Shown: one piece after another, positions 1 to 64,000 of the stretch | Layout of the letters: each line of letters begins with the position of its first letter | How positions within the stretch are numbered: the stretch's first letter is position 1 | Assembly (NCBI GenBank): GCA_020060545.1 | Contig: JAGUZX010000043.1 | Location: forward strand, 21,020-85,019 | From: Desulfovibrio sp. | GTDB taxonomy: Bacteria > Bacillota > Dethiobacteria > DTU022 | Reading direction: 5' to 3' | Length of the DNA: 64,000 nt | Notes under the pieces: model-generated | What the model was told of the DNA's origin: nothing | The model's database searches: none | What the model saw: the letters and a program-made list of their open reading frames with translations, nothing else | Translations under genes and position numbers: made by a program

Positions 1-2607
1 CGTACCGTCTTTCTTGACTTTTTTACTGGAAAGGGCCACCTGGTAATGCCGAGTTTTCCGCTCATCCCCCAGAACGACCCGACCCTGCTTTTAATCGGAG
101 CGGGGATGGCGCCCCTCAAACCTTTTTTTACCGGGGAGAAAAAACCGCCGCATACGCGCATCGCCACCTGCCAGAAGTGCGTGCGCACTCCCGACATAGA
201 CCGGGTGGGCCTGACGGGCCGCCATGCCACTTTTTTTGAAATGCTGGGCAATTTTTCTTTCGGTGATTATTTCAAGGAAGAGGCCATCGCCTGGGCCTGG
301 GAGCTGGTGCTGGAAGGTTACCGCCTCCCCCGGGAGAAGCTGTGGGTCAGCATATACGAGGAAGACGAGGAAGCCTTCACGATCTGGCACCGCCGGATCG
401 GTTTGCCTCCGGACCGGATCGTGCGGCTCGGTAAGAAAGATAATTTTTGGGAAATCGGCCTCGGCCCCTGCGGCCCCTGCTCCGAGATATACTATGACCT
501 GGGTCTGGAAGCGGGATGCGGGCGGGAGCAATGCGCCGTGGGCTGCGATTGCGACCGCTACCTGGAGATTTGGAATCTGGTTTTTACCCAATACAACCGC
601 GAACCCTCGGGTGAACTGACCGTCCTTAAACAGCAGAACATCGACACCGGGGCGGGGCTGGAGCGGCTGGCCATGGCGCTGCAGAATGTACCGTCTTTTT
701 ACGAGACCGACCTGATCCGTCCGGTTTACGAATATTTTGCCTCCCTTTCCGGAACAAGTGATAGGGGCGATAAACTCCCCTTGCGCATTATCACCGAGCA
801 CAGCCGCGGGATCACTTTCCTGGTGGCGGACGGAGTCGTCCCGGCCAACGAGGGCCGGGGGTATGTTCTGCGCCGCCTGCTGCGCCGGGCGTCCCGCTAC
901 GGCCGCCTCCTGGGTATTGAGGGAGGCTTCCTGGCCGGGGCGGTACCGCTGATCGGCACATTGATGGGTAGCACTTACCGCGAGTTAAAAGAACGGCAGG
1001 ATTACATCATGCAGGTGATTAAAACCGAGGAAAACCGTTTCCAGGAAACCCTCTCCCAGGGCATGGAAATCCTGGAGGGGTATATCGCGGCGCTGCGGGA
1101 GCAGGAGCGCCAGGCGCTTCCAGGCAACCTGGCCTTCAAGCTTTACGATACCTACGGTTTTCCCCTGGACTTGACGGAAGAAATCCTGGCCGAACAGGGT
1201 TTTACGATCGACAAGGAAGCATTTTCACAGAACCTGAACGAACAGCAAGCCCGGGCCCGGGCCGCCCGCCCCGCCTTCGAGCAGGCCGGGCGATCCGCCT
1301 ATGAAGCCGCCGAAAACCTGGAAACGATCTTTACCGGCTACGAAACGCTGCAGGAAGAGTCGCGCCTGATGCTGCTGCTGGTAGGCGGAGAACCCCGCTC
1401 TACAGCCGGTGAAGGGGAAGAGGTTGAGCTTTTTCTCGACCGCACCCCGTTTTACGCCGAGGCGGGAGGCCAGACCGGCGATACGGGGGTGGTTTTTACC
1501 GGCCGGGGGCGGGCCACCGTGCAAAACACCGTTTTCACACCCCGGGGGCGGATCGTACACCAGGCGCGAGTGGAAAGCGGCACCCTCTCCGTTGGCGAGC
1601 CGGTGAGTGCCCGGGTCGAGGAGGGCCGCCGCCGGGGGGTCTGCCGCAGCCATACCGCCACCCATCTCCTGCATCGCGCCTTGAAAGATAAACTGGGCGG
1701 TCAGGTCAACCAGGCCGGATCGCTGGTTACCGCGGACCGGCTGCGCTTTGATTTTACCCACTTTTCCGGGCTGACGCAGGACGAACTGCGGGAGGTCGAA
1801 GAAAAGATCAACCGGCGGGTCCTGCAAAACATGCCTGTCAACGCAGCCGCCACCACCCTGGAGGAGGCGCAGCGGATGGGCGCGACGGCACTGTTCATGG
1901 AAAAGTACGACCGTGAATTGGTCCGGGTGGTGAGCGCAGGCGATTACAGCAGGGAACTGTGCGGCGGCACCCATGTGGCCGCCACCGGTGAGATCGGCTT
2001 GGTCCGCCTGATCTCGGAGGAAGGAATCGGTTCAGGGTTGCGCCGGATCGAAGCGCTGACCGGCATGGAGGCATACCGTTATTCCGCCGCGGAGAGCGCC
2101 AGGCTAGCGCAGATGGCCAAGACTTTGCACACCGGCGCCAATCACCTGGAGCGAAGGGTGGAAGAGGTGCTGGAAGAAAACCGGCTTTTGCAGAAGGCCA
2201 ACCAGGAGTTAAAACAGCAGCTGGCCGGATTTGCCGTCAAGGAGCTGCTGGAACGGGTAAGAGATGTGGAGGGGGTTAAAGTGCTCAGCGCCGTGGTTTC
2301 AGCCGAAAGCCTGGAAACGCTGCGCTTGATGATCGACCAGGTCAAAAGCAACCTGTCTTCGGTGGTAGTAGTGCTGGGCGCGGTCAGCGACGGAAAAGTA
2401 ATCCTTGCCGGGGCCGTCAGCGGCGATTTAATCAAACAGGGCTTGAAGGCTAATAATATTATTACCACCGTAGCCAGGCAGGTTGGCGGGGGCGGGGGGG
2501 GGAGGCCGGAGCTGGCCCAGGCGGGCGGTAAAAACCCGGCCGGGCTCCCGGCTGCACTCCAGGCTGTTGAAGAGCTGGTCAGGCGGCAGGTAGCCGCCGG
2601 CCGGTGA
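1..2607 (+). CDS. alaS: Alanyl-tRNA synthetase, 5' end truncated by window start
   Basis: Reading frame is open from nt 1. [10 protein letters not shown]...[21 protein letters not shown] matches the AlaRS N-terminal region. Editing-domain HxxxH (HTATHLLH) and the C-terminal DHHA1-like region are present. 853+ aa. Confidence 0.95.
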
Positions 2608-2636
2608 AAAATTACCCAAACCGGGAGGCAAATAGC

Positions 2637-2909
2637 ATGGAAGAGCAATCCGAGAACACCGTTCTTTTTAAAGTAAGCGCGGATGAAGAAAACAAGGCCA
2701 AAAAAATACTGCTTGAGGTTTACAGGGCTTTAAAAGAGAAGGGGTATAATCCGCTGCATCAGCTGGTCGGCTACCTGCTCTCCGGGGATCCGGCCTATGT
2801 TACCAGCCACTTGAATGCACGCAGTTTAATCAGGCAGGTTGAACGGGATGAATTGCTGGAAGAACTGGTAGGAAGTTACCTGCAGAAAGCGGAGGCCGGT
2901 GAAGAATAA
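2637..2909 (+). CDS. IreB/YrzL family protein (UPF0297)
   Basis: ATG at 2637 lies 8 nt after GGGAGG. ~90 aa protein in the conserved Firmicute context between alaS and yqgF. The [10 protein letters not shown] motif is typical of UPF0297. Confidence 0.8.
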
Positions 2910-2947
2910 AGAAAATCGGGAGATAGAGCCGCGGAAGGAGCCGTTAC

Positions 2948-3367
2948 TTGCGGATATTGGGTTTGGACCTGGGCCAAAAAAGAATTGGAGTGGCGCTGTC
3001 CGATCCCCTGGGCTTGACCGCTCAGGGGCTTGCTGTAATTTCCTATAACCGGGACGAAGAGGCCCTGGAAAGGATCGCCGCTCTCTGCCGTGAATATGCG
3101 GTGGAACAAATTGTGGCCGGCCTGCCGCTCAATATGAACGGCTCGAGGGGCCCCGCGGTTCGTGAAGTGGAGCGCTTTGCTGCTTTGCTGAAGAAGCGGA
3201 CCGGCCTGCCGCTTACTTTAATCGACGAACGGTTGACTTCACAGGCCGCCGAAAGGGCTTTAATCGAGGGGAAGATGCGCCGGCAGAAACGAAAGGCGGT
3301 TAGAAACAGGCTTGCAGCCGTTTTAATCCTGCAGTCTTACCTGGCCGCTTTGCCCAAGACGGAGTAG
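2948..3367 (+). CDS. ruvX: Holliday-junction resolvase-like pre-16S rRNA nuclease RuvX/YqgF
   Basis: TTG start 8 nt after GGAAGGAG. N-terminal LGLDLGQKRIGVALSD is the RNase H-like YqgF signature. 139 aa. Confidence 0.9.
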   Translation: MRILGLDLGQKRIGVALSDPLGLTAQGLAVISYNRDEEALERIAALCREYAVEQIVAGLPLNMNGSRGPAVREVERFAALLKKRTGLPLTLIDERLTSQAAERALIEGKMRRQKRKAVRNRLAAVLILQSYLAALPKTE

Positions 3368-3439
3368 ATCGCTTGCTCCGGGAATAACCCAACCGCTGGA
3401 CGGGTAGATTCAACATTAACGGGAAAAGAGGTGTTAGAT

Positions 3440-3766
3440 ATGACTAAGAACGGTGAAGAAAGAACTGACCTGGTAACCCTGGTCGATGAGGAAGGCAACG
3501 AACATGAATTTGCCGTGGTCGATATTTTTCCGGTTAAATTAAAGCAATACGCGATCCTGGTCCCGGTCAGTTATGACGAGGAAGAGGAAGAAGAAGATCT
3601 TGATTTGGCCGACGACGCCTATATCTTCCGGATCGATCTCAACGAGGAAAGCGGGGAGGAAACGCTGGTCGAAGTAGAGGATGAAGCGGAATGGAACGAA
3701 GTCGCCGCCGAATGGGAAAGCCGGATCCAGGTTCTTGAAGAAGAAGACGAGAAAGAAATATTCTAA
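3440..3766 (+). CDS. DUF1292 family protein (YrzB-like), acidic
   Basis: ATG 7 nt after AAGAGGTG. Conserved position after yqgF. Acidic C-terminus, ~108 aa. Confidence 0.75.
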   Translation: MTKNGEERTDLVTLVDEEGNEHEFAVVDIFPVKLKQYAILVPVSYDEEEEEEDLDLADDAYIFRIDLNEESGEETLVEVEDEAEWNEVAAEWESRIQVLEEEDEKEIF

Positions 3767-3829
3767 TTGCAGGCAAAACGTTTAACGGGCAGGTGATCCT
3801 TTGGTCCTGCCCATGTTGCTTAATTAAGC

Positions 3830-4936
3830 GTGATACTATATAATCCAGGGGAGAACGGGGGTGCGCCGGTGCTGCCGAAGCGAGCTGTAACGGTATGGGG
3901 GGCTTTGCTGGCAGTCCTGCTTTTTTGTACGGCTGGACTGGCGATCAGTTTAAACAGGTTGCTGCTGCCGGTTGATTCCGGCGCCGTAGATGAAGCGGTC
4001 ATGGTCGAGATCCCCTCCGGGGCGAGCACTGAAAGGATCGCCCTGATCCTGGCGGAGGAGGGGATTATCCGAAGCGCCCTGGTCTTTCGCCTTTATGCCC
4101 GCTGGACCGGCCAGGATACCAGGTTTATCGCTGGCATCCATCTGCTCAGCCCGTCCATGGGATTAAAGGAGGTGGTTGCCAGGCTTATCAGCGAAGACGT
4201 CTATCGCGAGACCGCCTGGTTTACCATACCGGAAGGGTTTACCGTGGAGCAGATCGCGGATCGCCTTGCCGCGCTGGGATTGGTTGAACGGAAACGCTTC
4301 CTGGAGCTGGCATTGCAACCACCGGATAGCTTTTTTGAGCGGTTTCCGTATATCGGTGAGATCGAAAGAGCGCAGGTAAAATACCTCCTGGAAGGATACC
4401 TGTTCCCCGATACCTATGAAATAGCGTCCGGTGCGGCGGAAGAGGAGATCATGGCGATTATGCTCGCCCGCATGGAGTTTGTGTATAAAGACGCGGCAGC
4501 GGATAGCGGCCGCCATCCGGCGATGACCATGCACCAGGTCCTTACCCTGGCCGCCATCGTAGAAAAAGAAGCGGGCGTAGTGCAGGACCAGCGGCTAATC
4601 GCCGGCATCTTTTTTAACAGGCTGGCCGTAAACCATGCCCTTGACTCCTGCGCTACCGTCAACTATGTCCTGGGGGAAGCAAAAGAGGTTCTTTCAGGGC
4701 TGGATACGAAGATAGAGTCGCCATATAATACTTATAAATACCCGGGGTTGCCTCCCGGGCCGATCGGCGCTCCCGGCGCAAGCGCGATCCGGGCGGTTTT
4801 TAACCCCGAAGAAACCGACTATTTCTACTTTAACTCCAAGAGAGACGGCTCGGGTGAAAGTTACTTTTCCCGTACTTTGGAGGAACACAACCTTAATACT
4901 CTCCGGGCCGAAGAAAACAGCAGAAAGAGAGGTTAA
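3830..4936 (+). CDS. mltG: Endolytic murein transglycosylase MltG (YceG-like)
   Basis: N-terminal TM helix and YceG-domain motifs (…DTYE…, …YNTYKYPGLPPGPI…). A GTG at 3872 is an alternative start. Confidence 0.88.
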   Translation: MILYNPGENGGAPVLPKRAVTVWGALLAVLLFCTAGLAISLNRLLLPVDSGAVDEAVMVEIPSGASTERIALILAEEGIIRSALVFRLYARWTGQDTRFIAGIHLLSPSMGLKEVVARLISEDVYRETAWFTIPEGFTVEQIADRLAALGLVERKRFLELALQPPDSFFERFPYIGEIERAQVKYLLEGYLFPDTYEIASGAAEEEIMAIMLARMEFVYKDAAADSGRHPAMTMHQVLTLAAIVEKEAGVVQDQRLIAGIFFNRLAVNHALDSCATVNYVLGEAKEVLSGLDTKIESPYNTYKYPGLPPGPIGAPGASAIRAVFNPEETDYFYFNSKRDGSGESYFSRTLEEHNLNTLRAEENSRKRG

Positions 4937-4985
4937 CCGGTTCGTTTGTGGATTTTTAAACCGATCTGTTTTTGTTCGTAATTCA

Positions 4986-5012
4986 AGTGGGGACACTCCC
5001 ACTTTTTATTTT
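4986..5012 (+). terminator. Rho-independent terminator after mltG
   Basis: AGTGGG-gacact-CCCACT hairpin followed by TTTTTATTTT. Confidence 0.6.
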
Positions 5013-5232
5013 CCATCATCGATGAGAAGGCATTGCCAATGGCGGATTTTTGATTAAAGAGCAGGAATATCTAACTTTTTGTCCAATTTTTACTTTATAC
5101 AGCTTGTATACTGACCGCGGCAGGGTGGGTTTTGCGCACCGGGCGGCCGTCCTGCAGGCGGGTGCGGTTTTCGGCTTAACAGCGGCCCTTTTTTGGATCA
5201 TGGATCATGGATTATGGAGATGAACACGGTTC

Positions 5233-6465
5233 ATGGAGTCTGAAGCTGCCGATACCATCGAAACAAACCGCGGGCAGGTGGAGATATTTACCTTTGGCCG
5301 GTTTTTAATCAGGCGCAACGCCAAAAACCTGCCGGAAGGGCAAAGCCGTTCCAAAAAAGTTTGGGCGCTTTTTCAATATTTACTGGCGCAGCGCGGTAAA
5401 GCCATTTCTCCGGAAACGATCTTGGAAGCTTTATGGCCGGGACAAAACTATACGGATCCCAATTTGGCGCTGCGTTCTTTAGTCCATCGCCTGCGCCGGC
5501 TTCTCGCGGAAGGTCTTGATGAACCTGAACTTGCCCTGAACATTGTATTTTCTCAGGGAGGCTATAAATGGGACAGTAAAGTCGACTGCTGGCTCGATAC
5601 TGATGAGTTTGACCGGTTATGCCGGGAAGCTTATTTATGGAGCGATGAACAGCCCGCGCGCGCTATCGATACTTACCAAAAAGCGATCGCTTTATATGAA
5701 GGGCCTTTCCTCCCGGAGTGCTCCTACCATGAATGGGCTATCGCCAGGCAGAACTATTATCACCGTGCTTTTTTGGATAGTGTTTACAGGCTGGCGGAGC
5801 TTTTAAAGAGAGCGCACCGCTTTTCCGAAATAATCGAGGTTTGCCAAAAAGCCTTAAACCTGGAATATTTTGAAGAAGAGTTGCATATTCTTTTTCTTGA
5901 GGCGTTACTGGAAGAAGGGAAAATTAAGCAGGCCAGGGCGCATTACGACGAGGTTACTTCTACTTTTTACAGGGAACTCGGCACCAAGCCCTCGGAGGCG
6001 ATGCGGAATATTTACCGCCTGATCAAGATGGACAAGGACAACTTTGACCTGGATTTGACATATATCCAGGAGGGATTACGGTGCCGGCAGGAAAACCGGG
6101 GGGCTTTACTGTGCGACCCGGATGTCTTTCGTTATTTCTATAAACTGGAACGCTCCAGGAGAGAAAGAACGGGCCAGGCGGTATTCCTGGGCCTGCTGAC
6201 GATAACGCTGCCCGATTACCGGTTGCCCGCGCCTCAAATTTTGAAGGAAGCGATGCTTCACTTGGAAGCGGTTTTGGAAAAAACACTGCGCAAAGGGGAT
6301 GTCATATCCCGCTGGAATGAAGCGCAATTTTTGTTGATCCTGCCCGGTTTGAACCTGGAACAGGCCGAGCGGGTACTGAAGCGGGTCAATGCCGCGTTCA
6401 AGAGCCGTTACAATCTTGGCAGCCTGGTGCTGCATCGCAAGCAGCAGCCTCTGCTGCCTTTATAA
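5233..6465 (+). CDS. SARP/BTAD-type transcriptional regulator with C-terminal degenerate GGDEF domain (putative c-di-GMP effector)
   Basis: N-terminal OmpR/PhoB-type winged helix (VEIFTFGRFLIRRN…LRSLVHRLRRLL), a central TPR-like BTAD domain and a C-terminal GGDEF-like domain. The active site is degenerate (NEAQF instead of GG[DE]EF). An RxxD I-site (RKGD) sits 5 residues upstream. Confidence 0.8.
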   Translation: MESEAADTIETNRGQVEIFTFGRFLIRRNAKNLPEGQSRSKKVWALFQYLLAQRGKAISPETILEALWPGQNYTDPNLALRSLVHRLRRLLAEGLDEPELALNIVFSQGGYKWDSKVDCWLDTDEFDRLCREAYLWSDEQPARAIDTYQKAIALYEGPFLPECSYHEWAIARQNYYHRAFLDSVYRLAELLKRAHRFSEIIEVCQKALNLEYFEEELHILFLEALLEEGKIKQARAHYDEVTSTFYRELGTKPSEAMRNIYRLIKMDKDNFDLDLTYIQEGLRCRQENRGALLCDPDVFRYFYKLERSRRERTGQAVFLGLLTITLPDYRLPAPQILKEAMLHLEAVLEKTLRKGDVISRWNEAQFLLILPGLNLEQAERVLKRVNAAFKSRYNLGSLVLHRKQQPLLPL

Positions 6466-6502
6466 ACACCAAATCACTGGGCCGGACATCTCATAATGCA
6501 CC

Positions 6503-6536
6503 AACCGCGGTTAAGTCGCAAGAGCGCGGTTTTTTG
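6503..6536 (+). terminator. Putative terminator after regulator gene
   Basis: CCGCG...CGCGG stem followed by TTTTTTG. The loop is long, so confidence is low. Confidence 0.35.
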
Positions 6537-6659
6537 TTACAGGGACCGGAAAAAATAAATTGCGATTGGGTCAATGATGTTGTTGCAACTGAAATATAAC
6601 TGGCGCGTGTTAGTTTAAGATCACAGTTGTTGTAGAATTTAGTGAGGAGCCGCAGTATT

Positions 6660-6902
6660 ATGGCTGAGAACCCAAAAAATGCCTGGTCCCGCCGCAACAG
6701 TTCGGCCGATTTTGTGATCCGGTTTTATCCCGGCGGGGCTGCAAATTACCGGGGGAAAATTGAACACGTGCAATCGGGGCAAGTCCAGCAGTTTTGTGAT
6801 TTTACGGAAATGATGCTCCTGATCCAGGAAAAACTCGATCAAACGGGTTTTCCTCAATCGGATACCGAAATGCGTTCCTGGCCCGATAGTCCATCGAAGT
6901 GA
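6660..6902 (+). CDS. Small hypothetical protein, paralog 1 of a tandem pair (~80 aa)
   Basis: ATG 10 nt after GAGGAG. Shares FxIRF…Y/W-xG-xI…F…E(M/L)(M/I)(L/M)L…E(K/A)L…SW(P/D)D with the downstream ORF. Confidence 0.6.
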   Translation: MAENPKNAWSRRNSSADFVIRFYPGGAANYRGKIEHVQSGQVQQFCDFTEMMLLIQEKLDQTGFPQSDTEMRSWPDSPSK

Positions 6903-6916
6903 TAAAGGAAAAAAAG

Positions 6917-7056
6917 ATGATGTTTCAAAACGCTACGGGGAACAGTAAAGGATCGGATGGAAGCGCCGCCTTTTATGTGCGGATTCATTTCCGCCAAAAT
7001 GCCAGCTGGCAGGGGACAATCCAGTGGTTGGACGAAAAAAAGACGGTTTCTTTCCG
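6917..7056 (+). pseudogene. 5' part of small-protein paralog 2, interrupted by IS insertion
   Basis: The ORF runs into the IS left end and terminates inside the IS (…SFRRADA*). The original frame resumes after the right target-site duplication. Confidence 0.7.
7048..7056. repeat. Target-site duplication TTCTTTCCG (left copy)
   Basis: A 9-bp direct repeat that abuts the IS left terminal inverted repeat. An identical copy lies at 9872-9880. Confidence 0.8.
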
Positions 7057-7200
7057 CAGAGCTGACGCATGATCATAAACATCCATGCAGGGCGGGGGCT
7101 TGCGGGACCGGCGGAAAAAATTTTATCGCAAAATAGTACTGGACAATTTTAAACAGGTATGAAACAATAGTGTGGGAAACCATGGAAGGGGGCCTACACT

Positions 7201-8100
7201 ATGGCAAAACAGTACGATACGCCAGTCCTGCTATGCGGAAGATATTTTACCTTACAGGAGTTGCTGGAGATCCGGGAAACGGCGCGCATGTTCCCGAAAC
7301 TGAGCCGCGCTGAGCTGGCGAATACACTCTGTGAGAACTTGGATTGGGTAACGCCGACCGGTAAGTACAAGACAGCCTCATGTCTACAGCTTTTAGAAAA
7401 ACTTGAAGGGCAAGGCTTGATTGACCTGCCGGCTAAGCTGGAGTACAAGAGCGGCGATAAAAATGGGATCGGCTTTGGGCCGCAGACGGCGCCTGCTTCG
7501 CTGCTTGAAGGCCGGGTAGCCGACCTTGAGCCCATCGCCCTTGAGCCGGTGAGAGACCGAAGTGAACTTCGGCTCTGGAACGAGTATGTGCATCGCTACC
7601 ATGAGTTGGGCTACAAGCGGCCCTTTGGGGCCCATCAGCGCTACTTCATCGTTTCTGCTGCCGGGTCTTTAGGATGCCTTCTGTTTGCTGCTGCCGCCTG
7701 GGCGCTTCAAGCCCGCGACGAGTGGATTGGGTGGAGCGAAGTTGACCGCAGCCTGCGCCTGAACTTAATTGTAAACAACACCCGCCTGCTGATCTTTCCC
7801 TGGGTTAGGGTAAAAAACCTGGCCAGTAAAACCTTATCCCTGGCGGCAAAACGCATCAGTTCTGACTGGCAGGAGCGCTACGGTTACAGCCCGGTATTAC
7901 TGGAGACCTTTGTCGACCCGGAGAAACACCGGGGCACCTGTTACCGGGCGGCCAACTGGATCTTTTTAGGCCAAACCAAAGGGCGCGGCCGCACAGAAAT
8001 GCATAACAAAAGGCCCTTTACGCGCAAATATATTTATGTTTACCCGCTTTGTTGTGACTTCCGCTTTATTCTTTGCGGGAAAGGCGGGGATGTCAGGTGA
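7201..8100 (+). CDS. IS-associated accessory protein (DUF4338-like), orfA of the IS
   Basis: 299 aa. Its stop overlaps the transposase start (GTGA). This family is recurrently found next to DDE transposases. Confidence 0.6.
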   Translation: MAKQYDTPVLLCGRYFTLQELLEIRETARMFPKLSRAELANTLCENLDWVTPTGKYKTASCLQLLEKLEGQGLIDLPAKLEYKSGDKNGIGFGPQTAPASLLEGRVADLEPIALEPVRDRSELRLWNEYVHRYHELGYKRPFGAHQRYFIVSAAGSLGCLLFAAAAWALQARDEWIGWSEVDRSLRLNLIVNNTRLLIFPWVRVKNLASKTLSLAAKRISSDWQERYGYSPVLLETFVDPEKHRGTCYRAANWIFLGQTKGRGRTEMHNKRPFTRKYIYVYPLCCDFRFILCGKGGDVR

Positions 8101-9659
8101 ATGCATCGTTGCCGAAGGTTGTAAAGCGCCATGAACGCAGACAAAAACAGCGTGAGCAGAAGGAGCGGCAAAAAAGGCAGCCGGCTCAGTATCCTTTTGT
8201 TACTGCGTTTGCGAACCGCAAAAGTGACTGCAAAACAGTAGATGAAGAAAAAGAAGCCATCCAGCACACAACGGAGGCCGTACTTGATGTATACATACAG
8301 CTGCTGCCGGGGCTTTTGAAAAAGCTGTCCCTGATACCCGACCCGCGGAACCCCAAGAAAATTAAGCATCAGATAACTGTGCTGATGATCTACGGGATCC
8401 TGATGTTTGTCTTTCAAATCCCCTCCCGGCGCCAGACAAACCGGGAGATGACCACGCCGCAGCTTCATAAAAACCTTAAAGCCGTCTTCGGCGAACTTAA
8501 GGAGATGCCGCATCAGGATACCCTGTACCGCCTGTTGGCAGAGATAGATGTGGATCAGCTCGAGAACATCTACCTAGACATCCTAAGAAGCTTAATCCGC
8601 AAGAAAAAGTTCAAAAACCTGCTTTTAAGTAAGCGCTATCTCGTGGCAGTGGACGGCACACAAAAATACGTCATGAAAGAATGTTGGGACAAACGTTATC
8701 TTAGGCGAAAATTTCGCGGCAAAGACGGCAAATACCAGTATTATGCATACGTTTTAGAAGCGGTTTTAATCTTTTCAAACGGCATGGTGCTGCCTTTGAT
8801 GAGCGAATTTCTGGAGAACACCAAGGCGCTGGAAAGAATCGAGGACGACTTGGAATGGAAACAAGATTGCGAGTTGAAAGCATTCCACCGGCTGGCCAAA
8901 CGGCTGAAGAAAGAGTTTCCGAAACTGCCGCTCACCCTGCTTTTAGACGGGTTGTATGCGAACGGTCCCGTTATGAAAGTTTGCTTAAAGAATAAGTGGG
9001 ACTATATGATCGTTTTAAAAGACGGCTCCCTTGCCTGCGTTTGGCAGGAAGTCAAAGGACTGATGCGCCTAGATACCAAAGGAGAACACCGCTGTAAAAA
9101 AGTATGGCAGGGCCGTAGGCAAATCTTTAGATGGGTAAACGGCATCGAATATGAATATGGTCTGGGCAGAGGTAAAAAAGTGCTGACCATCAATGTGGTG
9201 ATCTGTAACGAAAGCTGGAAAGAAACCGATAGAAAGGGCAATATGGTGGGAAAAACCGGCCATCACGCCTGGATTTCCAGCGTGCCGCTGAACCACAAAA
9301 ATGTCTATGAACGCTGCAATCTGGCGGCCCGGAAACGCTGGTCGCACGAGAACAATATTCTAAAAGAAAAGCATCATGGTTACCACTATGAACACATCTT
9401 TGCCTATGACTTCGATGCGATGCGGGGTTATCACTACCTTATGCATATAGCCCGCATGTTAAATGAACTGATGCTTCATTCAATTAACCTGATCGAAGAG
9501 GTCAAGACAGTCGGCATCCAGGCATTCCTGCGTAAATTTCGCGAAGTTATGATCCACAGGGAGCTCGATACAAAGCAGCTTCGCCTGTTGTCAGAATCCC
9601 CGGGACAGTTGCGGCTGGTGCAGGAAGAAAACTGGCAAACGAACTGGCCGGCGGCATAA
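8097..9659 (+). CDS. DDE transposase, IS4-like
   Basis: LVAVDGTQ (first Asp) and a C-terminal R-x3-E-x6-K (RKRWSHENNILKEK) resembling the IS4 Y(2)R(3)E(6)K motif. ~520 aa. GTG start is coupled to the upstream ORF. Confidence 0.75.
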   Translation: MNASLPKVVKRHERRQKQREQKERQKRQPAQYPFVTAFANRKSDCKTVDEEKEAIQHTTEAVLDVYIQLLPGLLKKLSLIPDPRNPKKIKHQITVLMIYGILMFVFQIPSRRQTNREMTTPQLHKNLKAVFGELKEMPHQDTLYRLLAEIDVDQLENIYLDILRSLIRKKKFKNLLLSKRYLVAVDGTQKYVMKECWDKRYLRRKFRGKDGKYQYYAYVLEAVLIFSNGMVLPLMSEFLENTKALERIEDDLEWKQDCELKAFHRLAKRLKKEFPKLPLTLLLDGLYANGPVMKVCLKNKWDYMIVLKDGSLACVWQEVKGLMRLDTKGEHRCKKVWQGRRQIFRWVNGIEYEYGLGRGKKVLTINVVICNESWKETDRKGNMVGKTGHHAWISSVPLNHKNVYERCNLAARKRWSHENNILKEKHHGYHYEHIFAYDFDAMRGYHYLMHIARMLNELMLHSINLIEEVKTVGIQAFLRKFREVMIHRELDTKQLRLLSESPGQLRLVQEENWQTNWPAA

Positions 9660-9871
9660 TGGCCAAGTTATAAGGTAGAAGCCCGCCTGAGCCACACTAC
9701 CCGTCTGTCCTTTGGTTGGCACCTGGCAGGCCAAAGTGCGCAAAACGATTCACCAAAAAGCGCTGTTGGGGACTAAACAACAAGTTTCTGGAAATAATCG
9801 TCAGTTGACTTGTGCAAAAAAGCTGATTTCGGGCCTCGCAAGATTTTTAAGAATTTCATGCGTCAGCTCTG

Positions 9872-9880
9872 TTCTTTCCG
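9872..9880. repeat. Target-site duplication TTCTTTCCG (right copy)
   Basis: Identical to 7048-7056. Confidence 0.8.
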
Positions 9881-9989
9881 CAGTTTTCTTGAATTAATCA
9901 TGCTCATGACGGAAGCCCTGGGCAAAGTAAAAGGCCGGGAGGCGGCAGCTAATTTACTCTCCTGGGACGATAAAGAAGAGGTTTCGTAG
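9872..9989 (+). pseudogene. 3' part of small-protein paralog 2 (continues the frame interrupted at 7056)
   Basis: After excision of the IS plus one TSD copy in silico, the frame continues …SFRSFLELIMLMTEALGKVKG…LSWDDKEEVS*. This aligns with the C-terminus of paralog 1 (QQFCDFTEMMLLIQEKL…RSWPDSPSK). Confidence 0.7.
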
Positions 9990-10107
9990 TTCAAGGTTCA
10001 TATTTGGCGCAGGTGATAGACGGACGGTTGCGGCTTGAGGCTTAAATGAAAGGCATAGTGCCGGGCGTTTTAGTACAGGCAGTTAAGACTGGCGGGGTGA
10101 AAAGCTT

Positions 10108-12186
10108 TTGAATATTCTAGTTGTTGACCGCAATGAAATATTCCCGGATCTTCTCAAAAAGGTCCTGGTTGAAGACAAAAAATGGAACATTATTACCTGC
10201 TCCTCGGGGCTGGTAACGCTGAAGCTCATTCAAAAATTCACTCCCGATATGCTGATCATGGATCTCAACCTGCCCGATATCGACAGCTTTGAAATGCTAA
10301 GCAAGCTGAAAAGCTTCAGCCGGGAGATCTATACGCTGGTTTTAATCGACAAACTGGAGTACGGGAAGCTTGAGCAGGCGCTTTTAGTCGGCATTGACGA
10401 CTATGTGGTGAAACCGATCGAACAAAAAGAGATGATCGCGCGGATCAAGAAAGCGATCTGGTCCAGTTCCCGGAGAAGCGCCCCGGGGATGGACAGGGAG
10501 GCGGGCATCCCTAAGCCCTGGGCGCTGGACGAAGAGCTGCCGGGGGTCAACCATATCATCATCTATCCCAATACCGCCTCCAAAATCCAAGAAACACGGG
10601 GGGAAGCTGCGGCAACCGGGCTGGAAAACGCCGGCGGGACGGATTTTCTAAAAACGGCGCGCGCTGCCGCAGCTGAAATAAACCCTGACGCGGCCGGGCA
10701 TGTGCAAAAGGACAATCCGCCGGTGAAGAGCGCTTCAACCTATACCTTCGGGTTAGTTAAACCGGTTGGTTTAAGCGGAGCGGATGCCGGCCAAACAGCA
10801 GTTTGCGATCCCCCGCCGGAAATCGCCGGCTTAACCCGCTCCGCGATAACTAATGCTCCTGTAGAAACGGATTCTTTTAGCGGCCCGGGTAGCCGGGGTG
10901 AAGCGGCGCCGGCTGAAGCTGAGCCCAAAAGCTGCGGCCGTAATTTGGCCGAAGAAGAAAAGGCCGATCCGCCAGGGTATCTTGAGTGGCCCGGCGAGGA
11001 CGAGTTCAATACCCGCCTGAACACAGGCGGCGGTACGGGGGGCGCGGCGGCCGGAACCGAAAACGCCGGCGGTATTCCTTTTCGAAAAGAGGCCGCGTTT
11101 TTTTCGGCGGGAGCAGCGCCTGCCGCAAGCCGGGATCGTGAAGGCGGCGCGGCGCCGGAGCGTGACCCGTCATATTTCTTTGGTAAACCGGTACGGATGG
11201 ACAGGGCAGGTGAGCCGGCAGAACCGGGACCGGATCGCCTGGAACCTCCCGATGCGTTAAAAGTGGAAGCCGATTTATTACAGCCGGGAGAGTCGAGCGC
11301 TCAGGAAAAACCAAAACCTTGGCGAAGCGCCGGCAGCGTCACGGGAGAGGCAGGCGCAGGAAAGCAAAGCGCCGGGCCCCTTTCTGCCGGCAAAGAGAGC
11401 GGCGCTTATACGGCGGAAGATAAACCCGGCGAAGAGCGATCCAGTGATCGCGGTTTTGCGGCAGAGGGCCTTGCAACCTATTCCTTTGGGTTAAAGCAGG
11501 CGGGAAAATCCAGTCAAGCCGAGGACTGGCCGGCGGTCTCTAAAAGCCGGGCCTACGCCAGGCCTCCGCTGGGCGGCAAAGAGAAAAAGAAGAAACAACC
11601 GGCCGTCGTGAGGATTTTGGGCAACATTTTTTTTGCCGGCTTGATGGTGATGATGGTGACCCTGGCTTTTTTCCTGGTCCAAAGCAGAATGGCCGGAGGC
11701 CCGCCGTCGGTGTTTGGCCACCAGTTGTATGTGGTGCTCAGCGGCAGCATGAACCCCGCTTTTAGCACGGGGAGCCTGGCTTTCGTCTGCCCGATTGAGC
11801 CCGAAAATGTTAAAGTAGGCGATATTATTACTTTTAAAAGCTCGCCGGTCGGCAAAACCCTTACCACTCACCGCGTAGTGGAAATCGACGGCGAAGACGG
11901 GCTTAGTTTTGTGACACGGGGTGACGCAAACCGGGTCAACGACCCCAACCCGGTTCCGGCGGAAAATGTGATCGGAAAGGTAAACGGTGCCATCCCTTAC
12001 CTGGGGTATCTGCTGGATTTCGCCAAAACCAGAAACGGGCTGCTTTTCCTGGTGGTGGTGCCGGGACTGCTGGTGATTGCCTTCGAGTTGCGCAGCCTGT
12101 TCCGGTATGCGGTTGAAAACCAAAAGCAGAAAGAGCTGCAAAAGGGAGGCGGTTTATATGCCGGACGGGTGGTGGATCAGCAATGA
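10108..12186 (+). CDS. Response-regulator receiver domain fused through a ~380-aa low-complexity linker and a TM helix to a SipW-type (archaeal/ER-type) signal peptidase I
   Basis: N-terminal REC domain (phospho-acceptor D in LIMDLNLPD, K in DYVVKP). An Ala/Gly/Pro/Glu-rich linker spans ~aa 120-500. TM segment VVRILGNIFFAGLMVMMVTLAFF. C-terminal S26 domain with catalytic SGSMNP (Ser), TTHRV (His) and a GDAN box. TTG start. Confidence 0.85.
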   Translation: MNILVVDRNEIFPDLLKKVLVEDKKWNIITCSSGLVTLKLIQKFTPDMLIMDLNLPDIDSFEMLSKLKSFSREIYTLVLIDKLEYGKLEQALLVGIDDYVVKPIEQKEMIARIKKAIWSSSRRSAPGMDREAGIPKPWALDEELPGVNHIIIYPNTASKIQETRGEAAATGLENAGGTDFLKTARAAAAEINPDAAGHVQKDNPPVKSASTYTFGLVKPVGLSGADAGQTAVCDPPPEIAGLTRSAITNAPVETDSFSGPGSRGEAAPAEAEPKSCGRNLAEEEKADPPGYLEWPGEDEFNTRLNTGGGTGGAAAGTENAGGIPFRKEAAFFSAGAAPAASRDREGGAAPERDPSYFFGKPVRMDRAGEPAEPGPDRLEPPDALKVEADLLQPGESSAQEKPKPWRSAGSVTGEAGAGKQSAGPLSAGKESGAYTAEDKPGEERSSDRGFAAEGLATYSFGLKQAGKSSQAEDWPAVSKSRAYARPPLGGKEKKKKQPAVVRILGNIFFAGLMVMMVTLAFFLVQSRMAGGPPSVFGHQLYVVLSGSMNPAFSTGSLAFVCPIEPENVKVGDIITFKSSPVGKTLTTHRVVEIDGEDGLSFVTRGDANRVNDPNPVPAENVIGKVNGAIPYLGYLLDFAKTRNGLLFLVVVPGLLVIAFELRSLFRYAVENQKQKELQKGGGLYAGRVVDQQ

Positions 12187-12761
12187 GGTATAAGCTAATT
12201 CTAAGCATCGTCGTTTTGCTGCTGGCCGTTTCCCTTGTCAGCGGCGCCACCACCGCCTGGTTCTCCGACCAGGCGGTTATAGATCCCAATATATTTACCG
12301 TTACTGTCAGCTCGCAAAAAGACAGCGCCTGGGGCGACGGGACAGTCTATCATGCCACGAATCACCGCTATTTTGAATTTACCAAAAGCCAGCTCCTGGA
12401 GACCGGCGGGCGGCAGGCCGACCTTGTGCAGGGGCCGGACGGCAATAAAAAGGTGCTGGGCAAAGTCACGGTTTGGATTGAAACGGTCAGCGGCGTGCAA
12501 ACTTTGTGTGTCAAGTTTGACACCACCGGATACGGCTTGATCGAAAAAACCGATGTTTATGCGGGGCTGCCTTCGGCGGGCAATCCGCCCAACAGCCCCG
12601 GGAAGTATGGGTCGCACCGCACGTATTACGGCAACACGGTAACGATATCCCTGCATCACGATATCACCAGGATCAATGACGGCGGCGCGGGGGTGAGCAT
12701 TTCCCAACTGGGCGGCAGCACCTTAATCCGCATCGCCGCCCATGCCGATGTTTATCACTAG
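12183..12761 (+). CDS. TasA/camelysin (peptidase M73)-like secreted protein with SipW-cognate signal peptide
   Basis: Signal peptide followed by ATTAWFSD (the AxFxD SipW-cognate motif). ATGA overlap with the sipW-fusion stop indicates translational coupling. 192 aa. Confidence 0.8.
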   Translation: MRYKLILSIVVLLLAVSLVSGATTAWFSDQAVIDPNIFTVTVSSQKDSAWGDGTVYHATNHRYFEFTKSQLLETGGRQADLVQGPDGNKKVLGKVTVWIETVSGVQTLCVKFDTTGYGLIEKTDVYAGLPSAGNPPNSPGKYGSHRTYYGNTVTISLHHDITRINDGGAGVSISQLGGSTLIRIAAHADVYH

Positions 12762-12877
12762 GTGCCAAAACTGATCGCATCACGCCAAGACCGGCGATGT
12801 GATCGTTTGCGAGATTTTCGAGAGGGGGGAATAAAGCAACGCAGCATGATCTTGCCCTAAAACTCGCCTAAATTAAC

Positions 12878-12960
12878 GATAATGGCAAACCTGCCGCAAG
12901 GCGGGGACGCAAAGCCAAGGGCCTTTCGCAAGGATGGCAGCCTGGCCGCCGGGGGAAAAA
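12878..12960 (+). ncRNA. c-di-GMP-I (GEMM) riboswitch, copy 1
   Basis: GGCAAACC-UGCC-GCAA(tetraloop)-GGCGGGGACGCAAAGCC followed by a P2 region. It matches the invariant GEMM core (…GGCAAACC…GNRA…GGGACGCAAAGCC…) of the V. cholerae Vc2 aptamer. It lies 25 nt upstream of the RBS of the second TasA-like gene. Confidence 0.8.
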
Positions 12961-12986
12961 GATAAGTGTAAATGGAGGGAGCAAAA

Positions 12987-13604
12987 ATGAATCGAAAAGT
13001 AATGATGAGCGTCCTGGTGATCCTGATGGCCACGGCGGCCGTGGCCGGCGCCACCATGGCCTGGTTTACCGACACGGCAACAGTTGAACCCAACACTTTC
13101 GTGGCGGGGACATTGAAAATCAGGGCCAACGAGGTGTTCAATTGGGCGGATCAAACCAGGCCCAATTGGAACCCCGGGGACTGTGACCAAAAGGAAATTA
13201 CCCTTGAAGTGACGGGGACCAAGTCGGTCTATCTCCGGGCCCGGATTACGGAAACATGGACCATGGTCGGTGCAAGCACGGTAACTTACACCAGGCGGAA
13301 TGCGCCGAACATCACCTGGAAAGTGAACGGACAACCCTGGAACCATGACGGCGCCTGGCAGTTGATCACCATCGACGGCGTTGATTACTGGTTCTATAAA
13401 GGCCCCGTTGACGCCAAACTGGCCTCGGGAGCGCAATTGCTGGTTCTTTCGGAGGTCTGCCTGGATGGAGCGGCCACGGGCAACGACTACCAGGGGGCTA
13501 CGTATACGCTGGCCATTTCTTTTGAAGCGGTTCAGACCACGAACCAGGCGGTAAACGATGTATGGGGATACAAGTTCGAAGGCGGTTCATGGGTGCCCAG
13601 ATAG
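12987..13604 (+). CDS. TasA/camelysin-like secreted protein 2 with SipW-cognate signal peptide
   Basis: ATG 6 nt after GGAGGGAG. Signal peptide followed by ATMAWFTD. 205 aa. Paralogous to 12183..12761. Confidence 0.8.
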   Translation: MNRKVMMSVLVILMATAAVAGATMAWFTDTATVEPNTFVAGTLKIRANEVFNWADQTRPNWNPGDCDQKEITLEVTGTKSVYLRARITETWTMVGASTVTYTRRNAPNITWKVNGQPWNHDGAWQLITIDGVDYWFYKGPVDAKLASGAQLLVLSEVCLDGAATGNDYQGATYTLAISFEAVQTTNQAVNDVWGYKFEGGSWVPR

Positions 13605-13741
13605 AACAGAAAAGGAAAAAGGCAGTTGTTTTTTTCGTGTAATCCGAAACTTGACCCGCTCAATCTTTCCCATGGAAAGGGAAGGATTGGGCGGGGATCG
13701 CAGCGAGGCGGCATCATTTTGTTCAAAAGAGTTGGTGTCTG

Positions 13742-14407
13742 ATGCAAATGCAAAAATTCGTTCCGGCGATCATCAGTTTAGGGATAATGCTGGCTCTGGC
13801 CGGCCTGGTCCTGCTCATCCAACCTTACTATACGCTTGCCCAGGAAGACCATCCGTGCCGGATCACGGTTACCCCGCCGGAGGGCCGTTTTGCGATTGGG
13901 AATATGAATCCGGGTGACACGGCAAGTAAAAGCTTCACCGTGACCAAGGTCGGAGAGGCTCCTGCCTATCTTTACCTGAGGCAGGAATGGCTGCAGGGAA
14001 ACCCCCTCCCGGGTATGCCGGGAGATCTTTACAGCCAGCTCGTCATGGTAATCAGTTACCAGGGACGCCAGATTTACCGGGGCAAGATGAGCGCCCTGCC
14101 GAACCCGGTTAACGTTACCTTAATGACGCTGGGCCGCCCGATCCTGGTCGGCGAGTCGATCCGGCTCGACTGCAGCGTCCACCTTCCGGGGCCGGAGACC
14201 GGCAACGAGTTTCAGGGTTCGAGCGTGGTCACAAGGCTTGTTTTTTATACCGCCTGTTTCGAAGATGAGGAAGTTCCACCGGAGCCTCCGGAGATTGATC
14301 CTCCGGAGCTCCCGCCGACAAACGGCGTATTGCCGATGCTCCTGCTTGCCGCCGGGGTTTCAGTGATTTTCGCGGGGATTGTGCTCAGGAAAAAGGCGGA
14401 GGCGTAA
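13742..14407 (+). CDS. Secreted beta-rich protein with C-terminal LPPTNG-type cell-wall sorting signal (putative fibre anchor)
   Basis: N-terminal signal/TM. Pro-rich stalk (EEVPPEPPEIDPPE) followed by LPPTNG, a hydrophobic stretch and RKKAEA. This is the tripartite architecture of sortase substrates. Confidence 0.65.
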   Translation: MQMQKFVPAIISLGIMLALAGLVLLIQPYYTLAQEDHPCRITVTPPEGRFAIGNMNPGDTASKSFTVTKVGEAPAYLYLRQEWLQGNPLPGMPGDLYSQLVMVISYQGRQIYRGKMSALPNPVNVTLMTLGRPILVGESIRLDCSVHLPGPETGNEFQGSSVVTRLVFYTACFEDEEVPPEPPEIDPPELPPTNGVLPMLLLAAGVSVIFAGIVLRKKAEA

Positions 14408-14468
14408 GCGGCCGCCCGAGACCCTTCCGGTTACAGGCTGCCTGGCCGCCGCCAAAGGAGAGATCTTG

Positions 14469-14714
14469 ATGAACTGGAATTACCGGGTTTTGAAAGTGTA
14501 TGATCGCGAGCATGACAGCTATTATTACACGATTATCGAAGTTTTTTACGATCAAGCCGGCCGGATCGAGGGTTGGGTCAAAAACACTCAGCCCACGCGA
14601 TGGGAAGACTATGAGGGTTTAAGGCAAACGATCCTGGAACATCTGCCTGTTGCGTTTCAACAACCGGTGTTAATCGAGGTTGAAAATGAAAAATTGGTAG
14701 AATGCGCGGATTAA
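14469..14714 (+). CDS. Small hypothetical protein
   Basis: ATG 8 nt after AAGGAGAG. 81 aa with no recognisable domain. Confidence 0.45.
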   Translation: MNWNYRVLKVYDREHDSYYYTIIEVFYDQAGRIEGWVKNTQPTRWEDYEGLRQTILEHLPVAFQQPVLIEVENEKLVECAD

Positions 14715-14911
14715 GTTAGTAATCGATCCTATGCGGATGTATCATCCCAAAAAAAACTTGTGACTGGTAATATTTGTTGCAGGAATTTAAGGTTTATTGG
14801 CCAAAATAAGTATATGGATGTTTGGATTGGATGAGCTGTTAATTGAGACCTTAAAGGAGATGATGGCCGGCAAGATCCTGACTGCGAATTCAAGCAAGTA
14901 AAAATCCTGAC

Positions 14912-15000
14912 CGACAAGGCAAACCCGTCGAGAGGCGGGGACGCAAAGCCAAGGGTCTAAAGCCCGATTGACGGGCCATGATCGCCAGGCTACCGAAACA
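14912..15000 (+). ncRNA. c-di-GMP-I (GEMM) riboswitch, copy 2
   Basis: GGCAAACCCGUCGAGAGGCGGGGACGCAAAGCCAAGGGUCUAAAGCC…GGCUACCGAAACAGG. Same core as copies 1 and 3. The downstream GGTCCCTC…GAGGGAC hairpin (15020-15042) can sequester the RBS. Confidence 0.8.
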
Positions 15001-15048
15001 GGTTTTATTATTTCGGCTGTCGGTCCCTCACAAAGGAGGGACTTTATT

Positions 15049-16140
15049 TTGAGCAAAATAAGGTTTATTAATAGCATCGTGATCAGCGTTGTGATCGCCC
15101 TGATCCTTTCACTGCCGGGGATTTCAAAAATTACTGCCAGGGAAGATCTGACAATTTCGACTGTGGGCGCCGCGTCAAACGAAGCGGGAGCAGAAGAAGG
15201 CCCGGTGTTGCGGGAAGCAACGGCCGGCCTGCCTGGCGGCCCCGATCAGATTGGCCAGGCGGAAGCGGAAATAAACGGTGGTGCCGGAAACGCACCGGAA
15301 CAAAGTTCAACGCCGGGTTCCAGCCCGGAGCAGGGCGCTGTGCCAAAGCAGGAACTGGCTGCCGGGGAACAGTTGACGGAGAAGTCAACAGGCGCGCCGC
15401 CGCAGGAAGCGGTGAAAAATGAACCGGTCCAGGAGACGGTAAAAAGCGAGCCGGCCCCGCCCCCAACCAAGAGTGAAACGCCGCCGCCTGCCGCGCCGGT
15501 CAGCTTCAGTTGGGGCGCCGCGCAAACCTATCGTTACCGCACGGAGATAGTGTTAACCAACAGCGGAGCGGAAGTTTCACAGGGCGTACTGGTCAGGCTG
15601 CCCCTGCTGGAAAACAGCTCGCCGTATCAAAACACCACCCTCACTTCCATTAACTATGAACCTCTTGAGACCACGGGAAGGACAAGCTCTTTTCATCTCG
15701 GAGACATGCAGCCGGGTGAAACGAAAACGCTAATCGTGGATTATACCATTACGGTGCGCCCCGTTTGGCTCAATTCAACCAATGCGACCGTGGAAAAAGC
15801 AAGGCAGGCTTACCGGGAGTACGCCGGGAGCGGCAACTGCTTTGTTCTGGCGGCCGGTTTTGTAAACCGCAGCCGGGAATTGGGTCTTACCGCGCGGGTG
15901 GTCAACGGGATTGCCAACCCGCAAAGAGGGATATTCGCGCCGGGCTATATCCAAAACCGTCACAGCTGGGCCGAGTTTTATGTCGAAGGGCCGGGTTGGG
16001 TTCCGGTTGACCTTACTTTTCAATATTTCGGGCAGCTGCCCCAGGCTTCCCATATCGTCGAGAACTACGCCGACCAATCGCTGAAGCTCAACTATTTCGG
16101 GGGCAGAGTAAGCGCAGTTTGGCACACCAGAATCCTGTAA
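15049..16140 (+). CDS. Secreted transglutaminase-like cysteine protease superfamily protein with Pro/Glu-rich spacer
   Basis: TTG start 8 nt after GGAGGG, downstream of the riboswitch. Signal/TM MSKIRFINSIVISVVIALILSL. C-terminal transglutaminase-like core (Cys in GNCFVLAAGF, His in HSWAEFY, Asp in VPVDLT). Confidence 0.7.
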   Translation: MSKIRFINSIVISVVIALILSLPGISKITAREDLTISTVGAASNEAGAEEGPVLREATAGLPGGPDQIGQAEAEINGGAGNAPEQSSTPGSSPEQGAVPKQELAAGEQLTEKSTGAPPQEAVKNEPVQETVKSEPAPPPTKSETPPPAAPVSFSWGAAQTYRYRTEIVLTNSGAEVSQGVLVRLPLLENSSPYQNTTLTSINYEPLETTGRTSSFHLGDMQPGETKTLIVDYTITVRPVWLNSTNATVEKARQAYREYAGSGNCFVLAAGFVNRSRELGLTARVVNGIANPQRGIFAPGYIQNRHSWAEFYVEGPGWVPVDLTFQYFGQLPQASHIVENYADQSLKLNYFGGRVSAVWHTRIL

Positions 16141-16292
16141 AAGGATCCGGGGTGGGAAAATACGCCGTGAAAAAAAGAGAACAGTACCCGTCCGCTTTTA
16201 AGCGCAAATGGTTTGATCGGGTTTCCGAAGCAGCCATAAATTAAAGGTATAAATTAGCTTCCCCTGGAGGAGAATGATTCAGGGGGATTTTT

Positions 16293-17924
16293 TTGGAACG
16301 TTTTTTCCGCCAGAAACGGATCCTGTGGCTGCTGATCGGCCTGAGCGGCATCGTGTTTTTTCTGGCCGGCAAATTATTTTACCTGCAGCTGGTGCAGGGG
16401 CCTTCACTGACCCGGAGCGCCGTGCAGCAGCGCTTCCAAAGCATCATCCTGCTGGAAGGCCGCGGCGATATTCAGGATCGCCACGGGCGCTCTCTGCTGG
16501 ACGGGCGGCGCTCGATCGGGTTGCTCGCTTTCCCGGCCCAGTACCGCGGCAGTGAAGAAGAGATTATCCACCGCCTCTCTTCAGTAAACGGTATTGAAAA
16601 AATATCTTCCCCCCCGTATGGCCCCCTCCCTTTTTGGGTTACGCCCACCCTGAAACAGGATGTGCACACGCCACTTCCTACATTGCCGGGATTGATCCTC
16701 GCGTCCAGGGTGCAGCGCTACGGGCCTGACGCCCTCGCCAGGCATGCCGTGGGCTACCTCAAGGAAAGCGACGGCAGGGGAGTAAGCGGGATCGAGCTGT
16801 CTTTCGATCGCGAGCTGTCGGCGGGCCAAAAAACGGTCCTGGCGGCGCTGGTGGACGGGCGGAGCAGGCTGATCCCGGGCCTGGGTTACCGGATGCGCAA
16901 AGAAGAACCCGAAGCAAAAAACGTGGTCCTGGCCATCGATGGAGATCTGCAGCGCGAGGTGGAGCGGATCATGAACCGGCGGATCCGGCAGGGAGCGGTC
17001 GTGGTGATGGATCCCTGGAACGGGGATATCCTGGCCATGGCGAGCAGGCCTGATTTCAACCCGGGTGACCTGGGCGGGTCCTTGCTGCAGGAGTACGAAT
17101 CTTTTCTCAACCGGGCGCTCTGGGAATTCCAGCCCGGCTCGGTGTTCAAGGTGGTGGCCGCCGCCGCCGCGCTGAAAGAAGGCAAAGCCGGGCTATTTCA
17201 GACCTACCGCTGCCCGGGCGGTATTACTGTGGGCGGCCTTTTCTTCGCCTGCTCCAACCTGCACCAGAAGCAGGAGATCACCATGGTCGAGGCTTTCGCC
17301 CACTCCTGCAACAGCTATTTTATCAACCTGGCGCTTGAACTGGGCCCGGAGACGGTGGCCGCGTACGCGCGGCGTTTCGGTTTCGGTGAGGTTACGGGCC
17401 TGCCCGTGGGGGAGAAGCCCGGTTCCCTGCCCGCCGCGGCGGATCTGTCCAACCCGCGCGCCCAGGCCAACACCGCCATCGGCCAGGGCGCGGTACTGGC
17501 GACGCCGCTCCAGGTAGCGGCGATGTTCTCTGTAATAGCCAACGGCGGACACAAAATTCAGCCCCGCCTGGTACTGGCGCTGACGGACCGCTACGGGCGC
17601 GAATTCAGGCGCTTTTTGCCGCGGCGCGGTCAGGTGCTCCTCAGCCCGGTGACGGTAAGTCAGCTTAAATACCTGCTCATGGCGGTAATGGAGGAGGGGA
17701 CCGGGCGGCGGGGTAATACAACCGCCGCGCCGGCGGGGGCCAAGACCGGCACCGCCGAAAGCGGCCGCCGCCGGGACGGGCGGGAGGTGCTCAATCACTG
17801 GATCGCCGGCTTTTATCCGATTGAGCAGGCCGGGGCGGTAATCGCGGTATTTGCCGATGACCTCCTGGAGGGGACGGTGAGCGACGTATTCGGAGAGATC
17901 ACGAGATACCTGGAACGAAGGTGA
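16293..17924 (+). CDS. Class B penicillin-binding protein (FtsI/SpoVD-type transpeptidase)
   Basis: N-terminal TM. SVFK (SxxK), HSCNSYF (SxN) and AKTGTAE (KTG) motifs. 543 aa. Confidence 0.88.
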   Translation: MERFFRQKRILWLLIGLSGIVFFLAGKLFYLQLVQGPSLTRSAVQQRFQSIILLEGRGDIQDRHGRSLLDGRRSIGLLAFPAQYRGSEEEIIHRLSSVNGIEKISSPPYGPLPFWVTPTLKQDVHTPLPTLPGLILASRVQRYGPDALARHAVGYLKESDGRGVSGIELSFDRELSAGQKTVLAALVDGRSRLIPGLGYRMRKEEPEAKNVVLAIDGDLQREVERIMNRRIRQGAVVVMDPWNGDILAMASRPDFNPGDLGGSLLQEYESFLNRALWEFQPGSVFKVVAAAAALKEGKAGLFQTYRCPGGITVGGLFFACSNLHQKQEITMVEAFAHSCNSYFINLALELGPETVAAYARRFGFGEVTGLPVGEKPGSLPAAADLSNPRAQANTAIGQGAVLATPLQVAAMFSVIANGGHKIQPRLVLALTDRYGREFRRFLPRRGQVLLSPVTVSQLKYLLMAVMEEGTGRRGNTTAAPAGAKTGTAESGRRRDGREVLNHWIAGFYPIEQAGAVIAVFADDLLEGTVSDVFGEITRYLERR

Positions 17925-17948
17925 GGGTGGGAGAATTCTAATAACCTT

Positions 17949-17974
17949 GAATTAAGTATGGTGTCCCCCGAATT
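17949..17974. repeat. 26-bp repeat GAATTAAGTA(T/C)GGTGTCCCCCGAATT (copy A)
   Basis: 25/26 identical to 35620-35645. The reverse strand encodes ...IRGTPYLI..., the same peptide as the 5' end of the thiolase-like fragment gene. Confidence 0.6.
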
Positions 17975-18007
17975 TTAAGTCGGCAAACGAGCAACCGGCT
18001 ACTTTAC

Positions 18008-18250
18008 CTATTCCCGGGTTGATTCGCTCTTGTTAACCCAGAGAGCAAAAACCATGGCCAGGACGACTACCTCCCGCACCGGCTTGAAGATGTAATCCCA
18101 GATATGGGCGGCGGTGCTGATGCGCGGGTCGGGGATCAGGCCGTACTTTTCGGGACTGTCTTCCAGGACATACATCATCCCCAGCCCGTTCAACTCTTCA
18201 ATCCCGTATACGGTCGCCGCCGACCGGCCCGCGCGTTGCAGCTCCTTCAA
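18008..18250 (-). pseudogene. C-terminal fragment of a HybA-like Fe-S protein paralog
   Basis: 80-aa ORF homologous to only the last ~80 aa (including the C-terminal TM anchor …FKPVR…ALWVNKSES…) of the intact gene at 27411..28292. The N-terminal 4Fe-4S domains are absent. Confidence 0.7.
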
Positions 18251-18259
18251 CGACTCCTA

Positions 18260-18370
18260 GGTCATCGCTAGCTCCCGGGATACATCCATGATCTTCCGTC
18301 CACCCTCTTTCACCAAGCGTACCGCTTCTAACCTGAACTCCGGAGGGTACGGTGGTTTCGACTTCGGCAT
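18260..18370 (-). pseudogene. N-terminal fragment of an IS3-family transposase OrfA
   Basis: The reverse strand encodes MPKSKPPYPPEFRLEAVRLVKEGGRKIMDVSRELAMT with its own RBS (GGAGAGG). This is the typical IS3 OrfA HTH start. It ends at a TAG directly abutting the hybA-like fragment. Confidence 0.6.
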
Positions 18371-18450
18371 TAGTGAACCTCTCCTTTCAGGGATTAACCC
18401 AAGTATAAGAGTGTCCACTAAACCGGGTCAAGTCGTACCGCCCCGGTTTA

Positions 18451-19473
18451 TCAGCAAATCCTCGGCAGCGGCGTGCCGGCCAACATGCGCAGCTGCCTGG
18501 TGCCGCCCAGGCTGGTTCGCAGGTAAACGTTGCCTTTTCCCGGCTCGGCCACCCCGATAACGGCGCTCTCTTCCCCCTGGGGGTGTTCTCTTAACAGGCG
18601 TAAAACCGCATCGGCCGCTTCTTGCTTGACCACCAGCAGCGCCTTCCCTTCCGAAGCCAGGTAGTACGGGTCCACCCCCAACAGGTCGGCTACCGCTTTA
18701 ACTTTCGGCTTGATCGGGATGCTGCTTTCTTCCAAAACCAGATCTACTTTTCCGCTTGAGGCGAGCTCAATCAAAGTGGTGGCGATGCCGCCCCTGGTCG
18801 GGTCGCGCATTACCTTGATCTCCGGAAAAAGGGGTTGCAGTTTAGTAAATACGAAATTTAAGGGGGCACAGTCGCTGGTGGGGGAGTCCTGGGGGGCCAG
18901 CCCCAACCTCGCCGACAGGATCGCCGCCCCGTGGTCACCGATAGTCCCGCTGACAATCACCACGTCGGAAGGTTCGATATTCCCGGGGTGAAGATCTGCG
19001 CCGGTATGGACCAAGCCGATCCCGGTAGTGCTGATAAACAAGTTTTCGGGGCCGCCGTTGTCGGCCACCTTTGTATCCCCGGTAATGATCGGCAAACGGA
19101 GGCCGCGGGCGGTATCGGCCATGGATTGGACGACGGCCTCCAGCATCCGCCGGGGCATCCCCTCGGGCAGAATAAAGGCCGCAGAGAGCCATAGCGGTTG
19201 TGCGCCGCTGACAATAAGGTCGTTGACGGTGCCGCAAACGGCGAGCTTCCCGATATCGCCTCCCGGGAAAAAGAGGGGGGAGACGACGAACGAGTCGGTG
19301 GTCATGGCTAAACGCTGGTTATCTAAGGTCAGCACGGCTGCGTCACCGGCCTGATCAAGCCACTGATTGCTGAAAGCGGGGAAAAAAATTCTTTGCAGCA
19401 GCTCGTGGGTTAGTAAGCCGCCGTCCCCGTGGCTGGAGACGATTACTTCTTGCCTGGTGTTGCTGGTGCTCAT
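18451..19473 (-). CDS. hypE: Hydrogenase maturation factor HypE
   Basis: AIR-synthase-like fold. The C-terminus ends …PRIC (the carbamoyl/cyano-carrying Cys). ATG at MSTSN follows GGAGGAG. Confidence 0.9.
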   Translation of the reverse strand: MSTSNTRQEVIVSSHGDGGLLTHELLQRIFFPAFSNQWLDQAGDAAVLTLDNQRLAMTTDSFVVSPLFFPGGDIGKLAVCGTVNDLIVSGAQPLWLSAAFILPEGMPRRMLEAVVQSMADTARGLRLPIITGDTKVADNGGPENLFISTTGIGLVHTGADLHPGNIEPSDVVIVSGTIGDHGAAILSARLGLAPQDSPTSDCAPLNFVFTKLQPLFPEIKVMRDPTRGGIATTLIELASSGKVDLVLEESSIPIKPKVKAVADLLGVDPYYLASEGKALLVVKQEAADAVLRLLREHPQGEESAVIGVAEPGKGNVYLRTSLGGTRQLRMLAGTPLPRIC

Positions 19474-19487
19474 GGCGCTCCTCCGTG

Positions 19488-20585
19488 TTATCGCAGCATG
19501 TATTGGTAATAAGCGCTGCACGCTCCTTCCGACGAAACCATGCAGGGGCCTGCCGGGTCAGAAGGGGTGCAGCCTTTGTTGAACAGGGGGCACTCGAAGG
19601 GGGAAATTTTACCGGTTATAATATCCCCGCAGCGGCAGCGCGGGCGCGCTTCCACCGGCGGAGTGTGCAGTTCGTACCTTGTCCGCACATCGAAGGCGGC
19701 GTATCGCTCTGCCAGCCGGTAACCGCTGCTGGGGATAGGCCCCAGCCCTCTCCAGTGGGTTACCGGCTCTTCTTCAAAGCATAGATTAATTAAACGCTGG
19801 GCCGAAAGGTTGCCTTTGGCACGGACCACGTGAGAATAGGCGTTTTCCACGGCGGCCCTTTCTTCGTTAATCATCCTCAATAGCACATAGAGCCCCATTA
19901 GCAGCTCCAGGGGTTCAAACCCGGCGACAACTGCTGGAATACCGAACCGGCCGACAAAGTGAAACGCTTCGCTACCCAGCACCGTTGAAACATGGCCGGG
20001 CAGAATTAGTCCGTCCAGGTCACACCCTCCGTCTTGTAATAAGGCGAGCAGGGCCGGGGGGACCATTTTCAAGGCGGGGTATAGGTAAAAGTTGCTCAAC
20101 CCTGCTTCCGCCGCCTGTAGTAGGGTCGCGGCGATAGTGGGGGCCGTGGTTTCGAAGCCGATAGACAACAAGATTACGTTGTAACTTGGGTTTTGAGCTG
20201 CCAGGTCGACCGCTTCCAGCGGTGAATAGCATATGTGAACCTTGGCCCCCCTGGCTTTTTCCGTTTCCAAGGTGGTGAAAGTGCCGGGCACCCTCAACAT
20301 GTCGCCAAACGTAACGATGAGGGTGTCTTTCAGCTTAGCCAGGGCGAACATCCGGTCAAGGTCTTGTTGGTGGGTTACGCAAACCGGGCAGCCGGGGCCG
20401 CTTCTTAAATCCAAGTAGCTTCCGACCAGGCTGGTAATCCCTGAGCGGGCAAAAGAGACGGTGTGGGTGCCGCACACTTCCATGATCTTAACTTTGCGGC
20501 GTTTTTGTTCTTGTGCCCTTTGCCCGAGGGAATCTACTTTTCTTAACAGCGCTTTTAACAACCCGTCGTCTATTCTGTCCATCAA
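19488..20585 (-). CDS. hypD: Hydrogenase maturation factor HypD
   Basis: CGTH and GPGCPVC motifs. 365 aa. Confidence 0.9.
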   Translation of the reverse strand: MMDRIDDGLLKALLRKVDSLGQRAQEQKRRKVKIMEVCGTHTVSFARSGITSLVGSYLDLRSGPGCPVCVTHQQDLDRMFALAKLKDTLIVTFGDMLRVPGTFTTLETEKARGAKVHICYSPLEAVDLAAQNPSYNVILLSIGFETTAPTIAATLLQAAEAGLSNFYLYPALKMVPPALLALLQDGGCDLDGLILPGHVSTVLGSEAFHFVGRFGIPAVVAGFEPLELLMGLYVLLRMINEERAAVENAYSHVVRAKGNLSAQRLINLCFEEEPVTHWRGLGPIPSSGYRLAERYAAFDVRTRYELHTPPVEARPRCRCGDIITGKISPFECPLFNKGCTPSDPAGPCMVSSEGACSAYYQYMLR

Positions 20586-20806
20586 GCCGGCTCCTCCAGG
20601 ATGCTTTTCAGCAGCCGAATGCGCGCTTCTGCTTCCGAAGGGTCGATTATCTCCATGGCGAACCCTGCGTGCACCAAAACATAATCTCCCTCTTTTGCCT
20701 CGGGAACCAACCGGAGGTTAATGGCGCGCTCTACGCCCATGGTTTCGGCATAGGCTTTAAACCCGCCTTCGATTTTATTGATCTTCATCAAAACTCCCAG
20801 GCACAT
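20582..20806 (-). CDS. hypC: Hydrogenase maturation factor HypC
   Basis: N-terminal MCL…, 74 aa. Confidence 0.85.
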   Translation of the reverse strand: MCLGVLMKINKIEGGFKAYAETMGVERAINLRLVPEAKEGDYVLVHAGFAMEIIDPSEAEARIRLLKSILEEPA

Positions 20807-23111
20807 CTTCTTTCCACCTCTTGTACGCGATAAGCGCTTGACCGAGAGATACCCCCCCGTCGTTGGTAGGCACCTGCCGGTGCAGCAGCACCTTCATTTT
20901 TTGCTCCCCCAAAATGCGCTTTACTTTCAGGGTTAAGTAGGGATTAAGCCACGTTCCGCCGGACAAGGCGACGGTATTTAACCCCGTCCGTTCAGAGGCC
21001 GCTTTAATTGCTTCGGTGATCGCCTTGATCATTGTATCATGGAACCGGCGGGCCACCAAGGCTAGCTCCTTCCCTTGGGCGGCCTCTTCGAGCATGGCCG
21101 GGAACACGGGCGAAAAATCGATTTCTTTTCCGTGGATGGTGAAAGGGTATGGGTCAAGGGGCTTGCTTACGTCGTTTAAATCGATCATTTCTCCCAGCTC
21201 AATGGCGGCCTGCCCCTCGTAGGTATTTTGATAACATACACCTACGGCTGCCGCCGCAGCATCGAACAGGCGTCCGCAGCTGGAAGTTGGCACAACATTA
21301 ATACCCGCCGCAAGTTGCCTGCAGACGATATCGACCTCATGGCGGAAGTGCGTTTCTAAAAGGCTTCTGCCGGCGGACAGCCCGGCCTCGCCGGAACATT
21401 GATAGAGGTAGCTGAGGGCCATGCGCCAAGGCCACCTTACCGCAGCTTCCCCCCCCGGCATAGGAGTGTATTTTTGGTGGAAGTGCCGGGTAAAGGAAAG
21501 GGCATCGCCGCTGATTATTTCGAACCCCCAGACGGCGCCGTCAAGCCCGTAACCTGTCCCGTCGAGGACGGCGCCGATAGCCTTGCCGCGGTAGCCGTTG
21601 TCTCCCAGGCAGGAGGCAAAATGGGCGTGATGGTGGGAAACACCGTAGCGTTTGACGGCTGGAAGGCTCTTCGCTATGGATGAAACATGGTAGTCAGGGT
21701 GCAGGTCGTAACCGATAACCTCTACCTTAAGATCAAACAGGTGTTTAAAGGAAGTCAGGCTTTCGAAGTAAAACCGCTCGGCTTCAAGGGTGCCCATTTC
21801 TCCCAGGTGCTGACTTAAATAAGCTTTGTTCCCTTTAATGAGGCAGAAGGTGCTTTTCATTTCGGCTCCCGCGCCCAGTACGGTGAGCTGGGCCTGGAAC
21901 GGCAGATCAATCGGCTGGGGGGCAAAACCGCGCGAGCGGCGGTAGAGCTGGGTTTCCCCCTCCAACACCCTGGCCACCGAATCGTCGCACCTTTGGACTA
22001 TTGGCCGGTTGTGCACCAGGTAATAGTCGGCGACATCATTTAACCGATCTAACGCTTCCCCGTTGTCTTTAATAATCGGCAGGTCCGTGGGGTTGGCGCT
22101 GGTCAGGATCATCACATCAAAAGGCCCTTGCAACAGCATGTGGTGCAGCGGTGTATACGGGAGCATTACACCCAGGGTTGAAAGGTGCGGGTTGATGTTT
22201 TTCGGCAAAGGAGCCCCGGGTTTAACCTCCAGCAGCACGATGGGGGAGGAGGGGGAAGCGAGCAAAGCGGCCTCTTGATCGTTTACCCGGCAGTACCGGG
22301 CCGCTGTTTCCAAGTCTCGGCACATTACGGCGAAAGGTTTGTACGGCCTGTTTTTTTTGGCCCTGATCATTTCAACTACCTTCTCTGACGCAATACAAGC
22401 GAGGTGGTAGCCGCCCAGGCCCTTTACAGCAAAAATGTGGCCGCGGCGCATTTTGTCGTAGAAGAAGCTCAACCAGCTTTTTTCGCCGGCTTTAACTGCA
22501 CCGCTGGAGTCAGTAATTTGAACACGAGGCCCGCACGAAGGGCAGGCGATAGGTTGGGCATGAAAGCGGCGGTCGGCCGGGTCGTTATATTCCGCCAGGC
22601 ACGCTGGGCACGGCGGGAATGCTTTCATCGATGTACTGGAGCGGTCGTAAGGGATATCTTCGATAATGGTGAAACGGGGGCCGCAATTAGTGCAGTTGGT
22701 AAACGGGTACATATAATAACGGTGGCCGGGGGAGCGGACCTCGGCCAAGCAGCCGTTACAGGTAGCGATGTCCGGAGGCACCAGGACCCCTTTTTCCTGG
22801 CGGCTTCTGCTTAGGTCAATGTTAAACTGGCTGTAATTACGCACCGGTTGAGGGGTTTGAAGGACCGAATCTATTTTGGCTAAGGGGGGCGGGTTTTGCA
22901 CCAGGCGGCGGCAAAACAGGTTGATTTGGTCCGGCTCCCCTTCTATTTCCAGCACTACGCCGTCACCCTCGTTCCTTACCCAACCGTAAAGGGCGCACTC
23001 CTGGGCCAGCTTGTACACATAAGGCCTGAACCCGACCCCCTGAACGACCCCTTTAATCTTTAAGGCTAGGCAGATCTTTTTCTCTGTAGTAGCTTTTCCA
23101 GCCATTTGCAC
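20775..23111 (-). CDS. hypF: Carbamoyltransferase HypF
   Basis: Acylphosphatase domain (VQGVGFRP), two Zn-finger pairs (CxxC), YrdC-like and Kae1-like domains. 778 aa. Confidence 0.9.
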   Translation of the reverse strand: MQMAGKATTEKKICLALKIKGVVQGVGFRPYVYKLAQECALYGWVRNEGDGVVLEIEGEPDQINLFCRRLVQNPPPLAKIDSVLQTPQPVRNYSQFNIDLSRSRQEKGVLVPPDIATCNGCLAEVRSPGHRYYMYPFTNCTNCGPRFTIIEDIPYDRSSTSMKAFPPCPACLAEYNDPADRRFHAQPIACPSCGPRVQITDSSGAVKAGEKSWLSFFYDKMRRGHIFAVKGLGGYHLACIASEKVVEMIRAKKNRPYKPFAVMCRDLETAARYCRVNDQEAALLASPSSPIVLLEVKPGAPLPKNINPHLSTLGVMLPYTPLHHMLLQGPFDVMILTSANPTDLPIIKDNGEALDRLNDVADYYLVHNRPIVQRCDDSVARVLEGETQLYRRSRGFAPQPIDLPFQAQLTVLGAGAEMKSTFCLIKGNKAYLSQHLGEMGTLEAERFYFESLTSFKHLFDLKVEVIGYDLHPDYHVSSIAKSLPAVKRYGVSHHHAHFASCLGDNGYRGKAIGAVLDGTGYGLDGAVWGFEIISGDALSFTRHFHQKYTPMPGGEAAVRWPWRMALSYLYQCSGEAGLSAGRSLLETHFRHEVDIVCRQLAAGINVVPTSSCGRLFDAAAAAVGVCYQNTYEGQAAIELGEMIDLNDVSKPLDPYPFTIHGKEIDFSPVFPAMLEEAAQGKELALVARRFHDTMIKAITEAIKAASERTGLNTVALSGGTWLNPYLTLKVKRILGEQKMKVLLHRQVPTNDGGVSLGQALIAYKRWKEDVPGSFDEDQ

Positions 23112-23722
23112 CAGTCGCCGAGCCCCTCCCCGGTTTTAGTGGAGACAGTAAATAAGGCGAGGTTTTCGTTAATTTTTCTGAGGTCTTCGTTCAATTGATT
23201 CAAATTAAAGTCACAGTACGGCAGAAGGTCCGTTTTGGTGACTACCGCTGCGTCGGCGACCTTAAACGCCAGAGGGTATTTTCTCGGCTTATCGTTGCCC
23301 TCGGTTACGCTGAGCAGAACTACCCGAATATCTTCGCCCAGGTCAAATTCGGCGGGGCATACCAGGTTGCCGATGTTTTCAATAAACAGTAGTTCAGCGG
23401 AGAGTAAATTTTCCTGCGCCAGCAGATGGCCGATATATCCCGCCTCCAGGTGACAAGATCCCTCTGTGTTAATTTGCACAATTTGGTTACACCATGAAGA
23501 CAATCTGCGGGCGTCTTCGTCGGTGTAAAGGTCGCCTTCGATTACCGCAGTACGGTACCCTGATAGTTTTTTTAGGGTGTGCTCCAAAAGGGCTGTTTTC
23601 CCCGAACCGGGCGAGCCGATTAGGTTGACCATTAGGACTCCGCTTGCTCTTAACAGGCTGCGGTTTTCACCGGCGTTGTTTTGGTTAGCTTCAAGCAGCT
23701 CTTTGGCCAAATATACTCTCAT
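23066..23722 (-). CDS. hypB: Hydrogenase nickel-incorporation GTPase HypB
   Basis: P-loop GSPGSGKT and CH motif. Confidence 0.9.
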   Translation of the reverse strand: MRVYLAKELLEANQNNAGENRSLLRASGVLMVNLIGSPGSGKTALLEHTLKKLSGYRTAVIEGDLYTDEDARRLSSWCNQIVQINTEGSCHLEAGYIGHLLAQENLLSAELLFIENIGNLVCPAEFDLGEDIRVVLLSVTEGNDKPRKYPLAFKVADAAVVTKTDLLPYCDFNLNQLNEDLRKINENLALFTVSTKTGEGLGDWCKWLEKLLQRKRSA

Positions 23723-23726
23723 ATGG

Positions 23727-24068
23727 CTATTCTCCCTCGTAGTAGTCGATATAAACCTTTCTCCCCTCTTCTATACTGGAGGCAGGCTTGCCGCAAGCGG
23801 GGCAGCAGAAAAAAGGAGGGGCGAGGCGAAATTCCCGGGAGCAGGCCCGGCATTTTTCTCGTGCTTCCCGGACAGACACTTCAAAATTCGCCTCCGAAAG
23901 TACGGTCCCCTTAACCAGGTTTCCCAGGGCGAACATAAGGGCGCGGTTGCTAGCCGAAGACAGTTCGCCGGCAATCAAACGTACTCGTGTAATCTTTTTA
24001 ATGTTTTTTTGCCGTGCGTCTTCCAATATAATTTGGACGATTGAATAAGCTAAAGACAGTTCATGCAT
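23727..24068 (-). CDS. hypA: Hydrogenase nickel-incorporation protein HypA
   Basis: MHE start and two CxxC pairs. 113 aa. Confidence 0.9.
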   Translation of the reverse strand: MHELSLAYSIVQIILEDARQKNIKKITRVRLIAGELSSASNRALMFALGNLVKGTVLSEANFEVSVREAREKCRACSREFRLAPPFFCCPACGKPASSIEEGRKVYIDYYEGE

Positions 24069-24562
24069 GTTTTTAAATATAAACCAATTTCCTCTTTAAG
24101 CCTACTTTCGATAAATCCCAGCTGTTCCGAGAGCTCTTCGCTCAAGCCGATCCCCGCGTCAATCCTTTTGATCTGGATTCCGATAATGACCACGTTTTCC
24201 GGCAAAGTGCCCAGCAAATCGGCATGCTGCAGAAGCTGTAACGGGCCTGCTTGGTGACCGGAAAGGTTCTTTCTTAAGTGAAATCTCTCCAGGTCCTCCA
24301 GGGAAAATTTAAAGATACTGCCGGGCGCAGACGCCAGATCTACGGAGTCCAGGATCATCAAATCGGAGTAATCCTGGAACAAGTAGAGCAGCCCCAGCCC
24401 GATGGTCCCTCCGTTAATGATATCGGCATGATTACTTTGATAGCTAGACGCCAGCCTTTCCGCCATCACGGCCCCGATCCCGTCATCGCCGCACAGCCAG
24501 TTTCCGATACCGAGTACGAGCAGTTTTCTGTTAGAGCATGGTTTAAGCTGTCGCAACAGCAT
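24050..24562 (-). CDS. Hydrogenase maturation endopeptidase (HybD/HyaD family)
   Basis: LVLGIGNWLCGDDGIG signature. Confidence 0.85.
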   Translation of the reverse strand: MLLRQLKPCSNRKLLVLGIGNWLCGDDGIGAVMAERLASSYQSNHADIINGGTIGLGLLYLFQDYSDLMILDSVDLASAPGSIFKFSLEDLERFHLRKNLSGHQAGPLQLLQHADLLGTLPENVVIIGIQIKRIDAGIGLSEELSEQLGFIESRLKEEIGLYLKTCMNCL

Positions 24563-24637
24563 TCCTCCTGTTAAAGGGGATCCAAAAGTAGATGGTAGGC
24601 TGCCCCGGTTTCTTCATCCGGGGCAGCCCGATCCCTT

Positions 24638-26230
24638 TTAAAAAACAGGGTAAAGCGGTACAAATTTCTTGCCTTTGGGGTGGATGATGTGAATGGCGCA
24701 AGCCAGGCACGGATCGAAAGAGCGGATTATCCGCACGATATTGAGCGGGTTGTCCAGGTCGGGCACCGGAGCGCCGATCAAGGCTTCTTCGATGGGACCG
24801 CGCTGCCCCTGCTTGTCTTGCGGCGAGGCGTTCCACGTCGTGGGCACGACCATCTGGTACTGTTTGACTTTCTTTCCCGAGATGCGGATCCAATGGCCCA
24901 GGGCTCCCCGAGGCGCTTCGTTAAGCCCAGCTCCGGCCCCTTCGAAGGGAGGCTCCCAGTGATCGGTGTCGTGGATTAACGCGTTACCCGCGGAGCCGTA
25001 CACGCCTGTTTCCCCTATTAACTGGGTAAGCTCATTTGCCCACTTCGTTACCGCAGCGGCCATTGCCAGGGCGTCTACCGCCCTGGCAGCGTGGCGCATG
25101 ACCACTCCGGGGCGCTTGATATTATATTCTCTCATCAGCCTCATGAAGGTTTCATTTTTCATAATCAGCACTCTGGCCAGGGGGCCTACCTCCATCGGCT
25201 TACCCTGGTAGCGGGGCGCCTTAACGAAACTATAACCCTCTTTTTTGTCCAGGTCGACGACCGTTTCTCTTTCGGAGGGGTGGCCGGGCCGCGGTTCGTT
25301 TTTATACCATGAAAAGTCAACCTGCTCCCTGATTTCCGCCGGGTTAAACGGCTGGATGTGGTCAAAGTCATTATCGAAGATGACCCCGCTGGGGAAAAGG
25401 TAATTGGTGCCGCTGCCGTCCAGCGGGTACCCGCCGTAGCTCAGGTAATGGCCGGCGGTTGCGCCGACGGACGCTTTTTCCAGGGGAAGCAGCGGTCCGG
25501 TGGCCAGCAGCAGGGCGTCGGGAATATAAACGTTTCTTACAAAATCTATTACTTCGTTGATAATGCGTATAAACTGCTGAACCTGCCCCAAGGTAGGGTA
25601 ACAGGTCACCCCCCCTACAACCATACTGGAGTGGTGGGGCTGCTTGCCGGCAAATATGGCCGAAGCTTTTCTACCTTTGGCTTGGATTTCCAGAGCACGG
25701 AGGTAGTGATATACTAGTTCTGTTACCAGTTCAGGATCTTTAACGCAAAAATCATCGGGCTTGTAGCTGGGCAAGACAGGGTACAGGTCGCCGGCGTCGG
25801 CTAGAGCTTTAATTTTATCCTTGACCGCAACCAGTTCAGAGACGCTGCCTTGATAATTGAGCACCGCCGTAGGGTCAATGTAGTCCAGGGCGGCGAGGTG
25901 ATAAAAGTGCAGCACATGGTCATGCAGCCACATGGCGCCCATCATCAAGTTCCGCAGCACCCGGCCCATTTCGGGGACGGTAGCCCCGTGGGCTTCTTCA
26001 ATGGCCAGGCAAGAGGCCCAGCCGTGCACGCCGGCGCACACGCCGCAGACCCGTTCGGTGACGTAAGGCACATCCCTGGGGTCCTTGCCCAATACGATCT
26101 GCTCTAAGCCGCGAAACATGGTTCCGATGCACCTGGCGTCGAACGCTACCCCGTTTTCCACGGTGACTTCGACTTTTAAATGCCCCTCGATCCTGGTTAC
26201 GGGGTCGACGACAATTTTATTCGCCATCAT
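24638..26230 (-). CDS. [NiFe] hydrogenase large subunit
   Basis: N-terminal RIEGH…RVCGVCAGVHG (L1 CxxC) and C-terminal DPCLACAIH with the protease-cleaved extension. 530 aa. Confidence 0.92.
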   Translation of the reverse strand: MMANKIVVDPVTRIEGHLKVEVTVENGVAFDARCIGTMFRGLEQIVLGKDPRDVPYVTERVCGVCAGVHGWASCLAIEEAHGATVPEMGRVLRNLMMGAMWLHDHVLHFYHLAALDYIDPTAVLNYQGSVSELVAVKDKIKALADAGDLYPVLPSYKPDDFCVKDPELVTELVYHYLRALEIQAKGRKASAIFAGKQPHHSSMVVGGVTCYPTLGQVQQFIRIINEVIDFVRNVYIPDALLLATGPLLPLEKASVGATAGHYLSYGGYPLDGSGTNYLFPSGVIFDNDFDHIQPFNPAEIREQVDFSWYKNEPRPGHPSERETVVDLDKKEGYSFVKAPRYQGKPMEVGPLARVLIMKNETFMRLMREYNIKRPGVVMRHAARAVDALAMAAAVTKWANELTQLIGETGVYGSAGNALIHDTDHWEPPFEGAGAGLNEAPRGALGHWIRISGKKVKQYQMVVPTTWNASPQDKQGQRGPIEEALIGAPVPDLDNPLNIVRIIRSFDPCLACAIHIIHPKGKKFVPLYPVF

Positions 26231-27326
26231 GCGACACTCCTTCCTTTTTCTTCTTTAGCAAATCTGCTACTTTGTTTATTACAAAAGGTGCTGCGGCAAT
26301 TCCCGCCCCCAGGGCCACAGATCCGGCGTGAATTCCTCTCGCTCTTTGGGCAACAGGCATCGCCTCATCTTCTCGGCCGGGGGGAAGCGGCGACACGTAG
26401 AGAGGAGCCAGATCTTTGTAGAACTGGGGCTGTGTGCACCCGGCACACGGTGAGCCCGCCCTGATGCAGGTGCTGACTCCGTCGTTCCACCAGATGCGGT
26501 TGCAATCGGCGTAGGTTACCGGGCCTTTGCAGCCCATCTTGAGCAGGCACCAGTCCACTGTAGCGGGGTTGTTCCAGTCCTCCAAGAACTGGCCCCGCTC
26601 GAAGTAAGATGCCCGGGGGCAGGTATCGTGGACGAAGTGGCTGCCGAAATAGGCAAGAGGCCGGTTATCGCTGTCTAGCGGGGGCAGCTCGTTAAAGCTC
26701 AAGTAATACAGCAGGGTCCCGGCGAGCCAGTCCGGCTTTAACGGGCAGCCTGGGATGTTGACAACGGGCTTTCCGGACACGATTTCAGACACACCTTTCG
26801 CCCCGGTAAACCCGGCCCGGGGGATCCCTCCGTAGGCGGCGCAAGACCCTGCGGCGATTACCGCATCGGCGTTCTTCGAGGCTTTGAGGACTATTTCGTC
26901 AAACGGTAACCCCTCCACGACGCAGTAGCGGGGATCCCTGGTCGGGATCGACCCTTCCACGACCAGCAGGTAACCGCCTTCTTTCACCGTATCCTCCAAG
27001 GCTTTAATGCTAAGGTGCCCCGCTGCGTTCATTACCGTGCTGTTAAACCGCATCGACACCAAGTCTAACAGCACTTCGCCAGGACCAGGGTTCAGTGATG
27101 AAAGCAAGGAGCAGCTGCAACCGGTGCAGCCTTGCCCCTGGATCCAGATTACCGGCTTTTTGTTCAAGGCGGTCGTAGCTGCTTCCGCAAATAAGCCGCC
27201 GAAGTAGTAATCCAAGCCCAGCGCCACCGCTGTTGCGGCGCAGTACTTGATAAAGGTGCGCCTGGGGATACCCTTCAACTCCATTTTTAGCAGGCCTGTT
27301 TCCATGATTGAGTCCCGATCTTTCAT
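26217..27326 (-). CDS. [NiFe] hydrogenase small subunit with Tat signal
   Basis: Twin-arginine leader (GIPRRTFIKYCAATAVALG). Fe-S cluster Cys ligands (CTGCSCS, GCPL…). 369 aa. Confidence 0.9.
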   Translation of the reverse strand: MKDRDSIMETGLLKMELKGIPRRTFIKYCAATAVALGLDYYFGGLFAEAATTALNKKPVIWIQGQGCTGCSCSLLSSLNPGPGEVLLDLVSMRFNSTVMNAAGHLSIKALEDTVKEGGYLLVVEGSIPTRDPRYCVVEGLPFDEIVLKASKNADAVIAAGSCAAYGGIPRAGFTGAKGVSEIVSGKPVVNIPGCPLKPDWLAGTLLYYLSFNELPPLDSDNRPLAYFGSHFVHDTCPRASYFERGQFLEDWNNPATVDWCLLKMGCKGPVTYADCNRIWWNDGVSTCIRAGSPCAGCTQPQFYKDLAPLYVSPLPPGREDEAMPVAQRARGIHAGSVALGAGIAAAPFVINKVADLLKKKKEGVSHDGE

Positions 27327-27410
27327 CCTTTCTTTACCTCCTCCATTAATTCAAGGTGCTGTTGGCTCTGCTTCAGCCGCATTAATTATTAACAAGGCAA
27401 ATTAAGCATG

Positions 27411-28292
27411 TTATTCTGCATGTTTTGACTCCGATTTATTCACCCACAAGGCGAACGCCAGAACCATGACCAGAAAAGCGCGGACCGGTTTAAACACATA
27501 GCTCCATACCTGAGCTGAAGCAGGAACTCGCGGGTTTTCCGGCAGCCCGTACTTCGATTGGCTGTCTTCTTTCCCCTCACTAAGGACATAAACCATTTGG
27601 AGCCCTTCCAGTTCTGATAGCCCGTACAGCTCAACATTTTTATTTCCGTTCTTTTTTAGCTCCTCCACCCTGGCGCTGGCCAAGTTGAGAATATCGCTTC
27701 GGTCGCCGAACGTCAGCGCCCCGGTGGGGCAGCTGTGGGCGCACGCAGGGGCTAACCCTTTGGCGAGGCGGTCGGAGCATAGGGTGCACTTTCTGGCTAT
27801 GTTGCGCGAATGGTCAAAGCCGACCACATTGAAGGTGCAGTTGGCAATGCAGTAATTGCAGCCGATACATTTCTTCTCGTCAATGACCACAGCGCCGAAT
27901 ACATTATGAGTAATTGCGTTGGCCGGGCAGACAATAACACAGGCGGCGTTGCGGCAGTGCATGCAGCTTTGCCTGGTGTAGATCCATTTTTCGCTTTCAC
28001 TGCCTTCCGCACCGTTGATATATTGTTTAAAAACAATGTTTATCCAGTTAATAGCGGAAAAACGGGGGCTGCCGTTGTCTGTCTTGGAAAACTTGTATTC
28101 TTCTACCGGCAGCCGGTTCCACTGTTTGCAGGCTTGCACGCAAACCCGGCAGCCGGTGCATTTGGAAATATCAATCAGGATGGATTTTTCCTGGCCGGCT
28201 GATACAGCATTTACCACCCCGGCTCCTGAAATAGCTGCCGCAGCGGCTGCTGCACCGGTAAGCTTGATAAAAGTACGCCGTGGAAGCTTCAT
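27411..28292 (-). CDS. HybA/FdnH-like periplasmic 4x[4Fe-4S] electron-transfer subunit with Tat signal and C-terminal TM anchor
   Basis: MKLPRRTFIKL Tat motif. Four CxxCxxCxxxCP ferredoxin motifs. C-terminal helix FKPVRAFLVMVLAFALW. Confidence 0.85.
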   Translation of the reverse strand: MKLPRRTFIKLTGAAAAAAAISGAGVVNAVSAGQEKSILIDISKCTGCRVCVQACKQWNRLPVEEYKFSKTDNGSPRFSAINWINIVFKQYINGAEGSESEKWIYTRQSCMHCRNAACVIVCPANAITHNVFGAVVIDEKKCIGCNYCIANCTFNVVGFDHSRNIARKCTLCSDRLAKGLAPACAHSCPTGALTFGDRSDILNLASARVEELKKNGNKNVELYGLSELEGLQMVYVLSEGKEDSQSKYGLPENPRVPASAQVWSYVFKPVRAFLVMVLAFALWVNKSESKHAE

Positions 28293-28338
28293 AGTCTATA
28301 ATCACCCCCAAAATATTTACTGGGCATCCGGGTAATCA

Positions 28339-37546: not shown

Positions 37547-39676
37547 ATGGGTTTGACGGCTCAATCAACGGGAAGCGGCGCCCTGAAGAACGATTTGCAG
37601 CCGCGGGCGTTTGGTCCCGGCGAGCTGGTGGTCGCCCTGGCCGGAAACCCCAACACGGGAAAGAGCACCGTTTTTAACAGCCTGACAGGGCTCAGGCAGC
37701 ACACCGGGAATTGGCCCGGCAAAACGGTGGCCGGCGCCCGGGGAAAATACCAATTCCGCGGTAAAAACTTTATCCTGGTCGACTTGCCGGGGACCTATTC
37801 ACTGCTGGCCCATTCGGTTGAAGAAGAGGTAGCCCGGGATTTTATCTGTTTCGGGGGGGCCGGTGTGACGGTGGTGGTGACGGACGCCACCTGCCTTGAG
37901 CGCAACCTGAACCTCGTGCTGCAGATCCTGGAGATCACGCCCCGGGTCGTTGTTTGCGTCAATTTAATGGATGAGGCCGCGCGCAAAAAAATCGGCATCG
38001 ACCTGGACGGCCTCGGCGCCGTCCTCGGTGTGCCGGTGGTAGGGACCAACGCCCGCGAGGGGCGCGGGCTGGTGGAGCTCAAAGAGGCTGTTTTCCGTAT
38101 TGCCGTAGGGCTGGAGCAGCCGCAACCGTTTCCGGTCATTTATGAACCGGCAGTTGAAGAAGCAGTGCGGCTCCTGGCAGGCCCGGCCGGGGAGGTGTTA
38201 AAGCACCGGGTGAGCGGCCGCTGGTTGGCCCTGCGCTTACTCGAAAACGACAAGGGGATCGTTCACTCCCTGGAGGGGCACCTGGGCGTTGACCTTTCCA
38301 GGGATCCGGTGCTCAACATACTGTTGGAGAAGGCTGCCCGGAAGCTCGGATCCAATGTCCAGGACGTCATTGCCACGGCTGTCGTCCGCCGGGCGGAAGA
38401 GATCGCCGCCAAAGTGGTCTGCCCGGAGAACAGGCCTCTCAGCCGGTCGGATCGCGGCATTGACGACCTGGTCACCTCCCGGCGGTGGGGCGTGCCGATC
38501 ATGGTAGCCATGCTGGGCGTGGTTTTCTGGATTACTATTTCCGGCTCAAACTACCCGTCAAAAATGCTGGCTGCGGTTTTTTTCAGGGTGGAGGGCTGGC
38601 TGACCGCTCTTTTTGCCGCGGCCGGGTGGCCCGGCTGGCTGCACGGCCTCCTGGTCCTGGGGGTCTATCGCACCCTGGCCCGGGTGGTCTCGGTAATGCT
38701 GCCGCCGATGGCGATCTTCTTCCCCCTGTTTACCCTGCTGGAGGATCTGGGCTACCTGCCCCGGGTGGCGTTCAACCTGGATAACCTGTTTAAAAAAGCG
38801 CGCGCCCACGGCAAGCAGGCTCTGACCATGTGCATGGGCTTTGGCTGCAACGCCGCCGGGGTGATCAGCTGCCGGATCATCAACTCTCCCCGGGAAAGGC
38901 TCATAGCCGTGATCACCAATAACTTTGTTCCCTGCAATGGCCGCTTTCCAATCTTGATTACCCTTTCCGCCATCTTTATCGGCGGGGCTGCCGGCGGTTT
39001 TCACTCGCTCGCGGCGGCGGCCGCCGTTTTGGGCACCGTGATTTTCGGTGTCCTGATCACTCTGGGTGTTTCCAGGCTCTTGTCGGCGACAATATTGAAA
39101 GGGCTGACGTCTTCCTTTATCCTGGAAATGCCGCCTTACCGCAAGCCGCAGGTGGGGCGGGTCCTGGTCCGCTCATTACTGGACCGGACGCTTTTCGTCC
39201 TGGGCCGTGCCGTGGTGGTGGCGGCGCCGGCCGGGCTGGCGATCTGGCTGATGGCCAATATTCAGGCCGGCGGGATGAGCCTACTGGACCACGGCGCTGT
39301 TTTTTTACAGCCGTTTGCCGGGCGGATCGGCCTGGACGGTTATATTTTGATGGCTTTCATCCTGGGGTTGCCGGCCAACGAGATTGTCATCCCGATCCTG
39401 ATCATGAGTTACCTGTCAGGCGGGGCGATGCTGGAACCGGAGTCGCTGGAGGACCTGAGGCGGCTTTTCGCCGCCAACGGTTGGACCGGGCTGACGGCGG
39501 TGTGCGCCATGCTCTTTACCTTAAACCATTTCCCCTGCGGGACAACGCTTTTCACCATCCGCCGGGAAACCCAAAGCGCCAAATGGACCCTGGTATCCTT
39601 CCTGCTGCCGACACTGACCGGCATCACTGTCTGTTTTATCGTCGCCCAGGCCGCCCGCCTGCTGGGCCTGGTCTAA
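37547..39676 (+). CDS. feoB: Ferrous iron transporter FeoB
   Basis: N-terminal G-domain (GNPNTGKST…DLPG) and polytopic permease domain. 709 aa. Confidence 0.92.
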   Translation: MGLTAQSTGSGALKNDLQPRAFGPGELVVALAGNPNTGKSTVFNSLTGLRQHTGNWPGKTVAGARGKYQFRGKNFILVDLPGTYSLLAHSVEEEVARDFICFGGAGVTVVVTDATCLERNLNLVLQILEITPRVVVCVNLMDEAARKKIGIDLDGLGAVLGVPVVGTNAREGRGLVELKEAVFRIAVGLEQPQPFPVIYEPAVEEAVRLLAGPAGEVLKHRVSGRWLALRLLENDKGIVHSLEGHLGVDLSRDPVLNILLEKAARKLGSNVQDVIATAVVRRAEEIAAKVVCPENRPLSRSDRGIDDLVTSRRWGVPIMVAMLGVVFWITISGSNYPSKMLAAVFFRVEGWLTALFAAAGWPGWLHGLLVLGVYRTLARVVSVMLPPMAIFFPLFTLLEDLGYLPRVAFNLDNLFKKARAHGKQALTMCMGFGCNAAGVISCRIINSPRERLIAVITNNFVPCNGRFPILITLSAIFIGGAAGGFHSLAAAAAVLGTVIFGVLITLGVSRLLSATILKGLTSSFILEMPPYRKPQVGRVLVRSLLDRTLFVLGRAVVVAAPAGLAIWLMANIQAGGMSLLDHGAVFLQPFAGRIGLDGYILMAFILGLPANEIVIPILIMSYLSGGAMLEPESLEDLRRLFAANGWTGLTAVCAMLFTLNHFPCGTTLFTIRRETQSAKWTLVSFLLPTLTGITVCFIVAQAARLLGLV

Positions 39677-39778
39677 CGTGACAGTGGGGACGGGGCAATT
39701 TTGTCACAGTGCGGTTTCGCCGGCGCGCGTGTTTTTGTACAAGGGGCGTAGCATGCCCCGCCCACGGTACGTGCCTGC

Positions 39779-39808
39779 AAAAAACGCGGGCGCAGTGCGC
39801 TGCGCCCG
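39779..39808 (-). terminator. Rho-independent terminator (minus strand) after the IDH/IMDH-family gene
   Basis: Reverse complement reads GGGCGCAG-cgca-CTGCGCCC followed by GCGTTTTTT. Confidence 0.6.
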
Positions 39809-39865
39809 TACAGCGGGGGAAACGCGCACTTTGCCCGTGTCTAGATGTTTGACCGCGAAAAACGC

Positions 39866-40918
39866 TTATAAAACGTACTCCGCCACCAGGTCACCCACCT
39901 CGCCGGTGGAATAGCCCATCTCCCCGGCGTTGAGGCTGCGCAAGTGCTCCCGGCAGACGGTGGCAACGGCCTGCTCGACCGCTTTGGCCGCTTCTGCTTC
40001 CCCGAGATAATCGAGCATCATCGCCGCGGCGCAAACGGCCGCCAGCGGGTTAATCATGCCCCGCCCGGTGTACTTCGGCGCCGAGCCCCCGATCGGCTCA
40101 AACATGGAAACCCGCCCCGGGTGAAGGTTCGCCCCGGCGGCGATACCCATACCGCCCTGGATCATCGCGCCCAGGTCGGTGATGATATCGCCGAACATAT
40201 TGTCGGTAACGATGACATCAAACCACTCCGGGTTTTTAATCATCCACATGCAGATGGCGTCCACATGGGCGTAATCCCTTTGGATATCCGGGTACTCCGC
40301 CCCCACCTCGTGAAAAGCCCTCTCCCAGAGGTCGAAAGCGTAGGTCAATACGTTGGTCTTTCCGCAGAGCGTCAGTTTTTTCCGCCCCCTCCGGGTGCGG
40401 CAGTGGTCAAAGGCGTAGCGCAGGCAGCGTTCGACTCCGAAGCGGGTATTCACCGATTCCTGGACGGCGACCTCAAAAGGGGTGCCGCGGCGTAAAAAAC
40501 CGCCCGCGCCCGCGTAAAGGCCTTCGGTGTTTTCGCGGACCACTACAAAATCGATATCGGCGGGACCCTTGGATTTAAGCGGGCCCTCCACCCCCGGGTA
40601 GAGCTTGACCGGGCGCAGGTTTATGTAGAGATCCAGATCAAAACGGAGCTGCAGCAAAAGCCCTTTTTCCAGGATGCCCGGCTTGACATCGGGGTGTCCG
40701 ATAGCACCCAGGTAGAGGGCGTCGCAAAGTTTGATCTCTTCCAAAACAGAGGGAGGGAGCAGCTCCCCGGTGCGCAGGTAGCGTTCACCTCCGAGGTCAT
40801 ATTCCACCGTTTCCAGGGCAAGACCGAACCTGTCCCGGGCTGCGTCAAGCACTTTCAACCCTTCGCGGATCTGCTCCGGCCCGGTGCCGTCCCCTGGAAT
40901 GACCGCAATTTTATACAT
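39866..40918 (-). CDS. Isocitrate/3-isopropylmalate dehydrogenase family protein (LeuB-like)
   Basis: [13 protein letters not shown]-terminus, and the NMFGDIITD and GSAPKY motifs of beta-decarboxylating dehydrogenases. Start at MYKIAV lies 9 nt after GGAGGAGG. Confidence 0.8.
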
Positions 40919-41281
40919 CAGCCACAACCTCCTCCAATGCTGCAATCAAATCGCTGGTTAATCAATCATACCCTATTTTTGGCCTTGATAAAAGATCCCT
41001 TTTTAGCCGTTTTTCCGCAGGTATCAGCCAAATATACTGAAGCAGGCAGGACTTTCATTAAACCGGCGGCTGTGGTAAAGTAATAGCAGCAGCAGAACCG
41101 GTGCCGCCTCGGAACTGGGTCCCGGTGCAGAAAAGCCTTTGAGTTAAAAAAAAAGTGTTTTTTGGATACAACTATAAAAAAGTTTCCCGTTCCGCAAGCC
41201 GGCGGTCGCCCGCTTGCGGAGCGGTACGGACCTGTCCGCGGTAAATAACTTCAGTCTAATGGCAGGAGGGAGGAGCTTGCA

Positions 41282-41788
41282 TTGTTACGGCTGCTTTATC
41301 CAAAACAGCATCTAAACAGCATTTTCGAACTCGACCCGGATGAACTGCGCTCAATGGGGATCAGGGGGCTGATTGCAGACATGGATAACACCCTTGTTCC
41401 CTGGAACGACCGCTCGGTGCATCCCCGCCTGGCCCTGTGGCTGGCGGGGTTGAAGGAAAAAGGGTTCCGCCTCTGCATTGTTTCCAACAATACCGCCGAT
41501 CGGGGCGGCCAGCTGGCACTGGAGCTGGATATTCCCGCCATCTGGTACGCGGTAAAGCCCCGGCGGCGCGCTTTCCGGCTGGCCCTGCAGAAAATGGAAC
41601 TTTCCGCCCCGGAAGTGGCGGTAATCGGCGATCAAATTTTTACCGATGTTCTTGGCGGCAACCGCCTCGGGCTCTATACCATCCTGGTTACTCCCATTTC
41701 AGATAAGGAATTCATCTGGACCCGCCTGATGCGCCAGTTCGAACGCATGGTTTTAAACCGCTTAAAGAAAAAAAAGATCATCCGCTAG
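41282..41788 (+). CDS. yqeG: YqeG-family HAD-IIIA phosphatase
   Basis: Colinear with B. subtilis YqeG (…DMDNTLVPW…VSNN…GDQIFTDVLGGNR…). TTG start after GGAGGGAGGAG. Confidence 0.85.
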   Translation: MLRLLYPKQHLNSIFELDPDELRSMGIRGLIADMDNTLVPWNDRSVHPRLALWLAGLKEKGFRLCIVSNNTADRGGQLALELDIPAIWYAVKPRRRAFRLALQKMELSAPEVAVIGDQIFTDVLGGNRLGLYTILVTPISDKEFIWTRLMRQFERMVLNRLKKKKIIR

Positions 41789-41902
41789 CTGCCGCATACC
41801 GGCAAACCGCCCGCGCCTGGGGGCCTGCATGACGGTATGCGGCGGAGTTGCATTGATGATGGCTTTCCGGACCATAATAAGGGTTCAGGGAGGCCTGATC
41901 GC

Positions 41903-42127
41903 ATGAACATCCTTGTGGTACAGAAACGGCTGCCGTACCGCCCGCAGTGCCTGGGCGATCAGGCCGATGCTTTTTTAAAAGAGGTGCGGCAGCTGATCCG
42001 GGCCGCCGAAATCCAGCACGCCTCGTGCTCCCTGGAGCTGTCCGATATCGGCTTCGCCCCGGCCGGGGATTATATTGAAGTAAAGCTTTACTTCCGTGAG
42101 CATGCCCTTTTGAGCCGTGAGAAGTGA
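41903..42127 (+). CDS. Small hypothetical protein
   Basis: ATG 9 nt after GGGAGG. 74 aa. Unknown function. Confidence 0.4.
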   Translation: MNILVVQKRLPYRPQCLGDQADAFLKEVRQLIRAAEIQHASCSLELSDIGFAPAGDYIEVKLYFREHALLSREK

Positions 42128-42192
42128 GCGATCGGATGTGAGAAAAAACAAAAAAAACCATGAAAAATATTAGATTATTTGGAAATCAGTAT

Positions 42193-42220
42193 TGACTACT
42201 GGCAAAAAAACGTGTAATAT
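42193..42220 (+). promoter_or_regulatory. Sigma-A-type promoter driving the riboswitch leader (TTGACT-16-TAATAT)
   Basis: Near-consensus -35 and -10 hexamers ~40 nt upstream of the GEMM aptamer. Confidence 0.5.
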
Positions 42221-42254
42221 GTTTTTTGAAGTAAGTTGATAATGCGAATAAAAC

Positions 42255-42342
42255 TCGTTTCAGGGCAAACCCGTTGAAAAGCGGGGACGCAAAGCCGACA
42301 GGCCTAAAGCGCTACTGCCAGGGCGGCTGGGTTACCGGGCGG
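42255..42342 (+). ncRNA. c-di-GMP-I (GEMM) riboswitch, copy 3
   Basis: CAGGGCAAACCCGUUGAAAAGCGGGGACGCAAAGCCGACAGGCCUAAAGCGCUACUGCCAGGGCGGCUGGGUUACCGGGCGG. Near-identical to the Vc2 consensus (GGCAAACC…GAAA…GGGACGCAAAGCC…GGCCUAAA…GGGUUACCG). Confidence 0.88.
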
Positions 42343-42345
42343 ATC

Positions 42346-42382
42346 AAAAATCCCAAGGAAAACCCTGGGGATTTTTATGTTT
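42346..42382 (+). terminator. Intrinsic terminator forming the riboswitch expression platform
   Basis: AAAAAUCCCAAGG-aaaa-CCCUGGGGAUUUUU hairpin followed by AUGUUUU. Confidence 0.6.
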
Positions 42383-42456
42383 TAGCATCAAACAGGATTG
42401 AGTTTTTTCGAGGTAATTTAGGCTACACTTCTTTTTTCTATAATTTACGACAGTTA

Positions 42457-42485
42457 TTGACAAAATAATCTGTCTGGTTCATAAT
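42457..42485 (+). promoter_or_regulatory. Second sigma-A-type promoter (TTGACA-17-CATAAT) immediately upstream of pilB
   Basis: Consensus -35 and a good -10 hexamer, 40 nt upstream of the pilB RBS (AGGGAGGAG). Confidence 0.5.
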
Positions 42486-42525
42486 AAAAGAAAAAAATGC
42501 CTTTTTTATCAGGGAGGAGAAACTG

Positions 42526-45138
42526 ATGGTACGCTTTGTCCGCAAGCGATTGGGCGATATCCTTTTGGAAGCCGGCGTCATCACGGAACAGCAGCTGGAA
42601 GAAGTATTGCAGGAACAGGTCACCAGCCGCAAACGGATCGGGCGGCTGCTCATCGAAAAAGAGCTGATCACCGAGGAACACTTGATCGATATCCTCGAGC
42701 GGCAGCTGGGCATCTCCCAGGTCAATCTCTATAACTATAATATCGACCCGAAGGTCGCCTCGTTGATCCCCATGTCGCTGGCCCAACGCTACATGGTGAT
42801 TCCAATTGGCAGAAAAGAACAAAAGATAATCCTGGCCATGGCCGACCCGATGAATATTATCGCCCTCGATGATGTGGCTATGATTACCGGTTCAGAGATC
42901 ATCCCGGTAATCGCTTCGGAGAGTTCTGTCCAGCATGCCATCAACCAAATCTATGGCCTGCAGGAGTCCCTGGAGATGAGCCTGGAGGATAAGAAAGTCA
43001 AGACCAAAGAAGACGAGGAGGAGCTCGCACGGCTGCGCGCCCTGGTGGAAGACGCACCCATTGTCAAAGTAGTCAATTCGCTGATCCACCAGGCGGCCAG
43101 CGAAGGGGCCAGTGACATCCATATCGAGCCGTCGGGCAAAGGGGTCAGGGTGCGCATGCGCATCGACGGGATCCTGCATGACCTGATGTCGCCGCCGAAA
43201 GACACGCAACCCTTAATTGTTTCCCGGATCAAGATCATGGCCAACCTGGACATCGCAGAGCGAAGGCTTCCCCAGGACGGTCGGATCCAGATGCAGGTGG
43301 GCTTAAACGACATCAACCTCCGGGTCTCGACGATGCCCACCATTCACGGTGAGAAAGTAGTAATCCGGCTGCTGGAAAAAGACCGGGTGATCGTTTCCCT
43401 GGACAAGCTTGGTTTTAATGAGCACAATTTCGAACTTTACAAACAATTTTTATTAAACCACTCCGGCATGATCCTGGTCACCGGGCCAACCGGTTGCGGT
43501 AAAACCACGACCCTTTATTCAACCTTGAATTATCTCAACCGTCCGGAGGACAATATCATCTCCGTGGAAGACCCGGTGGAATACCGCCTGGACGGGGTCA
43601 ACCAGATCCAGGTCAACCCGCGCATCAATTTAAACTTTGCCAACGCCCTGCGTTCCATCCTCCGGCAGGATCCCAACATCATCATGATCGGTGAAATCAG
43701 GGATCTCGAGACGGCGGAAATCGCCACCCGCGCCGCGCTGACCGGGCACCTTGTCCTGAGCACCCTGCACACCAACGATGCCGTCCGGGCCATCTCCCGG
43801 CTGATCGATATGGGCGTGGAAAACTATTTGATTACCTCCTCCCTGGTCGGCGTGATCGCCCAGCGCCTGGTCAGGCTGATCTGCCCCCACTGCCGCGAGA
43901 GTTACGCGCTCCCGGACCGGGAAAAAATCTTATTTCAAAAGATTTTCCGAAAAGTACCTCTGCAAACGCTTTACCGGGGGGCGGGGTGCAAAAGCTGCAA
44001 CCAGACCGGCTACCGGGGCCGCATCGCCATCCACGAGGTGCTTTCGGTCAGCCCCGCGATCCGGCGCCTGGTCCTGGCGGGAGCGACAGTGGAGCAGCTG
44101 CAGCGGCAAGCCCTGGTGGAGGGGATGGTTACCCTTCTGGAGGATGGGCGCCGCCGGGTTGAAGAAGGAATTACTTCCCTGGAGGAAATCTTGCGGGTCG
44201 CTTTTAACAGCATGAATATCGACGGTGAAAGCAGGCATCTCGAACCGGCGGTTGAGGCGGTTGGAGCGGCTCAAACGGCTCCGGAGGCGCCGGCGGTCGG
44301 GCTTGTTCCGGAAAGCGGGCGCTTGACCGGCGCCGGGCCTGAAATAATGCCTGGACGCGCCGGCTTGCAGCAGCCTCCCGCCCGGGAAGAAAGCAGTTAT
44401 GTTTTTAACCAGCTTAAAAACATGAAAGGCGCGCCTGTAACGCCTGGTGTTACCGCCCGGGAAATGCAGCCGGAAAAAATAATCACGCCCGCCGTCGCCA
44501 TCAAATTAAAAGGCCCCGCCAGCGCCAAAGTCGGTGAAACCTATACCTGCCATTTCAGCGTGATCAATAAGGGGAATGTGCCTTTAACCGGGGTAACGGT
44601 AACGGATTCACTCTTCGGAGAGGATTGGAGTTACCCGATCGGAGAGCTTCCGCCTGGCGCCGAATCGGCGTTTGTGATGAACTTTACCACCGACAGGGGG
44701 CATGCCGGCAGCCTGGAGAATACGGCCACGGTTACGGGATTTTACCGGTCAACCCCTGTTACCGCCCAGGACAAGCAGATCATCGAGATTATCGATCTTG
44801 TCCAGCCCGGCCTGGCTATTGAAATCTCCGGTCCGGCCACAGCCATACCCGGGGAAACGGTAGTTTATAAATTCACGGTTACCAATTCTGGCAGTGTTCC
44901 CCTGAAAAGGGTCAAAGTCACGGATCCCCTTTTCGGCACCGGCTGGCGCAACTTCATCAACGCGATCGCGCCGGGACAATCGGTTAAATTCAACGTGGAG
45001 TATACCATTCCGGCAAGCGCCTATGCGCGGCTGAAGAATACGGCCACCGCCTCCGGATGGCATGAAGACGAGGTAACCGCGCAGGGGAGTCACACGATCG
45101 AGATTTTGTCCTGGCAAACCGGGACCGTGTCGAGGTGA
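42526..45138 (+). CDS. pilB: Type IV pilus assembly ATPase PilB/GspE with N-terminal MshEN-type c-di-GMP-binding motif and a C-terminal extension of two DUF11 repeat domains
   Basis: N-terminus KRLGDILLEAGVITEQQLEEVLQEQ fits the MshEN RLGxxLLxxGxIxxxxLxxxLxxQ motif, and a second partial copy follows. Walker A GPTGCGKTT, Asp and His boxes, and a tetracysteine Zn motif (CPHC…CKSC). The core ends …GITSLEEILRV and is followed by a ~300-aa in-frame extension with two ~100-aa DUF11-like repeats (…TVTNSGSVPL…V.VTD…). Confidence 0.85.
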   Translation: MVRFVRKRLGDILLEAGVITEQQLEEVLQEQVTSRKRIGRLLIEKELITEEHLIDILERQLGISQVNLYNYNIDPKVASLIPMSLAQRYMVIPIGRKEQKIILAMADPMNIIALDDVAMITGSEIIPVIASESSVQHAINQIYGLQESLEMSLEDKKVKTKEDEEELARLRALVEDAPIVKVVNSLIHQAASEGASDIHIEPSGKGVRVRMRIDGILHDLMSPPKDTQPLIVSRIKIMANLDIAERRLPQDGRIQMQVGLNDINLRVSTMPTIHGEKVVIRLLEKDRVIVSLDKLGFNEHNFELYKQFLLNHSGMILVTGPTGCGKTTTLYSTLNYLNRPEDNIISVEDPVEYRLDGVNQIQVNPRINLNFANALRSILRQDPNIIMIGEIRDLETAEIATRAALTGHLVLSTLHTNDAVRAISRLIDMGVENYLITSSLVGVIAQRLVRLICPHCRESYALPDREKILFQKIFRKVPLQTLYRGAGCKSCNQTGYRGRIAIHEVLSVSPAIRRLVLAGATVEQLQRQALVEGMVTLLEDGRRRVEEGITSLEEILRVAFNSMNIDGESRHLEPAVEAVGAAQTAPEAPAVGLVPESGRLTGAGPEIMPGRAGLQQPPAREESSYVFNQLKNMKGAPVTPGVTAREMQPEKIITPAVAIKLKGPASAKVGETYTCHFSVINKGNVPLTGVTVTDSLFGEDWSYPIGELPPGAESAFVMNFTTDRGHAGSLENTATVTGFYRSTPVTAQDKQIIEIIDLVQPGLAIEISGPATAIPGETVVYKFTVTNSGSVPLKRVKVTDPLFGTGWRNFINAIAPGQSVKFNVEYTIPASAYARLKNTATASGWHEDEVTAQGSHTIEILSWQTGTVSR

Positions 45139-45147
45139 CGCTCCCCG

Positions 45148-46233
45148 TTGACTTTAGAGATTAACGATCTTTTAATGGAAACGGTGGCACAGGGCGCTTC
45201 GGACCTGCACATCTCGGTGGGGATCCCGCCGCTGCTGCGGCTGCACGGTGAGCTAGTGCCGATGTCCAGGCCCCCTTTGCGCCCGGCGGACACGGCCGGC
45301 CTGGTCCGGCAGGTGCTGACCGAAGCCCAAGCGGAAACTTTTTTGGCCAGCGGTGAACTGGATTTTTCCTTTTCCGCTCCCGGCGTGGGGAGGTTCCGGG
45401 TCAATGTTTACCGCCAGCGCGGCACCGCGGCGATGGCCATGCGGGCGGTGACCGGGGAGATCCCCTCCCTGGAAAGTTTGGGCCTGCCCGCGGTAACGGC
45501 GCAGCTGGTAAAATATCACAAGGGGCTGGTCCTGGTCACCGGCCCGACCGGCAGCGGCAAATCGACCACCCTGGCGGCGATGATCGACCTGATTAACCAG
45601 CAGCGCCGCTGCCATATTCTGACGCTGGAGGACCCGATCGAATACCTGCACCAGCATAAAAAAAGCATGGTCAACCAGCGCGAGATCGGCCAGGACAGCG
45701 CCGGGTTCGCCCGGGCGTTGCGTTCGGCCCTGCGCCAGGATCCCGATGTAATCCTGGTCGGCGAGATGCGCGACCTGGAGACGATCGCCATCGCCATCAC
45801 CGCCGCCGAGACCGGGCACCTGGTGCTGGCGACCCTGCATACCGTGGACGCCCCCCAGACGATCGACAGGGTGATCGATGTTTTTCCCCCGCACCAGCAG
45901 CAGCAGATCCGGGTCCAGCTGGCCAATACCCTGGTCGGGGTGCTCTCCCAGCGCTTGCTCAAGCGTCAAGGCGGGAAGGGGCGGGTGGCGGCGGTTGAAA
46001 TCCTGCTCAACAACGCGGCGGTGCGCAACCTGATCCGTGAAGGAAAGGTTTACCAGCTCTATTCGGTGATGCAGACCGGCTCGCGCAGCGGGATGCAGCT
46101 GATGGATGCAAGCCTGGTCAAGCTCTACCAGCAGGGTGCGATCGATTACGATACCGCCCTGGAGCATGCCGCGAAGCCGGAAAACATGAAAAACGTTATC
46201 TCCGCTCCGGGCGGAAGAGAGTACAACCTTTAG
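45148..46233 (+). CDS. pilT: Twitching-motility retraction ATPase PilT
   Basis: Walker A GPTGSGKST and the PilT AIRNLIRE-like motif (AVRNLIREGK). 361 aa. TTG start after GAGGTGA. Confidence 0.9.
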   Translation: MTLEINDLLMETVAQGASDLHISVGIPPLLRLHGELVPMSRPPLRPADTAGLVRQVLTEAQAETFLASGELDFSFSAPGVGRFRVNVYRQRGTAAMAMRAVTGEIPSLESLGLPAVTAQLVKYHKGLVLVTGPTGSGKSTTLAAMIDLINQQRRCHILTLEDPIEYLHQHKKSMVNQREIGQDSAGFARALRSALRQDPDVILVGEMRDLETIAIAITAAETGHLVLATLHTVDAPQTIDRVIDVFPPHQQQQIRVQLANTLVGVLSQRLLKRQGGKGRVAAVEILLNNAAVRNLIREGKVYQLYSVMQTGSRSGMQLMDASLVKLYQQGAIDYDTALEHAAKPENMKNVISAPGGREYNL

Positions 46234-46246
46234 GAGGAGTCGCTTC

Positions 46247-47476
46247 TTGTCGCCGAACTACCACTACAGGGCCAAGGATTGGGGAGGCAAAACCGTGGAG
46301 GGCGTTTACTCGGCAGTGAATTTACGCGAGGCGCTTGATCACCTCCGCGCCCGGGACCTGTTCGTATTGGATCTGAAAGAGCAGGCCGCTACCGCCGGGC
46401 GGTCGTCCCGGCGGGGGAGACCGGCCGGTCTCCTGAGCAGAAAAAAGGTGAAGAGCCGCGATCTGATGGTTTTCTGCCGCCAGTTCCACACGATGATCCA
46501 GGCCGGCACTACCGCTTTGCAGGGCCTCAAAGTCCTGGCCCAGCAGGCGGAGCATCCCTTACTCGCGGAGAAGCTTGACGCGGTTGCCGTCAGCGTGGAA
46601 CGGGGCAGCACGCTGGCCGAGGCTTTCGGGCGGCACCCGGCGGTTTTCCCGAGCATCCTCGTCAACATGGTCAACGCCGGCGAGGAAGGAGGGGTGCTCG
46701 ATACGGTCATGGACCGCCTGGCCGACCACTTTGAGAAACAGCACGACCTGGAGATGAAAATCAGTTCCGCCACGACCTACCCAATCGTGATCACAGCGCT
46801 GGCTTTTGCGGTGATGGCACTGATGGTCCTCTTCGTCCTGCCGCAGTTCGCCGCGATTTTCGAAGGCCTGGGCATGCGGCTGCCCTGGATCACCCGGGCG
46901 CTGCTGGAGGTAAGCCACTTTGTGATCAAGTATTGGTACCTGGTGCTGGGGCTCCTGGCTGGACTGGTGGTCGCATTGGCGTATTACATTAAAACTGAAC
47001 GGGGCAGGCGGGCCTACGACCGCGCCCGCCTCAAGGTGCCTCTGTTCGGCCCGATCTACCGGAAAGCGGTGGTGGCCCGTTTTGCGCGCACCCTGGGCAC
47101 GCTCATCGCCAGCGGGGTGGACCTGATCAACGCCCTGGAGCTGGTCGAGCGCGTGATCGACAACCGTATTTACGCGGAAACGCTGGCCCGGACCCGGGAC
47201 GTGATCCGCCAGGGACAGGCCATAGCGCTGCCGCTGGCCGCCAGCGGCCTCTTCCCGCCGATGCTGGTGGAGATGGTCCACGTCGGCGAAGAAACGGGCG
47301 CCCTGGACAACATGCTCTCCCGCACCGCCGACTTTTACGAGCAGGAGGTCACCTTCTTCCTGGATCGGCTGGGCACGATCATCGAGCCTCTGCTTCTAAT
47401 CGGGATCGGCATATTCGTCGGGCTGCTCCTGGTTTCCATTGTCATGCCGATGTTCCAGATCTACGAGATGATTTAG
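46247..47476 (+). CDS. pilC: Type IV pilus platform protein PilC (GspF family)
   Basis: Two T2SSF domains. 409 aa. Confidence 0.9.
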   Translation: MSPNYHYRAKDWGGKTVEGVYSAVNLREALDHLRARDLFVLDLKEQAATAGRSSRRGRPAGLLSRKKVKSRDLMVFCRQFHTMIQAGTTALQGLKVLAQQAEHPLLAEKLDAVAVSVERGSTLAEAFGRHPAVFPSILVNMVNAGEEGGVLDTVMDRLADHFEKQHDLEMKISSATTYPIVITALAFAVMALMVLFVLPQFAAIFEGLGMRLPWITRALLEVSHFVIKYWYLVLGLLAGLVVALAYYIKTERGRRAYDRARLKVPLFGPIYRKAVVARFARTLGTLIASGVDLINALELVERVIDNRIYAETLARTRDVIRQGQAIALPLAASGLFPPMLVEMVHVGEETGALDNMLSRTADFYEQEVTFFLDRLGTIIEPLLLIGIGIFVGLLLVSIVMPMFQIYEMI

Positions 47477-47566
47477 CAGAAAAGACAGTTCAAGGTTAAA
47501 CCCTTCCAAGGGAAACCTTTTTACATAGAGAGAGAGAAATAATAGACGGGAAAGGAGGTGAAAATG

Positions 47567-47953
47567 ATGATTTTGAAGATAGCGCAGCTTTTGCGCTGCC
47601 TGCACAGGGAGGAGAAAGGTTTCACCTTAATCGAACTGCTTGTTGTTATCGCCATCCTCGGCGTCCTGGCCGCGATCGCCGTGCCGCTGGTGTCGGCCCG
47701 GATTGAAGAGGCAAGAGGAGCGGCCAATACGGCCAACCTGTCGCTGCTGCAGAAGGCGGTTGAGCTTTACCGGGCGGATACCGGCGTGCTGCCGGCTGTA
47801 GGCGCAGCTTTCCAGACCGACTTAGTCACCCAGCCTGCTAATGTTACCGGCTGGAAAGGCCCATATATAAGGGAGGCAGTTTCTCCACCTGCAGGTTACG
47901 GGGACTATACCATGAGTGATACTGGAGTTGTGTCTAATGCAGTTGCACCGTAA
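47567..47953 (+). CDS. pilA: Type IV major pilin (prepilin; class III signal peptide)
   Basis: Leader followed by G/FTLIELLVVIAILGVLAAIAVP, with E at +5. ATG 6 nt after GGAGGTG. Followed by a strong terminator. Confidence 0.85.
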   Translation: MILKIAQLLRCLHREEKGFTLIELLVVIAILGVLAAIAVPLVSARIEEARGAANTANLSLLQKAVELYRADTGVLPAVGAAFQTDLVTQPANVTGWKGPYIREAVSPPAGYGDYTMSDTGVVSNAVAP

Positions 47954-48000
47954 GAGTAGCTAAACAGCATGTGTACAGCTTGAGAGTAGAGATGATAAGA

Positions 48001-48033
48001 GCGGCGGCAGCGCTGCTGCCGCCGCTATATTTA
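48001..48033 (+). terminator. Rho-independent terminator/attenuator after pilA
   Basis: Perfect 11-bp stem GCGGCGGCAGC-gc-GCUGCCGCCGC followed by UAUAUUU. Confidence 0.75.
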
Positions 48034-48161
48034 AATCCGAAAATTGATTGCCGCGTAGCGGCCGCAATAATAGCTCTGGTGCATCATTGAGCCCATGTTT
48101 TTTGGCCGTGGTGCCGGTATTGAATCCTTTTCTCCCCCTTTATATGGAGAGGCAAATAAGG

Positions 48162-48623
48162 ATGGTGGTTGCGGTGCGCGAAAATAAAATCCTGTTGATG
48201 AAAAACGAGGGCGGATATACCTTTGTGGAACTGATCGTGAGCATCACCATCCTTGCCATCGTCACCGTCCCGATCCTTTCTCTCTTCGTCAGCGGATACA
48301 CCGTGCTGGCTTCGGCAGGGAGGCAGACGATCGCCGCCAACCTCTGCCGGGAGAAGATCGAGGCGGTCAAGGTGAACGGGTACGACTTCTACATGCAGTA
48401 TTTCGAGCAGCACGGGGCGAACCTTTACCGGGAAGAAGAGAACCCGGTGGAGGGGTTTCCCGTTTTCCGGCGCGTGACCAGGGTCTGGGAAGAAAATGTG
48501 TTGCCCGACCCTCTCACCCCGGATTTCCAGATCAGCCTGCTGAAAATCATTGTCCAGGTGTTCTGGGAGCATCAGGGCGCGGAGCGCGCGGTGCAGATGG
48601 AAACCAACCTGGCCAGAAGGTGA
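48162..48623 (+). CDS. Minor pilin/pseudopilin (prepilin-type N-terminus)
   Basis: …NEGG/YTFVELIVSITILAIV with Glu at +5. Confidence 0.7.
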   Translation: MVVAVRENKILLMKNEGGYTFVELIVSITILAIVTVPILSLFVSGYTVLASAGRQTIAANLCREKIEAVKVNGYDFYMQYFEQHGANLYREEENPVEGFPVFRRVTRVWEENVLPDPLTPDFQISLLKIIVQVFWEHQGAERAVQMETNLARR

Positions 48624-48627
48624 AACC

Positions 48628-49110
48628 GTGAAGAGAAGCAAGCAAGACAAAGGGTTTACCCTGGCTGAAGTCTTGATGGTTGTGGCTATTCTCGGCCTGG
48701 TCATAGCCGGCATTTACAGCTTTTACTTTTCCGGCCTGCGCAGCTGGCACAAAGGCGTGGACCGGATGGACTACCAGCAGAGCGCCCGCATCGCCATGGA
48801 TAAAATCGTCAAGGAGCTGCAGTTTGCCAACCAGGTTACCGTGGGCGGGGGCGGAACGGAACTCCGCTACAGCTTCGTTAACGACGAAAATAATTACGTC
48901 TTCAAACGGGTAGGGCCGGAGAACGAAGACCTGGTATTAATTTACGAGCGCGGCGACGGCTCTTCGACACAGCTTAAAATAGCCCTGGGCATCACCGGTC
49001 TCGACTTTTCCATCGATGCCCGGAACTATGTCCGGATTACCGTCAGCGCCGGCGCCGGCGCGGAGCGGGTGACCCTGCACAGCAGTGTTCGTCCCAGGAA
49101 TATACCTTGA
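48628..49110 (+). CDS. Minor pilin/pseudopilin (prepilin-type N-terminus)
   Basis: GTG start. KG/FTLAEVLMVVAILGLVIA. Confidence 0.7.
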   Translation: MKRSKQDKGFTLAEVLMVVAILGLVIAGIYSFYFSGLRSWHKGVDRMDYQQSARIAMDKIVKELQFANQVTVGGGGTELRYSFVNDENNYVFKRVGPENEDLVLIYERGDGSSTQLKIALGITGLDFSIDARNYVRITVSAGAGAERVTLHSSVRPRNIP

Positions 49111-49140
49111 TTTTCCGGCGGATCAAAGGAGATTGATGCA

Positions 49141-50298
49141 ATGGACCGGTTTTTCGGTGCGGAGCGGGGTTCGGTTCTGGTCATGGTGTTGGTATTTTCC
49201 GCCGCCCTGCTGATCCTCGGCGGAGCTCTGATCACCTACGCCGTGAACGACAACTTTATCGCGCGCCACCAGGAGCATGACACGCGGCTCTACTATATCG
49301 CCGAAGCCGGGATCGAAGCGGGCGTGGCAGCTTTACGCAAGAATTACTCCTTTCACCGCAATATCGAACAGGAAATCGGCGGTGGAAGCTACCACGCCAC
49401 CATTATCATTCCTCCCCACGCCGATTACCCGGAGCTGCCCGCGGGGCAGCGCATGGTTATCTCCACCGGCCGCCTGGAAGGCAAGGCGCTGACCCTAAAA
49501 GTGATCGTCTCGCTGAACGACCTCTATTCCAAGGCGCTGATGGTCTCCAGTAAGCTGCATCTTACGAATACTACGATCAACGGCAACCTGCATTACAACG
49601 AATTGCTGAAAGTGCTCCCCGGGACGACCGAGATCCGGGGAGACCTGAGCTACCCCCAGGGCAAGGCTCCGGAAATCGTCCCCCCGGCCGTACTGACCGT
49701 CACTGGGCAGACCAGCATCGCACCGCCCATCCCTATCCCTACCATTGATTTCGACAGCTTTATCAAGGACGTGGATATAACTTATACCGGCAGCCAGACT
49801 TGGACTACGGCGCCGCCGTTTAAGAAAATACTGGTTAAGGGCGACTTGACCGTCAGGCCTGGGAAAGATCAGACCTTCGACTTTAACGGGGTGATTATCG
49901 TCCAGGGCGATCTAACAATCAATCCCCAAAAGGGCGCCAATACTTTCCTCAACGGCTCTTTTGTCGCGGGCGGCGGGATCAAGGTCCAGCCCGATGCCGA
50001 CATAAACCCGGCAATGAATGAAAAGAAAGTAATTTTTGTCTCCAACCGGTATATCAACATCTCTACCACCGGCAGCACCGCCCCCGCCCTGTTCGGCGGG
50101 AGCGTGCTTCTTTTTTCCAAGGGGGATATCAATATCTCCGGAAAAACAGACGATAAGCTGCAGATATTCGGCACGATTATCGCGGAAGGCACCTTCTACC
50201 TGACAGACGCCGTGCTGACTTACGACCCCGATGTTTTCATCGATTCCGATTATATCCCCGGATTACAGGTGGTGATCAGGGAATGGCTGAAACTCTAG
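49141..50298 (+). CDS. PilX-N-domain minor pilin-like protein with large beta-rich C-terminal domain
   Basis: ERGSVLVMVLVFSAALLILG is a PilX_N-type hydrophobic N-terminus. 385 aa. Confidence 0.65.
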   Translation: MDRFFGAERGSVLVMVLVFSAALLILGGALITYAVNDNFIARHQEHDTRLYYIAEAGIEAGVAALRKNYSFHRNIEQEIGGGSYHATIIIPPHADYPELPAGQRMVISTGRLEGKALTLKVIVSLNDLYSKALMVSSKLHLTNTTINGNLHYNELLKVLPGTTEIRGDLSYPQGKAPEIVPPAVLTVTGQTSIAPPIPIPTIDFDSFIKDVDITYTGSQTWTTAPPFKKILVKGDLTVRPGKDQTFDFNGVIIVQGDLTINPQKGANTFLNGSFVAGGGIKVQPDADINPAMNEKKVIFVSNRYINISTTGSTAPALFGGSVLLFSKGDINISGKTDDKLQIFGTIIAEGTFYLTDAVLTYDPDVFIDSDYIPGLQVVIREWLKL

Positions 50299-50369
50299 CA
50301 GGCCCGGCGGAAGAAACCGGTGCAGCCACGGCGCATAATCTGCTTCTCCAGCAGGCGGCGCCGCGAAAA

Positions 50370-51440
50370 ATGCGGTTAAAAGGGCGTTACTCCAAGATCG
50401 GCCTTGACCTCGGCTCGTCCCAGATTAAGCTGGCCCAGTTAAAGCACAAAAACGGGCAAATCTACCTCTGGCAGTACGGGATTTATCCCCTGCCCGAAGG
50501 GGCGCTCGAAGGGGGTAAGGTGGAAGATCCGGGCTTGCTCGCCGAACGCTTGCAGTGGGTCCTCCAGAGGCGCCGCTTTCATAAACGGCGGGTGAACCTT
50601 TGCGTGGGCAGCCAGAACGTAGTCCTGCGCCAGGTGCTCCTGCCGGAGATGCACCCCAAGGAAATCCCCTCTGCCGTCCGCTGGGAGGCGGAGAAGCAGG
50701 TCATGATGCCCCTGGAGGAGACCGTGGTCGACTACCTTTACCTGGGCAGGCGGCTAGTCGATGATAAAATGATGATCGAGCTGGCGCTGGTCGCGGTGCC
50801 CAAGGAAGTGGTTAACGGGTATCTCGAGGCGGTTACCGGCGCCGGTTTTTACCCCGAGGCGATCGAAATAGAACCCCTGGCCCTGCAGCGGATGCTGAAC
50901 CTGGAACTGCCCGGCGGCGCTGCCGGGGATCCGGCCATCTCCATGCTGCTGGATTTGGGGGCGGAATACAGCAACCTTGTCCTCCTGAAGAACGGCCATT
51001 TCCGCTTTGCCCGCACCCTGAGCATCGGGGTGGATCATTTTTGCCGCCGTGTGGCCGAGGCGGGGCAGTTAAGCCTGGAAACAGCGCGGCGCCAAATTTT
51101 CAGCCGGGATCCTTTTTCCCTGGATGGTTTTCAGGATGTTGCCGATGACCTGGCCAACCAGGTCAGCCGTTCGATAGAATATTATGCCAATAATATTTGG
51201 GACGGCAAGCGACAAGGATCGGAGCAAGAGATGGAAATCAACCGGATGTTATTCTGCGGCGGAGGGGCCGCGATAGATCGGCTGGCTTCTTTCCTGGGTT
51301 TTGAGCTTAAGGTTGAACCGAAGCTGCTCAGCCCTCTGGAATTTATCCAGGCCGGTAAGAAGCTATACCAGCCGGACCTGGAGCAGGAGGAAAACATGCT
51401 TAACGTGGCGGTGGGCCTGGCCTTGCGGGGGTGGCGCTGA
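50370..51440 (+). CDS. pilM: Type IV pilus assembly protein PilM (actin-like ATPase fold)
   Basis: KIGLDLGSSQIKLAQL N-terminal motif. The start is chosen at the internal ATG; the upstream in-frame extension lacks an RBS. Confidence 0.75.
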   Translation: MRLKGRYSKIGLDLGSSQIKLAQLKHKNGQIYLWQYGIYPLPEGALEGGKVEDPGLLAERLQWVLQRRRFHKRRVNLCVGSQNVVLRQVLLPEMHPKEIPSAVRWEAEKQVMMPLEETVVDYLYLGRRLVDDKMMIELALVAVPKEVVNGYLEAVTGAGFYPEAIEIEPLALQRMLNLELPGGAAGDPAISMLLDLGAEYSNLVLLKNGHFRFARTLSIGVDHFCRRVAEAGQLSLETARRQIFSRDPFSLDGFQDVADDLANQVSRSIEYYANNIWDGKRQGSEQEMEINRMLFCGGGAAIDRLASFLGFELKVEPKLLSPLEFIQAGKKLYQPDLEQEENMLNVAVGLALRGWR

Positions 51441-51991
51441 TGAAAACCGAAATTAACCTGCGCCCGAGGGCGTTCGTCGTTTCCAGGGAGTTTTACTGGC
51501 CCAGGGTCCTGGGTACCCTTGCCGGCTTGCTGCTCATCCTGGCCGTGGCGGGAGGCTCTGTTTTACTCTATCTATACCAGGTTAACCTGGAAGCTGAAAC
51601 CGCCCTGCTCAGAGGAAATGTCGAGCAGCTCCGGGTTGAAGCGGCTCCGATCGCGGCCATAGAAGAGGAGCTCCGTTCGTTTAAAGACAGGGCGCAGCTG
51701 AAAGACAGGTTGATCGGGTCAAGTTCTTTATCCTGGTCCGGCATGCTGCAGGAGGTAGATGACCTGGCGGAGCGGGGCGCGATTGATCTGGAACATCTGG
51801 CCGGCAGCGCCGGCGGCGGGATAGTCATCCGGGGTAACGGCTTGACCATGCGCGGTGTGGCGGCTTTCCTGCAAGACCTGGAGAAGCTCAATTTTCTTCG
51901 TGATGTGGTCCACCTGTTCATCTCTCTAAATACAATGGACAGATTCGGCTTTGAAGCCAAAGCCAGTCTGACCGATGGGGGCTCGAAATAG
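51440..51991 (+). CDS. pilN: Type IV pilus assembly protein PilN
   Basis: ATGA overlap with the pilM stop. MKTEINLRP, a single TM helix and a coiled coil. Confidence 0.75.
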   Translation: MKTEINLRPRAFVVSREFYWPRVLGTLAGLLLILAVAGGSVLLYLYQVNLEAETALLRGNVEQLRVEAAPIAAIEEELRSFKDRAQLKDRLIGSSSLSWSGMLQEVDDLAERGAIDLEHLAGSAGGGIVIRGNGLTMRGVAAFLQDLEKLNFLRDVVHLFISLNTMDRFGFEAKASLTDGGSK

Positions 51992-51993
51992 TC

Positions 51994-52536
51994 TTGGTTC
52001 AACAAAAACAGCCTGTTTCCAAACAACTGAAAATACTGCTGCTGCTGGCCGTTGTTGCGGTTGGTTTTCTGGCCTGGCGCTATTATTGGAACCCTAAGCT
52101 CCAATTACTGGCCGGGTTAAGGCTGGAACAGGCGCAGCTGCGCGGCGAATACGCCCGTCTTGACGAAAAGATAAAGGTTCAAAAGCAAGTGGAGCAGGAA
52201 TGGCGGCGGTGGCGGGAAGAAGGAGAACAGTTGAAGGTTCTGCTCCCTTCGATACAGGAGCTGCCCCGGGTTTTGGGAAACCTGGAGGATATACTGGGGC
52301 GGTACCCGCTTTTGATTGAATCTTTCGCCTCCGGTGAATTGAGAAAAGACCCGGGTTATGTCGTAGTTCCCTTATCATTGCGTGTTTCGGGTCCTGACGC
52401 GGAACTGATGGCTCTTTTAGCGGAGTTGGAACAATTTCCTCACCTGCTCCTGATCGAGCAGGTTGCCTGGCAGAAGCAACCGGAGCAGTCAATCCTTAAT
52501 CTAAACTTTGCCCTTGTTTTACTACCGGAAGGGTAG
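51994..52536 (+). CDS. pilO: Type IV pilus assembly protein PilO-like
   Basis: TM helix plus coiled coil. Positionally and structurally PilO. Confidence 0.65.
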   Translation: MVQQKQPVSKQLKILLLLAVVAVGFLAWRYYWNPKLQLLAGLRLEQAQLRGEYARLDEKIKVQKQVEQEWRRWREEGEQLKVLLPSIQELPRVLGNLEDILGRYPLLIESFASGELRKDPGYVVVPLSLRVSGPDAELMALLAELEQFPHLLLIEQVAWQKQPEQSILNLNFALVLLPEG

Positions 52537-52559
52537 GTTAATGCATTAATGGGGCGGTA

Positions 52560-53033
52560 ATAAGGAAAAACGGCCAATGTGGCTTTTCTTATGTGGAATT
52601 GCTGTGCGTCATTGCCATCCTGACCGTGCTCTATCTGCTTGCTGTGCCGTACGTGTTTAATATCATACATAAGTCAAAGCTGGAGGCGGCGGCCTGGCGG
52701 TTGGTTTCAGACATGCGCCTGGCGCGCCAGGCGGCGATAACCACCGGCAAAACCACCCGGATCGAGTTCCGGGAAGCGGCCGGCGACTACCGGATTTTCC
52801 TCCCCGAGAAGACGGTCAGGGTGCGGCTGCCGGACAGTATAGTGTACGCCGGAAATAATTTTCCCCTCGTGCAGGGCGTAAGGAAGGTCAGTTTTACCCC
52901 CACCGGGGCTCCCAGCCAGGGAGGCACCGTCATTTTTAAAAACAGGCGGGGCGATAAGCTGTATGTGGTCATGACCCCGGCCACCGCCCGGATCAGGGTC
53001 TCCAAGGTCCCCCCCGCCCACTGGGATCAGTAA
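52560..53033 (+). CDS. GspH/FimT-like pseudopilin; prepilin N-terminus lacks a canonical start codon
   Basis: The in-frame sequence from 52560 reads (ATA)RKNGQCG/FSYVELLCVIAILTVL. The only canonical start, GTG at 52593, lies after the prepilin cleavage motif. Confidence 0.55.
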   Translation: MRKNGQCGFSYVELLCVIAILTVLYLLAVPYVFNIIHKSKLEAAAWRLVSDMRLARQAAITTGKTTRIEFREAAGDYRIFLPEKTVRVRLPDSIVYAGNNFPLVQGVRKVSFTPTGAPSQGGTVIFKNRRGDKLYVVMTPATARIRVSKVPPAHWDQ

Positions 53034-53106
53034 TAAGTTCATTTGGTGCCAGGCACCGAATGAACTTTTCAGTTCATTTTTGGTGCCTGGCACCAAATGA
53101 ACTAAA
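53034..53106 (+). terminator. Long inverted-repeat terminator closing the pilus operon
   Basis: Two ~30-nt mutually complementary arms, GTTCATTTGGTGCCAGGCACCGAATGAAC and GTTCATTTTTGGTGCCTGGCACCAAATGAAC. Each arm is itself palindromic. Confidence 0.65.
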
Positions 53107-53214
53107 TTTAGCCACGGAAGAGGCAGGAATTTTGCCCGTTACAGGGGAATGTTATGAAGAAAGGCGGAGTTGGGATCCGTAAAAAAATAGTGGGTAACGA
53201 CAGGAGGAAGTAAG

Positions 53215-54279
53215 TTGAACGATCGTCTGCGGCAATTGCAGGAAAAGCTCGCGGCGGAGGATATCGACGCACTGCTGGTCACCCAACCTGCCAACCGGCG
53301 TTATTTGAGCGGTTTCGATGGGACCAGCGGCGTGCTTCTGGTCGGCCGGGAGAAAGCTTTTTTAGTCACCGATTTTCGCTATCTGGAACAGGCCGAAAAG
53401 CAGGCGCCGCACTGCAAGCTGTGTCCATGGAAAGATGATTTGCCAAAAAGCCTGGCGCCGCTGGTGGAGGCGGAAAGGTGGCAAAAAATCGGCTTCGAGG
53501 AGAAGCACCTTACCTGTGCTGCCTACCGCGAATTGGCGGCAGGCATTTCTACTGAACTGGTTGGCCGGGATGGCCTGGTCGAGGATCTGCGGCTGATCAA
53601 GAGCGAATCGGAACTCGCCATTTTACGCCGCGGCGCCGCCTGCCTGGACCGGGCTTTCGAGCATATCTGTAAGTTTATCAGGCCCGGCCTGACGGAGCAG
53701 GCGGTTTCCCTGGAGCTTGAATACCGGCTGCGGTGTCTCGGAGCCGAAGGCATTTCCTTCCGCTATATCGTTGCCTCGGGTGAGCGGGGGGCGATGCCCC
53801 ACGGCGTGGCTTCACCGAAGACGCTATCCGCAGGGGAGCTGGTCACCATGGATTTCGGCGCCGTGTTCGACGGCTACAACACCGATATGACCCGCACCGT
53901 GGCCTTGGGCGAACCTGACGCCCGGCAGCGCCAGATTTACGAAACAGTCCGGGCGGCCCAACAAAAGGCGCTCCTAGGGATCAAACCCGGTATGACGGGA
54001 AAAGAAGCGGACGCGCTGGCCCGGGAGCCGATTAAAGAAGCCGGATTTGGAGAATACTTTGGGCATGGGCTGGGTCACGGGGTCGGCCTGGATTACCACG
54101 AACAGCCGGTCCTGTCACCGCGCAGCGAGACAATCCTGGCCCCGGGCATGGTTGTCACCGTAGAACCGGGCATCTATATCCCCGGTTGGGGAGGGGTCCG
54201 CATCGAAGAGATGGTGCTGATTACGGCGCAAGGGGCGGAAATGCTGACTCTCAGCACCCGGGAGTTGGCGGTAATCTAA
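53215..54279 (+). CDS. Xaa-Pro aminopeptidase (M24B family)
   Basis: Creatinase-N fold plus M24 metal ligands (…[13 protein letters not shown]…). TTG start after GGAGGAAG. Confidence 0.88.
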
Positions 54280-54302
54280 ATACAAGGGAGCGGCAGCAAC
54301 CG

Positions 54303-54860
54303 ATGATTTCTACGAACGATTTTCATACCGGTCTTACCGTTGAACTGGACGGTGAACTCTATGTCGTTGTTGAATTCCAGCATGTCAAGCCGGGCAAGGG
54401 ATCCGCTTTTGTCCGCTCCCGGCTGAAAAATTTACGCACCGGCGCGGTTACCGAACGGACCTTCCGCGCCGGGGAGAAAGTTTCCAGGGCCCACCTGGAA
54501 CGCAGGCTTATGGAATATCTCTATAGCAGCGCAGATGAGTTTTTCCTGATGGACCTGGAAACCTACGAGCAGATCACCTTGAACCGGGCGCAGGTGGGCG
54601 ACGGGGTTAAATATTTAAAAGAAAACGAAAAACTGAACGTGGTCATGCACGGTGAAAAGGTAGTCGGAGTGGAACTGCCCAACACCGTGGAGTTAAAGGT
54701 AGTCAAGACGGATCCGGGAGTGAAGGGCGATACCGCCTCCGGCGGATCCAAGCCGGCAGTTCTGGAAACAGGCCTGGTAGTGCAGGTGCCCTTTTTTATC
54801 AACGCCGGTGATATTTTAAGGATTGACACCCGCAGCGGTGCATATATCGAGCGGGTTTAG
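54303..54860 (+). CDS. efp: Elongation factor P
   Basis: [43 protein letters not shown] matches the EF-P N-terminus; the conserved Lys loop is present. 185 aa. Confidence 0.95.
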
Positions 54861-54896
54861 CGGAATAATATGGTATGTATTTTGAAGGGAGGCATT

Positions 54897-55379
54897 ATGG
54901 TGGCGGAAGATTTAAAGGAAAGGGTGGCCTACCTGCGCGGGCTGGCCGAGGGCTTGGGGATTGGTGAAGGGAGCAAGGAAGAAAAAGTTCTCCAAAAAGT
55001 AATCGATATCCTGGAAAAGACCGCGGCGGAAATCGACCAGCTTAGAACCGATTTTGAAGAGTTGTTCGAGTATACCGAAGCCATCGACGAGGACCTGACG
55101 GAGCTGGAAGAGGATTTCTACGAGGAAGAAGACGACGACTTCGACGATGATGACGAGGAAGAAGACGATTTTGACGGGGGCTTTTCCGTGGAATGCCCCA
55201 ATTGCCGGGAAGTGGTCGTGGTGAGCGACGACCTCCTGAACCAGGATTCGGCCATTGAAGTAACCTGCCCCGGCTGCGGGGAGGTCGTCCTGGTTGACGA
55301 CGAGAAGTGGGAAGAGGAGGATTTGGAAGAGCTTTTGGACGAAGAGGAGAAAGACGCGGGAGAAAAAAAAGACGGGTAG
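54897..55379 (+). CDS. Acidic protein with C-terminal CxxC…CxxC zinc ribbon
   Basis: Glu/Asp-rich. CPNC…CPGC. Sits between efp and spoIIIAA. Confidence 0.6.
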   Translation: MVAEDLKERVAYLRGLAEGLGIGEGSKEEKVLQKVIDILEKTAAEIDQLRTDFEELFEYTEAIDEDLTELEEDFYEEEDDDFDDDDEEEDDFDGGFSVECPNCREVVVVSDDLLNQDSAIEVTCPGCGEVVLVDDEKWEEEDLEELLDEEEKDAGEKKDG

Positions 55380-55409
55380 GGTTTTAAATCACGACGGCTG
55401 GCTGATCAT

Positions 55410-55448
55410 CCCCCTCTTCCATCGCGGCGGAGGGGGATTTTTTTTATT
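55410..55448 (+). terminator. Rho-independent terminator
   Basis: CCCCCTC-ttccatcgcggcg-GAGGGGG followed by ATTTTTTTTATTT. Confidence 0.7.
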
Positions 55449-55451
55449 TCA

Positions 55452-55483
55452 TAAATATCGGAAGGCGGCAGGTCATATACATT
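55452..55483 (+). promoter_or_regulatory. Candidate sigma-E-type promoter for the spoIIIA operon
   Basis: AAATAT (-35-like) then 15 nt then CATATACAT, which resembles the sigma-E -10 consensus CATACAnT. Confidence 0.3.
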
Positions 55484-55542
55484 AATACAGGCCGGGGTAG
55501 AAGGCAAGCTTTGACGAGCTTTCAGGGGGTCGTGAAAAGACT

Positions 55543-56523
55543 GTGGAATCCGGCAGCGCTTCTACCAGGGAACAGGTGAGCCATTTTCTGCCGAAAGTGA
55601 TCCGGGATATTCTGGACCGCTCTTCCCTGCCCCTGTGGGAAGATCTGGAGGAAATCAGGTTAAGGCTGGGGCGTCCCCTGGCCCTGCACCGCCGGGAAGG
55701 GGATTTTTACTTAAACGAAAGAGGCGAACCAGCGCTCCCCGGCCAGGCTTACCGGCCCGGCCGGCAGGACCTGGATCGGGCGCTGGAGTTGATCAGCGAT
55801 TCATCTCTTTACGCTTTCGAGCAGGAACTGCGCTGCGGCTATATTACGCTGCCCGGCGGGCACAGGGTAGGGTTATGCGGCCAGGCGGTGTTGGAGGCGG
55901 GACGGTTGATCCGCTTAAAACATATCACCGGGTTCAACTACCGCATCGCCCGGGAAATAATCGGCACGGCCCTGCCCTATGTGCGCTATTTTATTGACTA
56001 CCGCCAGGCCCGGGTGAAACACAGCTTAATCCTGTCACTGCCCCGGGGCGGTAAAACGACCTTCCTGCGGGACTTGACGCGGCTGCTTGGGGACGGCGTC
56101 CCCGAGCTCGGGTTCAGGGGGTTTAAGGTGGCCGTGGTCGACGAGCGCTCGGAAATCGCCGGTTCTTTTCAGGGCATGCCGCAACTGCAGGTAGGCAGCT
56201 GCACTGATGTCCTCGATGCCTGCCCGAAAGCGGAAGGGATGATGATGCTGCTCCGGTCCATGGGGCCACAGGTGATTGTAACCGACGAAATCGGCAGCGT
56301 TGAGGATACCAAAGCCGTTGAAGAGGTAATCCATGCCGGGGTTGCAGTGGTCACCACCGCTCACGGCGGCAGCCTGGCTGAGCTGCGCGGCCGTCCCGGA
56401 TTGCGCAGGCTCCTGGAGCAGCGGATCTTTGAACGGGTTCTCTTTCTCGGGCGCAGCCGGGGTGTAGGGACGGTGGAACAGATTATCGATCCACGGGATG
56501 GGAAGGTCTTCCTCGGAAAATAA
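55543..56523 (+). CDS. spoIIIAA: Stage III sporulation protein AA (AAA+ ATPase)
   Basis: Walker A LPRGGKTTFLRD. Colinear with B. subtilis SpoIIIAA. GTG start. Confidence 0.88.
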   Translation: MESGSASTREQVSHFLPKVIRDILDRSSLPLWEDLEEIRLRLGRPLALHRREGDFYLNERGEPALPGQAYRPGRQDLDRALELISDSSLYAFEQELRCGYITLPGGHRVGLCGQAVLEAGRLIRLKHITGFNYRIAREIIGTALPYVRYFIDYRQARVKHSLILSLPRGGKTTFLRDLTRLLGDGVPELGFRGFKVAVVDERSEIAGSFQGMPQLQVGSCTDVLDACPKAEGMMMLLRSMGPQVIVTDEIGSVEDTKAVEEVIHAGVAVVTTAHGGSLAELRGRPGLRRLLEQRIFERVLFLGRSRGVGTVEQIIDPRDGKVFLGK

Positions 56524-56551
56524 GGGCTAACAGAAGGGGAGGCTTGGGGAA

Positions 56552-57082
56552 GTGGGGCAACTAATCTTGAAAGTGGTCGGGGCCGTCATTGTGATCGCCG
56601 CCGCATCGGCCTGCGGCGAACAGAAGGCCCGCGCGCTCGCCCTGCGGGTGCAGCATCTCCAGCAGTTCCGGCGCGCGCTGGCACTTCTGGCCGCGGAAAT
56701 ATCCTTTACCCGCCCGGTGCTGCCCTATGCCTTTAAAACTGCGGCGGAGCGATCCTCTTTTCCAGCCCGTGAGCTCCTCCTTGAGGCCGCCGTCATGCTC
56801 CTGGCCGGAGGCGAACTGACCGCCCGGGAGATCTGGAAAAAGGCGGTGGACCGCGTTTTGCCCGAGACCTGCTGTACCGCGGCGGACCGGGAGATCATCG
56901 AGAGCCTTGGAGCGTCCCTCGGCGTATGCGAGCAGGAAGGCCAGTTGAACCAGATCCGGTTAACCATGTCGCAACTGGATTGCGCCCTGGAAGAGGCTCT
57001 CGGTCAGAAGCACCGCAGCGAAAAGATGTGGCGTTACCTCGGTTTTGCCGGTGGAGCGGCGCTGGTCATTTTTTTCTTGTAA
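56552..57082 (+). CDS. spoIIIAB: Stage III sporulation protein AB
   Basis: Position in operon and family similarity. 176 aa. Confidence 0.8.
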   Translation: MGQLILKVVGAVIVIAAASACGEQKARALALRVQHLQQFRRALALLAAEISFTRPVLPYAFKTAAERSSFPARELLLEAAVMLLAGGELTAREIWKKAVDRVLPETCCTAADREIIESLGASLGVCEQEGQLNQIRLTMSQLDCALEEALGQKHRSEKMWRYLGFAGGAALVIFFL

Positions 57083-57097
57083 AGCGGGGGAGAGCAC

Positions 57098-57304
57098 ATG
57101 AACGCGGTAAATATTGACCTTCTGTTCAAGATTGCAGGCATCGGTATCTTTATCTCGGTCTTGAACCTGGTGCTGAAACAGGCCGATAAACAGGAACAGG
57201 CCCAGATGTTGACCCTGGTCGGGGTAGTGATCGTCCTGTTGATGGTACTCCAGCTGATCAGCGAGCTTTTTACCAGTATCAAAACTATTTTCAACCTCTT
57301 CTGA
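57098..57304 (+). CDS. spoIIIAC: Stage III sporulation protein AC
   Basis: 68-aa two-TM protein with the conserved AGIGIFISVLN motif. Confidence 0.85.
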   Translation: MNAVNIDLLFKIAGIGIFISVLNLVLKQADKQEQAQMLTLVGVVIVLLMVLQLISELFTSIKTIFNLF

Positions 57305-57417
57305 GCTGTGTTCCGGTTTGCCGGCGCAGCGCCGCACAAGCCGCCCGGCGCCTGGTGCGGCGAAATGGAAAAAGATCAAAATTAGCAGGTCAATCATACG
57401 GGGTTGAGTCTTGTAGG

Positions 57418-57804
57418 ATGGAAATTGTGCAGGTTGTGGGCCTGGGTTTAATCGCCACACTGCTGGTTGTAATTTTGCGGGAATACCGCCCTGAACTGGC
57501 GATGCAGGTCTCCCTGGTGGCGGGTCTCATCGTGATGCTCCTGGTGGTGAACCGGATCGCGGGAGCGGTGCAGGTCATCACGGAAACGGCGGTAGGAGCG
57601 GGGATAAACCTGGTTTACCTGCAGACTTTGCTCAGGATCATCGGCATCGCCTACCTGGCAGAATTTGGCGCCCAAGCCTGCCGTGACGCCGGTGAAGGCA
57701 GTATTGCTTCGCGGGTTGAACTTGCCGCCAAGGTGATTATTCTGGTAATGGCGGTGCCGATTATCGTCGAGATTATGGAAAGCATCCTGCGCCTGATTCC
57801 CTAG
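57418..57804 (+). CDS. spoIIIAD: Stage III sporulation protein AD
   Basis: MEIVQVVGLGLIAT…IGIAYLAEFGAQ…AVPII is colinear with B. subtilis SpoIIIAD. Confidence 0.85.
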   Translation: MEIVQVVGLGLIATLLVVILREYRPELAMQVSLVAGLIVMLLVVNRIAGAVQVITETAVGAGINLVYLQTLLRIIGIAYLAEFGAQACRDAGEGSIASRVELAAKVIILVMAVPIIVEIMESILRLIP

Positions 57805-57815
57805 GAGAGGTAACG

Positions 57816-59009
57816 ATGAAGATGAAGCCACGCCCGGGCCATCGCCGATATTTCCATGCGGTTATAACGGCTGCCGGCATCCTGCTAATCCTGATGACGG
57901 CTGTTCCGGCCGCCGCCCAGCCGCCGCCCGGCTTGCAGCTGCGCGACGAGATCGATTTAAGTTTTTTTGAACGTTACTGGTTGGAGCTGGAACGGGAGGT
58001 CCAGGAATATCTACCCGGCCTGAGCTGGCGGAAGATTTTGGACAGCCTGCAATCCGGGGAGCCGGCCCTGGATCCCGGACGGATTATCAGAGGCCTGGGA
58101 CGCTTCTTGGCCGGCGAGGTGCTCCTGAACCTGAAACTGACGGGGCAGCTGCTGCTGCTGGTTGTGGCGGCGGCTTTTTTAAAAAACCTCGAGACCGCCT
58201 TTGAACGGGAGCAGGTGGCCGCCTTAACGCAAGTAATCGTTTTTATCGTCCTGGTCGGGATCTGCCTGCAAAGCTTCAGAGCGGCCTTAAGCCTGGCCGG
58301 AAACGCGATTAACAACATGGTCGATTTCACCCTGGCCATGCTGCCGACGCTGCTTGCCTTGCTGGCCGCTCAAGGCAGCCTGGCATCATCGGCGATGCTG
58401 CATCCGATGGTTGTATTCGGGATCAGTTTTTTCGCCGTGGCGATCCGGTCGGTTATTTTCCCCCTGCTCTTTTTTAGCGCCGTCCTGGGGCTGGCCAACC
58501 ATTTCTCTCCCCACTTTAAGGTAGGTAAGCTTTCCGACTTCACGAAGGATTTAAGTGTATGGGGTATGGGCATCAGTATGACCGTCTTTGTCGGGATCCT
58601 GGCCGTCCAGGGAGCGGCAGGCACGGTAGCCGACTCGGTAAGCCTCAGGACGGCCAAATATATGGCCGGTACATTTATTCCCGTCGTCGGGAAAATGCTA
58701 TCCGACGCGGTGGAAACTGTCGCGGGAGCCTCAATGATCCTGAAAAACGGGATCTACCTGGCCGGTGTCGTGGTGCTGCTGTTGCTGACGGTCTTCCCCT
58801 TGTTAAAAATCGCGGCGATGACTCTCGTGTTCAAGCTCAGCGCGGCCCTGGTTCAACCCCTTGGGGAAACGAACCTGTCGGATTGCATCAATACGATGGG
58901 GAATTGCCTGGCAATGCTTATGGGCGCTTTGGCCGCCGCGGCATTATTATTCTTTCTGGCCGTAACGGTGGTGGTCGGCGCGGGCAATGTGGCGATTATG
59001 TTCCGCTAA
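57816..59009 (+). CDS. spoIIIAE: Stage III sporulation protein AE
   Basis: Signal peptide plus polytopic membrane protein. 397 aa. Confidence 0.85.
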   Translation: MKMKPRPGHRRYFHAVITAAGILLILMTAVPAAAQPPPGLQLRDEIDLSFFERYWLELEREVQEYLPGLSWRKILDSLQSGEPALDPGRIIRGLGRFLAGEVLLNLKLTGQLLLLVVAAAFLKNLETAFEREQVAALTQVIVFIVLVGICLQSFRAALSLAGNAINNMVDFTLAMLPTLLALLAAQGSLASSAMLHPMVVFGISFFAVAIRSVIFPLLFFSAVLGLANHFSPHFKVGKLSDFTKDLSVWGMGISMTVFVGILAVQGAAGTVADSVSLRTAKYMAGTFIPVVGKMLSDAVETVAGASMILKNGIYLAGVVVLLLLTVFPLLKIAAMTLVFKLSAALVQPLGETNLSDCINTMGNCLAMLMGALAAAALLFFLAVTVVVGAGNVAIMFR

Positions 59010-59021
59010 AGGAGGAACCCG

Positions 59022-59630
59022 ATGATCGCGGTCCTGGGCAATCTGGTCCGAAACCTGGTTGTGATTATATTTGTAAACACCCTGCTGGAAATGCTTCTGC
59101 CGCGGGGGCAGTTTCACCGGTATATCCGCCTGGTGACGGGGCTGATCGTGATCATGATGGTGGTAAACGCCTTCACCGCGCTCTTGGTCAGGGTCCCCGA
59201 AACCTATTTCTCGATGCCGCCGGCGTCCTCTGCGATCGCCGGGGTTGACGAAAAAGGCACCTCGTTGTGGCTGCAAAGCAGGCGAAAAGCTTTGGCCCTC
59301 TTCAAAGATACATTGACGCAACTGATCCGCAAAGAAGTGGAGGCGGCAGGCTGGCGCTTCGTGGAAGCCCGGTTTACCCTGGAGGATGACCCGGCGCGAG
59401 ATAACTTCGGGATGCTTTACGCGGTGGAAGTGCAAGTTAGGGCGCTTGCCGGCGAATCCGGCAGACCAATCGAGGCGGTTTTAATCAACACGGTAGAAGT
59501 GGGTGCCGGAGCGGCGGGCACTGAAAGAAGCGAACGCTTCGATGCCGGCCGGGTGCCTGAACTGGAAGAGGTCCTGGCCCGGCGGCTCCAGGTTTCCGGC
59601 GGAATCATTAGCGTCGTGCGGCTGAATTAA
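59022..59630 (+). CDS. spoIIIAF: Stage III sporulation protein AF
   Basis: Two N-terminal TM helices. 202 aa. Confidence 0.8.
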   Translation: MIAVLGNLVRNLVVIIFVNTLLEMLLPRGQFHRYIRLVTGLIVIMMVVNAFTALLVRVPETYFSMPPASSAIAGVDEKGTSLWLQSRRKALALFKDTLTQLIRKEVEAAGWRFVEARFTLEDDPARDNFGMLYAVEVQVRALAGESGRPIEAVLINTVEVGAGAAGTERSERFDAGRVPELEEVLARRLQVSGGIISVVRLN

Positions 59631-59687
59631 AAGGTTTCGATCCGGGAACGGGCGCTTTTTTGATTAATTTTTGGGGAGGCAATCAGG

Positions 59688-60278
59688 TTGGAGCTCTTTG
59701 ATCGGGTCCGTAATTTATTCCACCGGCCCGGCCGGGACGGCGCCCGCCGGAAGACAGGTTCCCGTCTCCTGATCTTGCTGGTGGTTGGGGTTGGTTTGCT
59801 GGTTTTCAACTCTGTTTGCAGTCCGGGTGGGAAAAACGGTGCTTCAACCCGCTACGAAATAGCGCAGCCGGAAACAGGGTACCGGGAGGAACAGCAGGTT
59901 ATAGCGGAACTGGCGGCGGTGCTTAACCAGATCCGGGGGGTGAGCAACGTCCGGATTTATTTGACCGTGGAATCATCGGGGCTGGCGGAGGCGGTGGCGG
60001 ACCAGGAAAAAACTCGCCGGTTGACCGAGGAAAGCGACAGCGGAGGTGGGAGACGGGTCGTCGATGAAGAAACGCTGCGCCTGACGTATGTGAAGTTAAG
60101 GGATGCTCAAGGCAGGGAGGCGCCTTTGATCATCCGGCAGGCTCAGCCCCGCTACCGGGGGGTCCTTGTCGTTGCTGACGGTGTCGGCGATCCCGCGGTC
60201 AAGGCGCGGGTGGTGGAGGCGCTGCAGGCGGTCCTGAACCTGCCCTCCCACCGGATTACGGTCCTCCCGCGCGGTTAG
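59688..60278 (+). CDS. spoIIIAG: Stage III sporulation protein AG
   Basis: TM helix plus ring-forming domain. TTG start after GGGGAGG. Confidence 0.8.
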   Translation: MELFDRVRNLFHRPGRDGARRKTGSRLLILLVVGVGLLVFNSVCSPGGKNGASTRYEIAQPETGYREEQQVIAELAAVLNQIRGVSNVRIYLTVESSGLAEAVADQEKTRRLTEESDSGGGRRVVDEETLRLTYVKLRDAQGREAPLIIRQAQPRYRGVLVVADGVGDPAVKARVVEALQAVLNLPSHRITVLPRG

Positions 60279-60349
60279 AGGTAAGCAGTCTGAAGCCGGA
60301 GGCCGGAAAAACCGGGTTTTCCAAATTAAACGACAGGGGGAGGATGATC

Positions 60350-60874
60350 ATGAAGAAATACAAAAAATTGGTTTGGATGGTTTTTATCGCGGTCCTGGCC
60401 GGAGCGACGTGGTGGGTAATCGGCGGCCTGGACGTGGAGATGCAGAGCAGTTACGACGTGATCCCGGATGATGCGCTGGTGCTCGCAAATGTTGCCGAAA
60501 AAGACGACTGGGGTTTTGATCAGAGCGGCGCTTTTTTTGTGGAGTACCGCCTGCAGAGGCAAAGGATCAGGGACCAGGAAGTGGAGATGCTGCAGGAAGT
60601 TCTCAACAACCCCAATTCCAGCCAGGAGGGGAAGGAAGAGGCCGAGCACCTTCTCTTCGAAATTATCAAACTGATGGAACAGGAGCTGCTCGTAGAAAAT
60701 ATGATCAAGGCCCAGGGATACGAGGACGCCATCTTTTTTTACCGGAACCGGGTCGCTACCGTGATGATAAAGCAAAAAGAGCTCAGCGAAAGGCAATTCC
60801 TGCAAATTGCAGAGAGTGTGGCGGGGCTGCTGGGGATAGAGCGTGAATCGGTTCAGGTAATTACCAGATCTTGA
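60350..60874 (+). CDS. spoIIIAH: Stage III sporulation protein AH
   Basis: TM helix plus YscJ/FliF-like domain. ATG 6 nt after GGGGGAGG. Confidence 0.8.
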   Translation: MKKYKKLVWMVFIAVLAGATWWVIGGLDVEMQSSYDVIPDDALVLANVAEKDDWGFDQSGAFFVEYRLQRQRIRDQEVEMLQEVLNNPNSSQEGKEEAEHLLFEIIKLMEQELLVENMIKAQGYEDAIFFYRNRVATVMIKQKELSERQFLQIAESVAGLLGIERESVQVITRS

Positions 60875-60883
60875 GGCGATAAA

Positions 60884-60912
60884 TTGAACAAATAGTTACC
60901 CTTTGGTATAAT
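60884..60912 (+). promoter_or_regulatory. Consensus sigma-A promoter (TTGAAC-17-TATAAT) for the asp23 operon
   Basis: Perfect -10 and near-perfect -35 hexamers at optimal spacing. ~150-nt leader before the asp23 ATG. Confidence 0.6.
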
Positions 60913-61070
60913 AGAGCACAAGGGCATGGCCAATGTAGCTGAACTTAACAGAGAATTCCTGACCTCCGGTTTTGCTCAGGAGGGCCGGGGGATTAACTTT
61001 TTAGGGATCATTGCCCGCAGGGTCAGCTTCTACTGCGGCGTTGATGATCATAAGAACAGGAGGTTAAATT

Positions 61071-61481
61071 ATGTTTACCGAAGAAGGAAGGGCGATGCCC
61101 TCCGACTTGGGGACAATCCGTATCGCCGATGAAGTTGTTTCCGTTATTGCCGGCCTGGCGGCTATGGAAGTCGAAGGCGTGGCGGCTATGAGCGGCGGGA
61201 TCGCCGGCGGAATTGCCGAGGTTCTGGGACGGCGCAACCTGTCCAAAGGAATCAAAGTTGAAGTCGGCACCGAAGAAGCAAAGGCGGATATTTATATTAT
61301 TGTTAAATATGGAGTCAGGATCCCCGATGTGGCCTGGGAGATTCAAGAGAGTGTCAAAAAAGCGGTTGAAGGGATGACCGGGCTGCGGGTGCTGCAGGTA
61401 AATGTACATATTCAGGGAGTAAATTTCCCGTACAAGGACAAAGACGGCGGTGACAGGGAAGCTGAAGTTACGGTCAAATAG
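61071..61481 (+). CDS. asp23: Asp23/Gls24 family alkaline-shock protein
   Basis: DUF322/Asp23 domain. 136 aa. Confidence 0.85.
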   Translation: MFTEEGRAMPSDLGTIRIADEVVSVIAGLAAMEVEGVAAMSGGIAGGIAEVLGRRNLSKGIKVEVGTEEAKADIYIIVKYGVRIPDVAWEIQESVKKAVEGMTGLRVLQVNVHIQGVNFPYKDKDGGDREAEVTVK

Positions 61482-61512
61482 CTTGTAAACCAGTCAGGGG
61501 GGGGATTGGCAG

Positions 61513-62046
61513 GTGAAAGTATTGGCTCGTTTGGTCCTTGTTCTGTTGGGACTGCTATTGATTGGAACGGGTTTGTATATTCTGGCGGTAAGTGCGGATC
61601 TCGATCTCGCCGGCGGCGCCGCCCTGGCCGGGTTGGCTGACAAACCGGTCCTTGCCGCCATAGGCGCAGGCTTTCTGCTGGCGGGGCTGATCTTGATCTC
61701 TTTGGGTTTCCGCTCCCCGAAGAAAACGCCGGGAACGGTCCTCCAGGTCAGCGAGTTCGGGGAGATCCGGATTGCCATCGTTGCGATCGAGAACATGGTC
61801 CTGCGGGTGGTTCAACAAAACAAGGGTGTGAGGGATATCAGCCGGCGGGTGTTCGCTACGCCCCAGGGGTTGGTGATCAACATGCGCCTCCGGGTGGTCC
61901 CCGATCTCCAGCTGCCGGATTTAATCAGTGAACTGCAGGGCAAGGTTAAGAGCCATATCGAGGAGATTACCGGTATATTTGTGCAAGAAGTCAAAGTGAT
62001 GGTTGAGAATATCGTCCTGGATCAGGTGCCTGTAAAAGTGAAATAA
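61513..62046 (+). CDS. amaP: Asp23 membrane-anchor protein AmaP-like
   Basis: N-terminal TM helices and a C-terminal Asp23-like domain directly after asp23. Confidence 0.7.
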   Translation: MKVLARLVLVLLGLLLIGTGLYILAVSADLDLAGGAALAGLADKPVLAAIGAGFLLAGLILISLGFRSPKKTPGTVLQVSEFGEIRIAIVAIENMVLRVVQQNKGVRDISRRVFATPQGLVINMRLRVVPDLQLPDLISELQGKVKSHIEEITGIFVQEVKVMVENIVLDQVPVKVK

Positions 62047-62063
62047 CCGAGGAGGGAAGCGCT

Positions 62064-62291
62064 ATGCCGGATTTAAACTGGTGGAACCTGATGAGCAGGC
62101 ACTGGGGCAAGCTGCTTGGAGGACTCCTGGGCCTGATCTTTGCCCTGCTGGTCCTGAAATACGGGTGGTGGGGGGCGCTTTTTATCATTGCCTGTACCGC
62201 CGTCGGGATCTTTGCCGGCTGGCGCATTGATGTTTTCGGCGGGTTGCGAAACTTAATCGAGCGCTTCTTTTCGTCCCGCGAGAGCTATTAG
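62064..62291 (+). CDS. DUF2273 small membrane protein
   Basis: 75-aa two-TM protein, conserved partner in asp23 operons. Confidence 0.7.
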   Translation: MPDLNWWNLMSRHWGKLLGGLLGLIFALLVLKYGWWGALFIIACTAVGIFAGWRIDVFGGLRNLIERFFSSRESY

Positions 62292-62455
62292 CGGCCCGGC
62301 CCGGGGTTGATGAGCTTAACCGGCCTTACGTTGTTGTGCGTGTCAGCCGCCTCCCGGCTCCCTGTTGCAATCCCTCAACACGCTGCAGTCGTCTTTTTCC
62401 GGAGCGGGTGGAGGGTGAATACCGGATTGAAAAAATATACGGAGGGACACACTAA

Positions 62456-62872
62456 TTGAGCCGTCGTCTATCCCGAGAAGTAGCTTTCAGGGCCCTGTTC
62501 CAGGTCGATGTCGGCAAGTGCAGTCCGGCCCTGGCCCTGCGCCATTCCCTGGAAGGGTTTAGTTTTGCGCCCGCGGAAGAACAGTTTATCCGGGAATTGG
62601 TGGAAGGGACCCTCGAGCATCGTCCTTTTTTGGACGATTTAATCAGCAAGCACCTGGTCAGGTGGGAACTGAACCGCCTTTCAGCGGTAGACCGCAACCT
62701 GTTGCGGTTGGCCCTGCACGAAATCCTTCACCGGCCCGATATACCCAGCGCTGTTTCGATTAATGAAGCCCTTGAACTGGCCAAAAAATATGGCAGCAGC
62801 GGGGAGACGGTCGGTTTCATTAACGGTGTGCTCGACCGGGTGGTTGGAGAAGCGCTTCACCGGGAGAGCTGA
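62456..62872 (+). CDS. nusB: Transcription antitermination factor NusB
   Basis: SRRLSREVAFRALFQVDV N-terminal signature. TTG start after GGAGGGA. 138 aa. Confidence 0.9.
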   Translation: MSRRLSREVAFRALFQVDVGKCSPALALRHSLEGFSFAPAEEQFIRELVEGTLEHRPFLDDLISKHLVRWELNRLSAVDRNLLRLALHEILHRPDIPSAVSINEALELAKKYGSSGETVGFINGVLDRVVGEALHRES

Positions 62873-62877
62873 CGGTA

Positions 62878-63822
62878 ATGTTCCTGGGCCTTGATACCTC
62901 CGCTTATACCACCTCCCTGGCCCTGGTGGACCGGGAGGAGCGGTTAATCTGGGAAAGCCGCCTGCCCCTGCCGGTACGGGAGGGCGGGCTGGGGCTGCGC
63001 CCCTCCGAAGCCGTTTTTCATCACCTGTTAAACTTGCCCCGCCTTTGGGCCGCAGGCGCCGCTCATCTTGAAGCAGCTTCCCTGGCGGCGGTGGCCGCCT
63101 CGGCCAGGCCGCGGCCATGGCCAAGTTCCTACATGCCGGTCTTTAAAGTCGGCGAAGCCTTTGGCGCTTTTACCGCGCAAACCTCCGGCCTTATTTTTTT
63201 GCCTTCAACGCACCAGGAAGGACATATCATGGCCGGTCTCTGGTCGGCCGGGTTGCCTCCGGGCCGCTACCTGGTCCTGCATCTTTCCGGCGGCACGACC
63301 GAGCTTCTGGCTGCAGAAGAAAGTACGCCGGGTAATCTGGCGATCACCCTGCAGGGCGGCGCCGCGGATTTGAATGCCGGACAGTTTATCGACCGGATTG
63401 GAGTGGCCATGGGCCTCAAGTTTCCCGCCGGGCCCGCCCTGGAACGGTTGGCCCGCGGCGGCAACACCGGGGCGGTCGTCCTGCCCGTAGCGCAGAAAGG
63501 GACGGCGTTCAGTTTTTCGGGGCCCGCCAGCCACGCCCGGCGCCTTCTGGAGCGAGGCTGCCCGCGGGCGGACCTGGCCCGGGCTGTCGAAGTCTGCGTC
63601 GCCGATTCCCTGGTCAGGGCGATCAAATCATTGGACGGAGCGGCCGGCTTCCGGGCCCTGCTCCTCGTGGGAGGGGTGGCGGCCAACCTTTTTATCCGGG
63701 AATACATCAGGCAGGGGCTTCCGGAGCTGCCCTTGCATTGTGCTGCAGCTGAATTTTCCGGGGACAATGCGGTGGGGTTGGCCGTATTGGCCGCGCGTAA
63801 ATTCAACTTTCACCGGCTTTGA
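62878..63822 (+). CDS. Divergent Kae1/TsaD (peptidase M22) family protein
   Basis: LGLDTSAYTTSLALVD N-terminus, H-x-E-G-H metal motif (THQEGH), SGG and GGVAAN motifs. It is shorter (314 aa) than canonical TsaD and has substituted loop regions. Confidence 0.65.
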   Translation: MFLGLDTSAYTTSLALVDREERLIWESRLPLPVREGGLGLRPSEAVFHHLLNLPRLWAAGAAHLEAASLAAVAASARPRPWPSSYMPVFKVGEAFGAFTAQTSGLIFLPSTHQEGHIMAGLWSAGLPPGRYLVLHLSGGTTELLAAEESTPGNLAITLQGGAADLNAGQFIDRIGVAMGLKFPAGPALERLARGGNTGAVVLPVAQKGTAFSFSGPASHARRLLERGCPRADLARAVEVCVADSLVRAIKSLDGAAGFRALLLVGGVAANLFIREYIRQGLPELPLHCAAAEFSGDNAVGLAVLAARKFNFHRL

Positions 63823-64000
63823 AAAAGATGAAATATTAAGAGGGAAACCCCAAAAATGCGGCGAATAAAACATGGGTTGTGCATTTTACAACGAACATCT
63901 AAACGCGCGCGATGCATCACTATTAAAGGAGGAAAGGATATTGTACAGGCTTATAACAAAAAAAGTACTCTCAAGCGTCCATAAGTTGTTTGAAGTGGAT

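What the first reader, a model, noticed from the sequence alone, without database searches (positions are those of the whole stretch)
12878..12960. c-di-GMP-I (GEMM) riboswitch directly upstream of a TasA/camelysin-like gene
The leader of the second TasA-like gene carries the invariant GEMM core (GGCAAACC, GNRA-capped P1, GGGACGCAAAGCC). Two more copies are in this window (14912-15000 and 42255-42342). This suggests that matrix-fibre protein production here is switched by c-di-GMP at the RNA level. To my knowledge this has not been described for SipW/TasA systems; Bacillus tasA is under SinR/Spo0A control.
Basis: partly seen in the sequence, partly recalled or inferred. Interest (0 to 1): 0.8.

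Follow-up and report, generated by a model that had tools for sequence, protein, structure and literature searches.

The report
c-di-GMP riboswitch gating a TasA-like gene
A genuine c-di-GMP-sensing RNA switch sits inside a SipW/TasA-type biofilm-fibre gene cluster just before the second fibre-subunit gene, and the same arrangement recurs in about 37 of 80 related clusters from anaerobic Firmicutes, a link I could not find described in the literature.

Summary
Rfam finds GEMM-clan aptamers at 12875-12954 (70.5 bits), 14908-14997 and 42254-42339. The focal copy scores best on the 'c-di-GMP-I-GGC' variant model, but it is not that variant. It has the canonical ligand triad (G12884, A12911, C12949) and the C44/G83 tertiary pair. 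It probably scores there because its P3 is short and lacks a tetraloop receptor.

It lies inside a REC-SipW / TasA-like 1 / aptamer / TasA-like 2 / sortase-signal protein cluster. In 80 related loci, about 37 carry an aptamer at the same internal position, 19-60 nt before a TasA-family start codon and always on the gene's strand. Three of these are cultured isolates.

No terminator follows the aptamer. In 9 of 35 loci there is no room for a promoter, so the element is intercistronic. The Shine-Dalgarno region is specifically complementary to aptamer strands (P3 5' strand/loop or J3/1-P1 3' end) and not to control segments. This predicts a translational ON switch.

For the window copy itself the direction is not settled, because its SD pairs best with a non-conserved 5' flank.

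Ten literature searches found no prior description. Verdict: an ordinary riboswitch class with a new, conserved regulatory target.

The parts
10108..12186 (+). REC-SipW fusion protein: an N-terminal response-regulator receiver domain, a long low-complexity linker, and a C-terminal SipW-type signal peptidase I. First gene of the cluster.
   Evidence: Pfam Response_reg 60.3 bits, residues 3-114. TIGR02228 sigpep_I_arch 127.3 bits (cut-off 51.85) and the SipW model NF046067 at E 1.3e-42, residues 502-675. REC-SipW or SipW occupies the same position in related loci.
12183..12761 (+). TasA-like protein 1 (192 aa), carrying a SipW-dependent signal peptide.
   Evidence: TIGR04088 25.9 bits (cut-off 19); Peptidase_M73 only 17.2 bits, below cut-off. 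A TasA-family ORF holds this position in related loci.
12773..12804 (+). Strong hairpin after the stop codon of TasA-like 1, followed by a weak U-rich tract (GUUUGCGAGAUUUU). It could be a leaky terminator or a stabilising hairpin.
   Evidence: Formed in both the free and the aptamer-enforced folds of 12762-13001. The consensus terminator scan does not call it.
12863..12869 (+). CUCGCCU, a window-specific candidate anti-SD just 5' of the aptamer.
   Evidence: It pairs with the SD at probability 0.83-0.99 in the free ensemble and 0.40-0.91 with the aptamer enforced; duplex -9.6 kcal/mol. 5' flank:SD complementarity is not conserved across the family (P=0.87).
12875..12954 (+). c-di-GMP-I (GEMM-I) aptamer of the receptor-less short-P3 type. 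P1 is 12877-12878 paired with 12950-12951. The G20-equivalent is 12884. P2 is 12885-12910 with a GCAA loop. The C44-equivalent is 12908 and the A47-equivalent is 12911. P3 is 12914-12946 with a GCAA loop. The G83-equivalent is 12940 and the C92-equivalent is 12949.
   Evidence: RF03167 70.5 bits, E 1.1e-14. P2 covaries at 5 pairs. P3 covaries at 3 pairs, and the triad is G-A-C. The G20-to-A47 spacing is 27 nt, as in Vc2 and Vc1 (PMC4744006).
12922..12927 (+). CCUUUC in the P3 5' strand, a candidate anti-SD embedded in the aptamer.
   Evidence: It can form 6 bp (2 G-U) with GGAGGG 12974-12979; the conformer carrying this pairing is -28.2 kcal/mol against -26.9 for the ligand-free aptamer fold. 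The equivalent segment shows locus-specific complementarity to the SD region in the family (P=0.003).
12974..12989 (+). Shine-Dalgarno GGAGGG (12974-12979) and the probable start codon ATG (12987-12989) of TasA-like 2, within the conserved AAAUGGAGG context.
   Evidence: Sequence. The context is conserved in related leaders.
12987..13604 (+). TasA-like protein 2 (205 aa), the gene the riboswitch is placed to control.
13742..14407 (+). P221, a conserved cluster protein with an N-terminal membrane/signal segment and a C-terminal LPPTN + hydrophobic stretch + RKK tail (a sortase-type sorting signal). Candidate cell-wall anchor.
   Evidence: No Pfam or NCBIfam hit. Homologues follow the TasA-like genes in most loci. 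Most full-length homologues end in (L/M/I)P(K/R/P)T(G/D/E) + TM + basic tail.
14908..14997 (+). Second c-di-GMP-I aptamer (receptor-bearing type), upstream of the transglutaminase-like gene.
   Evidence: RF01051 79.4 bits. Single or tandem aptamers precede TGase-like genes in L012, L018, L035, L084 and L085.
15022..15043 (+). Terminator-like hairpin plus U-tract that also contains the SD of the transglutaminase-like gene. Its 5' strand overlaps the 3' strand of a long P1 (14909-14916 paired with 15016-15023).
   Evidence: Terminator scan. Fold of 14905-15065 at -62.2 kcal/mol, z -4.08.
15049..16140 (+). Secreted transglutaminase-core protein; the probable start is TTG at 15049.
   Evidence: Pfam Transglut_core 46.4 bits. 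Start inferred from the SD at 15035-15039 and the reading frame.
42254..42339 (+). Third c-di-GMP-I aptamer, 186 nt upstream of a pilB-pilT-pilC type IV pilus cluster (42526 onward).
   Evidence: RF01051 67.6 bits. ORFs; the PilB/PilT/PilC identities are my reading of those translations, and I ran no profile search on them. A promoter-like site lies at 42192-42220.

Best explanation
The element at 12875-12954 is a class I c-di-GMP riboswitch aptamer with the canonical G20/A47/C92 pocket. It lies inside a SipW/TasA-type fibre cluster and controls the second TasA-like gene (12987-13604) separately from the upstream REC-SipW and TasA-like 1 genes. Shown: it is an aptamer, it has the pocket residues, and its placement is conserved. 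Inferred: control acts on translation initiation and is ligand-activated (ON). When the aptamer is unfolded, nucleotides that belong to it base-pair with the Shine-Dalgarno region about 20-60 nt downstream. These nucleotides are the P3 5' strand and loop (CCUUUC at 12922-12927 in the window) or, in other loci, the J3/1-P1 3' strand. c-di-GMP binding locks those nucleotides into the aptamer and frees the ribosome-binding site. High c-di-GMP would then raise production of this fibre subunit, together with the transglutaminase-like protein, whose own riboswitch (14908-14997) has a terminator-based ON design. My confidence by step: c-di-GMP-I aptamer 0.95; it regulates TasA-like 2 0.85; translational rather than transcriptional 0.7; ON direction for the family 0.7; ON direction for this particular copy 0.5.
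For: Aptamer identity:
- Rfam score 70.5 bits, E 1e-14.
- P2 covaries at 5 pairs.
- P3 covaries at 3 pairs, the C44/G83 pair is conserved, and the triad is G-A-C in 34 of 39 TasA-associated copies including the window.
- The triad is defined in PMC4744006 and PMC5888326.

Target:
- 36 of 63 GEMM hits sit 5-60 nt before a TasA-family ORF in the ORF-based count, and about 37 of 80 loci once leaders checked by eye are added. Every hit is on the gene's strand.
- The position is always internal: SipW - TasA - aptamer - TasA - P221.

Translational control:
- No terminator follows the aptamer in the window, and none is visible in the relatives' short A-rich spacers, which I inspected by eye only.
- The spacer median is 32 nt, ending in the conserved AAUGGAGG.
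- In 9 of 35 loci the aptamer starts within 30 nt of the upstream gene's stop codon, so it is intercistronic.
- The same genome does use a terminator after riboswitch 2.

ON direction:
- Matched versus swapped SD regions show locus-specific complementarity to the P3 5' strand/loop (P=0.003) and to the J3/1-P1 3' end (P<0.0002).
- The 5' flank (P=0.87) and P2 (P=0.26) show none. The best site lies within the aptamer's P3 5' strand/loop or J3/1-P1 3' end in 32 of 39 leaders.
- The flanks covary, for example CAUUUUG/CAAAAUG, CGAUU/AAUCG, CAAUU/AAUUG, and CUCCC with a GGGAG SD.
- Riboswitch 2 in the same cluster has a P1 that overlaps its terminator, an ON design.
Against: In the window copy the aptamer:SD pairing is weak (-7.9 kcal/mol, 2 G-U pairs) and is not the dominant ligand-free state in the thermodynamic model. 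Its SD pairs best with CUCGCCU 5' of the aptamer, whether or not the aptamer is folded. That fits no simple ON switch. The fold of the whole leader is no more stable than shuffles (z -0.03). The closest known homologues of TasA-like 2 (L001-L006, L081-L085) lack the aptamer, so no close comparison supports the window's own platform. The permutation test does not correct for phylogenetic relatedness, and the effect is modest (about 1 kcal/mol). The transcription start is unknown. Nothing here shows ligand binding or fibre formation.
Confidence: 0.6

Rival explanations
1. The window copy is a translational OFF switch, or a constitutively damped leader. The SD (GGAGGGAG) pairs with CUCGCCU (12863-12869) just 5' of the aptamer, forming a helix that encloses the aptamer. 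Ligand-induced compaction of the aptamer would stabilise this closing helix and repress TasA-like 2 at high c-di-GMP.
For: With the 5' flank included, the SD is paired to 12865-12869 at probability 0.83-0.99 in the free ensemble and 0.40-0.91 with the aptamer enforced. This is the best SD partner in the window (-9.6 kcal/mol). By eye, CUCGCCU is also complementary to the P2 3' strand AGGCGGG, which would allow a three-state switch.
Against: 5' flank:SD complementarity is not conserved in 39 related leaders (matched -6.5 against swapped -6.9 kcal/mol, P=0.87). SD accessibility hardly changes between free and aptamer-enforced ensembles (0.34 to 0.38, or 0.40 to 0.57), so the model predicts no switching. 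The P2 hairpin forms in every predicted structure. Repressing a matrix subunit at high c-di-GMP runs against the ON design of riboswitch 2 in the same cluster. Whether the flank is transcribed is unknown.
Confidence: 0.15
2. Control is not at translation initiation. The aptamer instead modulates Rho-dependent termination, RNase access or mRNA stability of the tasA2 segment of a longer transcript.
For: No intrinsic terminator follows the aptamer. The element is intercistronic in many loci. A strong hairpin at 12773-12804 precedes it, which would fit a processing or stability role. Translational riboswitches are often coupled to Rho or to mRNA decay (general knowledge).
Against: The locus-specific SD complementarity to aptamer strands is directly explained by SD sequestration. 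The short A-rich spacers (19-60 nt) give little room for other elements. This rival is partly compatible with the main model as a downstream consequence of blocked translation.
Confidence: 0.1
3. The aptamer senses a ligand other than c-di-GMP. This could be 3'3'-cGAMP (GEMM-Ib) or an unknown ligand, as suggested by its best match being the 'c-di-GMP-I-GGC' variant model.
For: The best Rfam model is RF03167 rather than RF01051. Five related TasA-associated aptamers carry A at the G20 position (L009, L035, L044, L051, L024).
Against: The window copy has G at the G20 position (12884), A at the A47 position (12911) and C at the C92 position (12949). This is the canonical c-di-GMP triad (PMC4744006). 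The position that separates the RF03167 consensus (GACGC-G-AA) from RF01051 (GACGC-A-AA) is A in all 39 TasA-associated copies. The higher RF03167 score is most simply explained by the short, receptor-less P3; I did not test this directly.
Confidence: 0.05
4. The aptamer is an evolutionary relic with no present regulatory function in this genome.
For: The closest homologous clusters lack it. The window's expression platform is not clear-cut.
Against: All conserved core, tertiary and ligand positions are intact, and the score of 70.5 bits matches its relatives. Position, strand and spacing match about 37 other loci.
Confidence: 0.03

Closest known systems
c-di-GMP-I (GEMM-I) riboswitches, e.g. 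Vibrio cholerae Vc2 and Vc1, C. difficile Cdi-1 copies, B. thuringiensis Bc1-Bc5 (Rfam RF01051)
   Same: It shares the three-helix junction, the GNRA-capped P2, the ligand triad G20/A47/C92 and the interhelical C44-G83 pair, and it lies in a leader on the sense strand. Like these, it is associated with surface, adhesion and motility genes; the other two copies in the window precede a secreted transglutaminase-like protein and a type IV pilus cluster.
   Different: P3 is short, lacks the CUAAG/UAUG tetraloop receptor and carries a conserved GGGCCUU. The target is a SipW-dependent TasA-family subunit. The element sits inside the cluster and is often intercistronic. No terminator follows it. The characterised Bacillus examples act through terminators (PMC4759541, PMC11218506).
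c-di-GMP-I-GGC variant (Rfam RF03167)
   Same: It is the best-scoring covariance model for the focal copy and for most TasA-associated relatives. The short P3 and the modelled P1 fit this model well.
   Different: The RF03167 consensus has G after GACGC, at the A47 position. The window copy and all 39 relatives examined have A there. I therefore do not file it as this variant. My reading of what 'GGC' stands for is inferred from the two consensus lines and the family name; I could not find a paper that defines it.
B. subtilis tapA-sipW-tasA and B. cereus sipW-tasA / calY matrix-fibre loci
   Same: A SipW-type signal peptidase is encoded next to TasA-family proteins that carry the cognate signal peptide, and the predicted fold is closest to the TasA fibre subunit. 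As in B. cereus, where sipW-tasA is an operon and calY is expressed independently (PMC4292775), the second paralogue is regulated apart from sipW and the first paralogue.
   Different: Regulation in Bacillus is by protein repressors (SinR, AbrB, Spo0A), not by an RNA sensor. Here SipW is fused to a receiver domain. The cluster also encodes a sortase-signal protein (P221) and a riboswitch-controlled transglutaminase-like protein. Sequence similarity to TasA is low: 17-23% identity in the structural alignments, and the Pfam match covers only residues 2-81.
C. perfringens sipW-bsaA (BsaA polymer) locus
   Same: It is a clostridial SipW-dependent TasA homologue that forms an extracellular matrix polymer. 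TasA-like 2 hits the BsaA family model TIGR04090 (E 3.8e-13).
   Different: The score of 49.7 bits is below the model's cut-off of 60. The BsaA paper mentions riboswitches and c-di-GMP only in its reference list (PMC7395162).
Tandem c-di-GMP-I riboswitches upstream of COG1305 transglutaminase-like genes in Bacillota
   Same: Riboswitch 2 (14908-14997) precedes a Transglut_core protein. Relatives have tandem pairs at the same place (L012, L084/85). This matches the enrichment reported in PMC12452182.
   Different: That report does not connect these genes to SipW/TasA clusters, whereas here they are part of the same module. The window has a single copy rather than a tandem pair.

Membership tests
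c-di-GMP-I riboswitch (GEMM-I; Rfam clan CL00126) | Covariance-model score at or above the curated gathering threshold | tested here: met
   RF03167 scores 70.5 bits against a cut-off of 59, E 1.1e-14 over the 64-kb window and 7.1e-17 locally. Two lower-scoring overlapping matches to other families of the same clan were suppressed by clan competition, so the RF01051 score itself was not displayed.
c-di-GMP-I riboswitch (GEMM-I; Rfam clan CL00126) | Three-helix junction (P1, P2, P3) supported by covariation | tested here: met
   In P2, 5 of 8 pairs have compensatory changes across 39 TasA-associated copies. P3 shows GC/AU, CG/UA and AU/CG/GC exchanges at three pairs, and 7-10 of 10 pairs form in every copy. 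P1 is only 2 bp in the model and was not assessed for covariation.
c-di-GMP-I riboswitch (GEMM-I; Rfam clan CL00126) | Ligand-contacting residues G20, A47 and C92 (Vc2 numbering) | tested here: met
   These are G12884, A12911 and C12949. The G20-A47 spacing is 27 nt, as in Vc2 and Vc1 (PMC4744006). The roles of the residues are described in PMC5888326.
c-di-GMP-I riboswitch (GEMM-I; Rfam clan CL00126) | Interhelical Watson-Crick pair C44-G83 between P2 and P3 | tested here: met
   C12908 and G12940 are present. C is conserved in 38 of 39 relatives and G in 36 of 39. PMC4744006 describes the pair as universal.
c-di-GMP-I riboswitch (GEMM-I; Rfam clan CL00126) | GNRA tetraloop on P2 docking into P3 (11-nt receptor in one subtype, plain helix in the other) | tested here: inconclusive
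   A GCAA tetraloop is present at 12896-12899. The CUAAG/UAUG receptor seen in the window's other two copies is absent from P3. From my own knowledge this fits the receptor-less GEMM subtype. Docking cannot be tested here.
c-di-GMP-I riboswitch (GEMM-I; Rfam clan CL00126) | Selective high-affinity binding of c-di-GMP and a ligand-dependent change in gene expression | not testable with these tools
   This needs in-line probing or ITC and reporter assays.
c-di-GMP-I-GGC variant (RF03167) | G in place of A at the A47 position (model consensus GACGC-G-AA against GACGC-A-AA in RF01051) | tested here: not met
   The window has A12911, and all 39 TasA-associated relatives have A. I infer the meaning of 'GGC' from the consensus lines and the name. 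The defining paper was not available and the term is absent from the main text of PMC5737381.
GEMM-Ib (3'3'-cGAMP) riboswitch | A at the G20 position | tested here: not met
   The window has G12884. Five related TasA-associated copies do have A there (L009, L035, L044, L051, L024).
SipW-dependent TasA/CalY/BsaA family matrix protein (downstream gene) | SipW-type signal peptide and Peptidase_M73/TasA homology above curated cut-offs | tested here: met
   TIGR04088 scores 34.9 bits (cut-off 19). PF12389 scores 40.3 bits (cut-off 22.5) but covers only residues 2-81. The subfamily and equivalog models are below their cut-offs: TIGR04090 at 49.7 against 60, and NF046066 TasA at 25.9 against 450.
SipW-dependent TasA/CalY/BsaA family matrix protein (downstream gene) | TasA-like beta-sandwich fold | tested here: met
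SipW-dependent TasA/CalY/BsaA family matrix protein (downstream gene) | Genomic linkage to a SipW signal peptidase | tested here: met
   The SipW domain is encoded at 10108-12186 (TIGR02228, 127.3 bits). SipW lies upstream in most related loci.
SipW-dependent TasA/CalY/BsaA family matrix protein (downstream gene) | Assembly into extracellular fibres by donor-strand exchange | not testable with these tools
   This needs expression and EM or cryo-EM.

The most novel reading that the evidence does not exclude
A distinct sub-lineage of GEMM-I aptamers has a receptor-less short P3 with a conserved GGGCCUU that doubles as an anti-Shine-Dalgarno. It has been recruited across anaerobic Firmicutes (Syntrophomonadaceae, Tissierella, Alkaliphilus, Tepidanaerobacter and many MAGs) as an intercistronic, translational ON switch. 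The switch releases the major TasA-type fibre subunit only at high c-di-GMP. Companion riboswitches on the transglutaminase-like gene and, in some loci, on REC-SipW make the whole fibre pathway a direct RNA-level output of c-di-GMP. A few members carry A20 and may respond to cGAMP instead.
Probability: 0.4. Interest if true: 0.6.

Novelty: new member of a known kind. Interest (0 to 1): 0.5.

Why it matters
c-di-GMP effectors that explain biofilm-matrix control in Gram-positive anaerobes are few. In Bacillus, the model for TasA, matrix genes are run by protein repressors, and c-di-GMP has only a minor known role. A conserved riboswitch placed directly in front of a TasA-type subunit gives a direct, testable link between c-di-GMP and proteinaceous matrix fibres in Clostridia-like bacteria. 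It marks a whole gene module (REC-SipW, two TasA paralogues, a sortase-signal protein and a transglutaminase-like protein) as a c-di-GMP regulon. It also offers culturable test organisms: Tissierella creatinophila DSM 6911, Tissierella sp. P1 and Alkaliphilus pronyensis. The apparent use of the P3 strand as an anti-SD inside a polycistronic mRNA is a compact expression-platform design worth confirming. There is a practical point for annotation too. Rfam's GGC-variant model captures many canonical, A47-bearing c-di-GMP-I aptamers, so automated labels of 'variant ligand specificity' for such hits are unreliable.

Tried and rejected
- **GGC-variant identity.** I considered this because RF03167 scores best. 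I rejected it because the distinguishing position is A, not G, in the window and in all 39 relatives.
- **cGAMP (GEMM-Ib) specificity.** Rejected for the window copy, which has G12884.
- **Intrinsic terminator after the focal aptamer.** None was found by scan or by eye. The GC-rich hairpin in the signal-peptide coding region has no U-tract.
- **Sigma-70 promoter between TasA-like 1 and the aptamer.** None was found. By eye, TTGCCC/TAAATT and TTGCCC/GATAAT have the wrong spacing.
- **5' flank:SD pairing as a conserved mechanism.** Rejected at family level (P=0.87).
- **MAFFT/RNAalifold consensus for P3.** It failed because of a 1-nt register shift. I replaced it with anchoring on the Rfam model boundaries.
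- **Source contig.** The taxon remains unknown; it is a roughly 60% GC Bacillota-like genome.
- **Closer relatives to resolve the window's platform.** L081-L085 lack the aptamer at this position.
- **Definition of 'GGC'.** The PNAS 2017 variant-riboswitch paper is not held, and the NAR 2017 main text lacks the term.
- **GGDEF/EAL genes in the window.** None was found by motif search.
- **B. thuringiensis cspABCDE (Bc3-5) as a precedent.** Those genes encode cell-wall-anchored surface proteins, not TasA-like ones.
Full report
**Observation**

Rfam cmscan at curated gathering thresholds finds three GEMM-clan aptamers on the + strand of the window. They are at 12875-12954 (RF03167 c-di-GMP-I-GGC, 70.5 bits, cut-off 59, E 1.1e-14), 14908-14997 (RF01051, 79.4 bits) and 42254-42339 (RF01051, 67.6 bits) (local rescan). 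This is far beyond chance.

**Which kind of GEMM aptamer**

The focal copy scores best on the 'GGC' variant model, which would imply altered ligand specificity. Comparing the two model consensus lines printed, RF03167 differs from RF01051 at GACGC-G-AA versus GACGC-A-AA.

The ligand contacts in Vc2 are G20, A47 and C92 (PMC4744006; PMC5888326). G20 and A47 are 27 nt apart in both Vc2 and Vc1. In the window, G12884 and A12911 are also 27 nt apart, and C12949 sits in J3/1. The interhelical C44-G83 pair is present as C12908 and G12940. The pocket is therefore the canonical G-A-C one.

All 39 TasA-associated relatives also have A at the A47 position. The high RF03167 score is probably due to the short P3, which lacks the CUAAG/UAUG tetraloop receptor seen in the window's other two copies. 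I therefore file the element as c-di-GMP-I, not as the GGC variant. One caveat: I inferred the meaning of 'GGC' from the consensus lines and the name, because the defining paper was not available.

The G20-equivalent is the first G of GGCAAAC. The G immediately before CAAAC is base-paired.

**Gene context**

On the + strand the cluster runs as follows:
- 10108-12186 encodes a receiver domain fused, through a long low-complexity linker, to a SipW-type signal peptidase.
- 12183-12761 encodes a TasA-like protein recognised mainly by its SipW-type signal peptide.
- The aptamer follows.
- 12987-13604 encodes TasA-like 2 (Peptidase_M73 40.3 bits, TIGR04088 34.9 bits, BsaA-family TIGR04090 below its cut-off).
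- 13742-14407 encodes a 221-aa protein ending in LPPTN + hydrophobic stretch + RKK.
- The second aptamer follows, and then a secreted transglutaminase-core protein.

**Conservation**

An alignment of 33 homologues retrieved 80 loci from one-genome-per-species contigs. Most are Syntrophomonadaceae and other Bacillota MAGs, but they also include Tissierella sp. P1, T. creatinophila DSM 6911 and Alkaliphilus pronyensis.

Rfam at gathering thresholds found 60 GEMM-clan hits in these loci, every one on the strand of the TasA-like gene. I classified the downstream ORFs with profiles built from the window's own proteins. 36 of 63 hits (including the window's) lie 5-60 nt before a TasA-family ORF. With the leaders checked by eye, about 37 of 80 loci have one.

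Gene maps show a fixed module: SipW (or REC-SipW), a TasA-like gene, the aptamer if present, a second TasA-like gene, then a P221-like gene. The aptamer is always inside the cluster, never at its head. Other hits precede the transglutaminase-like gene (often in tandem) or, in L019, L033 and L035, the REC-SipW gene itself.

The closest homologues of TasA-like 2 (L001-L006, L081-L085) keep the module but lack this aptamer, so the element is patchily distributed.

**Structure support**

Across 39 TasA-associated copies, P2 shows compensatory changes at five pairs. MAFFT mis-registered P3. After anchoring on the Rfam model boundaries, P3 forms 7-10 of 10 pairs in every copy, with GC/AU, CG/UA and AU/CG exchanges at three pairs.

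**Expression platform**

No terminator-like site follows the focal aptamer, and none is visible in the relatives' spacers, which I inspected by eye only. The spacer to the start codon is short (median 32 nt, range 19-60), A-rich, and ends in a conserved AAUGGAGG.

In 9 of 35 loci the aptamer begins within 30 nt of the upstream cluster gene's stop codon, and in two it overlaps the gene's end. It must therefore be part of a polycistronic RNA.

The same genome does use a terminator after riboswitch 2. A hairpin at 15022-15043 plus a U-tract contains that gene's SD, and a long P1 (GACCGACA/UGUCGGUC) overlaps the terminator's 5' strand. The fold has z -4.08. That is a transcriptional ON design.

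**Direction of the focal type**

I computed duplex energies between each leader's SD region and segments of its own aptamer, and compared them with SD regions swapped between loci:
- The whole aptamer gives -11.0 against -10.0 kcal/mol (P=0.0006).
- By segment, the signal lies in the P3 5' strand plus loop (P=0.003) and in the J3/1-P1 3' end (P<0.0002).
- The 5' flank (P=0.87) and P2 (P=0.26) serve as internal controls and show nothing.
- The best site is the P3 5' strand/loop or the J3/1-P1 3' end in 32 of 39 leaders.

The flanks covary. Examples are GCCUUCAUUUUGC with ACAAAAUGGAGGG (L017), GCCUUCUUUUGAUG with AAUUAAAAGGAGGA (Tissierella sp. P1), CCGCCGAUU with AAUCGGAGG (L036), GCCGCCAAUU with AAUUGGAGG (A. 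pronyensis), and CCUCUCCCUUU with AAAGGGAGA where the SD itself is GGGAG (L071, L075).

Because the SD partner is made of nucleotides that the folded aptamer needs, ligand binding should free the SD. That is an ON switch acting on translation. The test does not correct for relatedness among loci, and the effect is about 1 kcal/mol.

**The window copy itself**

Here the picture is weaker. CCUUUC (12922-12927) can pair with GGAGGG (12974-12979). The conformer carrying this pairing (-28.2 kcal/mol) is slightly better than the ligand-free aptamer fold (-26.9), but the predicted minimum (-31.8) leaves the SD open.

If 15 or more nt of 5' flank are transcribed, the SD instead pairs with CUCGCCU (12863-12869), both in the free ensemble and with the aptamer enforced. 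That pairing is not conserved. The whole-leader fold is no more stable than shuffles. I therefore give ON only about 0.5 for this copy, keep an OFF or damped-leader rival at 0.15, and put non-translational mechanisms at 0.1.

**Comparison with what is known**

The RNA is an ordinary member of the c-di-GMP-I class. What appears new is the target and the placement.

Ten full-text searches (c-di-GMP riboswitch or GEMM combined with TasA, TasA-like, camelysin, SipW or BsaA) found no paper making the link. The C. perfringens BsaA paper mentions riboswitches and c-di-GMP only in its reference list. The B. thuringiensis triple-tandem riboswitch controls cell-wall-anchored Csp proteins. A 2025 survey reports tandem c-di-GMP-I upstream of COG1305 transglutaminase-like genes in Bacillota. 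That matches riboswitch 2 but does not connect it to SipW/TasA clusters.

The split between SipW plus the first paralogue and a separately controlled second paralogue resembles B. cereus, where sipW-tasA is an operon and calY is expressed independently (PMC4292775). The library searched is limited to open-access papers and preprints, and supplementary gene tables of the GEMM papers could not be checked. 'Undescribed' is therefore a bounded statement.

**Verdict**

The novelty is a new, conserved regulon member for a well-known riboswitch class, with an inferred intercistronic translational ON mechanism that remains to be tested. Interest is moderate.

Noticed in passing
window 10108-12186; also L003, L004, L014, L017, L018, L019, L033, L052: The SipW signal peptidase is fused to an N-terminal response-regulator receiver domain through a long Pro/Ala/Gly/Glu-rich linker. 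The fusion recurs in several related clusters, and in others a separate REC gene sits next to SipW. It suggests phosphorylation-dependent control of fibre-subunit processing. I know of no description of this architecture.
   Followed up: partly
window 13742-14407 and P221-like ORFs in most of L004-L080: A conserved protein of unknown family follows the TasA-like genes and almost always ends in (L/M/I)P(K/R/P)T(G/D/E/N) + hydrophobic stretch + basic tail, which is a sortase-type sorting signal. It may anchor the fibres to the cell wall, a role TapA plays in B. subtilis.
   Followed up: partly
L009:3879-3958, L035:3884-3963, L044:3857-3940, L051:3901-3977 (and the weak L024:3903-3981): These TasA-associated aptamers have A instead of G at the G20 position, which is the signature of cGAMP-responsive or promiscuous GEMM-Ib RNAs. 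Some TasA-type clusters may respond to 3'3'-cGAMP rather than c-di-GMP.
   Followed up: no
window 12875-12954 and about 30 hits in L006-L084: Rfam's RF03167 (GGC variant) model out-scores RF01051 on many aptamers that carry the canonical A47. Clan competition therefore labels ordinary receptor-less c-di-GMP-I aptamers as a ligand-variant family, which is an annotation pitfall.
   Followed up: yes
window 14908-15051: Riboswitch 2 has a long P1 (14909-14916 with 15016-15023) that overlaps a terminator hairpin (15022-15043 plus U-tract). The hairpin also buries the SD of the transglutaminase-like gene, giving a combined transcriptional and translational ON design (z -4.08). The gene probably starts at TTG 15049, not at the mechanical ORF start 14968 inside the aptamer.
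   Followed up: partly
L019:6631-6718, L033:4192-4279, L035:5662-5751: In some relatives a receptor-type c-di-GMP-I aptamer directly precedes the REC-SipW (or REC) gene. There the signal peptidase itself is also under riboswitch control.
   Followed up: no
window 42192-42485: A promoter-like site (TTGACT-17-TAATAT, 42192-42220) precedes the third aptamer. A stronger one (TTGACA-17-CATAAT, 11 of 12 matches, 42457-42485) lies between the aptamer and pilB and could bypass the riboswitch.
   Followed up: no
window 7201-9659: A DruA-like (Druantia) protein (PF14236, E 2.5e-43) and a DDE transposase lie immediately upstream of the fibre cluster. This hints at a mobile or defence-island neighbourhood.
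   Followed up: no
window 12972-12974 and related leaders (L009, L017 and others): An AUG is conserved inside the SD context (AAAUGGAGG). It is in frame with the gene in some loci but not in L007. The conservation is better explained by pairing with the P3 loop (CCUUCAUUU) than by coding.
   Followed up: partly
L053:1551-3360, L068:2287-3179, L080:1555-2910: Some loci carry two or three TasA-like paralogues in a row, each with its own aptamer. In L053 two of the copies are identical, pointing to recent duplication of aptamer-gene units.
   Followed up: no

What the first reader, a model, noticed from the sequence alone, without database searches (positions are those of the whole stretch)
14912..15048. 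Second GEMM riboswitch with an RBS-sequestering hairpin controls a secreted transglutaminase-like protein
The same aptamer core lies upstream of 15049..16140. Between aptamer and start codon, GGTCCCTC (15021-15028) is complementary to the Shine-Dalgarno GGAGGGAC (15035-15042). This implies translational rather than transcriptional control. The earlier-called ORF start at 14968 lies inside the aptamer and is therefore wrong.
Basis: partly seen in the sequence, partly recalled or inferred. Interest (0 to 1): 0.7.

Follow-up and report, generated by a model that had tools for sequence, protein, structure and literature searches.

The report
c-di-GMP riboswitch with RBS-masking terminator
This is a genuine but ordinary class-I c-di-GMP riboswitch in front of an exported transglutaminase-like gene, and its conserved hairpin hides the ribosome-binding site and also looks like a transcription terminator, so c-di-GMP most likely turns the gene off.

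Summary
Rfam finds a c-di-GMP-I aptamer at 14908-14997 (79.4 bits, cut-off 35). TTG 15049 is the supported start.

- The hairpin is followed by TTTATTTT and scores as an intrinsic terminator. A U-run follows it in 37 of 41 species, against UUUU in 5 of 98 other GGAGG-start spacers.
- GACCGACA (14909-14916) is the 5' strand of P1 plus the start of the ligand-pocket strand J1/2. It pairs with TGTCGGTC (15018-15025), which overlaps the anti-SD. In relatives this helix runs to 11 bp, through the whole pocket strand, and it covaries.
- A hairpin (14993-15016) captures the 3' strand of P1.

Unconstrained folding gives the long-range helix in 35 of 41 leaders. Forcing P1 gives the full hairpin in 39 of 41.

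Best reading: an OFF switch. c-di-GMP locks P1, so the terminator/SD-masking hairpin forms.

Tandem c-di-GMP-I riboswitches on transglutaminase-like genes in Bacillota were published in 2025. This is a new member of a known kind, of modest interest.

The parts
14906..15002 (+). c-di-GMP-I aptamer including its closing helix P1. P1 = CCUG 14906-09 : CAGG 14999-15002, plus C14912-G14913 : C14994-G14995. P2 = 14919-14944 with a GAGA loop. P3 = 14948-14991.
   Evidence: Rfam RF01051 at 79.4 bits over 14908-14997. P1 is the MFE closing helix when the transcript ends at 15002. P1 is 96-98% paired across 41 leaders, with U:A to C:G changes in 3.
14914..14918 (+). J1/2 pocket strand ACAAG. G14918 corresponds to Vc2 G20, which contacts one guanine of the ligand. 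C14993 corresponds to C92.
   Evidence: Register comparison with the Rfam consensus and with Vc2 numbering as used in PMC11705072. G at this position indicates c-di-GMP rather than cGAMP specificity (PMC9481103).
14909..14916 (+). 5' strand of the long-range helix (anti-anti-SD / antiterminator strand), GACCGACA. It overlaps the P1 5' strand and the start of J1/2.
   Evidence: Pairs with 15018-15025 in the MFE. The pattern is unique in the window. In relatives the helix extends to 11 bp, ~90% paired, with A:U/G:C covariation (21/10) at one pair and C:G/U:A/U:G at another.
14993..15016 (+). Competitor hairpin CCGAAA(14993-98)...UUUCGG(15011-16). It captures the 3' strand of P1 and the C92-equivalent when no ligand is bound.
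   Evidence: Present in the MFE. A hairpin using at least 4 nt of the P1 3' strand is predicted in at least 29 of 41 leaders, in two sequence variants: GAAACAG...CUGUUUC and CCGAAA...UUUCGG.
15003..15013 (+). U-rich run UUUUAUUAUUU directly after the P1 3' strand.
   Evidence: Read from the sequence. The same feature follows P1 in the upstream aptamer of the 23 tandem leaders (22/23 by script, 23/23 by eye) and in 25 of 39 platform-bearing aptamers. Its role is inferred only.
15018..15025 (+). Switching strand UGUCGGUC. It pairs either with 14909-16 (no ligand) or, through GGUC 15022-25, with the SD strand.
15022..15043 (+). Terminator / SD-sequestering hairpin: anti-SD GGUCCCUC 15022-29, loop ACAAAG 15030-35, SD strand GAGGGACU 15036-43. 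The SD core GGAGG is 15035-39.
   Evidence: -13.9 kcal/mol. Terminator-pattern hit. Conserved in 41 of 41 leaders, mean -13.2 kcal/mol.
15043..15050 (+). U-tract UUUAUUUU following the stem. It overlaps the start codon.
   Evidence: At least 5 U of 8 in 37 of 41 species, against UUUU in 5 of 98 background SD-start spacers.
15049..16140 (+). Regulated gene, TTG start, 363 aa. Layout: N-terminal hydrophobic helix, ~100-aa disordered Pro/Glu/Ala-rich linker, beta-sandwich, transglutaminase-like Cys-His-Asp core.
   Evidence: Pfam PF01841, 46.6 bits. C264, H305 and D321 are invariant in 40 homologues. AlphaFold model with pLDDT above 90 over residues ~150-363 and helix 2-21. The best PDB fold match is 3ISR, a putative cysteine protease. 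Identical to a 363-aa NCBI protein.

Best explanation
A single class-I c-di-GMP riboswitch acts as an OFF switch on a transglutaminase-like gene through one dual-purpose hairpin.

With c-di-GMP bound: the aptamer's closing helix P1 (14906-13 with 14994-15002) and the pocket strand J1/2 are locked. The downstream strand UGUCGGUCCCUC is then free, and GGUCCCUC pairs with the Shine-Dalgarno strand GAGGGACU. This 8-bp G+C-rich stem sits directly before a U-run, so RNA polymerase is expected to terminate at about 15046-15051. Any full-length mRNA has its ribosome-binding site masked.

Without c-di-GMP: P1 is weak. Its 3' strand is taken by the hairpin 14993-15016. Its 5' strand plus the start of J1/2 (GACCGACA 14909-16) pairs with UGUCGGUC 15018-25. 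That removes the four base pairs at the foot of the terminator stem, next to the U-run. Transcription then reads through, and only a 4-5-bp remnant is left on the SD.

Shown here: the aptamer, all four helices, their conservation, covariation in P1 and in the long-range helix, the specificity of the U-run, and the thermodynamic preference of each state.

Inferred: ligand binding, the OFF direction, and the relative weight of termination versus translation block.
For: - Aptamer: Rfam 79.4 bits. Pocket nucleotides equivalent to Vc2 G20, A47 and C92 are present.
- Forty other species carry the same leader in front of the orthologous gene. Fifteen of those loci were re-checked with Rfam, and all aptamers score 61-85 bits.
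- SD hairpin: 98.8% paired and nearly invariant, although the proteins are only 38-63% identical.
- Long-range helix: ~90% paired over 11 pairs. Pair 13:131 is A:U in 21 and G:C in 10 leaders. Pair 10:134 is C:G 39, U:A 1, U:G 1. Versions slid by 1-3 columns pair only 28-52%.
- Internal control: upstream aptamers of tandem leaders have no such partner and show variable 5' flanks (GAACGAUAAUG, GCACGAUAAUG and others). Platform-bearing aptamers keep GACCGACAA(A/G)G.
- Folding: the long-range helix is in the unconstrained MFE of 35 of 41 leaders, and the full SD hairpin in only 7 of 41. With P1 forced and J1/2 unpaired, the full hairpin forms in 39 of 41. The mean cost is 9.4 kcal/mol (5.7 in the window), which by my estimate lies within the binding energy of a pM-nM ligand.
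- Stepwise folding: P1 is the MFE at 15002, and the long-range helix takes over at 15025.
- Terminator: pattern hit. The U-run is present in 37 of 41 leaders, against UUUU in 5 of 98 background spacers.
- Direction: the long-range helix uses the equivalents of Vc2 C13 and G14 (the top of P1). In relatives it also uses all of J1/2, including the G20 equivalent. The holo structure needs these free (PMC11705072). The logic is the same as in the characterised OFF switch Cd1, where aptamer and terminator coexist and compete with an antiterminator (PMC9262584).
Against: - No experiment: ligand binding, termination and translation effects are all untested.
- The SD hairpin is almost invariant, so it offers hardly any covariation (one compensatory change).
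- The G:C cases at pair 13:131 may trace back to only one to three evolutionary events.
- In the window the long-range helix is only 8 bp and does not reach the G20 equivalent. In six leaders it is absent from the MFE.
- A 4-5-bp remnant (CCCUC:GAGGG) still covers part of the SD in the predicted ligand-free state, so 'ON' may be leaky or weak.
- Four species lack the U-run.
- The terminator stem is short and its U-run is interrupted by an A in the window.
- No promoter was identified between 14715 and 14905, so the transcript's 5' end is unknown.
- Repression by c-di-GMP is not the naive expectation for a gene next to a biofilm-matrix operon.
Confidence: 0.68

Rival explanations
1. One reading: a purely translational riboswitch. 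The hairpin only masks the Shine-Dalgarno sequence, and the U-run is just A/U-rich spacer with no termination.
For: - The SD is inside the stem in all 41 leaders.
- Four species keep the hairpin without a U-run.
- The stem is short (8 bp) and the U-run in the window is interrupted.
- The Vc2 c-di-GMP-I riboswitch is reported to repress translation (PMC11705072).
Against: - The U-run is present in 37 of 41 leaders. It is rare in other SD-start spacers of the same genomes: UUUU 5 of 98, UUUUU 1 of 98, mean U fraction 0.22.
- The hairpin plus tail meets the terminator pattern.
- The ligand-free fold opens precisely the stem base next to the U-run. That is what a terminator switch needs, while a 4-5-bp remnant stays on the SD.
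- The hosts are Bacillota, and another riboswitch in this window uses a plain terminator.
Confidence: 0.2
2. An ON switch. The long-range helix 14909-16:15018-25 is an extended or alternative P1 that c-di-GMP stabilises around a four-way junction. This would hold the anti-SD away from the SD, so that c-di-GMP induces the gene.
For: - In the MFE the long-range helix coexists with intact P2 and P3.
- In the window it stops before the G20 equivalent.
- Induction by c-di-GMP would fit a gene beside a TasA-like matrix operon.
Against: - In relatives the helix extends through all of J1/2, including the G20 equivalent, and the covarying pairs lie in that part.
- It replaces the canonical inner P1 pairs that stack under the ligand.
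- It is accompanied by a hairpin that sequesters the C92/C93/G94 equivalents.
- A canonical P1 in the Rfam register exists and is conserved with covariation.
- Upstream aptamers in tandem leaders have P1 followed by a U-run, which also reads as OFF.
Confidence: 0.09
3. The aptamer is real, but the hairpin is a constitutive element (a leaky terminator or mRNA-stability hairpin) that is not coupled to ligand binding. This would resemble Bc1 of B. thuringiensis, which binds c-di-GMP yet does not change downstream expression.
For: Bc1 is a precedent for a c-di-GMP-I riboswitch whose terminators mask any ligand response (PMC11218506). A remnant hairpin persists in the predicted ligand-free state.
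Against: The switching strand, its partner in the aptamer's 5' flank and the competitor hairpin are all conserved or covary across 41 species. That is hard to explain without coupling.
Confidence: 0.03

Closest known systems
Cd1, the c-di-GMP-I riboswitch upstream of the flgB operon of Clostridioides difficile (transcriptional OFF switch; PMC9262584)
   Same: Class-I aptamer in a Bacillota 5' leader. The aptamer and terminator folds can coexist, and both compete with an antiterminator. Ligand binding favours termination.
   Different: In Cd1 the antiterminator uses the 3' aptamer strand (A) with the switching strand (T). Here the switching strand pairs with the 5' aptamer strand (P1 5' strand plus J1/2) in a helix that encloses the whole aptamer, and the 3' strand is taken by a hairpin of its own. 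Here the terminator stem also contains the Shine-Dalgarno sequence.
Vc2, the c-di-GMP-I riboswitch of Vibrio cholerae tfoY (PMC11705072)
   Same: Same aptamer class and pocket nucleotides. Ligand-dependent P1 formation leads to repression of translation.
   Different: It comes from a proteobacterium, and that paper describes no terminator. The platform sequences are unrelated.
[quoted passage not shown]
   Same: Same riboswitch class, same phylum and the same kind of target gene. 23 of the related loci found here are such doublets.
   Different: The window carries a single aptamer. From the passages read here, those papers list the association but do not describe this expression platform.
Bc1 of Bacillus thuringiensis, a c-di-GMP-I riboswitch with combined transcription/translation control (PMC11218506)
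   Same: A class-I riboswitch in Bacillota in which terminator structures also affect translation.
   Different: Bc1 has a long platform with two separate terminators and an 'incoherent' effect, and shows no response to c-di-GMP in vivo. Here there is one compact hairpin in which both effects point the same way.
LapG/LapD of Pseudomonas fluorescens (PMC3032545), and from my own knowledge the c-di-GMP-I-repressed secreted protease PPEP-1/Zmp1 of C. difficile
   Same: Functional analogy only: an exported protease that acts on surface or matrix proteins and is allowed to act only when c-di-GMP is low. From my own knowledge, LapG is transglutaminase-like.
   Different: LapG is controlled post-translationally by the c-di-GMP receptor LapD, not by a riboswitch. 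No substrate or activity is known for the protein here. Its Pfam match is PF01841, and its best solved fold match is an uncharacterised putative cysteine protease, 3ISR.

Membership tests
c-di-GMP-I riboswitch (GEMM-I, Rfam RF01051) | Covariance-model score above the curated gathering threshold over the full model | tested here: met
   79.4 bits against 35, model positions 1-87 of 87, E 5.6e-14; same result on the sub-region.
c-di-GMP-I riboswitch (GEMM-I, Rfam RF01051) | Two hairpins (P2 with a GNRA tetraloop, P3 with its receptor region) joined at a junction and closed by P1 | tested here: met
   P2 14919-14944 with a GAGA loop and P3 14948-14991 in the cmscan alignment. P2 shows compensatory changes at 5 of 6 inner pairs. 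P1 (CCUG:CAGG plus CG:CG) is 96-98% paired across 41 leaders.
c-di-GMP-I riboswitch (GEMM-I, Rfam RF01051) | Ligand-contacting nucleotides equivalent to Vc2 G20, A47 and C92; G rather than A at position 20 distinguishes c-di-GMP from cGAMP sensors | tested here: met
   G14918, the AAA at 14945-47 and C14993 align with the conserved consensus positions. Numbering was mapped with PMC11705072. The G/A rule is taken from PMC9481103.
c-di-GMP-I riboswitch (GEMM-I, Rfam RF01051) | Binds c-di-GMP with high affinity | not testable with these tools
   Needs in-line probing, ITC or a gel shift.
c-di-GMP-I riboswitch (GEMM-I, Rfam RF01051) | Sits in the 5' leader of a gene on the same strand, with an expression platform whose pairing excludes the aptamer fold | tested here: met
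   The aptamer ends 52 nt before TTG 15049. Alternative helices are documented.
Intrinsic (Rho-independent) terminator | G+C-rich stem-loop followed immediately by a U-run | tested here: met
   8-bp stem with 5 G:C pairs, 6-nt loop, then TTATTTTG. Conserved in 37 of 41 species and enriched over the spacer background.
Intrinsic (Rho-independent) terminator | Causes transcript release at the U-run | not testable with these tools
   Needs in vitro transcription or Term-seq.
SD-sequestering (translational) riboswitch platform | The Shine-Dalgarno sequence is base-paired in one conformer and released in the other | tested here: inconclusive
   Full 8-bp masking occurs in the P1-constrained fold in 39 of 41 leaders. 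In the unconstrained fold a 4-5-bp remnant still covers GAGG(G) in most leaders, so the degree of release is unclear.
Tandem c-di-GMP-I riboswitch | Two or more aptamers in one leader | tested here: not met
   Only one aptamer lies between 14650 and 15100, even at E up to 10. 23 related loci do have two.
Transglutaminase-like superfamily (Pfam PF01841), exported | Profile match above threshold with a Cys-His-Asp triad, plus an N-terminal export signal | tested here: met
   46.6 bits against 23. C264, H305 and D321 are invariant in 40 homologues. An N-terminal helix at residues 2-21 followed by a disordered linker is predicted. Signal-peptide cleavage and secretion themselves were not tested.

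The most novel reading that the evidence does not exclude
The leader uses an uncommon OFF-switch wiring. The antiterminator is a long-range helix between the aptamer's 5' strand (P1 5' strand plus pocket strand) and the terminator's 5' strand, helped by a separate hairpin that removes the P1 3' strand. In addition, the ligand-closed aptamer followed by a U-run (15003-15013, and the upstream aptamers in relatives) may itself act as a first terminator. Biologically, c-di-GMP would repress an exported transglutaminase-like protease encoded next to a riboswitch-controlled TasA-like fibre operon. That would be a riboswitch version of the LapG or PPEP-1 logic: cut or remodel the matrix only when c-di-GMP is low.
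Probability: 0.3. Interest if true: 0.5.

Novelty: new member of a known kind. Interest (0 to 1): 0.3.

Why it matters
The result corrects a gene start: the IMG call begins inside the aptamer. It also assigns a probable direction (OFF) and mechanism to a riboswitch that controls a widespread but uncharacterised family of exported transglutaminase-like proteins in Syntrophomonadaceae/Dethiobacteria-type Bacillota.

The conserved three-helix switch gives precise, cheap mutational tests. If the OFF direction holds, it points to an enzyme made only at low c-di-GMP beside a TasA-like matrix operon. Such an enzyme would be a candidate matrix-processing or dispersal factor.

For riboswitch biology the gain is incremental. 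The class is well known, its tandem forms are known, and the link to this gene family has been published.

Tried and rejected
- Second, degenerate aptamer upstream in the window, as in the tandem relatives: none found at E up to 10.
- Sigma-70 promoter between 14715 and 14905: no hit. The only pattern match lies inside the aptamer, so the transcription start is unknown.
- Locating the source contig by exact protein look-up failed. The genome scan returned only relatives of at most 63% identity, so the organism is known only as a Bacillota relative of Syntrophomonadaceae/Dethiobacteria MAGs.
- Sequence search of the PDB and NCBIfam gave nothing for the protein. Fold search gave only an uncharacterised putative cysteine protease, 3ISR, so no specific activity can be assigned.
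- Folding the leader of the first riboswitch (12830-13000), to compare its direction of control, gave no structure better than shuffles (z = +1.0). I dropped this line.
- cGAMP specificity was rejected, because the position-20 equivalent is G.
- The ON-switch reading was considered and put at low probability (see rivals).
- The hairpin as terminator of the upstream gene was rejected: that ORF ends at 14714, about 300 nt away, with the aptamer in between.

Full report
**1. What is in the sequence**

Rfam places a full-length c-di-GMP-I aptamer at 14908-14997 on the + strand (79.4 bits, gathering score 35, E 5.6e-14). It is one of three aptamers of that clan in the window. The others are at 12875-12954 and 42254-42339.

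- P2 (14919-14944) carries a GAGA tetraloop. P3 is 14948-14991.
- The closing helix P1, in the same register as the P1 annotated in the related Rfam model, is CCUG 14906-09 : CAGG 14999-15002 plus C14912-G14913 : C14994-G14995.
- I mapped positions to Vc2 numbering using PMC11705072. G14913 corresponds to G14 (top of P1), G14918 to G20, and C14993 to C92.
- G at the position-20 equivalent marks a c-di-GMP sensor rather than a cGAMP sensor (PMC9481103).

GGTCCCTC-ACAAA-GGAGGGAC occurs once in the window, at 15022-15042. The stem is 8 bp with a 6-nt loop and -13.9 kcal/mol.

**2. Start codon**

TTG 15049 lies 9 nt after GGAGG.
- The 363-aa product is identical to a protein annotated by NCBI. The 390-aa form starting at 14968 is the JGI/IMG call for the same contig.
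- Position 14968 lies inside stem P3.
- The N-termini of 39 homologues align with residue 1 of the 363-aa form.
- One relative (L046) also uses TTG at the equivalent place.

**3. The regulated protein**

It matches Pfam Transglut_core, and Cys264, His305 and Asp321 are invariant in 40 homologues. The AlphaFold model shows an N-terminal helix (residues 2-21), about 100 disordered residues, and then a confident beta-sandwich plus transglutaminase-like core. The best solved fold match is an uncharacterised putative cysteine protease, 3ISR. Sequence searches of the PDB and NCBIfam gave nothing. 'Exported' is a reasonable inference. 'Secreted' has not been shown.

**4. Comparative evidence**

A scan of one genome per species found 53 loci encoding relatives. 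All are MAGs labelled Syntrophomonadaceae, Dethiobacteria-like or Bacillota. In 40 of them an aptamer sits directly upstream of the gene with the same platform as in the window:

CCUGACCGACAAAGG - aptamer - CCGAAACAGG - short hairpin - CUUUGUCGGUCCCUC - loop - GGAGGGACUUUUU(G/A)AUG.

Fifteen of these loci were re-checked with Rfam. Every aptamer scored 61-85 bits. The proteins are only 38-63% identical to the window's, yet the anti-SD and SD strands are essentially invariant.

**5. Four helices tested on the 41-leader alignment**

- P1: 96-98% paired, with U:A to C:G in three leaders and U:G in eight.
- P2 (positive control): compensatory changes at five of six inner pairs.
- SD hairpin: 98.8% paired, with a single compensatory change. 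Its support therefore comes from conservation rather than covariation (all).
- Long-range helix (columns 4-14 with 130-140; window 14909-16 with 15018-25): about 90% paired. One pair is A:U in 21 and G:C in 10 leaders. Another is C:G 39, U:A 1, U:G 1. Versions slid by 1-3 columns pair only 28-52%. The ten G:C cases may go back to few events.

There is an independent control. In tandem leaders the upstream aptamer has no downstream partner, and its 5' flank varies freely (GAACGAUAAUG, GCACGAUAAUG, UGCACGAAAUG). Platform-bearing aptamers keep GACCGACAA(A/G)G.

A fifth element is a hairpin that takes up the P1 3' strand. It occurs as GAAACAG...CUGUUUC, or, as in the window, CCGAAA 14993-98 ... 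UUUCGG 15011-16. It is predicted in at least 29 of 41 leaders.

**6. Which fold goes with which state**

- Unconstrained MFE folds contain the long-range helix in 35 of 41 leaders and the full SD hairpin in only 7.
- With P1 forced and J1/2 kept single-stranded, to mimic the holo aptamer, the full 8-bp hairpin forms in 39 of 41.
- The energy gap averages 9.4 kcal/mol and is 5.7 in the window. By my estimate a pM-nM ligand could pay this.
- Folding growing transcripts of the window gives the canonical aptamer with P1 at 15002. The long-range helix appears as soon as 15025 is made. After that only 4-5 bp of the SD hairpin can form.

The long-range helix consumes the equivalents of C13/G14 and, in relatives, all of J1/2 including the G20 equivalent. 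The competitor hairpin consumes the C92-G94 equivalents. Both are therefore incompatible with the ligand-bound pocket described for Vc2. Ligand binding should favour the hairpin, which makes this an OFF switch. The logic matches the characterised Cd1 OFF switch, in which aptamer and terminator coexist and compete with an antiterminator (PMC9262584). The difference is that here the switching strand pairs with the 5' aptamer strand rather than the 3' strand.

**7. Transcription or translation?**

The hairpin is followed by UUUAUUUU and is reported by the terminator scan.
- At least 5 U in the 8 nt after the stem occur in 37 of 41 species.
- Among 98 other GGAGG-start spacers of ORFs of at least 120 aa in the same DNA, UUUU occurs in 5 and UUUUU in 1, and the mean U fraction is 0.22. 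SD masking alone does not require the U-run.
- The ligand-free fold opens exactly the four pairs at the foot of the stem, next to the U-run. That is the critical part of a terminator. A short remnant remains on the SD.
- Four species lack the U-run but keep the hairpin.

I conclude that the hairpin is dual-purpose: a terminator in most species and an SD mask in all.

**8. Context**

- The first riboswitch (12875-12954) precedes a TasA/BsaA-like, SipW-dependent matrix protein (12987-13604).
- A conserved ORF without Pfam match (13742-14407) lies between that gene and the transglutaminase-gene riboswitch. It recurs in nine related loci.
- A PBP transpeptidase gene follows at 16293.
- The third riboswitch (42254-42339) has a classic terminator and precedes a PilB/MshE-type ATPase.

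The window is thus a c-di-GMP-controlled surface and matrix region. An exported Cys-His-Asp enzyme made only at low c-di-GMP recalls LapG (PMC3032545). From my own knowledge it also recalls the riboswitch-repressed protease PPEP-1 of C. difficile. This is analogy, not evidence.

**9. Novelty**

The riboswitch class is well characterised. Tandem c-di-GMP-I arrangements are the most numerous tandem class (347 doublets; PMC9481103). [quoted passage not shown]

The window holds a singlet member of that association. What is added here is the anatomy of the conserved platform and a predicted direction of control. I rate it a new member of a known kind, with modest interest (0.3).

**10. Limits**

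- Everything about function is inferred from sequence, conservation and thermodynamic folding.
- The transcription start is unknown (no promoter hit).
- The source organism was not identified.
- The covariation counts are not corrected for phylogeny.

Noticed in passing
L003, L004, L006, L007, L010, L012, L014-L017, L019-L022, L026, L032, L033, L035-L037, L039, L043, L048 (positions): In 23 related species the transglutaminase-like gene has two c-di-GMP-I aptamers 136-209 nt apart. Only the downstream one carries the SD/terminator platform. The window has a single aptamer.
   Followed up: partly
window 15003-15013; upstream aptamers of the 23 tandem loci: The 3' strand of P1 (CAGG/CGGG) is followed at once by a U-rich run. 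This holds for 22/23 upstream aptamers by script (23/23 by eye) and for 25/39 platform-bearing aptamers. The ligand-closed aptamer may therefore itself act as a terminator hairpin.
   Followed up: partly
window 14860-14901: A 13-codon mini-ORF (MMAGKILTANSSK) sits behind AAAGGAG (14853-59). Its stop codon lies 5 nt before the P1 5' strand, so a terminating ribosome would sit on the strand that forms the long-range helix.
   Followed up: no
window 15040-15064: In the full-length fold the U-run pairs with codons 3-6 (AAAAUAAGG), giving an 11-bp A/U hairpin around the UUG start. Relatives show weaker CUUUUU:AAGAAG pairing with their Lys codons. This is possibly chance.
   Followed up: no
window 12875-12954: The first aptamer scores best against the variant model c-di-GMP-I-GGC (70.5 bits). 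However, it reads GCAAAG where that model's consensus has GCGAAG, so its pocket looks canonical. It precedes a TasA/BsaA-like SipW-dependent matrix protein (12987-13604), and its leader has no fold better than shuffles.
   Followed up: partly
window 42254-42385 and 42526-45138: The third c-di-GMP-I aptamer is followed by a classic long-stem terminator (42347-42385). The next ORF is a PilB/MshE-type ATPase with an MshEN c-di-GMP-binding domain. In the mechanical ORF it is fused to DUF11/CARDB-like C-terminal domains.
   Followed up: partly
window 10108-12186: A 692-aa ORF has a response-regulator receiver domain and a weak C-terminal similarity to signal peptidase S26 (E 0.05). Relatives of its C-terminal ~200 aa lie near the transglutaminase-like gene in 13 loci. 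It may be a SipW-type peptidase.
   Followed up: partly
window 13742-14407: A 221-aa ORF with no Pfam or NCBIfam match is conserved (41-52% identity) between the TasA-like gene and the transglutaminase-gene riboswitch in nine related loci.
   Followed up: no
window 14968 versus 15049: Two public annotations of the same gene disagree: JGI/IMG gives 390 aa from TTG 14968 (inside the aptamer), and NCBI gives 363 aa from TTG 15049.
   Followed up: yes
L048 1590-1689 (- strand): An Rfam PYLIS_3 (pyrrolysine insertion sequence, mttB) match just above threshold (39.4 bits against 38) in one related locus.
   Followed up: no

What the first reader, a model, noticed from the sequence alone, without database searches (positions are those of the whole stretch)
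17940..18450. Cluster of gene remnants: IS3 OrfA N-terminal fragment fused end-to-end with a HybA-like C-terminal fragment, plus a 26-bp relic
The minus strand encodes an RBS-equipped 37-aa start of an IS3-family transposase (MPKSKPPYPPEFRLEAVRLVKEGG…). It terminates at a TAG and is followed in the same frame by a ~78-aa copy of the C-terminus of the hydrogenase-operon HybA-like gene at 27411..28292. This is a scar of an IS-mediated deletion or duplication that removed the rest of a paralogous hydrogenase module next to the hyp genes.
Basis: seen in the sequence. Interest (0 to 1): 0.55.

Follow-up and report, generated by a model that had tools for sequence, protein, structure and literature searches.

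The report
Scar of a lost formate dehydrogenase
This short stretch is dead DNA: the first 40 codons of a jumping gene (IS3) joined to the last 80 codons of a formate dehydrogenase iron-sulfur subunit gene. It marks where a formate dehydrogenase operon gave way to a horizontally exchanged [NiFe] hydrogenase gene block, so it is an ordinary pseudogene scar with an informative history.

Summary
The minus strand carries an IS3-family left end (inverted repeat, promoter-like site, ribosome-binding site, orfA codons 1-40 with an in-frame TAG at codon 38). It is joined at 18251-18247 to the last 80 codons of an FdnH/HybA-type iron-sulfur protein gene. A 26-bp repeat has a second copy at 35619-35644. 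An independent assembly (99.5% identical) has the same arrangement, so it is not a chimera.

The interpretation needs correcting. The tail is not a copy of the local HybA-like gene (51% aa). It is the positional orthologue of formate dehydrogenase beta subunits (59-67% aa). In five related metagenomic contigs these end convergent with the same PBP gene, and in three of them they follow rnfC-rnfD-fdhA (in L012 fdhA carries an in-frame TGA at the selenocysteine position). What was lost is a formate dehydrogenase module, not a second hydrogenase.

The hydrogenase/hyp block (28902-18446) is 93-98% identical to another lineage whose flanking genes are 69-77% identical. That similarity stops 5 nt after hypE, 10 nt before the IS end. 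Most likely the block replaced fdhA and 5' fdhB on a shared rnfCD platform. The IS is truncated internally, so it is a casualty or filler, not the demonstrated agent. Interest is modest.

The parts
16293..17924 (+). PBP (transpeptidase) gene. It is the conserved right-hand anchor, convergent with the remnant.
   Evidence: Pfam Transpeptidase, E 4e-50. Relatives L009-L014 carry the 58-60% identical gene convergent with an intact fdhB.
17949..17974 (.). The second copy is at 35619-35644. Origin unknown.
   Evidence: 25/26 identity; 0 matches in 100 shuffles. Similarity to the IS3 terminal repeats is not significant. Absent from all fetched loci except L006, and from viral contigs.
18008..18250 (-). 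fdhB' : the last 80 codons (including the C-terminal membrane helix and the native stop) of a formate dehydrogenase beta / FdnH-type iron-sulfur subunit gene. All Fe-S cluster motifs are missing.
   Evidence: BLASTP, HMMER and NCBIfam results. It is the positional orthologue of FdhB in L009, L010, L011, L012 and L014.
18247..18251 (-). Illegitimate junction between IS3 orfA (codon 40/41) and fdhB (about codon 175 of about 258).
   Evidence: IS homology is clear through GAGTCG (18256-18251). fdhB homology is clear from AAGGAGCTG (18247 downward).
18251..18370 (-). orfA' : codons 1-40 of an IS3-family OrfA, with TAG (18259-18257) in place of Ser38.
   Evidence: Pfam HTH_Tnp_1. 35/41 residues match P0089/P0102. 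92.9% nt identity to L027.
18371..18435 (-). IS3 left end: terminal inverted repeat (CGACTTGACCCGGTTTAGTGGACAC...), a sigma-70-like promoter (TTGACC 18431-18426, TATACT 18407-18402) and a ribosome-binding site (18386-18378).
   Evidence: Alignments with four IS copies whose flanks differ upstream of CGGACTTGACC. IRL/IRR pair found in L027. Promoter scan scores 10/12.
18436..18445 (-). 10-nt filler CGGGGCGGTA between the end of the shared hyp block and the IS end. Origin unknown.
   Evidence: L029, L031 and L032 diverge from the window exactly after ...TGATAAAC (18446). IS copies begin at CGGACTTG.
18446..28902 (-). Hydrogenase block: 3' half of rnfD, HybA-like gene, [NiFe] small and large subunits, protease, hypA/B/F/C/D/E. 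It has been exchanged recently with another lineage.
   Evidence: Identity to L029 is 92.8% (28902-24102) and 98.3% (23885-18446), against 73.0% for rnfC and 5' rnfD, and 69-77% for the flanking Iso_dh and sigma genes.
28903..30796 (-). rnfC and the 5' half of rnfD: the resident 'platform' shared by hydrogenase-type and formate-dehydrogenase-type operons.
   Evidence: NCBIfam rnfC and rnfD. The four lineages W, L029, L012 and L009 are roughly equidistant at 70-76% nt.

Best explanation
The region is the right-hand scar of a module replacement.

The ancestor of this genome carried, convergent with the PBP gene, an operon rnfC-rnfD-fdhA-fdhB encoding a periplasmic formate dehydrogenase, as relatives still do. 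DNA carrying the 3' half of rnfD, a HybA-like gene, a [NiFe] hydrogenase and the hyp maturation genes then recombined into this operon. That DNA was followed by a short piece of an IS3 element. The left crossover was homologous, inside rnfD (near 28902). The right join was illegitimate, between codon 40/41 of the IS orfA and about codon 175 of fdhB. This fits homology-facilitated illegitimate recombination.

The event removed fdhA and the Fe-S part of fdhB. It left the last 80 codons of fdhB, the IS left end with 40 orfA codons, and 10 nt of filler. Nothing here is expected to work. The stub has since acquired a stop codon, and the tail lacks every cluster-binding motif.

Shown: the identity and orthology of both fragments, the junction position, the mosaic identity of the hydrogenase block, and the reality of the arrangement.

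Inferred: that it was a single event, the direction of transfer, and that the IS piece arrived with the incoming DNA.
For: The tail is orthologous to FdhB next to the PBP gene in five relatives, three of which also have rnfC-rnfD-fdhA. The window-versus-L029 identity profile steps from 73% to 93% to 98% and ends abruptly at 18446, which is 5 nt past the hypE stop and 10 nt before the IS end. rnfC and 5' rnfD are equidistant among hydrogenase-type and Fdh-type lineages, so the platform is shared and the modules differ. The junction lies inside orfA, not at an IS end. The tail has no frameshift or stop in 80 codons, which fits a recent event, as does the 98% identity of the hyp genes. The same arrangement is present in the independent assembly L006.
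Against: The direction of transfer is unresolved. L029 also has a truncated gene (a larA-like fragment) right after hypE, and GC3 does not separate donor from recipient. The left flank of the window (Iso_dh, sigma) is syntenic with the hydrogenase-type relative L029. That also fits an ancestral hydrogenase operon at this site. No donor with an IS directly after hypE was found. No strain showing the pre-swap state of this species was found. The identity tiers (93% and 98%) imply more than one recombination event among lineages. The origin of the 10-nt filler is unexplained.
Confidence: 0.5

Rival explanations
1. Tandem operons followed by a deletion. The ancestor had the hydrogenase operon (rnfC...hypE) immediately upstream of a separate, complete rnfC'-rnfD'-fdhA-fdhB operon. 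An IS3 element inserted after hypE. A later illegitimate deletion, running from inside orfA to inside fdhB (about 7 kb or more), removed the rest of the IS and the Fdh operon. The high identity of the hydrogenase block to L029 would then come from an unrelated exchange, or from transfer out of this lineage.
For: The order Iso_dh-sigma-...-rnfC is shared with the hydrogenase-type relative L029 at background divergence. This suggests the hydrogenase operon's left flank is ancestral here. A single deletion explains the internal IS truncation equally well.
Against: No relative shows hydrogenase and Fdh operons in tandem. L012 and L009 have no hyp genes upstream of rnfC, and L031 has no Fdh operon within 4 kb of hypE. 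The model needs extra events to explain why the 98% identity to L029 runs exactly to the hypE stop plus 5 nt, and why there are 10 nt of filler before the IS end.
Confidence: 0.3
2. One reading: the tail is what remains of the HybA gene of a second, paralogous hydrogenase module, removed by an IS-mediated deletion or created by duplication of the local gene.
For: The tail is homologous to the local HybA-like gene (51% aa) and lies next to the hyp genes.
Against: The tail is closer to FdhB proteins (59-67% aa) than to any HybA of a hydrogenase operon (46-51%). It occupies the FdhB position next to the PBP gene in five relatives. About 62% DNA identity excludes a recent duplication. The junction is not at an IS end.
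Confidence: 0.05
3. The 80-codon ORF (TTG 18250) or the 37-codon ORF is a functional small gene. Examples would be a membrane-anchored peptide expressed from the IS promoter, or an OrfA-like DNA-binding peptide.
For: Both ORFs are called as genes in public annotations. A promoter-like site and a ribosome-binding site precede the stub. The tail retains an intact membrane helix and has no disabling mutation. There are no differences from L006 in this stretch.
Against: The ORF is found only in this lineage. All Fe-S motifs are absent. The TTG start has only AGGAG 3 nt upstream. The stub has a 6:3 nonsynonymous-to-synonymous change pattern and a stop codon relative to active copies. Identity with L006 reflects recency, not constraint.
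Confidence: 0.05
4. Assembly chimera joining unrelated contigs at a repeat.
For: IS fragments are common places for misassembly.
Against: An independent assembly from another run (L006) spans hypE-stub-tail-PBP with 12 SNPs and no gaps. Both sides of the junction have a sensible evolutionary context.
Confidence: 0.02

Closest known systems
IS3-family insertion sequences (closest full copies: L027 from JGI 3300002733 and L028 from Logan ERR14790931)
   Same: The left terminal repeat, promoter, ribosome-binding site and OrfA N-terminus (helix-turn-helix, Pfam HTH_Tnp_1) are 92-93% identical in DNA. The full copies have a 98-aa orfA, an rve-domain orfB and 40-nt imperfect inverted repeats.
   Different: Only about 185 nt of about 1290 remain. 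There is no orfB, frameshift site or right end, and there is a stop at codon 38. The piece cannot transpose.
Formate dehydrogenase beta subunit, FdnH/FdhB type (NCBIfam TIGR01582)
   Same: The tail aligns to profile positions 193-264 of 283, including the C-terminal membrane anchor. It sits in the same position and orientation relative to the PBP gene as intact fdhB genes in relatives.
   Different: It lacks the N-terminal 175 or so residues that carry all four [4Fe-4S] motifs, and there is no fdhA beside it.
HybA (hydrogenase-2 Fe-S subunit) and the local HybA-like gene at 27411-28292
   Same: It belongs to the same superfamily and has the same C-terminal helix motif (FKPVR...FALWVNKSES); 51% aa identity.
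   Different: HybA-type proteins of these operons carry their own TAT signal and precede the hydrogenase subunits. The tail is closer to the signal-less FdhB proteins.
Homology-facilitated illegitimate recombination (known from natural transformation in Acinetobacter and Streptococcus; recalled from my own knowledge, not checked here)
   Same: One end of the replaced segment lies in homologous DNA (rnfD). The other is a non-homologous join, with a few nucleotides of possible overlap and a patch of filler DNA.
   Different: The mechanism is inferred from end-point anatomy only. The parental sequences and the transfer route are unknown.
Truncated Rnf (subunits C and D only) encoded next to a formate dehydrogenase in the uncultured Firmicute unFirm_1 (PMC5080403)
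   Same: The same rnfC-rnfD-fdh gene order as in relatives L009, L012 and L014. That paper detected RnfC and the Fdh in a metaproteome.
   Different: Here the Fdh has been lost and a [NiFe] hydrogenase occupies its place. The biochemical role of RnfCD in such clusters is untested.

Membership tests
IS3 family insertion sequence | OrfA with an N-terminal helix-turn-helix (Pfam HTH_Tnp_1) | tested here: met
   The stub scores 22.5 bits against a cut-off of 24.1 because only 37-40 residues remain. Full-length relatives with 35/41 matching residues carry PF01527.
IS3 family insertion sequence | OrfB with a DDE (rve) transposase domain, expressed by -1 frameshifting | tested here: not met
   tblastn with the L027 OrfB finds nothing in the window. 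The element ends at codon 40/41 of orfA. It is a fragment, not a member capable of function.
IS3 family insertion sequence | Terminal inverted repeats at both ends, with a target-site duplication | tested here: inconclusive
   The left repeat is present and aligns with four copies. The right end is absent, so a duplication cannot be assessed.
Formate dehydrogenase beta subunit (FdnH/FdhB, TIGR01582) | Four [4Fe-4S] cluster-binding cysteine motifs | tested here: not met
   Only the region after the last motif is present (alignment; profile positions 193-264).
Formate dehydrogenase beta subunit (FdnH/FdhB, TIGR01582) | C-terminal transmembrane anchor and sequence similarity to the family | tested here: met
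   TIGR01582 E 5.9e-6. 59-67% aa identity to FdhB of L009-L014. The best hit among 1.84 billion representatives is P0009, the FdhB of L009.
Formate dehydrogenase beta subunit (FdnH/FdhB, TIGR01582) | Encoded next to a molybdopterin formate dehydrogenase alpha subunit | tested here: not met
   There is no fdhA in the window. It is present in L009, L012 and L014; in L012 it has the in-frame TGA and scores 948 bits against TIGR01553. The window holds a relic of the gene, not the gene.
HybA of a [NiFe] hydrogenase operon | Closest relatives are HybA proteins that precede hydrogenase small and large subunit genes and have their own TAT signal | tested here: not met
   Identity to the HybA of the window, L001 and L002 is 45-48% over the tail, against 59-63% to FdhB proteins. 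The N-terminus is absent.

The most novel reading that the evidence does not exclude
The scar is direct evidence that RnfC/RnfD form a generic membrane platform onto which either a periplasmic formate dehydrogenase or a periplasmic [NiFe] hydrogenase can be plugged. On this reading, a biogas-type Bacillota lineage recently switched from the first to the second by acquiring a hydrogenase-plus-maturation block horizontally. That would have changed its route of interspecies electron transfer from formate to H2.
Probability: 0.4. Interest if true: 0.6.

Novelty: new member of a known kind. Interest (0 to 1): 0.38.

Why it matters
As a sequence feature it is an ordinary pseudogene and IS-fragment scar, and it should be annotated as such; public annotations currently call two small genes here.

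Its value is historical. It fixes the ancestral state of the locus (formate dehydrogenase) and the edge of a recently exchanged 10.5-kb hydrogenase/hyp block. This shows that Fdh and hydrogenase modules are interchangeable downstream of the same rnfC-rnfD genes. In syntrophic anaerobes the choice between formate and H2 as electron carrier matters physiologically, and the role of these two-subunit 'truncated Rnf' clusters is unknown.

Tried and rejected
(1) Word-indexed protein search with the tail found only the tail itself. The exhaustive HMMER search was needed to find relatives.

(2) The genome-collection scan with HypE gave only distant relatives (61-69%) without the PBP neighbour.

(3) Idea: the 26-bp relic is a degenerate end of the same IS3. 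Local alignment to IRL and IRR scores no better than shuffles (518/2000 and 769/2000 shuffles scored at least as well). It was also not found in plasmids, viral contigs or any fetched locus.

(4) Idea: the left junction lies in the TAT signal of the HybA-like gene, which resembles the FdhA signal of L012 (47/60 nt). Rejected, because L029 has the same HybA N-terminus and the change-point is in rnfD at about 28902.

(5) Breakpoint tests on RnfD using L001 and L002 gave mixed signals. They were superseded by the L029 comparison.

(6) GC and GC3 profiles do not mark the block as foreign, and do not tell donor from recipient.

(7) Rfam: only a chance-level hit.

The identical HypC was used instead.

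(9) Organism names could not be obtained.

Full report
WHAT IS IN THE SEQUENCE

The following features read 5' to 3' on the minus strand.
- hypE ends with TGA at 18453-18451.
- A 5-nt stretch, TAAAC (18450-18446), follows.
- Ten nucleotides, CGGGGCGGTA (18445-18436), come next.
- The left end of an IS3-family element starts at 18435 (CGACTTGACCCGGTTTAGTGGACAC...).
- Inside this terminal repeat is a sigma-70-like promoter, TTGACC-18 nt-TATACT (18431-18402, 10 of 12 positions).
- A ribosome-binding site, AAGGAGAGG (18386-18378), precedes ATG at 18370.
- The ORF reads MPKSKPPYPPEFRLEAVRLVKEGGRKIMDVSRELAMT and then TAG (18259-18257).
- The same frame continues as ESLKELQRAGRSAATVYGIEELNGLGMMYVLEDSPEKYGLIPDPRISTAAHIWDYIFKPVREVVVLAMVFALWVNKSESTRE, then TAG (18010-18008).
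- Eighty-three nucleotides further on, the convergent PBP gene ends at 17924.

THE IS PIECE

Pfam gives HTH_Tnp_1 at E 1.4e-4 for the stub. Homologues found in public proteins are 98-aa IS3 OrfA proteins. The closest, P0089 and P0102, match 35 of 41 residues.

P0089 lies on L027, where the complete element has these parts:
- orfA at 1080-1376;
- an rve-domain orfB at 1391-2263;
- 40-nt imperfect terminal repeats at 1015-1054 and 2264-2303.

The stub is 92.9% identical to L027 over 184 nt without gaps. Four IS copies with unrelated flanks all begin at CGGACTTGACC, which places the IS end in the window at 18435. The relatives read ...ELGMTSESLRNW.... The TAG therefore replaces Ser38, and IS homology continues through GAG TCG (18256-18251), possibly also TTG. 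No orfB or second copy exists in the window.

THE TAIL

BLASTP against the local HybA-like gene (27411-28292; TAT signal plus Fer4_11) gives 51% identity over 81 aa, E 5e-29. DNA identity is only about 60-65%.

An exhaustive HMMER search of 1.84 billion representatives found 49 hits. The best is P0009, at 64%. P0009 lies on L009, downstream of rnfC, rnfD and a molybdopterin oxidoreductase, and is convergent with a PBP gene.

BLASTN of L009 against the window matches these regions:
- rnfC-rnfD (30810-28391, 71%);
- the tail (18208-18017, 73%);
- the PBP gene (17858-17465, 67%).

A metagenome scan using the PBP protein as query gave four more loci with the Fe-S gene convergent with the PBP gene. 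L012 and L014 have the alpha subunit. L010 and L011 lack it.
- In L012 the alpha subunit scores 948 bits against NCBIfam TIGR01553 (formate dehydrogenase-N alpha). It has an in-frame TGA in the context HCARL*HSSTV, the selenocysteine position.
- L011 is syntenic with window 1963-17918.

Over the tail columns the remnant is 59-63% identical to these FdhB proteins, and 67.5% to L014 by tblastn. It is 45-48% identical to the HybA proteins of hydrogenase operons (the window's own, L001 and L002). The tail itself hits FDH-beta TIGR01582 at profile positions 193-264 of 283.

The tail is therefore the positional and sequence orthologue of the last 80 codons of fdhB. The FdhB proteins of these relatives are about 258 aa and have no signal peptide, so the break lies at about codon 175.

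THE JUNCTION

IS homology is clear down to 18251. fdhB homology is clear from AAG GAG CTG (18247 downward). The TTG codon between them is compatible with both, since OrfA reads ESL and the FdhB of L010 reads KSLKNLQAAG. The join is therefore inside orfA, not at an IS end. The frame is preserved, which has a one-in-three chance, but the TAG makes this irrelevant.

IS IT REAL?

The exact 80-aa and 37-aa products are encoded on an independent Logan contig (L006, SRR22388167). That contig is 99.46% identical to window 17001-19238, with 12 substitutions and no gaps. Misassembly is therefore very unlikely.

THE HYDROGENASE BLOCK IS THE MOVING PART

The cluster representative of the local HybA-like protein led to L029, a 47-kb Logan contig, and to L030. 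The identical HypC led to L031 and L032. These contigs carry rnfC-rnfD-HybA-SSU-LSU-hycI-hypABFCDE.

Segmenting the window-versus-L029 alignment gives four tiers:
- 73.0% for 30796-28903 (rnfC and the first 160 or so codons of rnfD);
- 92.8% for 28902-24102;
- 82.4% for 24101-23886;
- 98.3% for 23885-18446.

Similarity stops dead after ...TGATAAAC (18446) in L029, L031 and L032. In those contigs a larA-like gene fragment follows. Flanking genes shared by the two lineages are 77% (Iso_dh) and 69% (sigma factor) identical.

For rnfC and 5' rnfD, the window, L029 (hydrogenase type) and L012 and L009 (Fdh type) are all 70-76% identical to one another. In 3' rnfD only the window-L029 pair jumps, to 90%.

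So rnfCD behaves as a conserved platform. The block from mid-rnfD to 5 nt past hypE was exchanged recently between lineages. Its right edge abuts the IS stub.

MOST LIKELY HISTORY (confidence about 0.5)

The ancestor had rnfC-rnfD-fdhA-fdhB convergent with the PBP gene. Incoming DNA carried 3' rnfD through hypE plus an IS fragment. It recombined by homology in rnfD and illegitimately at orfA codon 40/41 :: fdhB codon about 175, deleting fdhA and 5' fdhB.

This single event explains four observations:
- the seamless left side;
- the scarred right side;
- the internal truncation of the IS;
- the coincidence of the block edge with the stub.

The absence of any frameshift in the 80-codon tail, and the 98% identity of the hyp genes, fit a recent event.

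MAIN RIVAL (confidence about 0.3)

In this model the hydrogenase operon and a complete second Fdh operon lay in tandem. An IS inserted after hypE, and a deletion from inside the IS to inside fdhB followed.

The Iso_dh-sigma-rnfC order shared with L029 gives this model some support. However, no relative shows the tandem state, and the model needs extra events.

The direction of transfer is not settled:
- GC3 is uninformative.
- L029 has its own truncated gene after hypE.
- The block has somewhat lower GC3 than either flank, so both lineages may be recipients.

THE 26-BP RELIC

GAATTAAGTATGGTGTCCCCCGAATT (17949-17974) recurs at 35619-35644 with one mismatch, and no matches appeared in shuffles.

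The second copy lies 7 nt after the stop of an acyl-CoA dehydrogenase gene. It directly abuts a thiolase-like gene fragment that matches NCBIfam NF004722 at positions 10-86 of 385.

Its similarity to the IS3 terminal repeats is not significant. It was not found elsewhere. In relatives the fdhB-PBP spacer holds a strong terminator hairpin, whereas the window has none (z = -0.16). The origin of the repeat remains unexplained.

COMPARISON WITH WHAT IS KNOWN, AND VERDICT

The stub is a fragment of an IS3-family element. The helix-turn-helix and left repeat are present, but orfB and the right end are absent. The tail is a fragment of an FdnH-type beta subunit gene. The anchor is present, but the cluster motifs and the neighbouring fdhA are absent. 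Neither is a functional member of its family.

The rnfC-rnfD-fdh arrangement has been noted before. In unFirm_1, RnfC and the Fdh were detected in a metaproteome (PMC5080403).

The feature is a new instance of a known kind: a recombination scar or pseudogene. Its interest lies in documenting an Fdh-to-hydrogenase module change on an rnfCD platform. I score interest at 0.38.

Noticed in passing
window 18446-30796 (minus strand); L001, L002, L009, L012, L014, L029: A two-gene 'truncated Rnf' (rnfC plus rnfD only) heads both [NiFe] hydrogenase operons (window, L001, L002, L029) and selenocysteine formate dehydrogenase operons (L009, L012, L014). rnfCD divergence follows lineage, not operon type. 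The role of RnfCD beside periplasmic Fdh or hydrogenase is uncharacterised. It was noted once for unFirm_1 (PMC5080403).
   Followed up: partly
window 18446-28902 compared with L029, L030, L031 and L032: The hydrogenase/hyp block is 93-98% identical to contigs from other samples whose flanking genes are only 69-77% identical. There are sharp change-points at about 28902 (inside rnfD) and about 23885, and a dead stop at 18446. This is recent horizontal exchange of a 10.5-kb hydrogenase-plus-maturation cassette.
   Followed up: yes
window 35329-35658 (minus strand) and 35619-35644: A thiolase-domain gene fragment (NCBIfam NF004722 positions 10-86 of 385, E 3e-28) lies between an acyl-CoA dehydrogenase gene and a sigma-factor gene. 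Its truncated 5' end abuts the second copy of the 26-bp repeat. This is a second gene relic marked by the same repeat.
   Followed up: partly
L010 6261-7410; L011 9179-11958: Two relatives have rnfC-rnfD followed directly by fdhB, with no alpha subunit, convergent with the PBP gene. Their rnfD is the most divergent of the set (59-62% aa).
   Followed up: no
L029 19933-20571; L031 12434-15180: In the other lineage, hypE is followed by a larA-like fragment (matching positions 205-279 of 415). About 2.5 kb further on there is a degenerate, unrelated IS3-family element next to a Na/Ala symporter fragment. The right edge of the block is therefore scarred there too.
   Followed up: partly
window 17925-18007: The spacer between the fdhB tail and the PBP gene has no terminator-like hairpin (fold z = -0.16). 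The same spacer in L009 and L012 (folded), and by eye in L010 and L014, holds a strong GC-rich hairpin.
   Followed up: partly
window 18451-19238 compared with L006: Ten of the 12 differences between the window and the independent assembly L006 fall in hypE. At 8 of these 10 sites L006 carries the L029 allele. There are none in the stub or tail and one in the PBP gene. This suggests continuing allele exchange in the hyp genes, or private changes in this strain.
   Followed up: partly
window 18436-18445: Ten nucleotides (CGGGGCGGTA) lie between the end of the shared hyp block and the IS end and match neither. They may be filler DNA or the IS's former flank.
   Followed up: partly

What the first reader, a model, noticed from the sequence alone, without database searches (positions are those of the whole stretch)
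42193..42525. Third GEMM riboswitch with terminator platform in front of the type IV pilus operon; promoter-riboswitch-terminator-promoter arrangement
The best-conserved aptamer copy (42255-42342) is followed by an intrinsic terminator (42346-42382). It is preceded by a TTGACT-16-TAATAT promoter and followed by a second TTGACA-17-CATAAT promoter before pilB. This looks like dual input: constitutive or other-factor transcription from P2, plus c-di-GMP-gated read-through from P1. Combined with the MshEN motif in PilB, pilus production is tied to c-di-GMP at both the RNA and protein level.
Basis: partly seen in the sequence, partly recalled or inferred. Interest (0 to 1): 0.75.

Follow-up and report, generated by a model that had tools for sequence, protein, structure and literature searches.

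The report
c-di-GMP riboswitch before pilus operon
A well-known type of RNA sensor for the bacterial signal c-di-GMP sits, with its own promoter and a stop signal, upstream of a second promoter and the type IV pilus genes; this is a sound annotation of a known kind of element rather than a new mechanism.

Summary
Rfam places a full-length c-di-GMP-I aptamer at 42254-42339 (67.6 bits, cut-off 35). A hairpin with a U-tract follows at 42346-42383. P1 lies at 42192-42220 and P2 at 42457-42485, ahead of pilB (42526). Two details are wrong: the P1 spacer is 17, not 16, and this aptamer is the lowest-scoring of the three in the window.

Related pilB loci from Dethiobacteria-like MAGs support each part. 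P1, aptamer and terminator recur in seven distinct relatives. P2 (TTGACAAA...ATAAT) is invariant in six long-PilB relatives, including some without a riboswitch. Two relatives repeat the whole P1-aptamer-terminator-P2 layout.

The terminator never overlaps the aptamer. The aptamer's 3' strand pairs with the terminator apex and 5' arm in every relative, with one compensatory change. That is the layout of the Cd1 off-switch, so c-di-GMP probably causes termination of P1 transcripts, while P2 is independent of the riboswitch. In this genome the antiterminator is the weakest and the terminator the strongest, so P1 transcripts may mostly terminate.

PilB carries a tandem MshEN c-di-GMP motif. Precedents are Cd1, Vc2/tfoY and C. 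difficile pilA1. Verdict: new member of a known kind, nothing tested experimentally.

The parts
42192..42220 (+). P1, sigma-A/sigma-70-type promoter (TTGACT-17-TAATAT). Expected start near 42227, giving a leader of about 27 nt before the aptamer.
   Evidence: 9/12. TTGAC(T/A)-17-TA(T/C)A(A/G)T occurs at the same place in seven distinct relatives: L174, L170, L176, L083, L086, L081 and L165. The start site is inferred, not mapped.
42254..42339 (+). c-di-GMP-I (GEMM-I) aptamer. P1 stem is CUCG 42254-42257 with CGGG 42336-42339. Ligand-contact equivalents are G42264, A42291 and C42335.
   Evidence: Rfam RF01051, 67.6 bits, full-length match. The contact-nucleotide assignment uses Vc2 numbering from my own knowledge and was read from the sequence.
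42329..42365 (+). Predicted antiterminator (alternative fold). GGGUU 42329-33 pairs with AACCC 42361-65, CC 42335-36 with GG 42357-58, G42339 with C42354, and GGAU 42341-44 with AUCC 42350-53. It excludes both the aptamer (base of its second hairpin plus the P1 closing stem) and the terminator.
   Evidence: It is the MFE of the nascent transcript ending at 42366. On its own it folds at -12.7 kcal/mol, z -1.5. All six relatives folded with it give the same topology. The RNAalifold consensus is an 8-bp outer helix with UA:4 / UG:2 / CG:1 at one pair.
42346..42383 (+). Intrinsic terminator: hairpin 42346-42376 and U-rich tract 42372-42383. The terminated P1 RNA would be about 155 nt.
   Evidence: dG -14.3, z -2.2. 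Aligned with canonical terminators in relatives.
42457..42485 (+). P2, second sigma-A-type promoter (TTGACA-17-CATAAT). It lies downstream of the terminator, about 40 nt before the pilB ATG.
   Evidence: 11/12. TTGACAAA and ATAAT are invariant in all 7 sequences of alignment A2 (window plus six relatives), where the flanks vary. The scanner calls it in L174, L170 and L165. Start site not mapped.
42512..42519 (+). Ribosome-binding site GGGAGGAG of pilB.
   Evidence: Read. GGGAGG is conserved in alignment A2.
42526..45138 (+). pilB, the type IV pilus assembly ATPase, 870 aa. Pfam MshEN 61-148 and T2SSE 174-557, plus a C-terminal extension with CARDB/DUF7507/DUF11 repeats.
42547..42705 (+). Codons 8-60 of pilB, the tandem MshEN c-di-GMP-binding motif. 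Motif I is RLGDILLEAGVITEQQLEEVLQEQ, the spacer is VTSRK, and motif II is RIGRLLIEKELITEEHLIDILERQ.
   Evidence: compared with the consensus quoted in PMC11731258. Motif I matches 11/11 key positions. Motif II matches 9/11 (L2 to I, G10 to E). Binding not tested.
45148..53033 (+). Rest of the type IV pilus operon: pilT-like ATPase, pilC (T2SSF), pilin and minor pilins (N_methyl), a PilX_N-like protein, pilM, an unassigned ORF, pilO and a GspH-like pilin.

Best explanation
This is a class I c-di-GMP riboswitch with a transcription-terminator expression platform. It sits between two tandem promoters of the type IV pilus operon.

P1 (42192-42220) makes a leader that contains the aptamer (42254-42339). 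The terminator (42346-42383) does not overlap the aptamer.

When the aptamer is empty, its 3' strand (42329-42339) and the linker pair with the terminator's 5' arm and apex. This antiterminator (42329-42365) lets RNA polymerase run on into pilB. When c-di-GMP is bound, that strand is locked inside the aptamer, the terminator forms, and P1 transcripts end as an RNA of about 155 nt. That makes it an off-switch of the Cd1 type.

P2 (42457-42485) lies beyond the terminator and gives riboswitch-independent transcription of pilB-pilT-pilC-pilins-pilMNO. In this genome the antiterminator is weak and the terminator strong, so P2 is probably the main source of pilB mRNA. P1 would add to it mainly at low c-di-GMP.

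PilB itself carries an MshEN c-di-GMP-binding motif, so the same signal probably also acts on the protein.

Shown here: the aptamer match, the hairpin, the promoter matches, their conservation in relatives, and the alternative pairings. Inferred: transcription starts, the polarity of the switch, ligand binding, and the relative strength of P1 and P2.
For: Aptamer: RF01051 at 67.6 bits, full length.

The aptamer recurs upstream of pilB in L170-173, L081/82, L083/84, L085/86, L174 and L176/177. A motif search for the aptamer core found it in none of about 160 more distant pilB loci.

Every copy is followed by a hairpin plus U-tract, after a gap of 3-29 nt from the end of the Rfam aptamer match and with no overlap.

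Antiterminator: the same topology is the MFE of the segment from the aptamer 3' strand to the terminator apex in all seven sequences, z -1.5 to -3.4. The RNAalifold consensus has 8 pairs, one compensatory (UA/UG/CG) and several G:C/G:U. It is the MFE of the window transcript ending at 42366.

Locking the aptamer 3' strand raises the terminator pair probability from 0.21-0.70 to 0.71-1.0 in five relatives.

The experimentally characterised Cd1 off-switch has this logic. Aptamer and terminator coexist, the antiterminator is built from the aptamer 3' strand plus both terminator strands (called A, T and H in that paper), and it is only transiently stable. The pilM on-switch instead has mutually exclusive aptamer and terminator (PMC9262584). 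C. difficile class I riboswitches are mostly off-switches (10.1101/617340).

P1 is conserved in seven relatives and P2 is invariant in six. L174 and L170 repeat the whole layout. L165 has P1 and P2 with nothing between them.

MshEN motif.
Against: Everything is computational. No start site, terminated RNA or ligand response has been observed.

In the window the antiterminator is 8.4 kcal/mol worse than the terminator fold. The terminator forms at 0.99 probability in both modelled states. Switching would therefore have to be purely kinetic, or may be absent, as reported for Bc1 (PMC11218506).

The window's antiterminator z-score (-1.5) is unremarkable on its own.

The comparative set is small, at seven distinct relatives that share ancestry, with only one double compensatory change.

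An off-switch on pilus genes is opposite in sign to the C. difficile pilA1 riboswitch.

The promoter matches are not statistically unusual in an AT-rich spacer.
Confidence: 0.6

Rival explanations
1. Same parts, opposite sign: an on-switch. c-di-GMP binding prevents the terminator, so P1 read-through adds pilB transcription at high c-di-GMP, in step with activation of PilB through its MshEN motif.
For: By analogy, c-di-GMP turns type IV pilus genes on in C. difficile through the pilA1 riboswitch (PMC6366702). The Geobacter pilM cyclic-dinucleotide riboswitch is an on-switch (PMC9262584). An MshEN motif in PilB would fit positive control.
Against: The terminator does not overlap the aptamer in any of the eight loci, so a ligand-bound aptamer leaves it free to fold.

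The only conserved competing pairing uses the aptamer's own 3' strand, which is available only when the aptamer is not folded.

A possible extension of the P1 closing stem (42223-42229 with 42344-42350) lies mostly upstream of the expected P1 start. It has no counterpart in L170, whose leader is only about 8 nt.
Confidence: 0.12
2. In this genome the P1-riboswitch-terminator unit no longer gates pilB. P1 transcripts essentially always terminate and yield a stand-alone RNA of about 155 nt that carries the aptamer. That RNA could be a small RNA or c-di-GMP sponge, or have ligand-dependent stability as with the P1-Vc2 sRNA. P2 would be the only effective pilB promoter.
For: Terminator probability is 0.99 with or without the aptamer strand free, and the antiterminator is 8.4 kcal/mol less stable than the terminator fold. 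The terminator is lengthened by an A5:U5 extension.

Two of the eight positions of the relatives' outer antiterminator helix are non-pairs in the window, A.A and C.A. In the window's own fold, two C:G pairs beyond a small internal loop replace them.

P2 is conserved and is sufficient in relatives that lack the riboswitch.

Precedents: most Vc2-containing transcripts never reach tfoY and accumulate as sRNAs (10.1101/617340). Bc1 does not respond to c-di-GMP (PMC11218506).
Against: The aptamer is intact and scores well above threshold. The antiterminator topology is retained and is the MFE of the nascent transcript at 42366.

The Cd1 antiterminator is likewise only transiently stable, yet Cd1 switches.

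Relatives L176, L083 and L086 have no P2, so in them the riboswitch must gate pilB.
Confidence: 0.2
3. P2 is not a working promoter, only an AT-rich consensus look-alike or a protein-binding site. All pilB transcription would come from P1 through the riboswitch, which would then be an ordinary single-input leader.
For: Promoter-like matches in this AT-rich spacer are not significantly enriched (3 found against 1.4 +/- 1.0). Relatives L176, L083 and L086 manage without P2.
Against: P2 is an 11/12 match with a 17-nt spacer. TTGACAAA and ATAAT are invariant in all 7 sequences of alignment A2 at a constant 40-46 nt from the ATG.

It is the only promoter-like site before pilB in L169 and L175, and also in L178, although only 136 nt of upstream sequence is held for that locus.
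Confidence: 0.08

Closest known systems
Cd1, the c-di-GMP-I riboswitch of the Clostridioides difficile flgB (flagellar) operon
   Same: Class I aptamer followed by a separate intrinsic terminator. Aptamer and terminator can coexist. The antiterminator is built from the aptamer's 3' strand plus the terminator strands and is only transiently stable. Ligand binding leads to termination (PMC9262584).
   Different: Cd1 controls flagellar genes and has a longer platform. Here the target is the pilus ATPase operon and a second promoter lies beyond the terminator. The polarity here is predicted, not measured.
Vc2 riboswitch and tfoY locus of Vibrio cholerae
   Same: A class I c-di-GMP aptamer with promoters both upstream of it and at or beyond its 3' end. 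Some transcripts are therefore riboswitch-dependent and others riboswitch-independent. It is an off-switch, and the upstream promoters mostly yield short aptamer-containing RNAs (10.1101/617340).
   Different: Vc2 acts on translation and RNA stability, not through a demonstrable intrinsic terminator. Its downstream promoters are VpsR- and c-di-GMP-activated. The target is a regulator of motility, not pilus genes.
Cdi-2-4, the class II c-di-GMP riboswitch upstream of C. difficile pilA1
   Same: A c-di-GMP riboswitch with a terminator platform that controls type IV pilus genes in a Gram-positive anaerobe (PMC6366702).
   Different: It has a class II aptamer with an unrelated fold, it is an on-switch, and it precedes the pilin gene rather than pilB.
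Geobacter metallireducens pilM riboswitch (cGAMP-sensing relative of the class I aptamer)
   Same: A closely related aptamer fold with a terminator platform in front of a type IV pilus assembly gene (PMC9262584).
   Different: It senses cGAMP and is an on-switch whose terminator overlaps the aptamer. In the window the selectivity position equivalent to Vc2 G20 is G42264, as in c-di-GMP binders, and the terminator does not overlap the aptamer.
MshEN-type c-di-GMP-binding N-terminal domains of pilus and secretion ATPases (V. cholerae MshE, T. thermophilus PilF)
   Same: Two 24-residue RLGxx(L/V/I)(L/V/I)xxG... motifs separated by 5 residues at the N-terminus of the ATPase (PMC11731258; window sequence).
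   Different: Motif II here has I for L at position 2 and E for G at position 10. Binding is untested. This PilB also has an unusual C-terminal extension of Ig-like repeats.

Membership tests
c-di-GMP-I riboswitch aptamer (Rfam RF01051, GEMM-I) | Covariance-model score at or above the curated gathering score over the full model. | tested here: met
   67.6 bits against 35, model positions 1-87/87, E 4e-11. Only hit in the region at E<=1.
c-di-GMP-I riboswitch aptamer (Rfam RF01051, GEMM-I) | Ligand-contact nucleotides equivalent to Vc2 G20, A47 and C92. G rather than A at position 20 distinguishes c-di-GMP binders from cGAMP binders. | tested here: met
   G42264 precedes GCAAAC. A42291 follows GACGC. 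C42335 lies in GGGUUACC. Read. The numbering and roles come from my own knowledge of the Vc2 structures.
c-di-GMP-I riboswitch aptamer (Rfam RF01051, GEMM-I) | Binds c-di-GMP. | not testable with these tools
   Needs in-line probing, ITC or an equivalent binding assay.
Transcriptional off-switch with intrinsic terminator (Cd1 type) | G+C-containing hairpin followed by a U-tract directly downstream of the aptamer. | tested here: met
   42346-42376 plus the U-rich tract to 42383, dG -14.3. Canonical terminators at the matching position in relatives.
Transcriptional off-switch with intrinsic terminator (Cd1 type) | Aptamer and terminator do not share nucleotides and so can coexist. The antiterminator uses the aptamer's 3' strand. 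| tested here: met
   The gap between aptamer and terminator is 6 nt here and 3-29 nt in relatives. The antiterminator fold is conserved in topology. The criterion is taken from PMC9262584.
Transcriptional off-switch with intrinsic terminator (Cd1 type) | Freeing or locking the aptamer 3' strand shifts the balance between terminator and antiterminator. | tested here: inconclusive
   Clear in five relatives (0.21-0.70 rising to 0.71-1.0). In the window and L174 the terminator is about 0.96-0.99 in both states at equilibrium. A kinetic effect cannot be judged.
Transcriptional off-switch with intrinsic terminator (Cd1 type) | c-di-GMP increases termination. | not testable with these tools
   Needs single-round transcription with and without c-di-GMP.
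Sigma-A/sigma-70-type promoters (P1 and P2) | -35 and -10 hexamers with a 16-18 nt spacer, conserved in position among relatives. | tested here: met
   P1 9/12 and P2 11/12, both with a 17-nt spacer. P1 is present in 7 relatives and P2 is invariant in 6.
Sigma-A/sigma-70-type promoters (P1 and P2) | A transcription start about 7 nt downstream of the -10 hexamer. | not testable with these tools
   Needs 5'-RACE or dRNA-seq.
MshEN c-di-GMP-binding domain | Pfam MshEN (PF05157) domain at the N-terminus of a T2SSE ATPase. | tested here: met
   70.5 bits against 23.1, residues 61-148. T2SSE at 465 bits.
MshEN c-di-GMP-binding domain | Two 24-residue RLGxx(L/V/I)(L/V/I)xxG(L/V/I)(L/V/I)xxxxLxxxLxxQ motifs separated by 5 residues. 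| tested here: met
   Residues 8-31 match 11/11 key positions, the spacer is 32-36, and residues 37-60 match 9/11. PMC11731258 prints the last spacing as xxxx. The 24-residue length it states fits xxx, and that version is the one matched here.
MshEN c-di-GMP-binding domain | Binds c-di-GMP. | not testable with these tools
   Needs ITC or a DRaCALA binding assay on PilB residues 1-150.

The most novel reading that the evidence does not exclude
The riboswitch and its terminator form a movable cassette inserted between two tandem pilB promoters. In related genomes the cassette is present between both promoters (window, L174, L170), present with P1 alone (L176, L083, L086), or absent while both promoters remain (L165).

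It would give type IV pili an incoherent two-level response to c-di-GMP. The signal shuts off the P1 share of transcription at the RNA level, while it binds PilB through its MshEN motif, which may activate the protein already present. P2 sets a floor. Such wiring would produce a pulse or band-pass response of pilus assembly to c-di-GMP.
Probability: 0.25. Interest if true: 0.5.

Novelty: new member of a known kind. Interest (0 to 1): 0.3.

Why it matters
It extends riboswitch control of type IV pili by c-di-GMP to a little-studied lineage of anaerobic Bacillota (best protein hits are Dethiobacteria MAGs). It involves a different aptamer class from the C. difficile pilA1 paradigm, and probably the opposite sign.

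The natural series of layouts among relatives is a ready-made comparative system. It could show how a riboswitch's regulatory weight is tuned by a bypass promoter.

If the off polarity and MshEN binding both hold, the locus would be a compact example of one second messenger acting with opposite signs on the synthesis and the activity of the same machine.

As an annotation, it assigns the 400-nt spacer before pilB completely.

Tried and rejected
None carried the aptamer core, and the organism was not identified.

2. The metagenome scan gave only three close loci with usable upstream sequence.

4. An on-switch through a long-range extension of the P1 closing stem (UUUUUGA 42223-42229 with UCAAAAA 42344-42350) was rejected. 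Most of the 5' strand lies upstream of the expected P1 start, and relatives have no counterpart.

5. An antiterminator made of aptamer CCAGGG (42318-42323) with terminator CCCUGG (42363-42368) was rejected. It is not conserved in L170, L086 or L081 (sequences).

6. An Rfam scan at permissive E-value looked for a second RNA element between the terminator and pilB, and for aptamer remnants in L165. It found nothing.

7. The column-wise covariation tool was not used on the full aptamer-to-terminator alignment A4. MAFFT puts the terminator apex out of register between sequences. Trimmed segments were folded with RNAalifold instead.

8. A literature search for the ligand of the GGC variant found nothing useful.

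Full report
**What is in the sequence**

The 398-nt spacer between a small ORF (stop at 42127) and pilB (ATG at 42526) is fully accounted for.

- Aptamer. Rfam finds a full-length c-di-GMP-I aptamer at 42254-42339 on the + strand, at 67.6 bits against a gathering score of 35. Nothing else in 42100-42560 matches any family, even at E<=1.
- Ligand contacts. The nucleotides that contact the ligand in the Vc2 structures have their usual identities: G42264, A42291 and C42335. That assignment rests on my own knowledge of those structures. The G at the first of these fits c-di-GMP rather than cGAMP.
- Other aptamers. Two further aptamers of the same clan lie at 12875-12954 and 14908-14997. 'Third' is therefore right, but this one has the lowest score of the three, not the best.
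- Terminator. Six nucleotides after the aptamer, 42346-42376 folds into a 9+3 bp hairpin (dG -14.3 kcal/mol, z -2.2), followed by AUGUUUU. The consensus scanner reports the hairpin only on the - strand, because an A.C mismatch interrupts the stem on the + strand.
- Promoters. P1 is TTGACT-17-TAATAT at 42192-42220 (9/12; the spacer is 17, not 16). P2 is TTGACA-17-CATAAT at 42457-42485 (11/12).
- Genes. pilB (870 aa) has MshEN and T2SSE domains. It is followed by pilT, pilC, pilins, pilM and pilO.

**Is it more than chance?**

The promoter matches alone are not. Three sites were found in 1.5 kb against 1.4 +/- 1.0 in shuffles. The support comes from related loci.

PilB homologues at 55-70% identity come from Dethiobacteria and other Bacillota MAGs. 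I fetched their loci.

- Aptamer. A c-di-GMP-I aptamer precedes pilB in L170-173, L081/82, L083/84, L085/86, L174 and L176/177. A motif search for the aptamer core found it in none of about 160 more distant pilB loci.
- P1. Each copy is preceded by TTGAC(T/A)-17-TA(T/C)A(A/G)T.
- Terminator. Each copy is followed by a hairpin plus U-tract.
- P2. TTGACAAA and ATAAT are invariant in alignment A2 of the window and six long-PilB relatives, at 40-46 nt from the ATG, while the flanks vary.

Three layouts exist:

| Layout | Loci |
|---|---|
| P1, aptamer, terminator, P2, pilB | window, L174, L170-173 |
| P1, aptamer, terminator, RBS, pilB (no room for P2) | L176, L083, L086 |
| P2 without aptamer | L169, L175 |
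| P1 and P2 in tandem, 74 nt apart, nothing between | L165 |

Two loci fall outside these layouts. L081 has P1, the aptamer and the hairpin, then about 140 nt with no P2-like site. L178 has P2, but too little upstream sequence is held to say whether it has an aptamer.

Each part is individually conserved.

**Which way does it switch?**

In all eight loci the terminator lies 3-29 nt beyond the end of the Rfam aptamer match and shares no nucleotide with it. A ligand-bound aptamer therefore cannot prevent the terminator.

What does compete with the terminator is a pairing of the aptamer's 3' strand (GGGUUGCC) with the terminator apex (GGCA(A/G)CCC). That strand comprises the 3' side of the aptamer's second hairpin, the ligand-pairing C, and the start of the P1 closing stem. 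The pairing is usually extended by a helix between the linker and the terminator's 5' arm.

- Conserved fold. Folding the segment from the aptamer's 3' strand to the first bases of the terminator's 3' arm gives this same fold as the MFE in all seven distinct sequences, z -1.5 to -3.4.
- Covariation. RNAalifold returns the 8-bp outer helix as consensus. One pair runs UA:4 / UG:2 / CG:1, and others vary between G:C and G:U.
- Equilibrium shift. In five relatives, locking the aptamer's 3' strand raises the terminator pair probability from 0.21-0.70 to 0.71-1.0. The antiterminator fold is the overall MFE, or within 3 kcal/mol of it, in all six relatives folded.

This is the logic established by NMR and modelling for the Cd1 off-switch. 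There the aptamer and terminator coexist, the antiterminator is built from the aptamer's 3' strand plus the terminator strands, and it is only transiently stable. The pilM on-switch instead has mutually exclusive aptamer and terminator (PMC9262584). Class I riboswitches of C. difficile are reported to be mostly off-switches (10.1101/617340).

I therefore predict that c-di-GMP terminates P1 transcripts.

**The window copy is the extreme case**

Its outer antiterminator helix is cut to 5+2 bp, with A.A and C.A where relatives pair. Its terminator is lengthened by an A5:U5 extension.

The antiterminator is the MFE only for the nascent RNA ending near 42366. With the terminator complete, the terminator fold wins by 8.4 kcal/mol. 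It forms at 0.99 probability whether or not the aptamer strand is free.

Either switching here is purely kinetic, or P1 transcripts mostly terminate and P2 carries pilB expression. The second case would leave an aptamer-bearing RNA of about 155 nt. That recalls the P1-Vc2 sRNAs and the non-responsive Bc1 riboswitch (PMC11218506).

**Protein level**

PilB residues 8-31 (RLGDILLEAGVITEQQLEEVLQEQ) match all 11 key positions of the MshEN c-di-GMP motif. A 5-residue spacer follows. Residues 37-60 (RIGRLLIEKELITEEHLIDILERQ) match 9 of 11 (consensus from PMC11731258). Binding is untested.

**Comparison with what is known**

| Known system | Aptamer class | Polarity | Target | Source |
|---|---|---|---|---|
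| C. difficile pilA1 riboswitch | class II | on | pilin gene | PMC6366702, |
| Geobacter pilM riboswitch | cGAMP-sensing relative of class I | on | pilus assembly gene | PMC9262584, |
| C. difficile Cd1 | class I | off | flagellar operon | PMC9262584, |
| V. cholerae Vc2/tfoY | class I | off | motility regulator | 10.1101/617340, |

The Vc2/tfoY locus already shows promoters both upstream and downstream of a class I aptamer, with riboswitch-independent transcripts from the downstream ones.

The present locus combines these known features in a new lineage: a class I, Cd1-like platform, a pilB operon as target, and a bypass promoter. It is a new member of a known kind. The modest points of interest are the predicted negative sign on pilus genes alongside an MshEN-bearing PilB, and the natural series of layouts among relatives.

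**Limits**

- All evidence is computational.
- The organism was not identified.
- The comparative set is seven distinct, related sequences.
- Promoter strength, start sites, termination efficiency and ligand binding are inferred.

Noticed in passing
window 44200-45138 (PilB residues ~560-870): PilB carries a C-terminal extension of about 310 aa: a Pro/Ala-rich linker followed by two CARDB/DUF7507/DUF11 Ig-like repeats, with no obvious membrane segment. The same extension occurs in homologues P0002-P0014 from Dethiobacteria MAGs. This is unusual for a cytoplasmic pilus ATPase.
   Followed up: partly
window 12875-12954 and 12972-13604: An aptamer of the c-di-GMP-I-GGC variant (RF03167, 70.5 bits) lies about 50 nt before the ATG of a Peptidase_M73/camelysin-like gene, with no terminator in between. 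This looks like a translational platform. The ligand of this variant was not established.
   Followed up: partly
window 14908-14997 and 14968-16140: The best-scoring c-di-GMP-I aptamer of the window (79.4 bits) precedes a transglutaminase-like gene. A hairpin with a U-run that includes the AAGGAGGG ribosome-binding site follows it.
   Followed up: no
L165 2826-2957 (also L166, L167): P1 (TTGACT-17-TATAAT) and P2 (TTGACA-17-GATAAT) lie in tandem 74 nt apart before pilB, with no aptamer or terminator between them and no Rfam hit at E<=5. The riboswitch and terminator behave like a cassette that has been gained or lost between two promoters.
   Followed up: partly
L085 1076-1160 and L086 2335-2419: In these relatives the aptamer in the pilB leader scores best as the GGC variant (RF03167) rather than standard c-di-GMP-I. 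Ligand specificity of the pilB leader may differ within the clade.
   Followed up: no
L081 1-2536: Two Peptidase_M73 genes and a sortase lie directly upstream of the riboswitch-pilB unit. The two kinds of riboswitch-controlled surface genes seen 30 kb apart in this window are neighbours in a relative.
   Followed up: no
alignment A2: L165, L169, L175, L178, L174, region from the P2 spacer to +15: The P2 spacer and the first transcribed bases (ATGCAT.ACATGGATAATAAGATCGAA) are nearly identical in five relatives but differ in the window. This could be a binding site for a regulator.
   Followed up: no
window 42128-42191: There is no terminator-like site between the stop of the 96-aa ORF (42127) and P1. 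Read-through from the upstream HAD-hydrolase and small-ORF genes would also meet the riboswitch. In L170 and L174 the upstream genes are instead pilin-like (DUF7305 and N_methyl).
   Followed up: no
window 42352-42369, - strand: The same hairpin reads as a terminator on the - strand (CCCAGGG-UUUU-CCUUGGG followed by AUUUUUG), although no - strand gene converges on it.
   Followed up: no
window 10108-12186: A 692-aa protein has an N-terminal response-regulator receiver domain and about 570 residues with no Pfam match at E<=0.001. It lies just upstream of the first two riboswitch-controlled genes.
   Followed up: no
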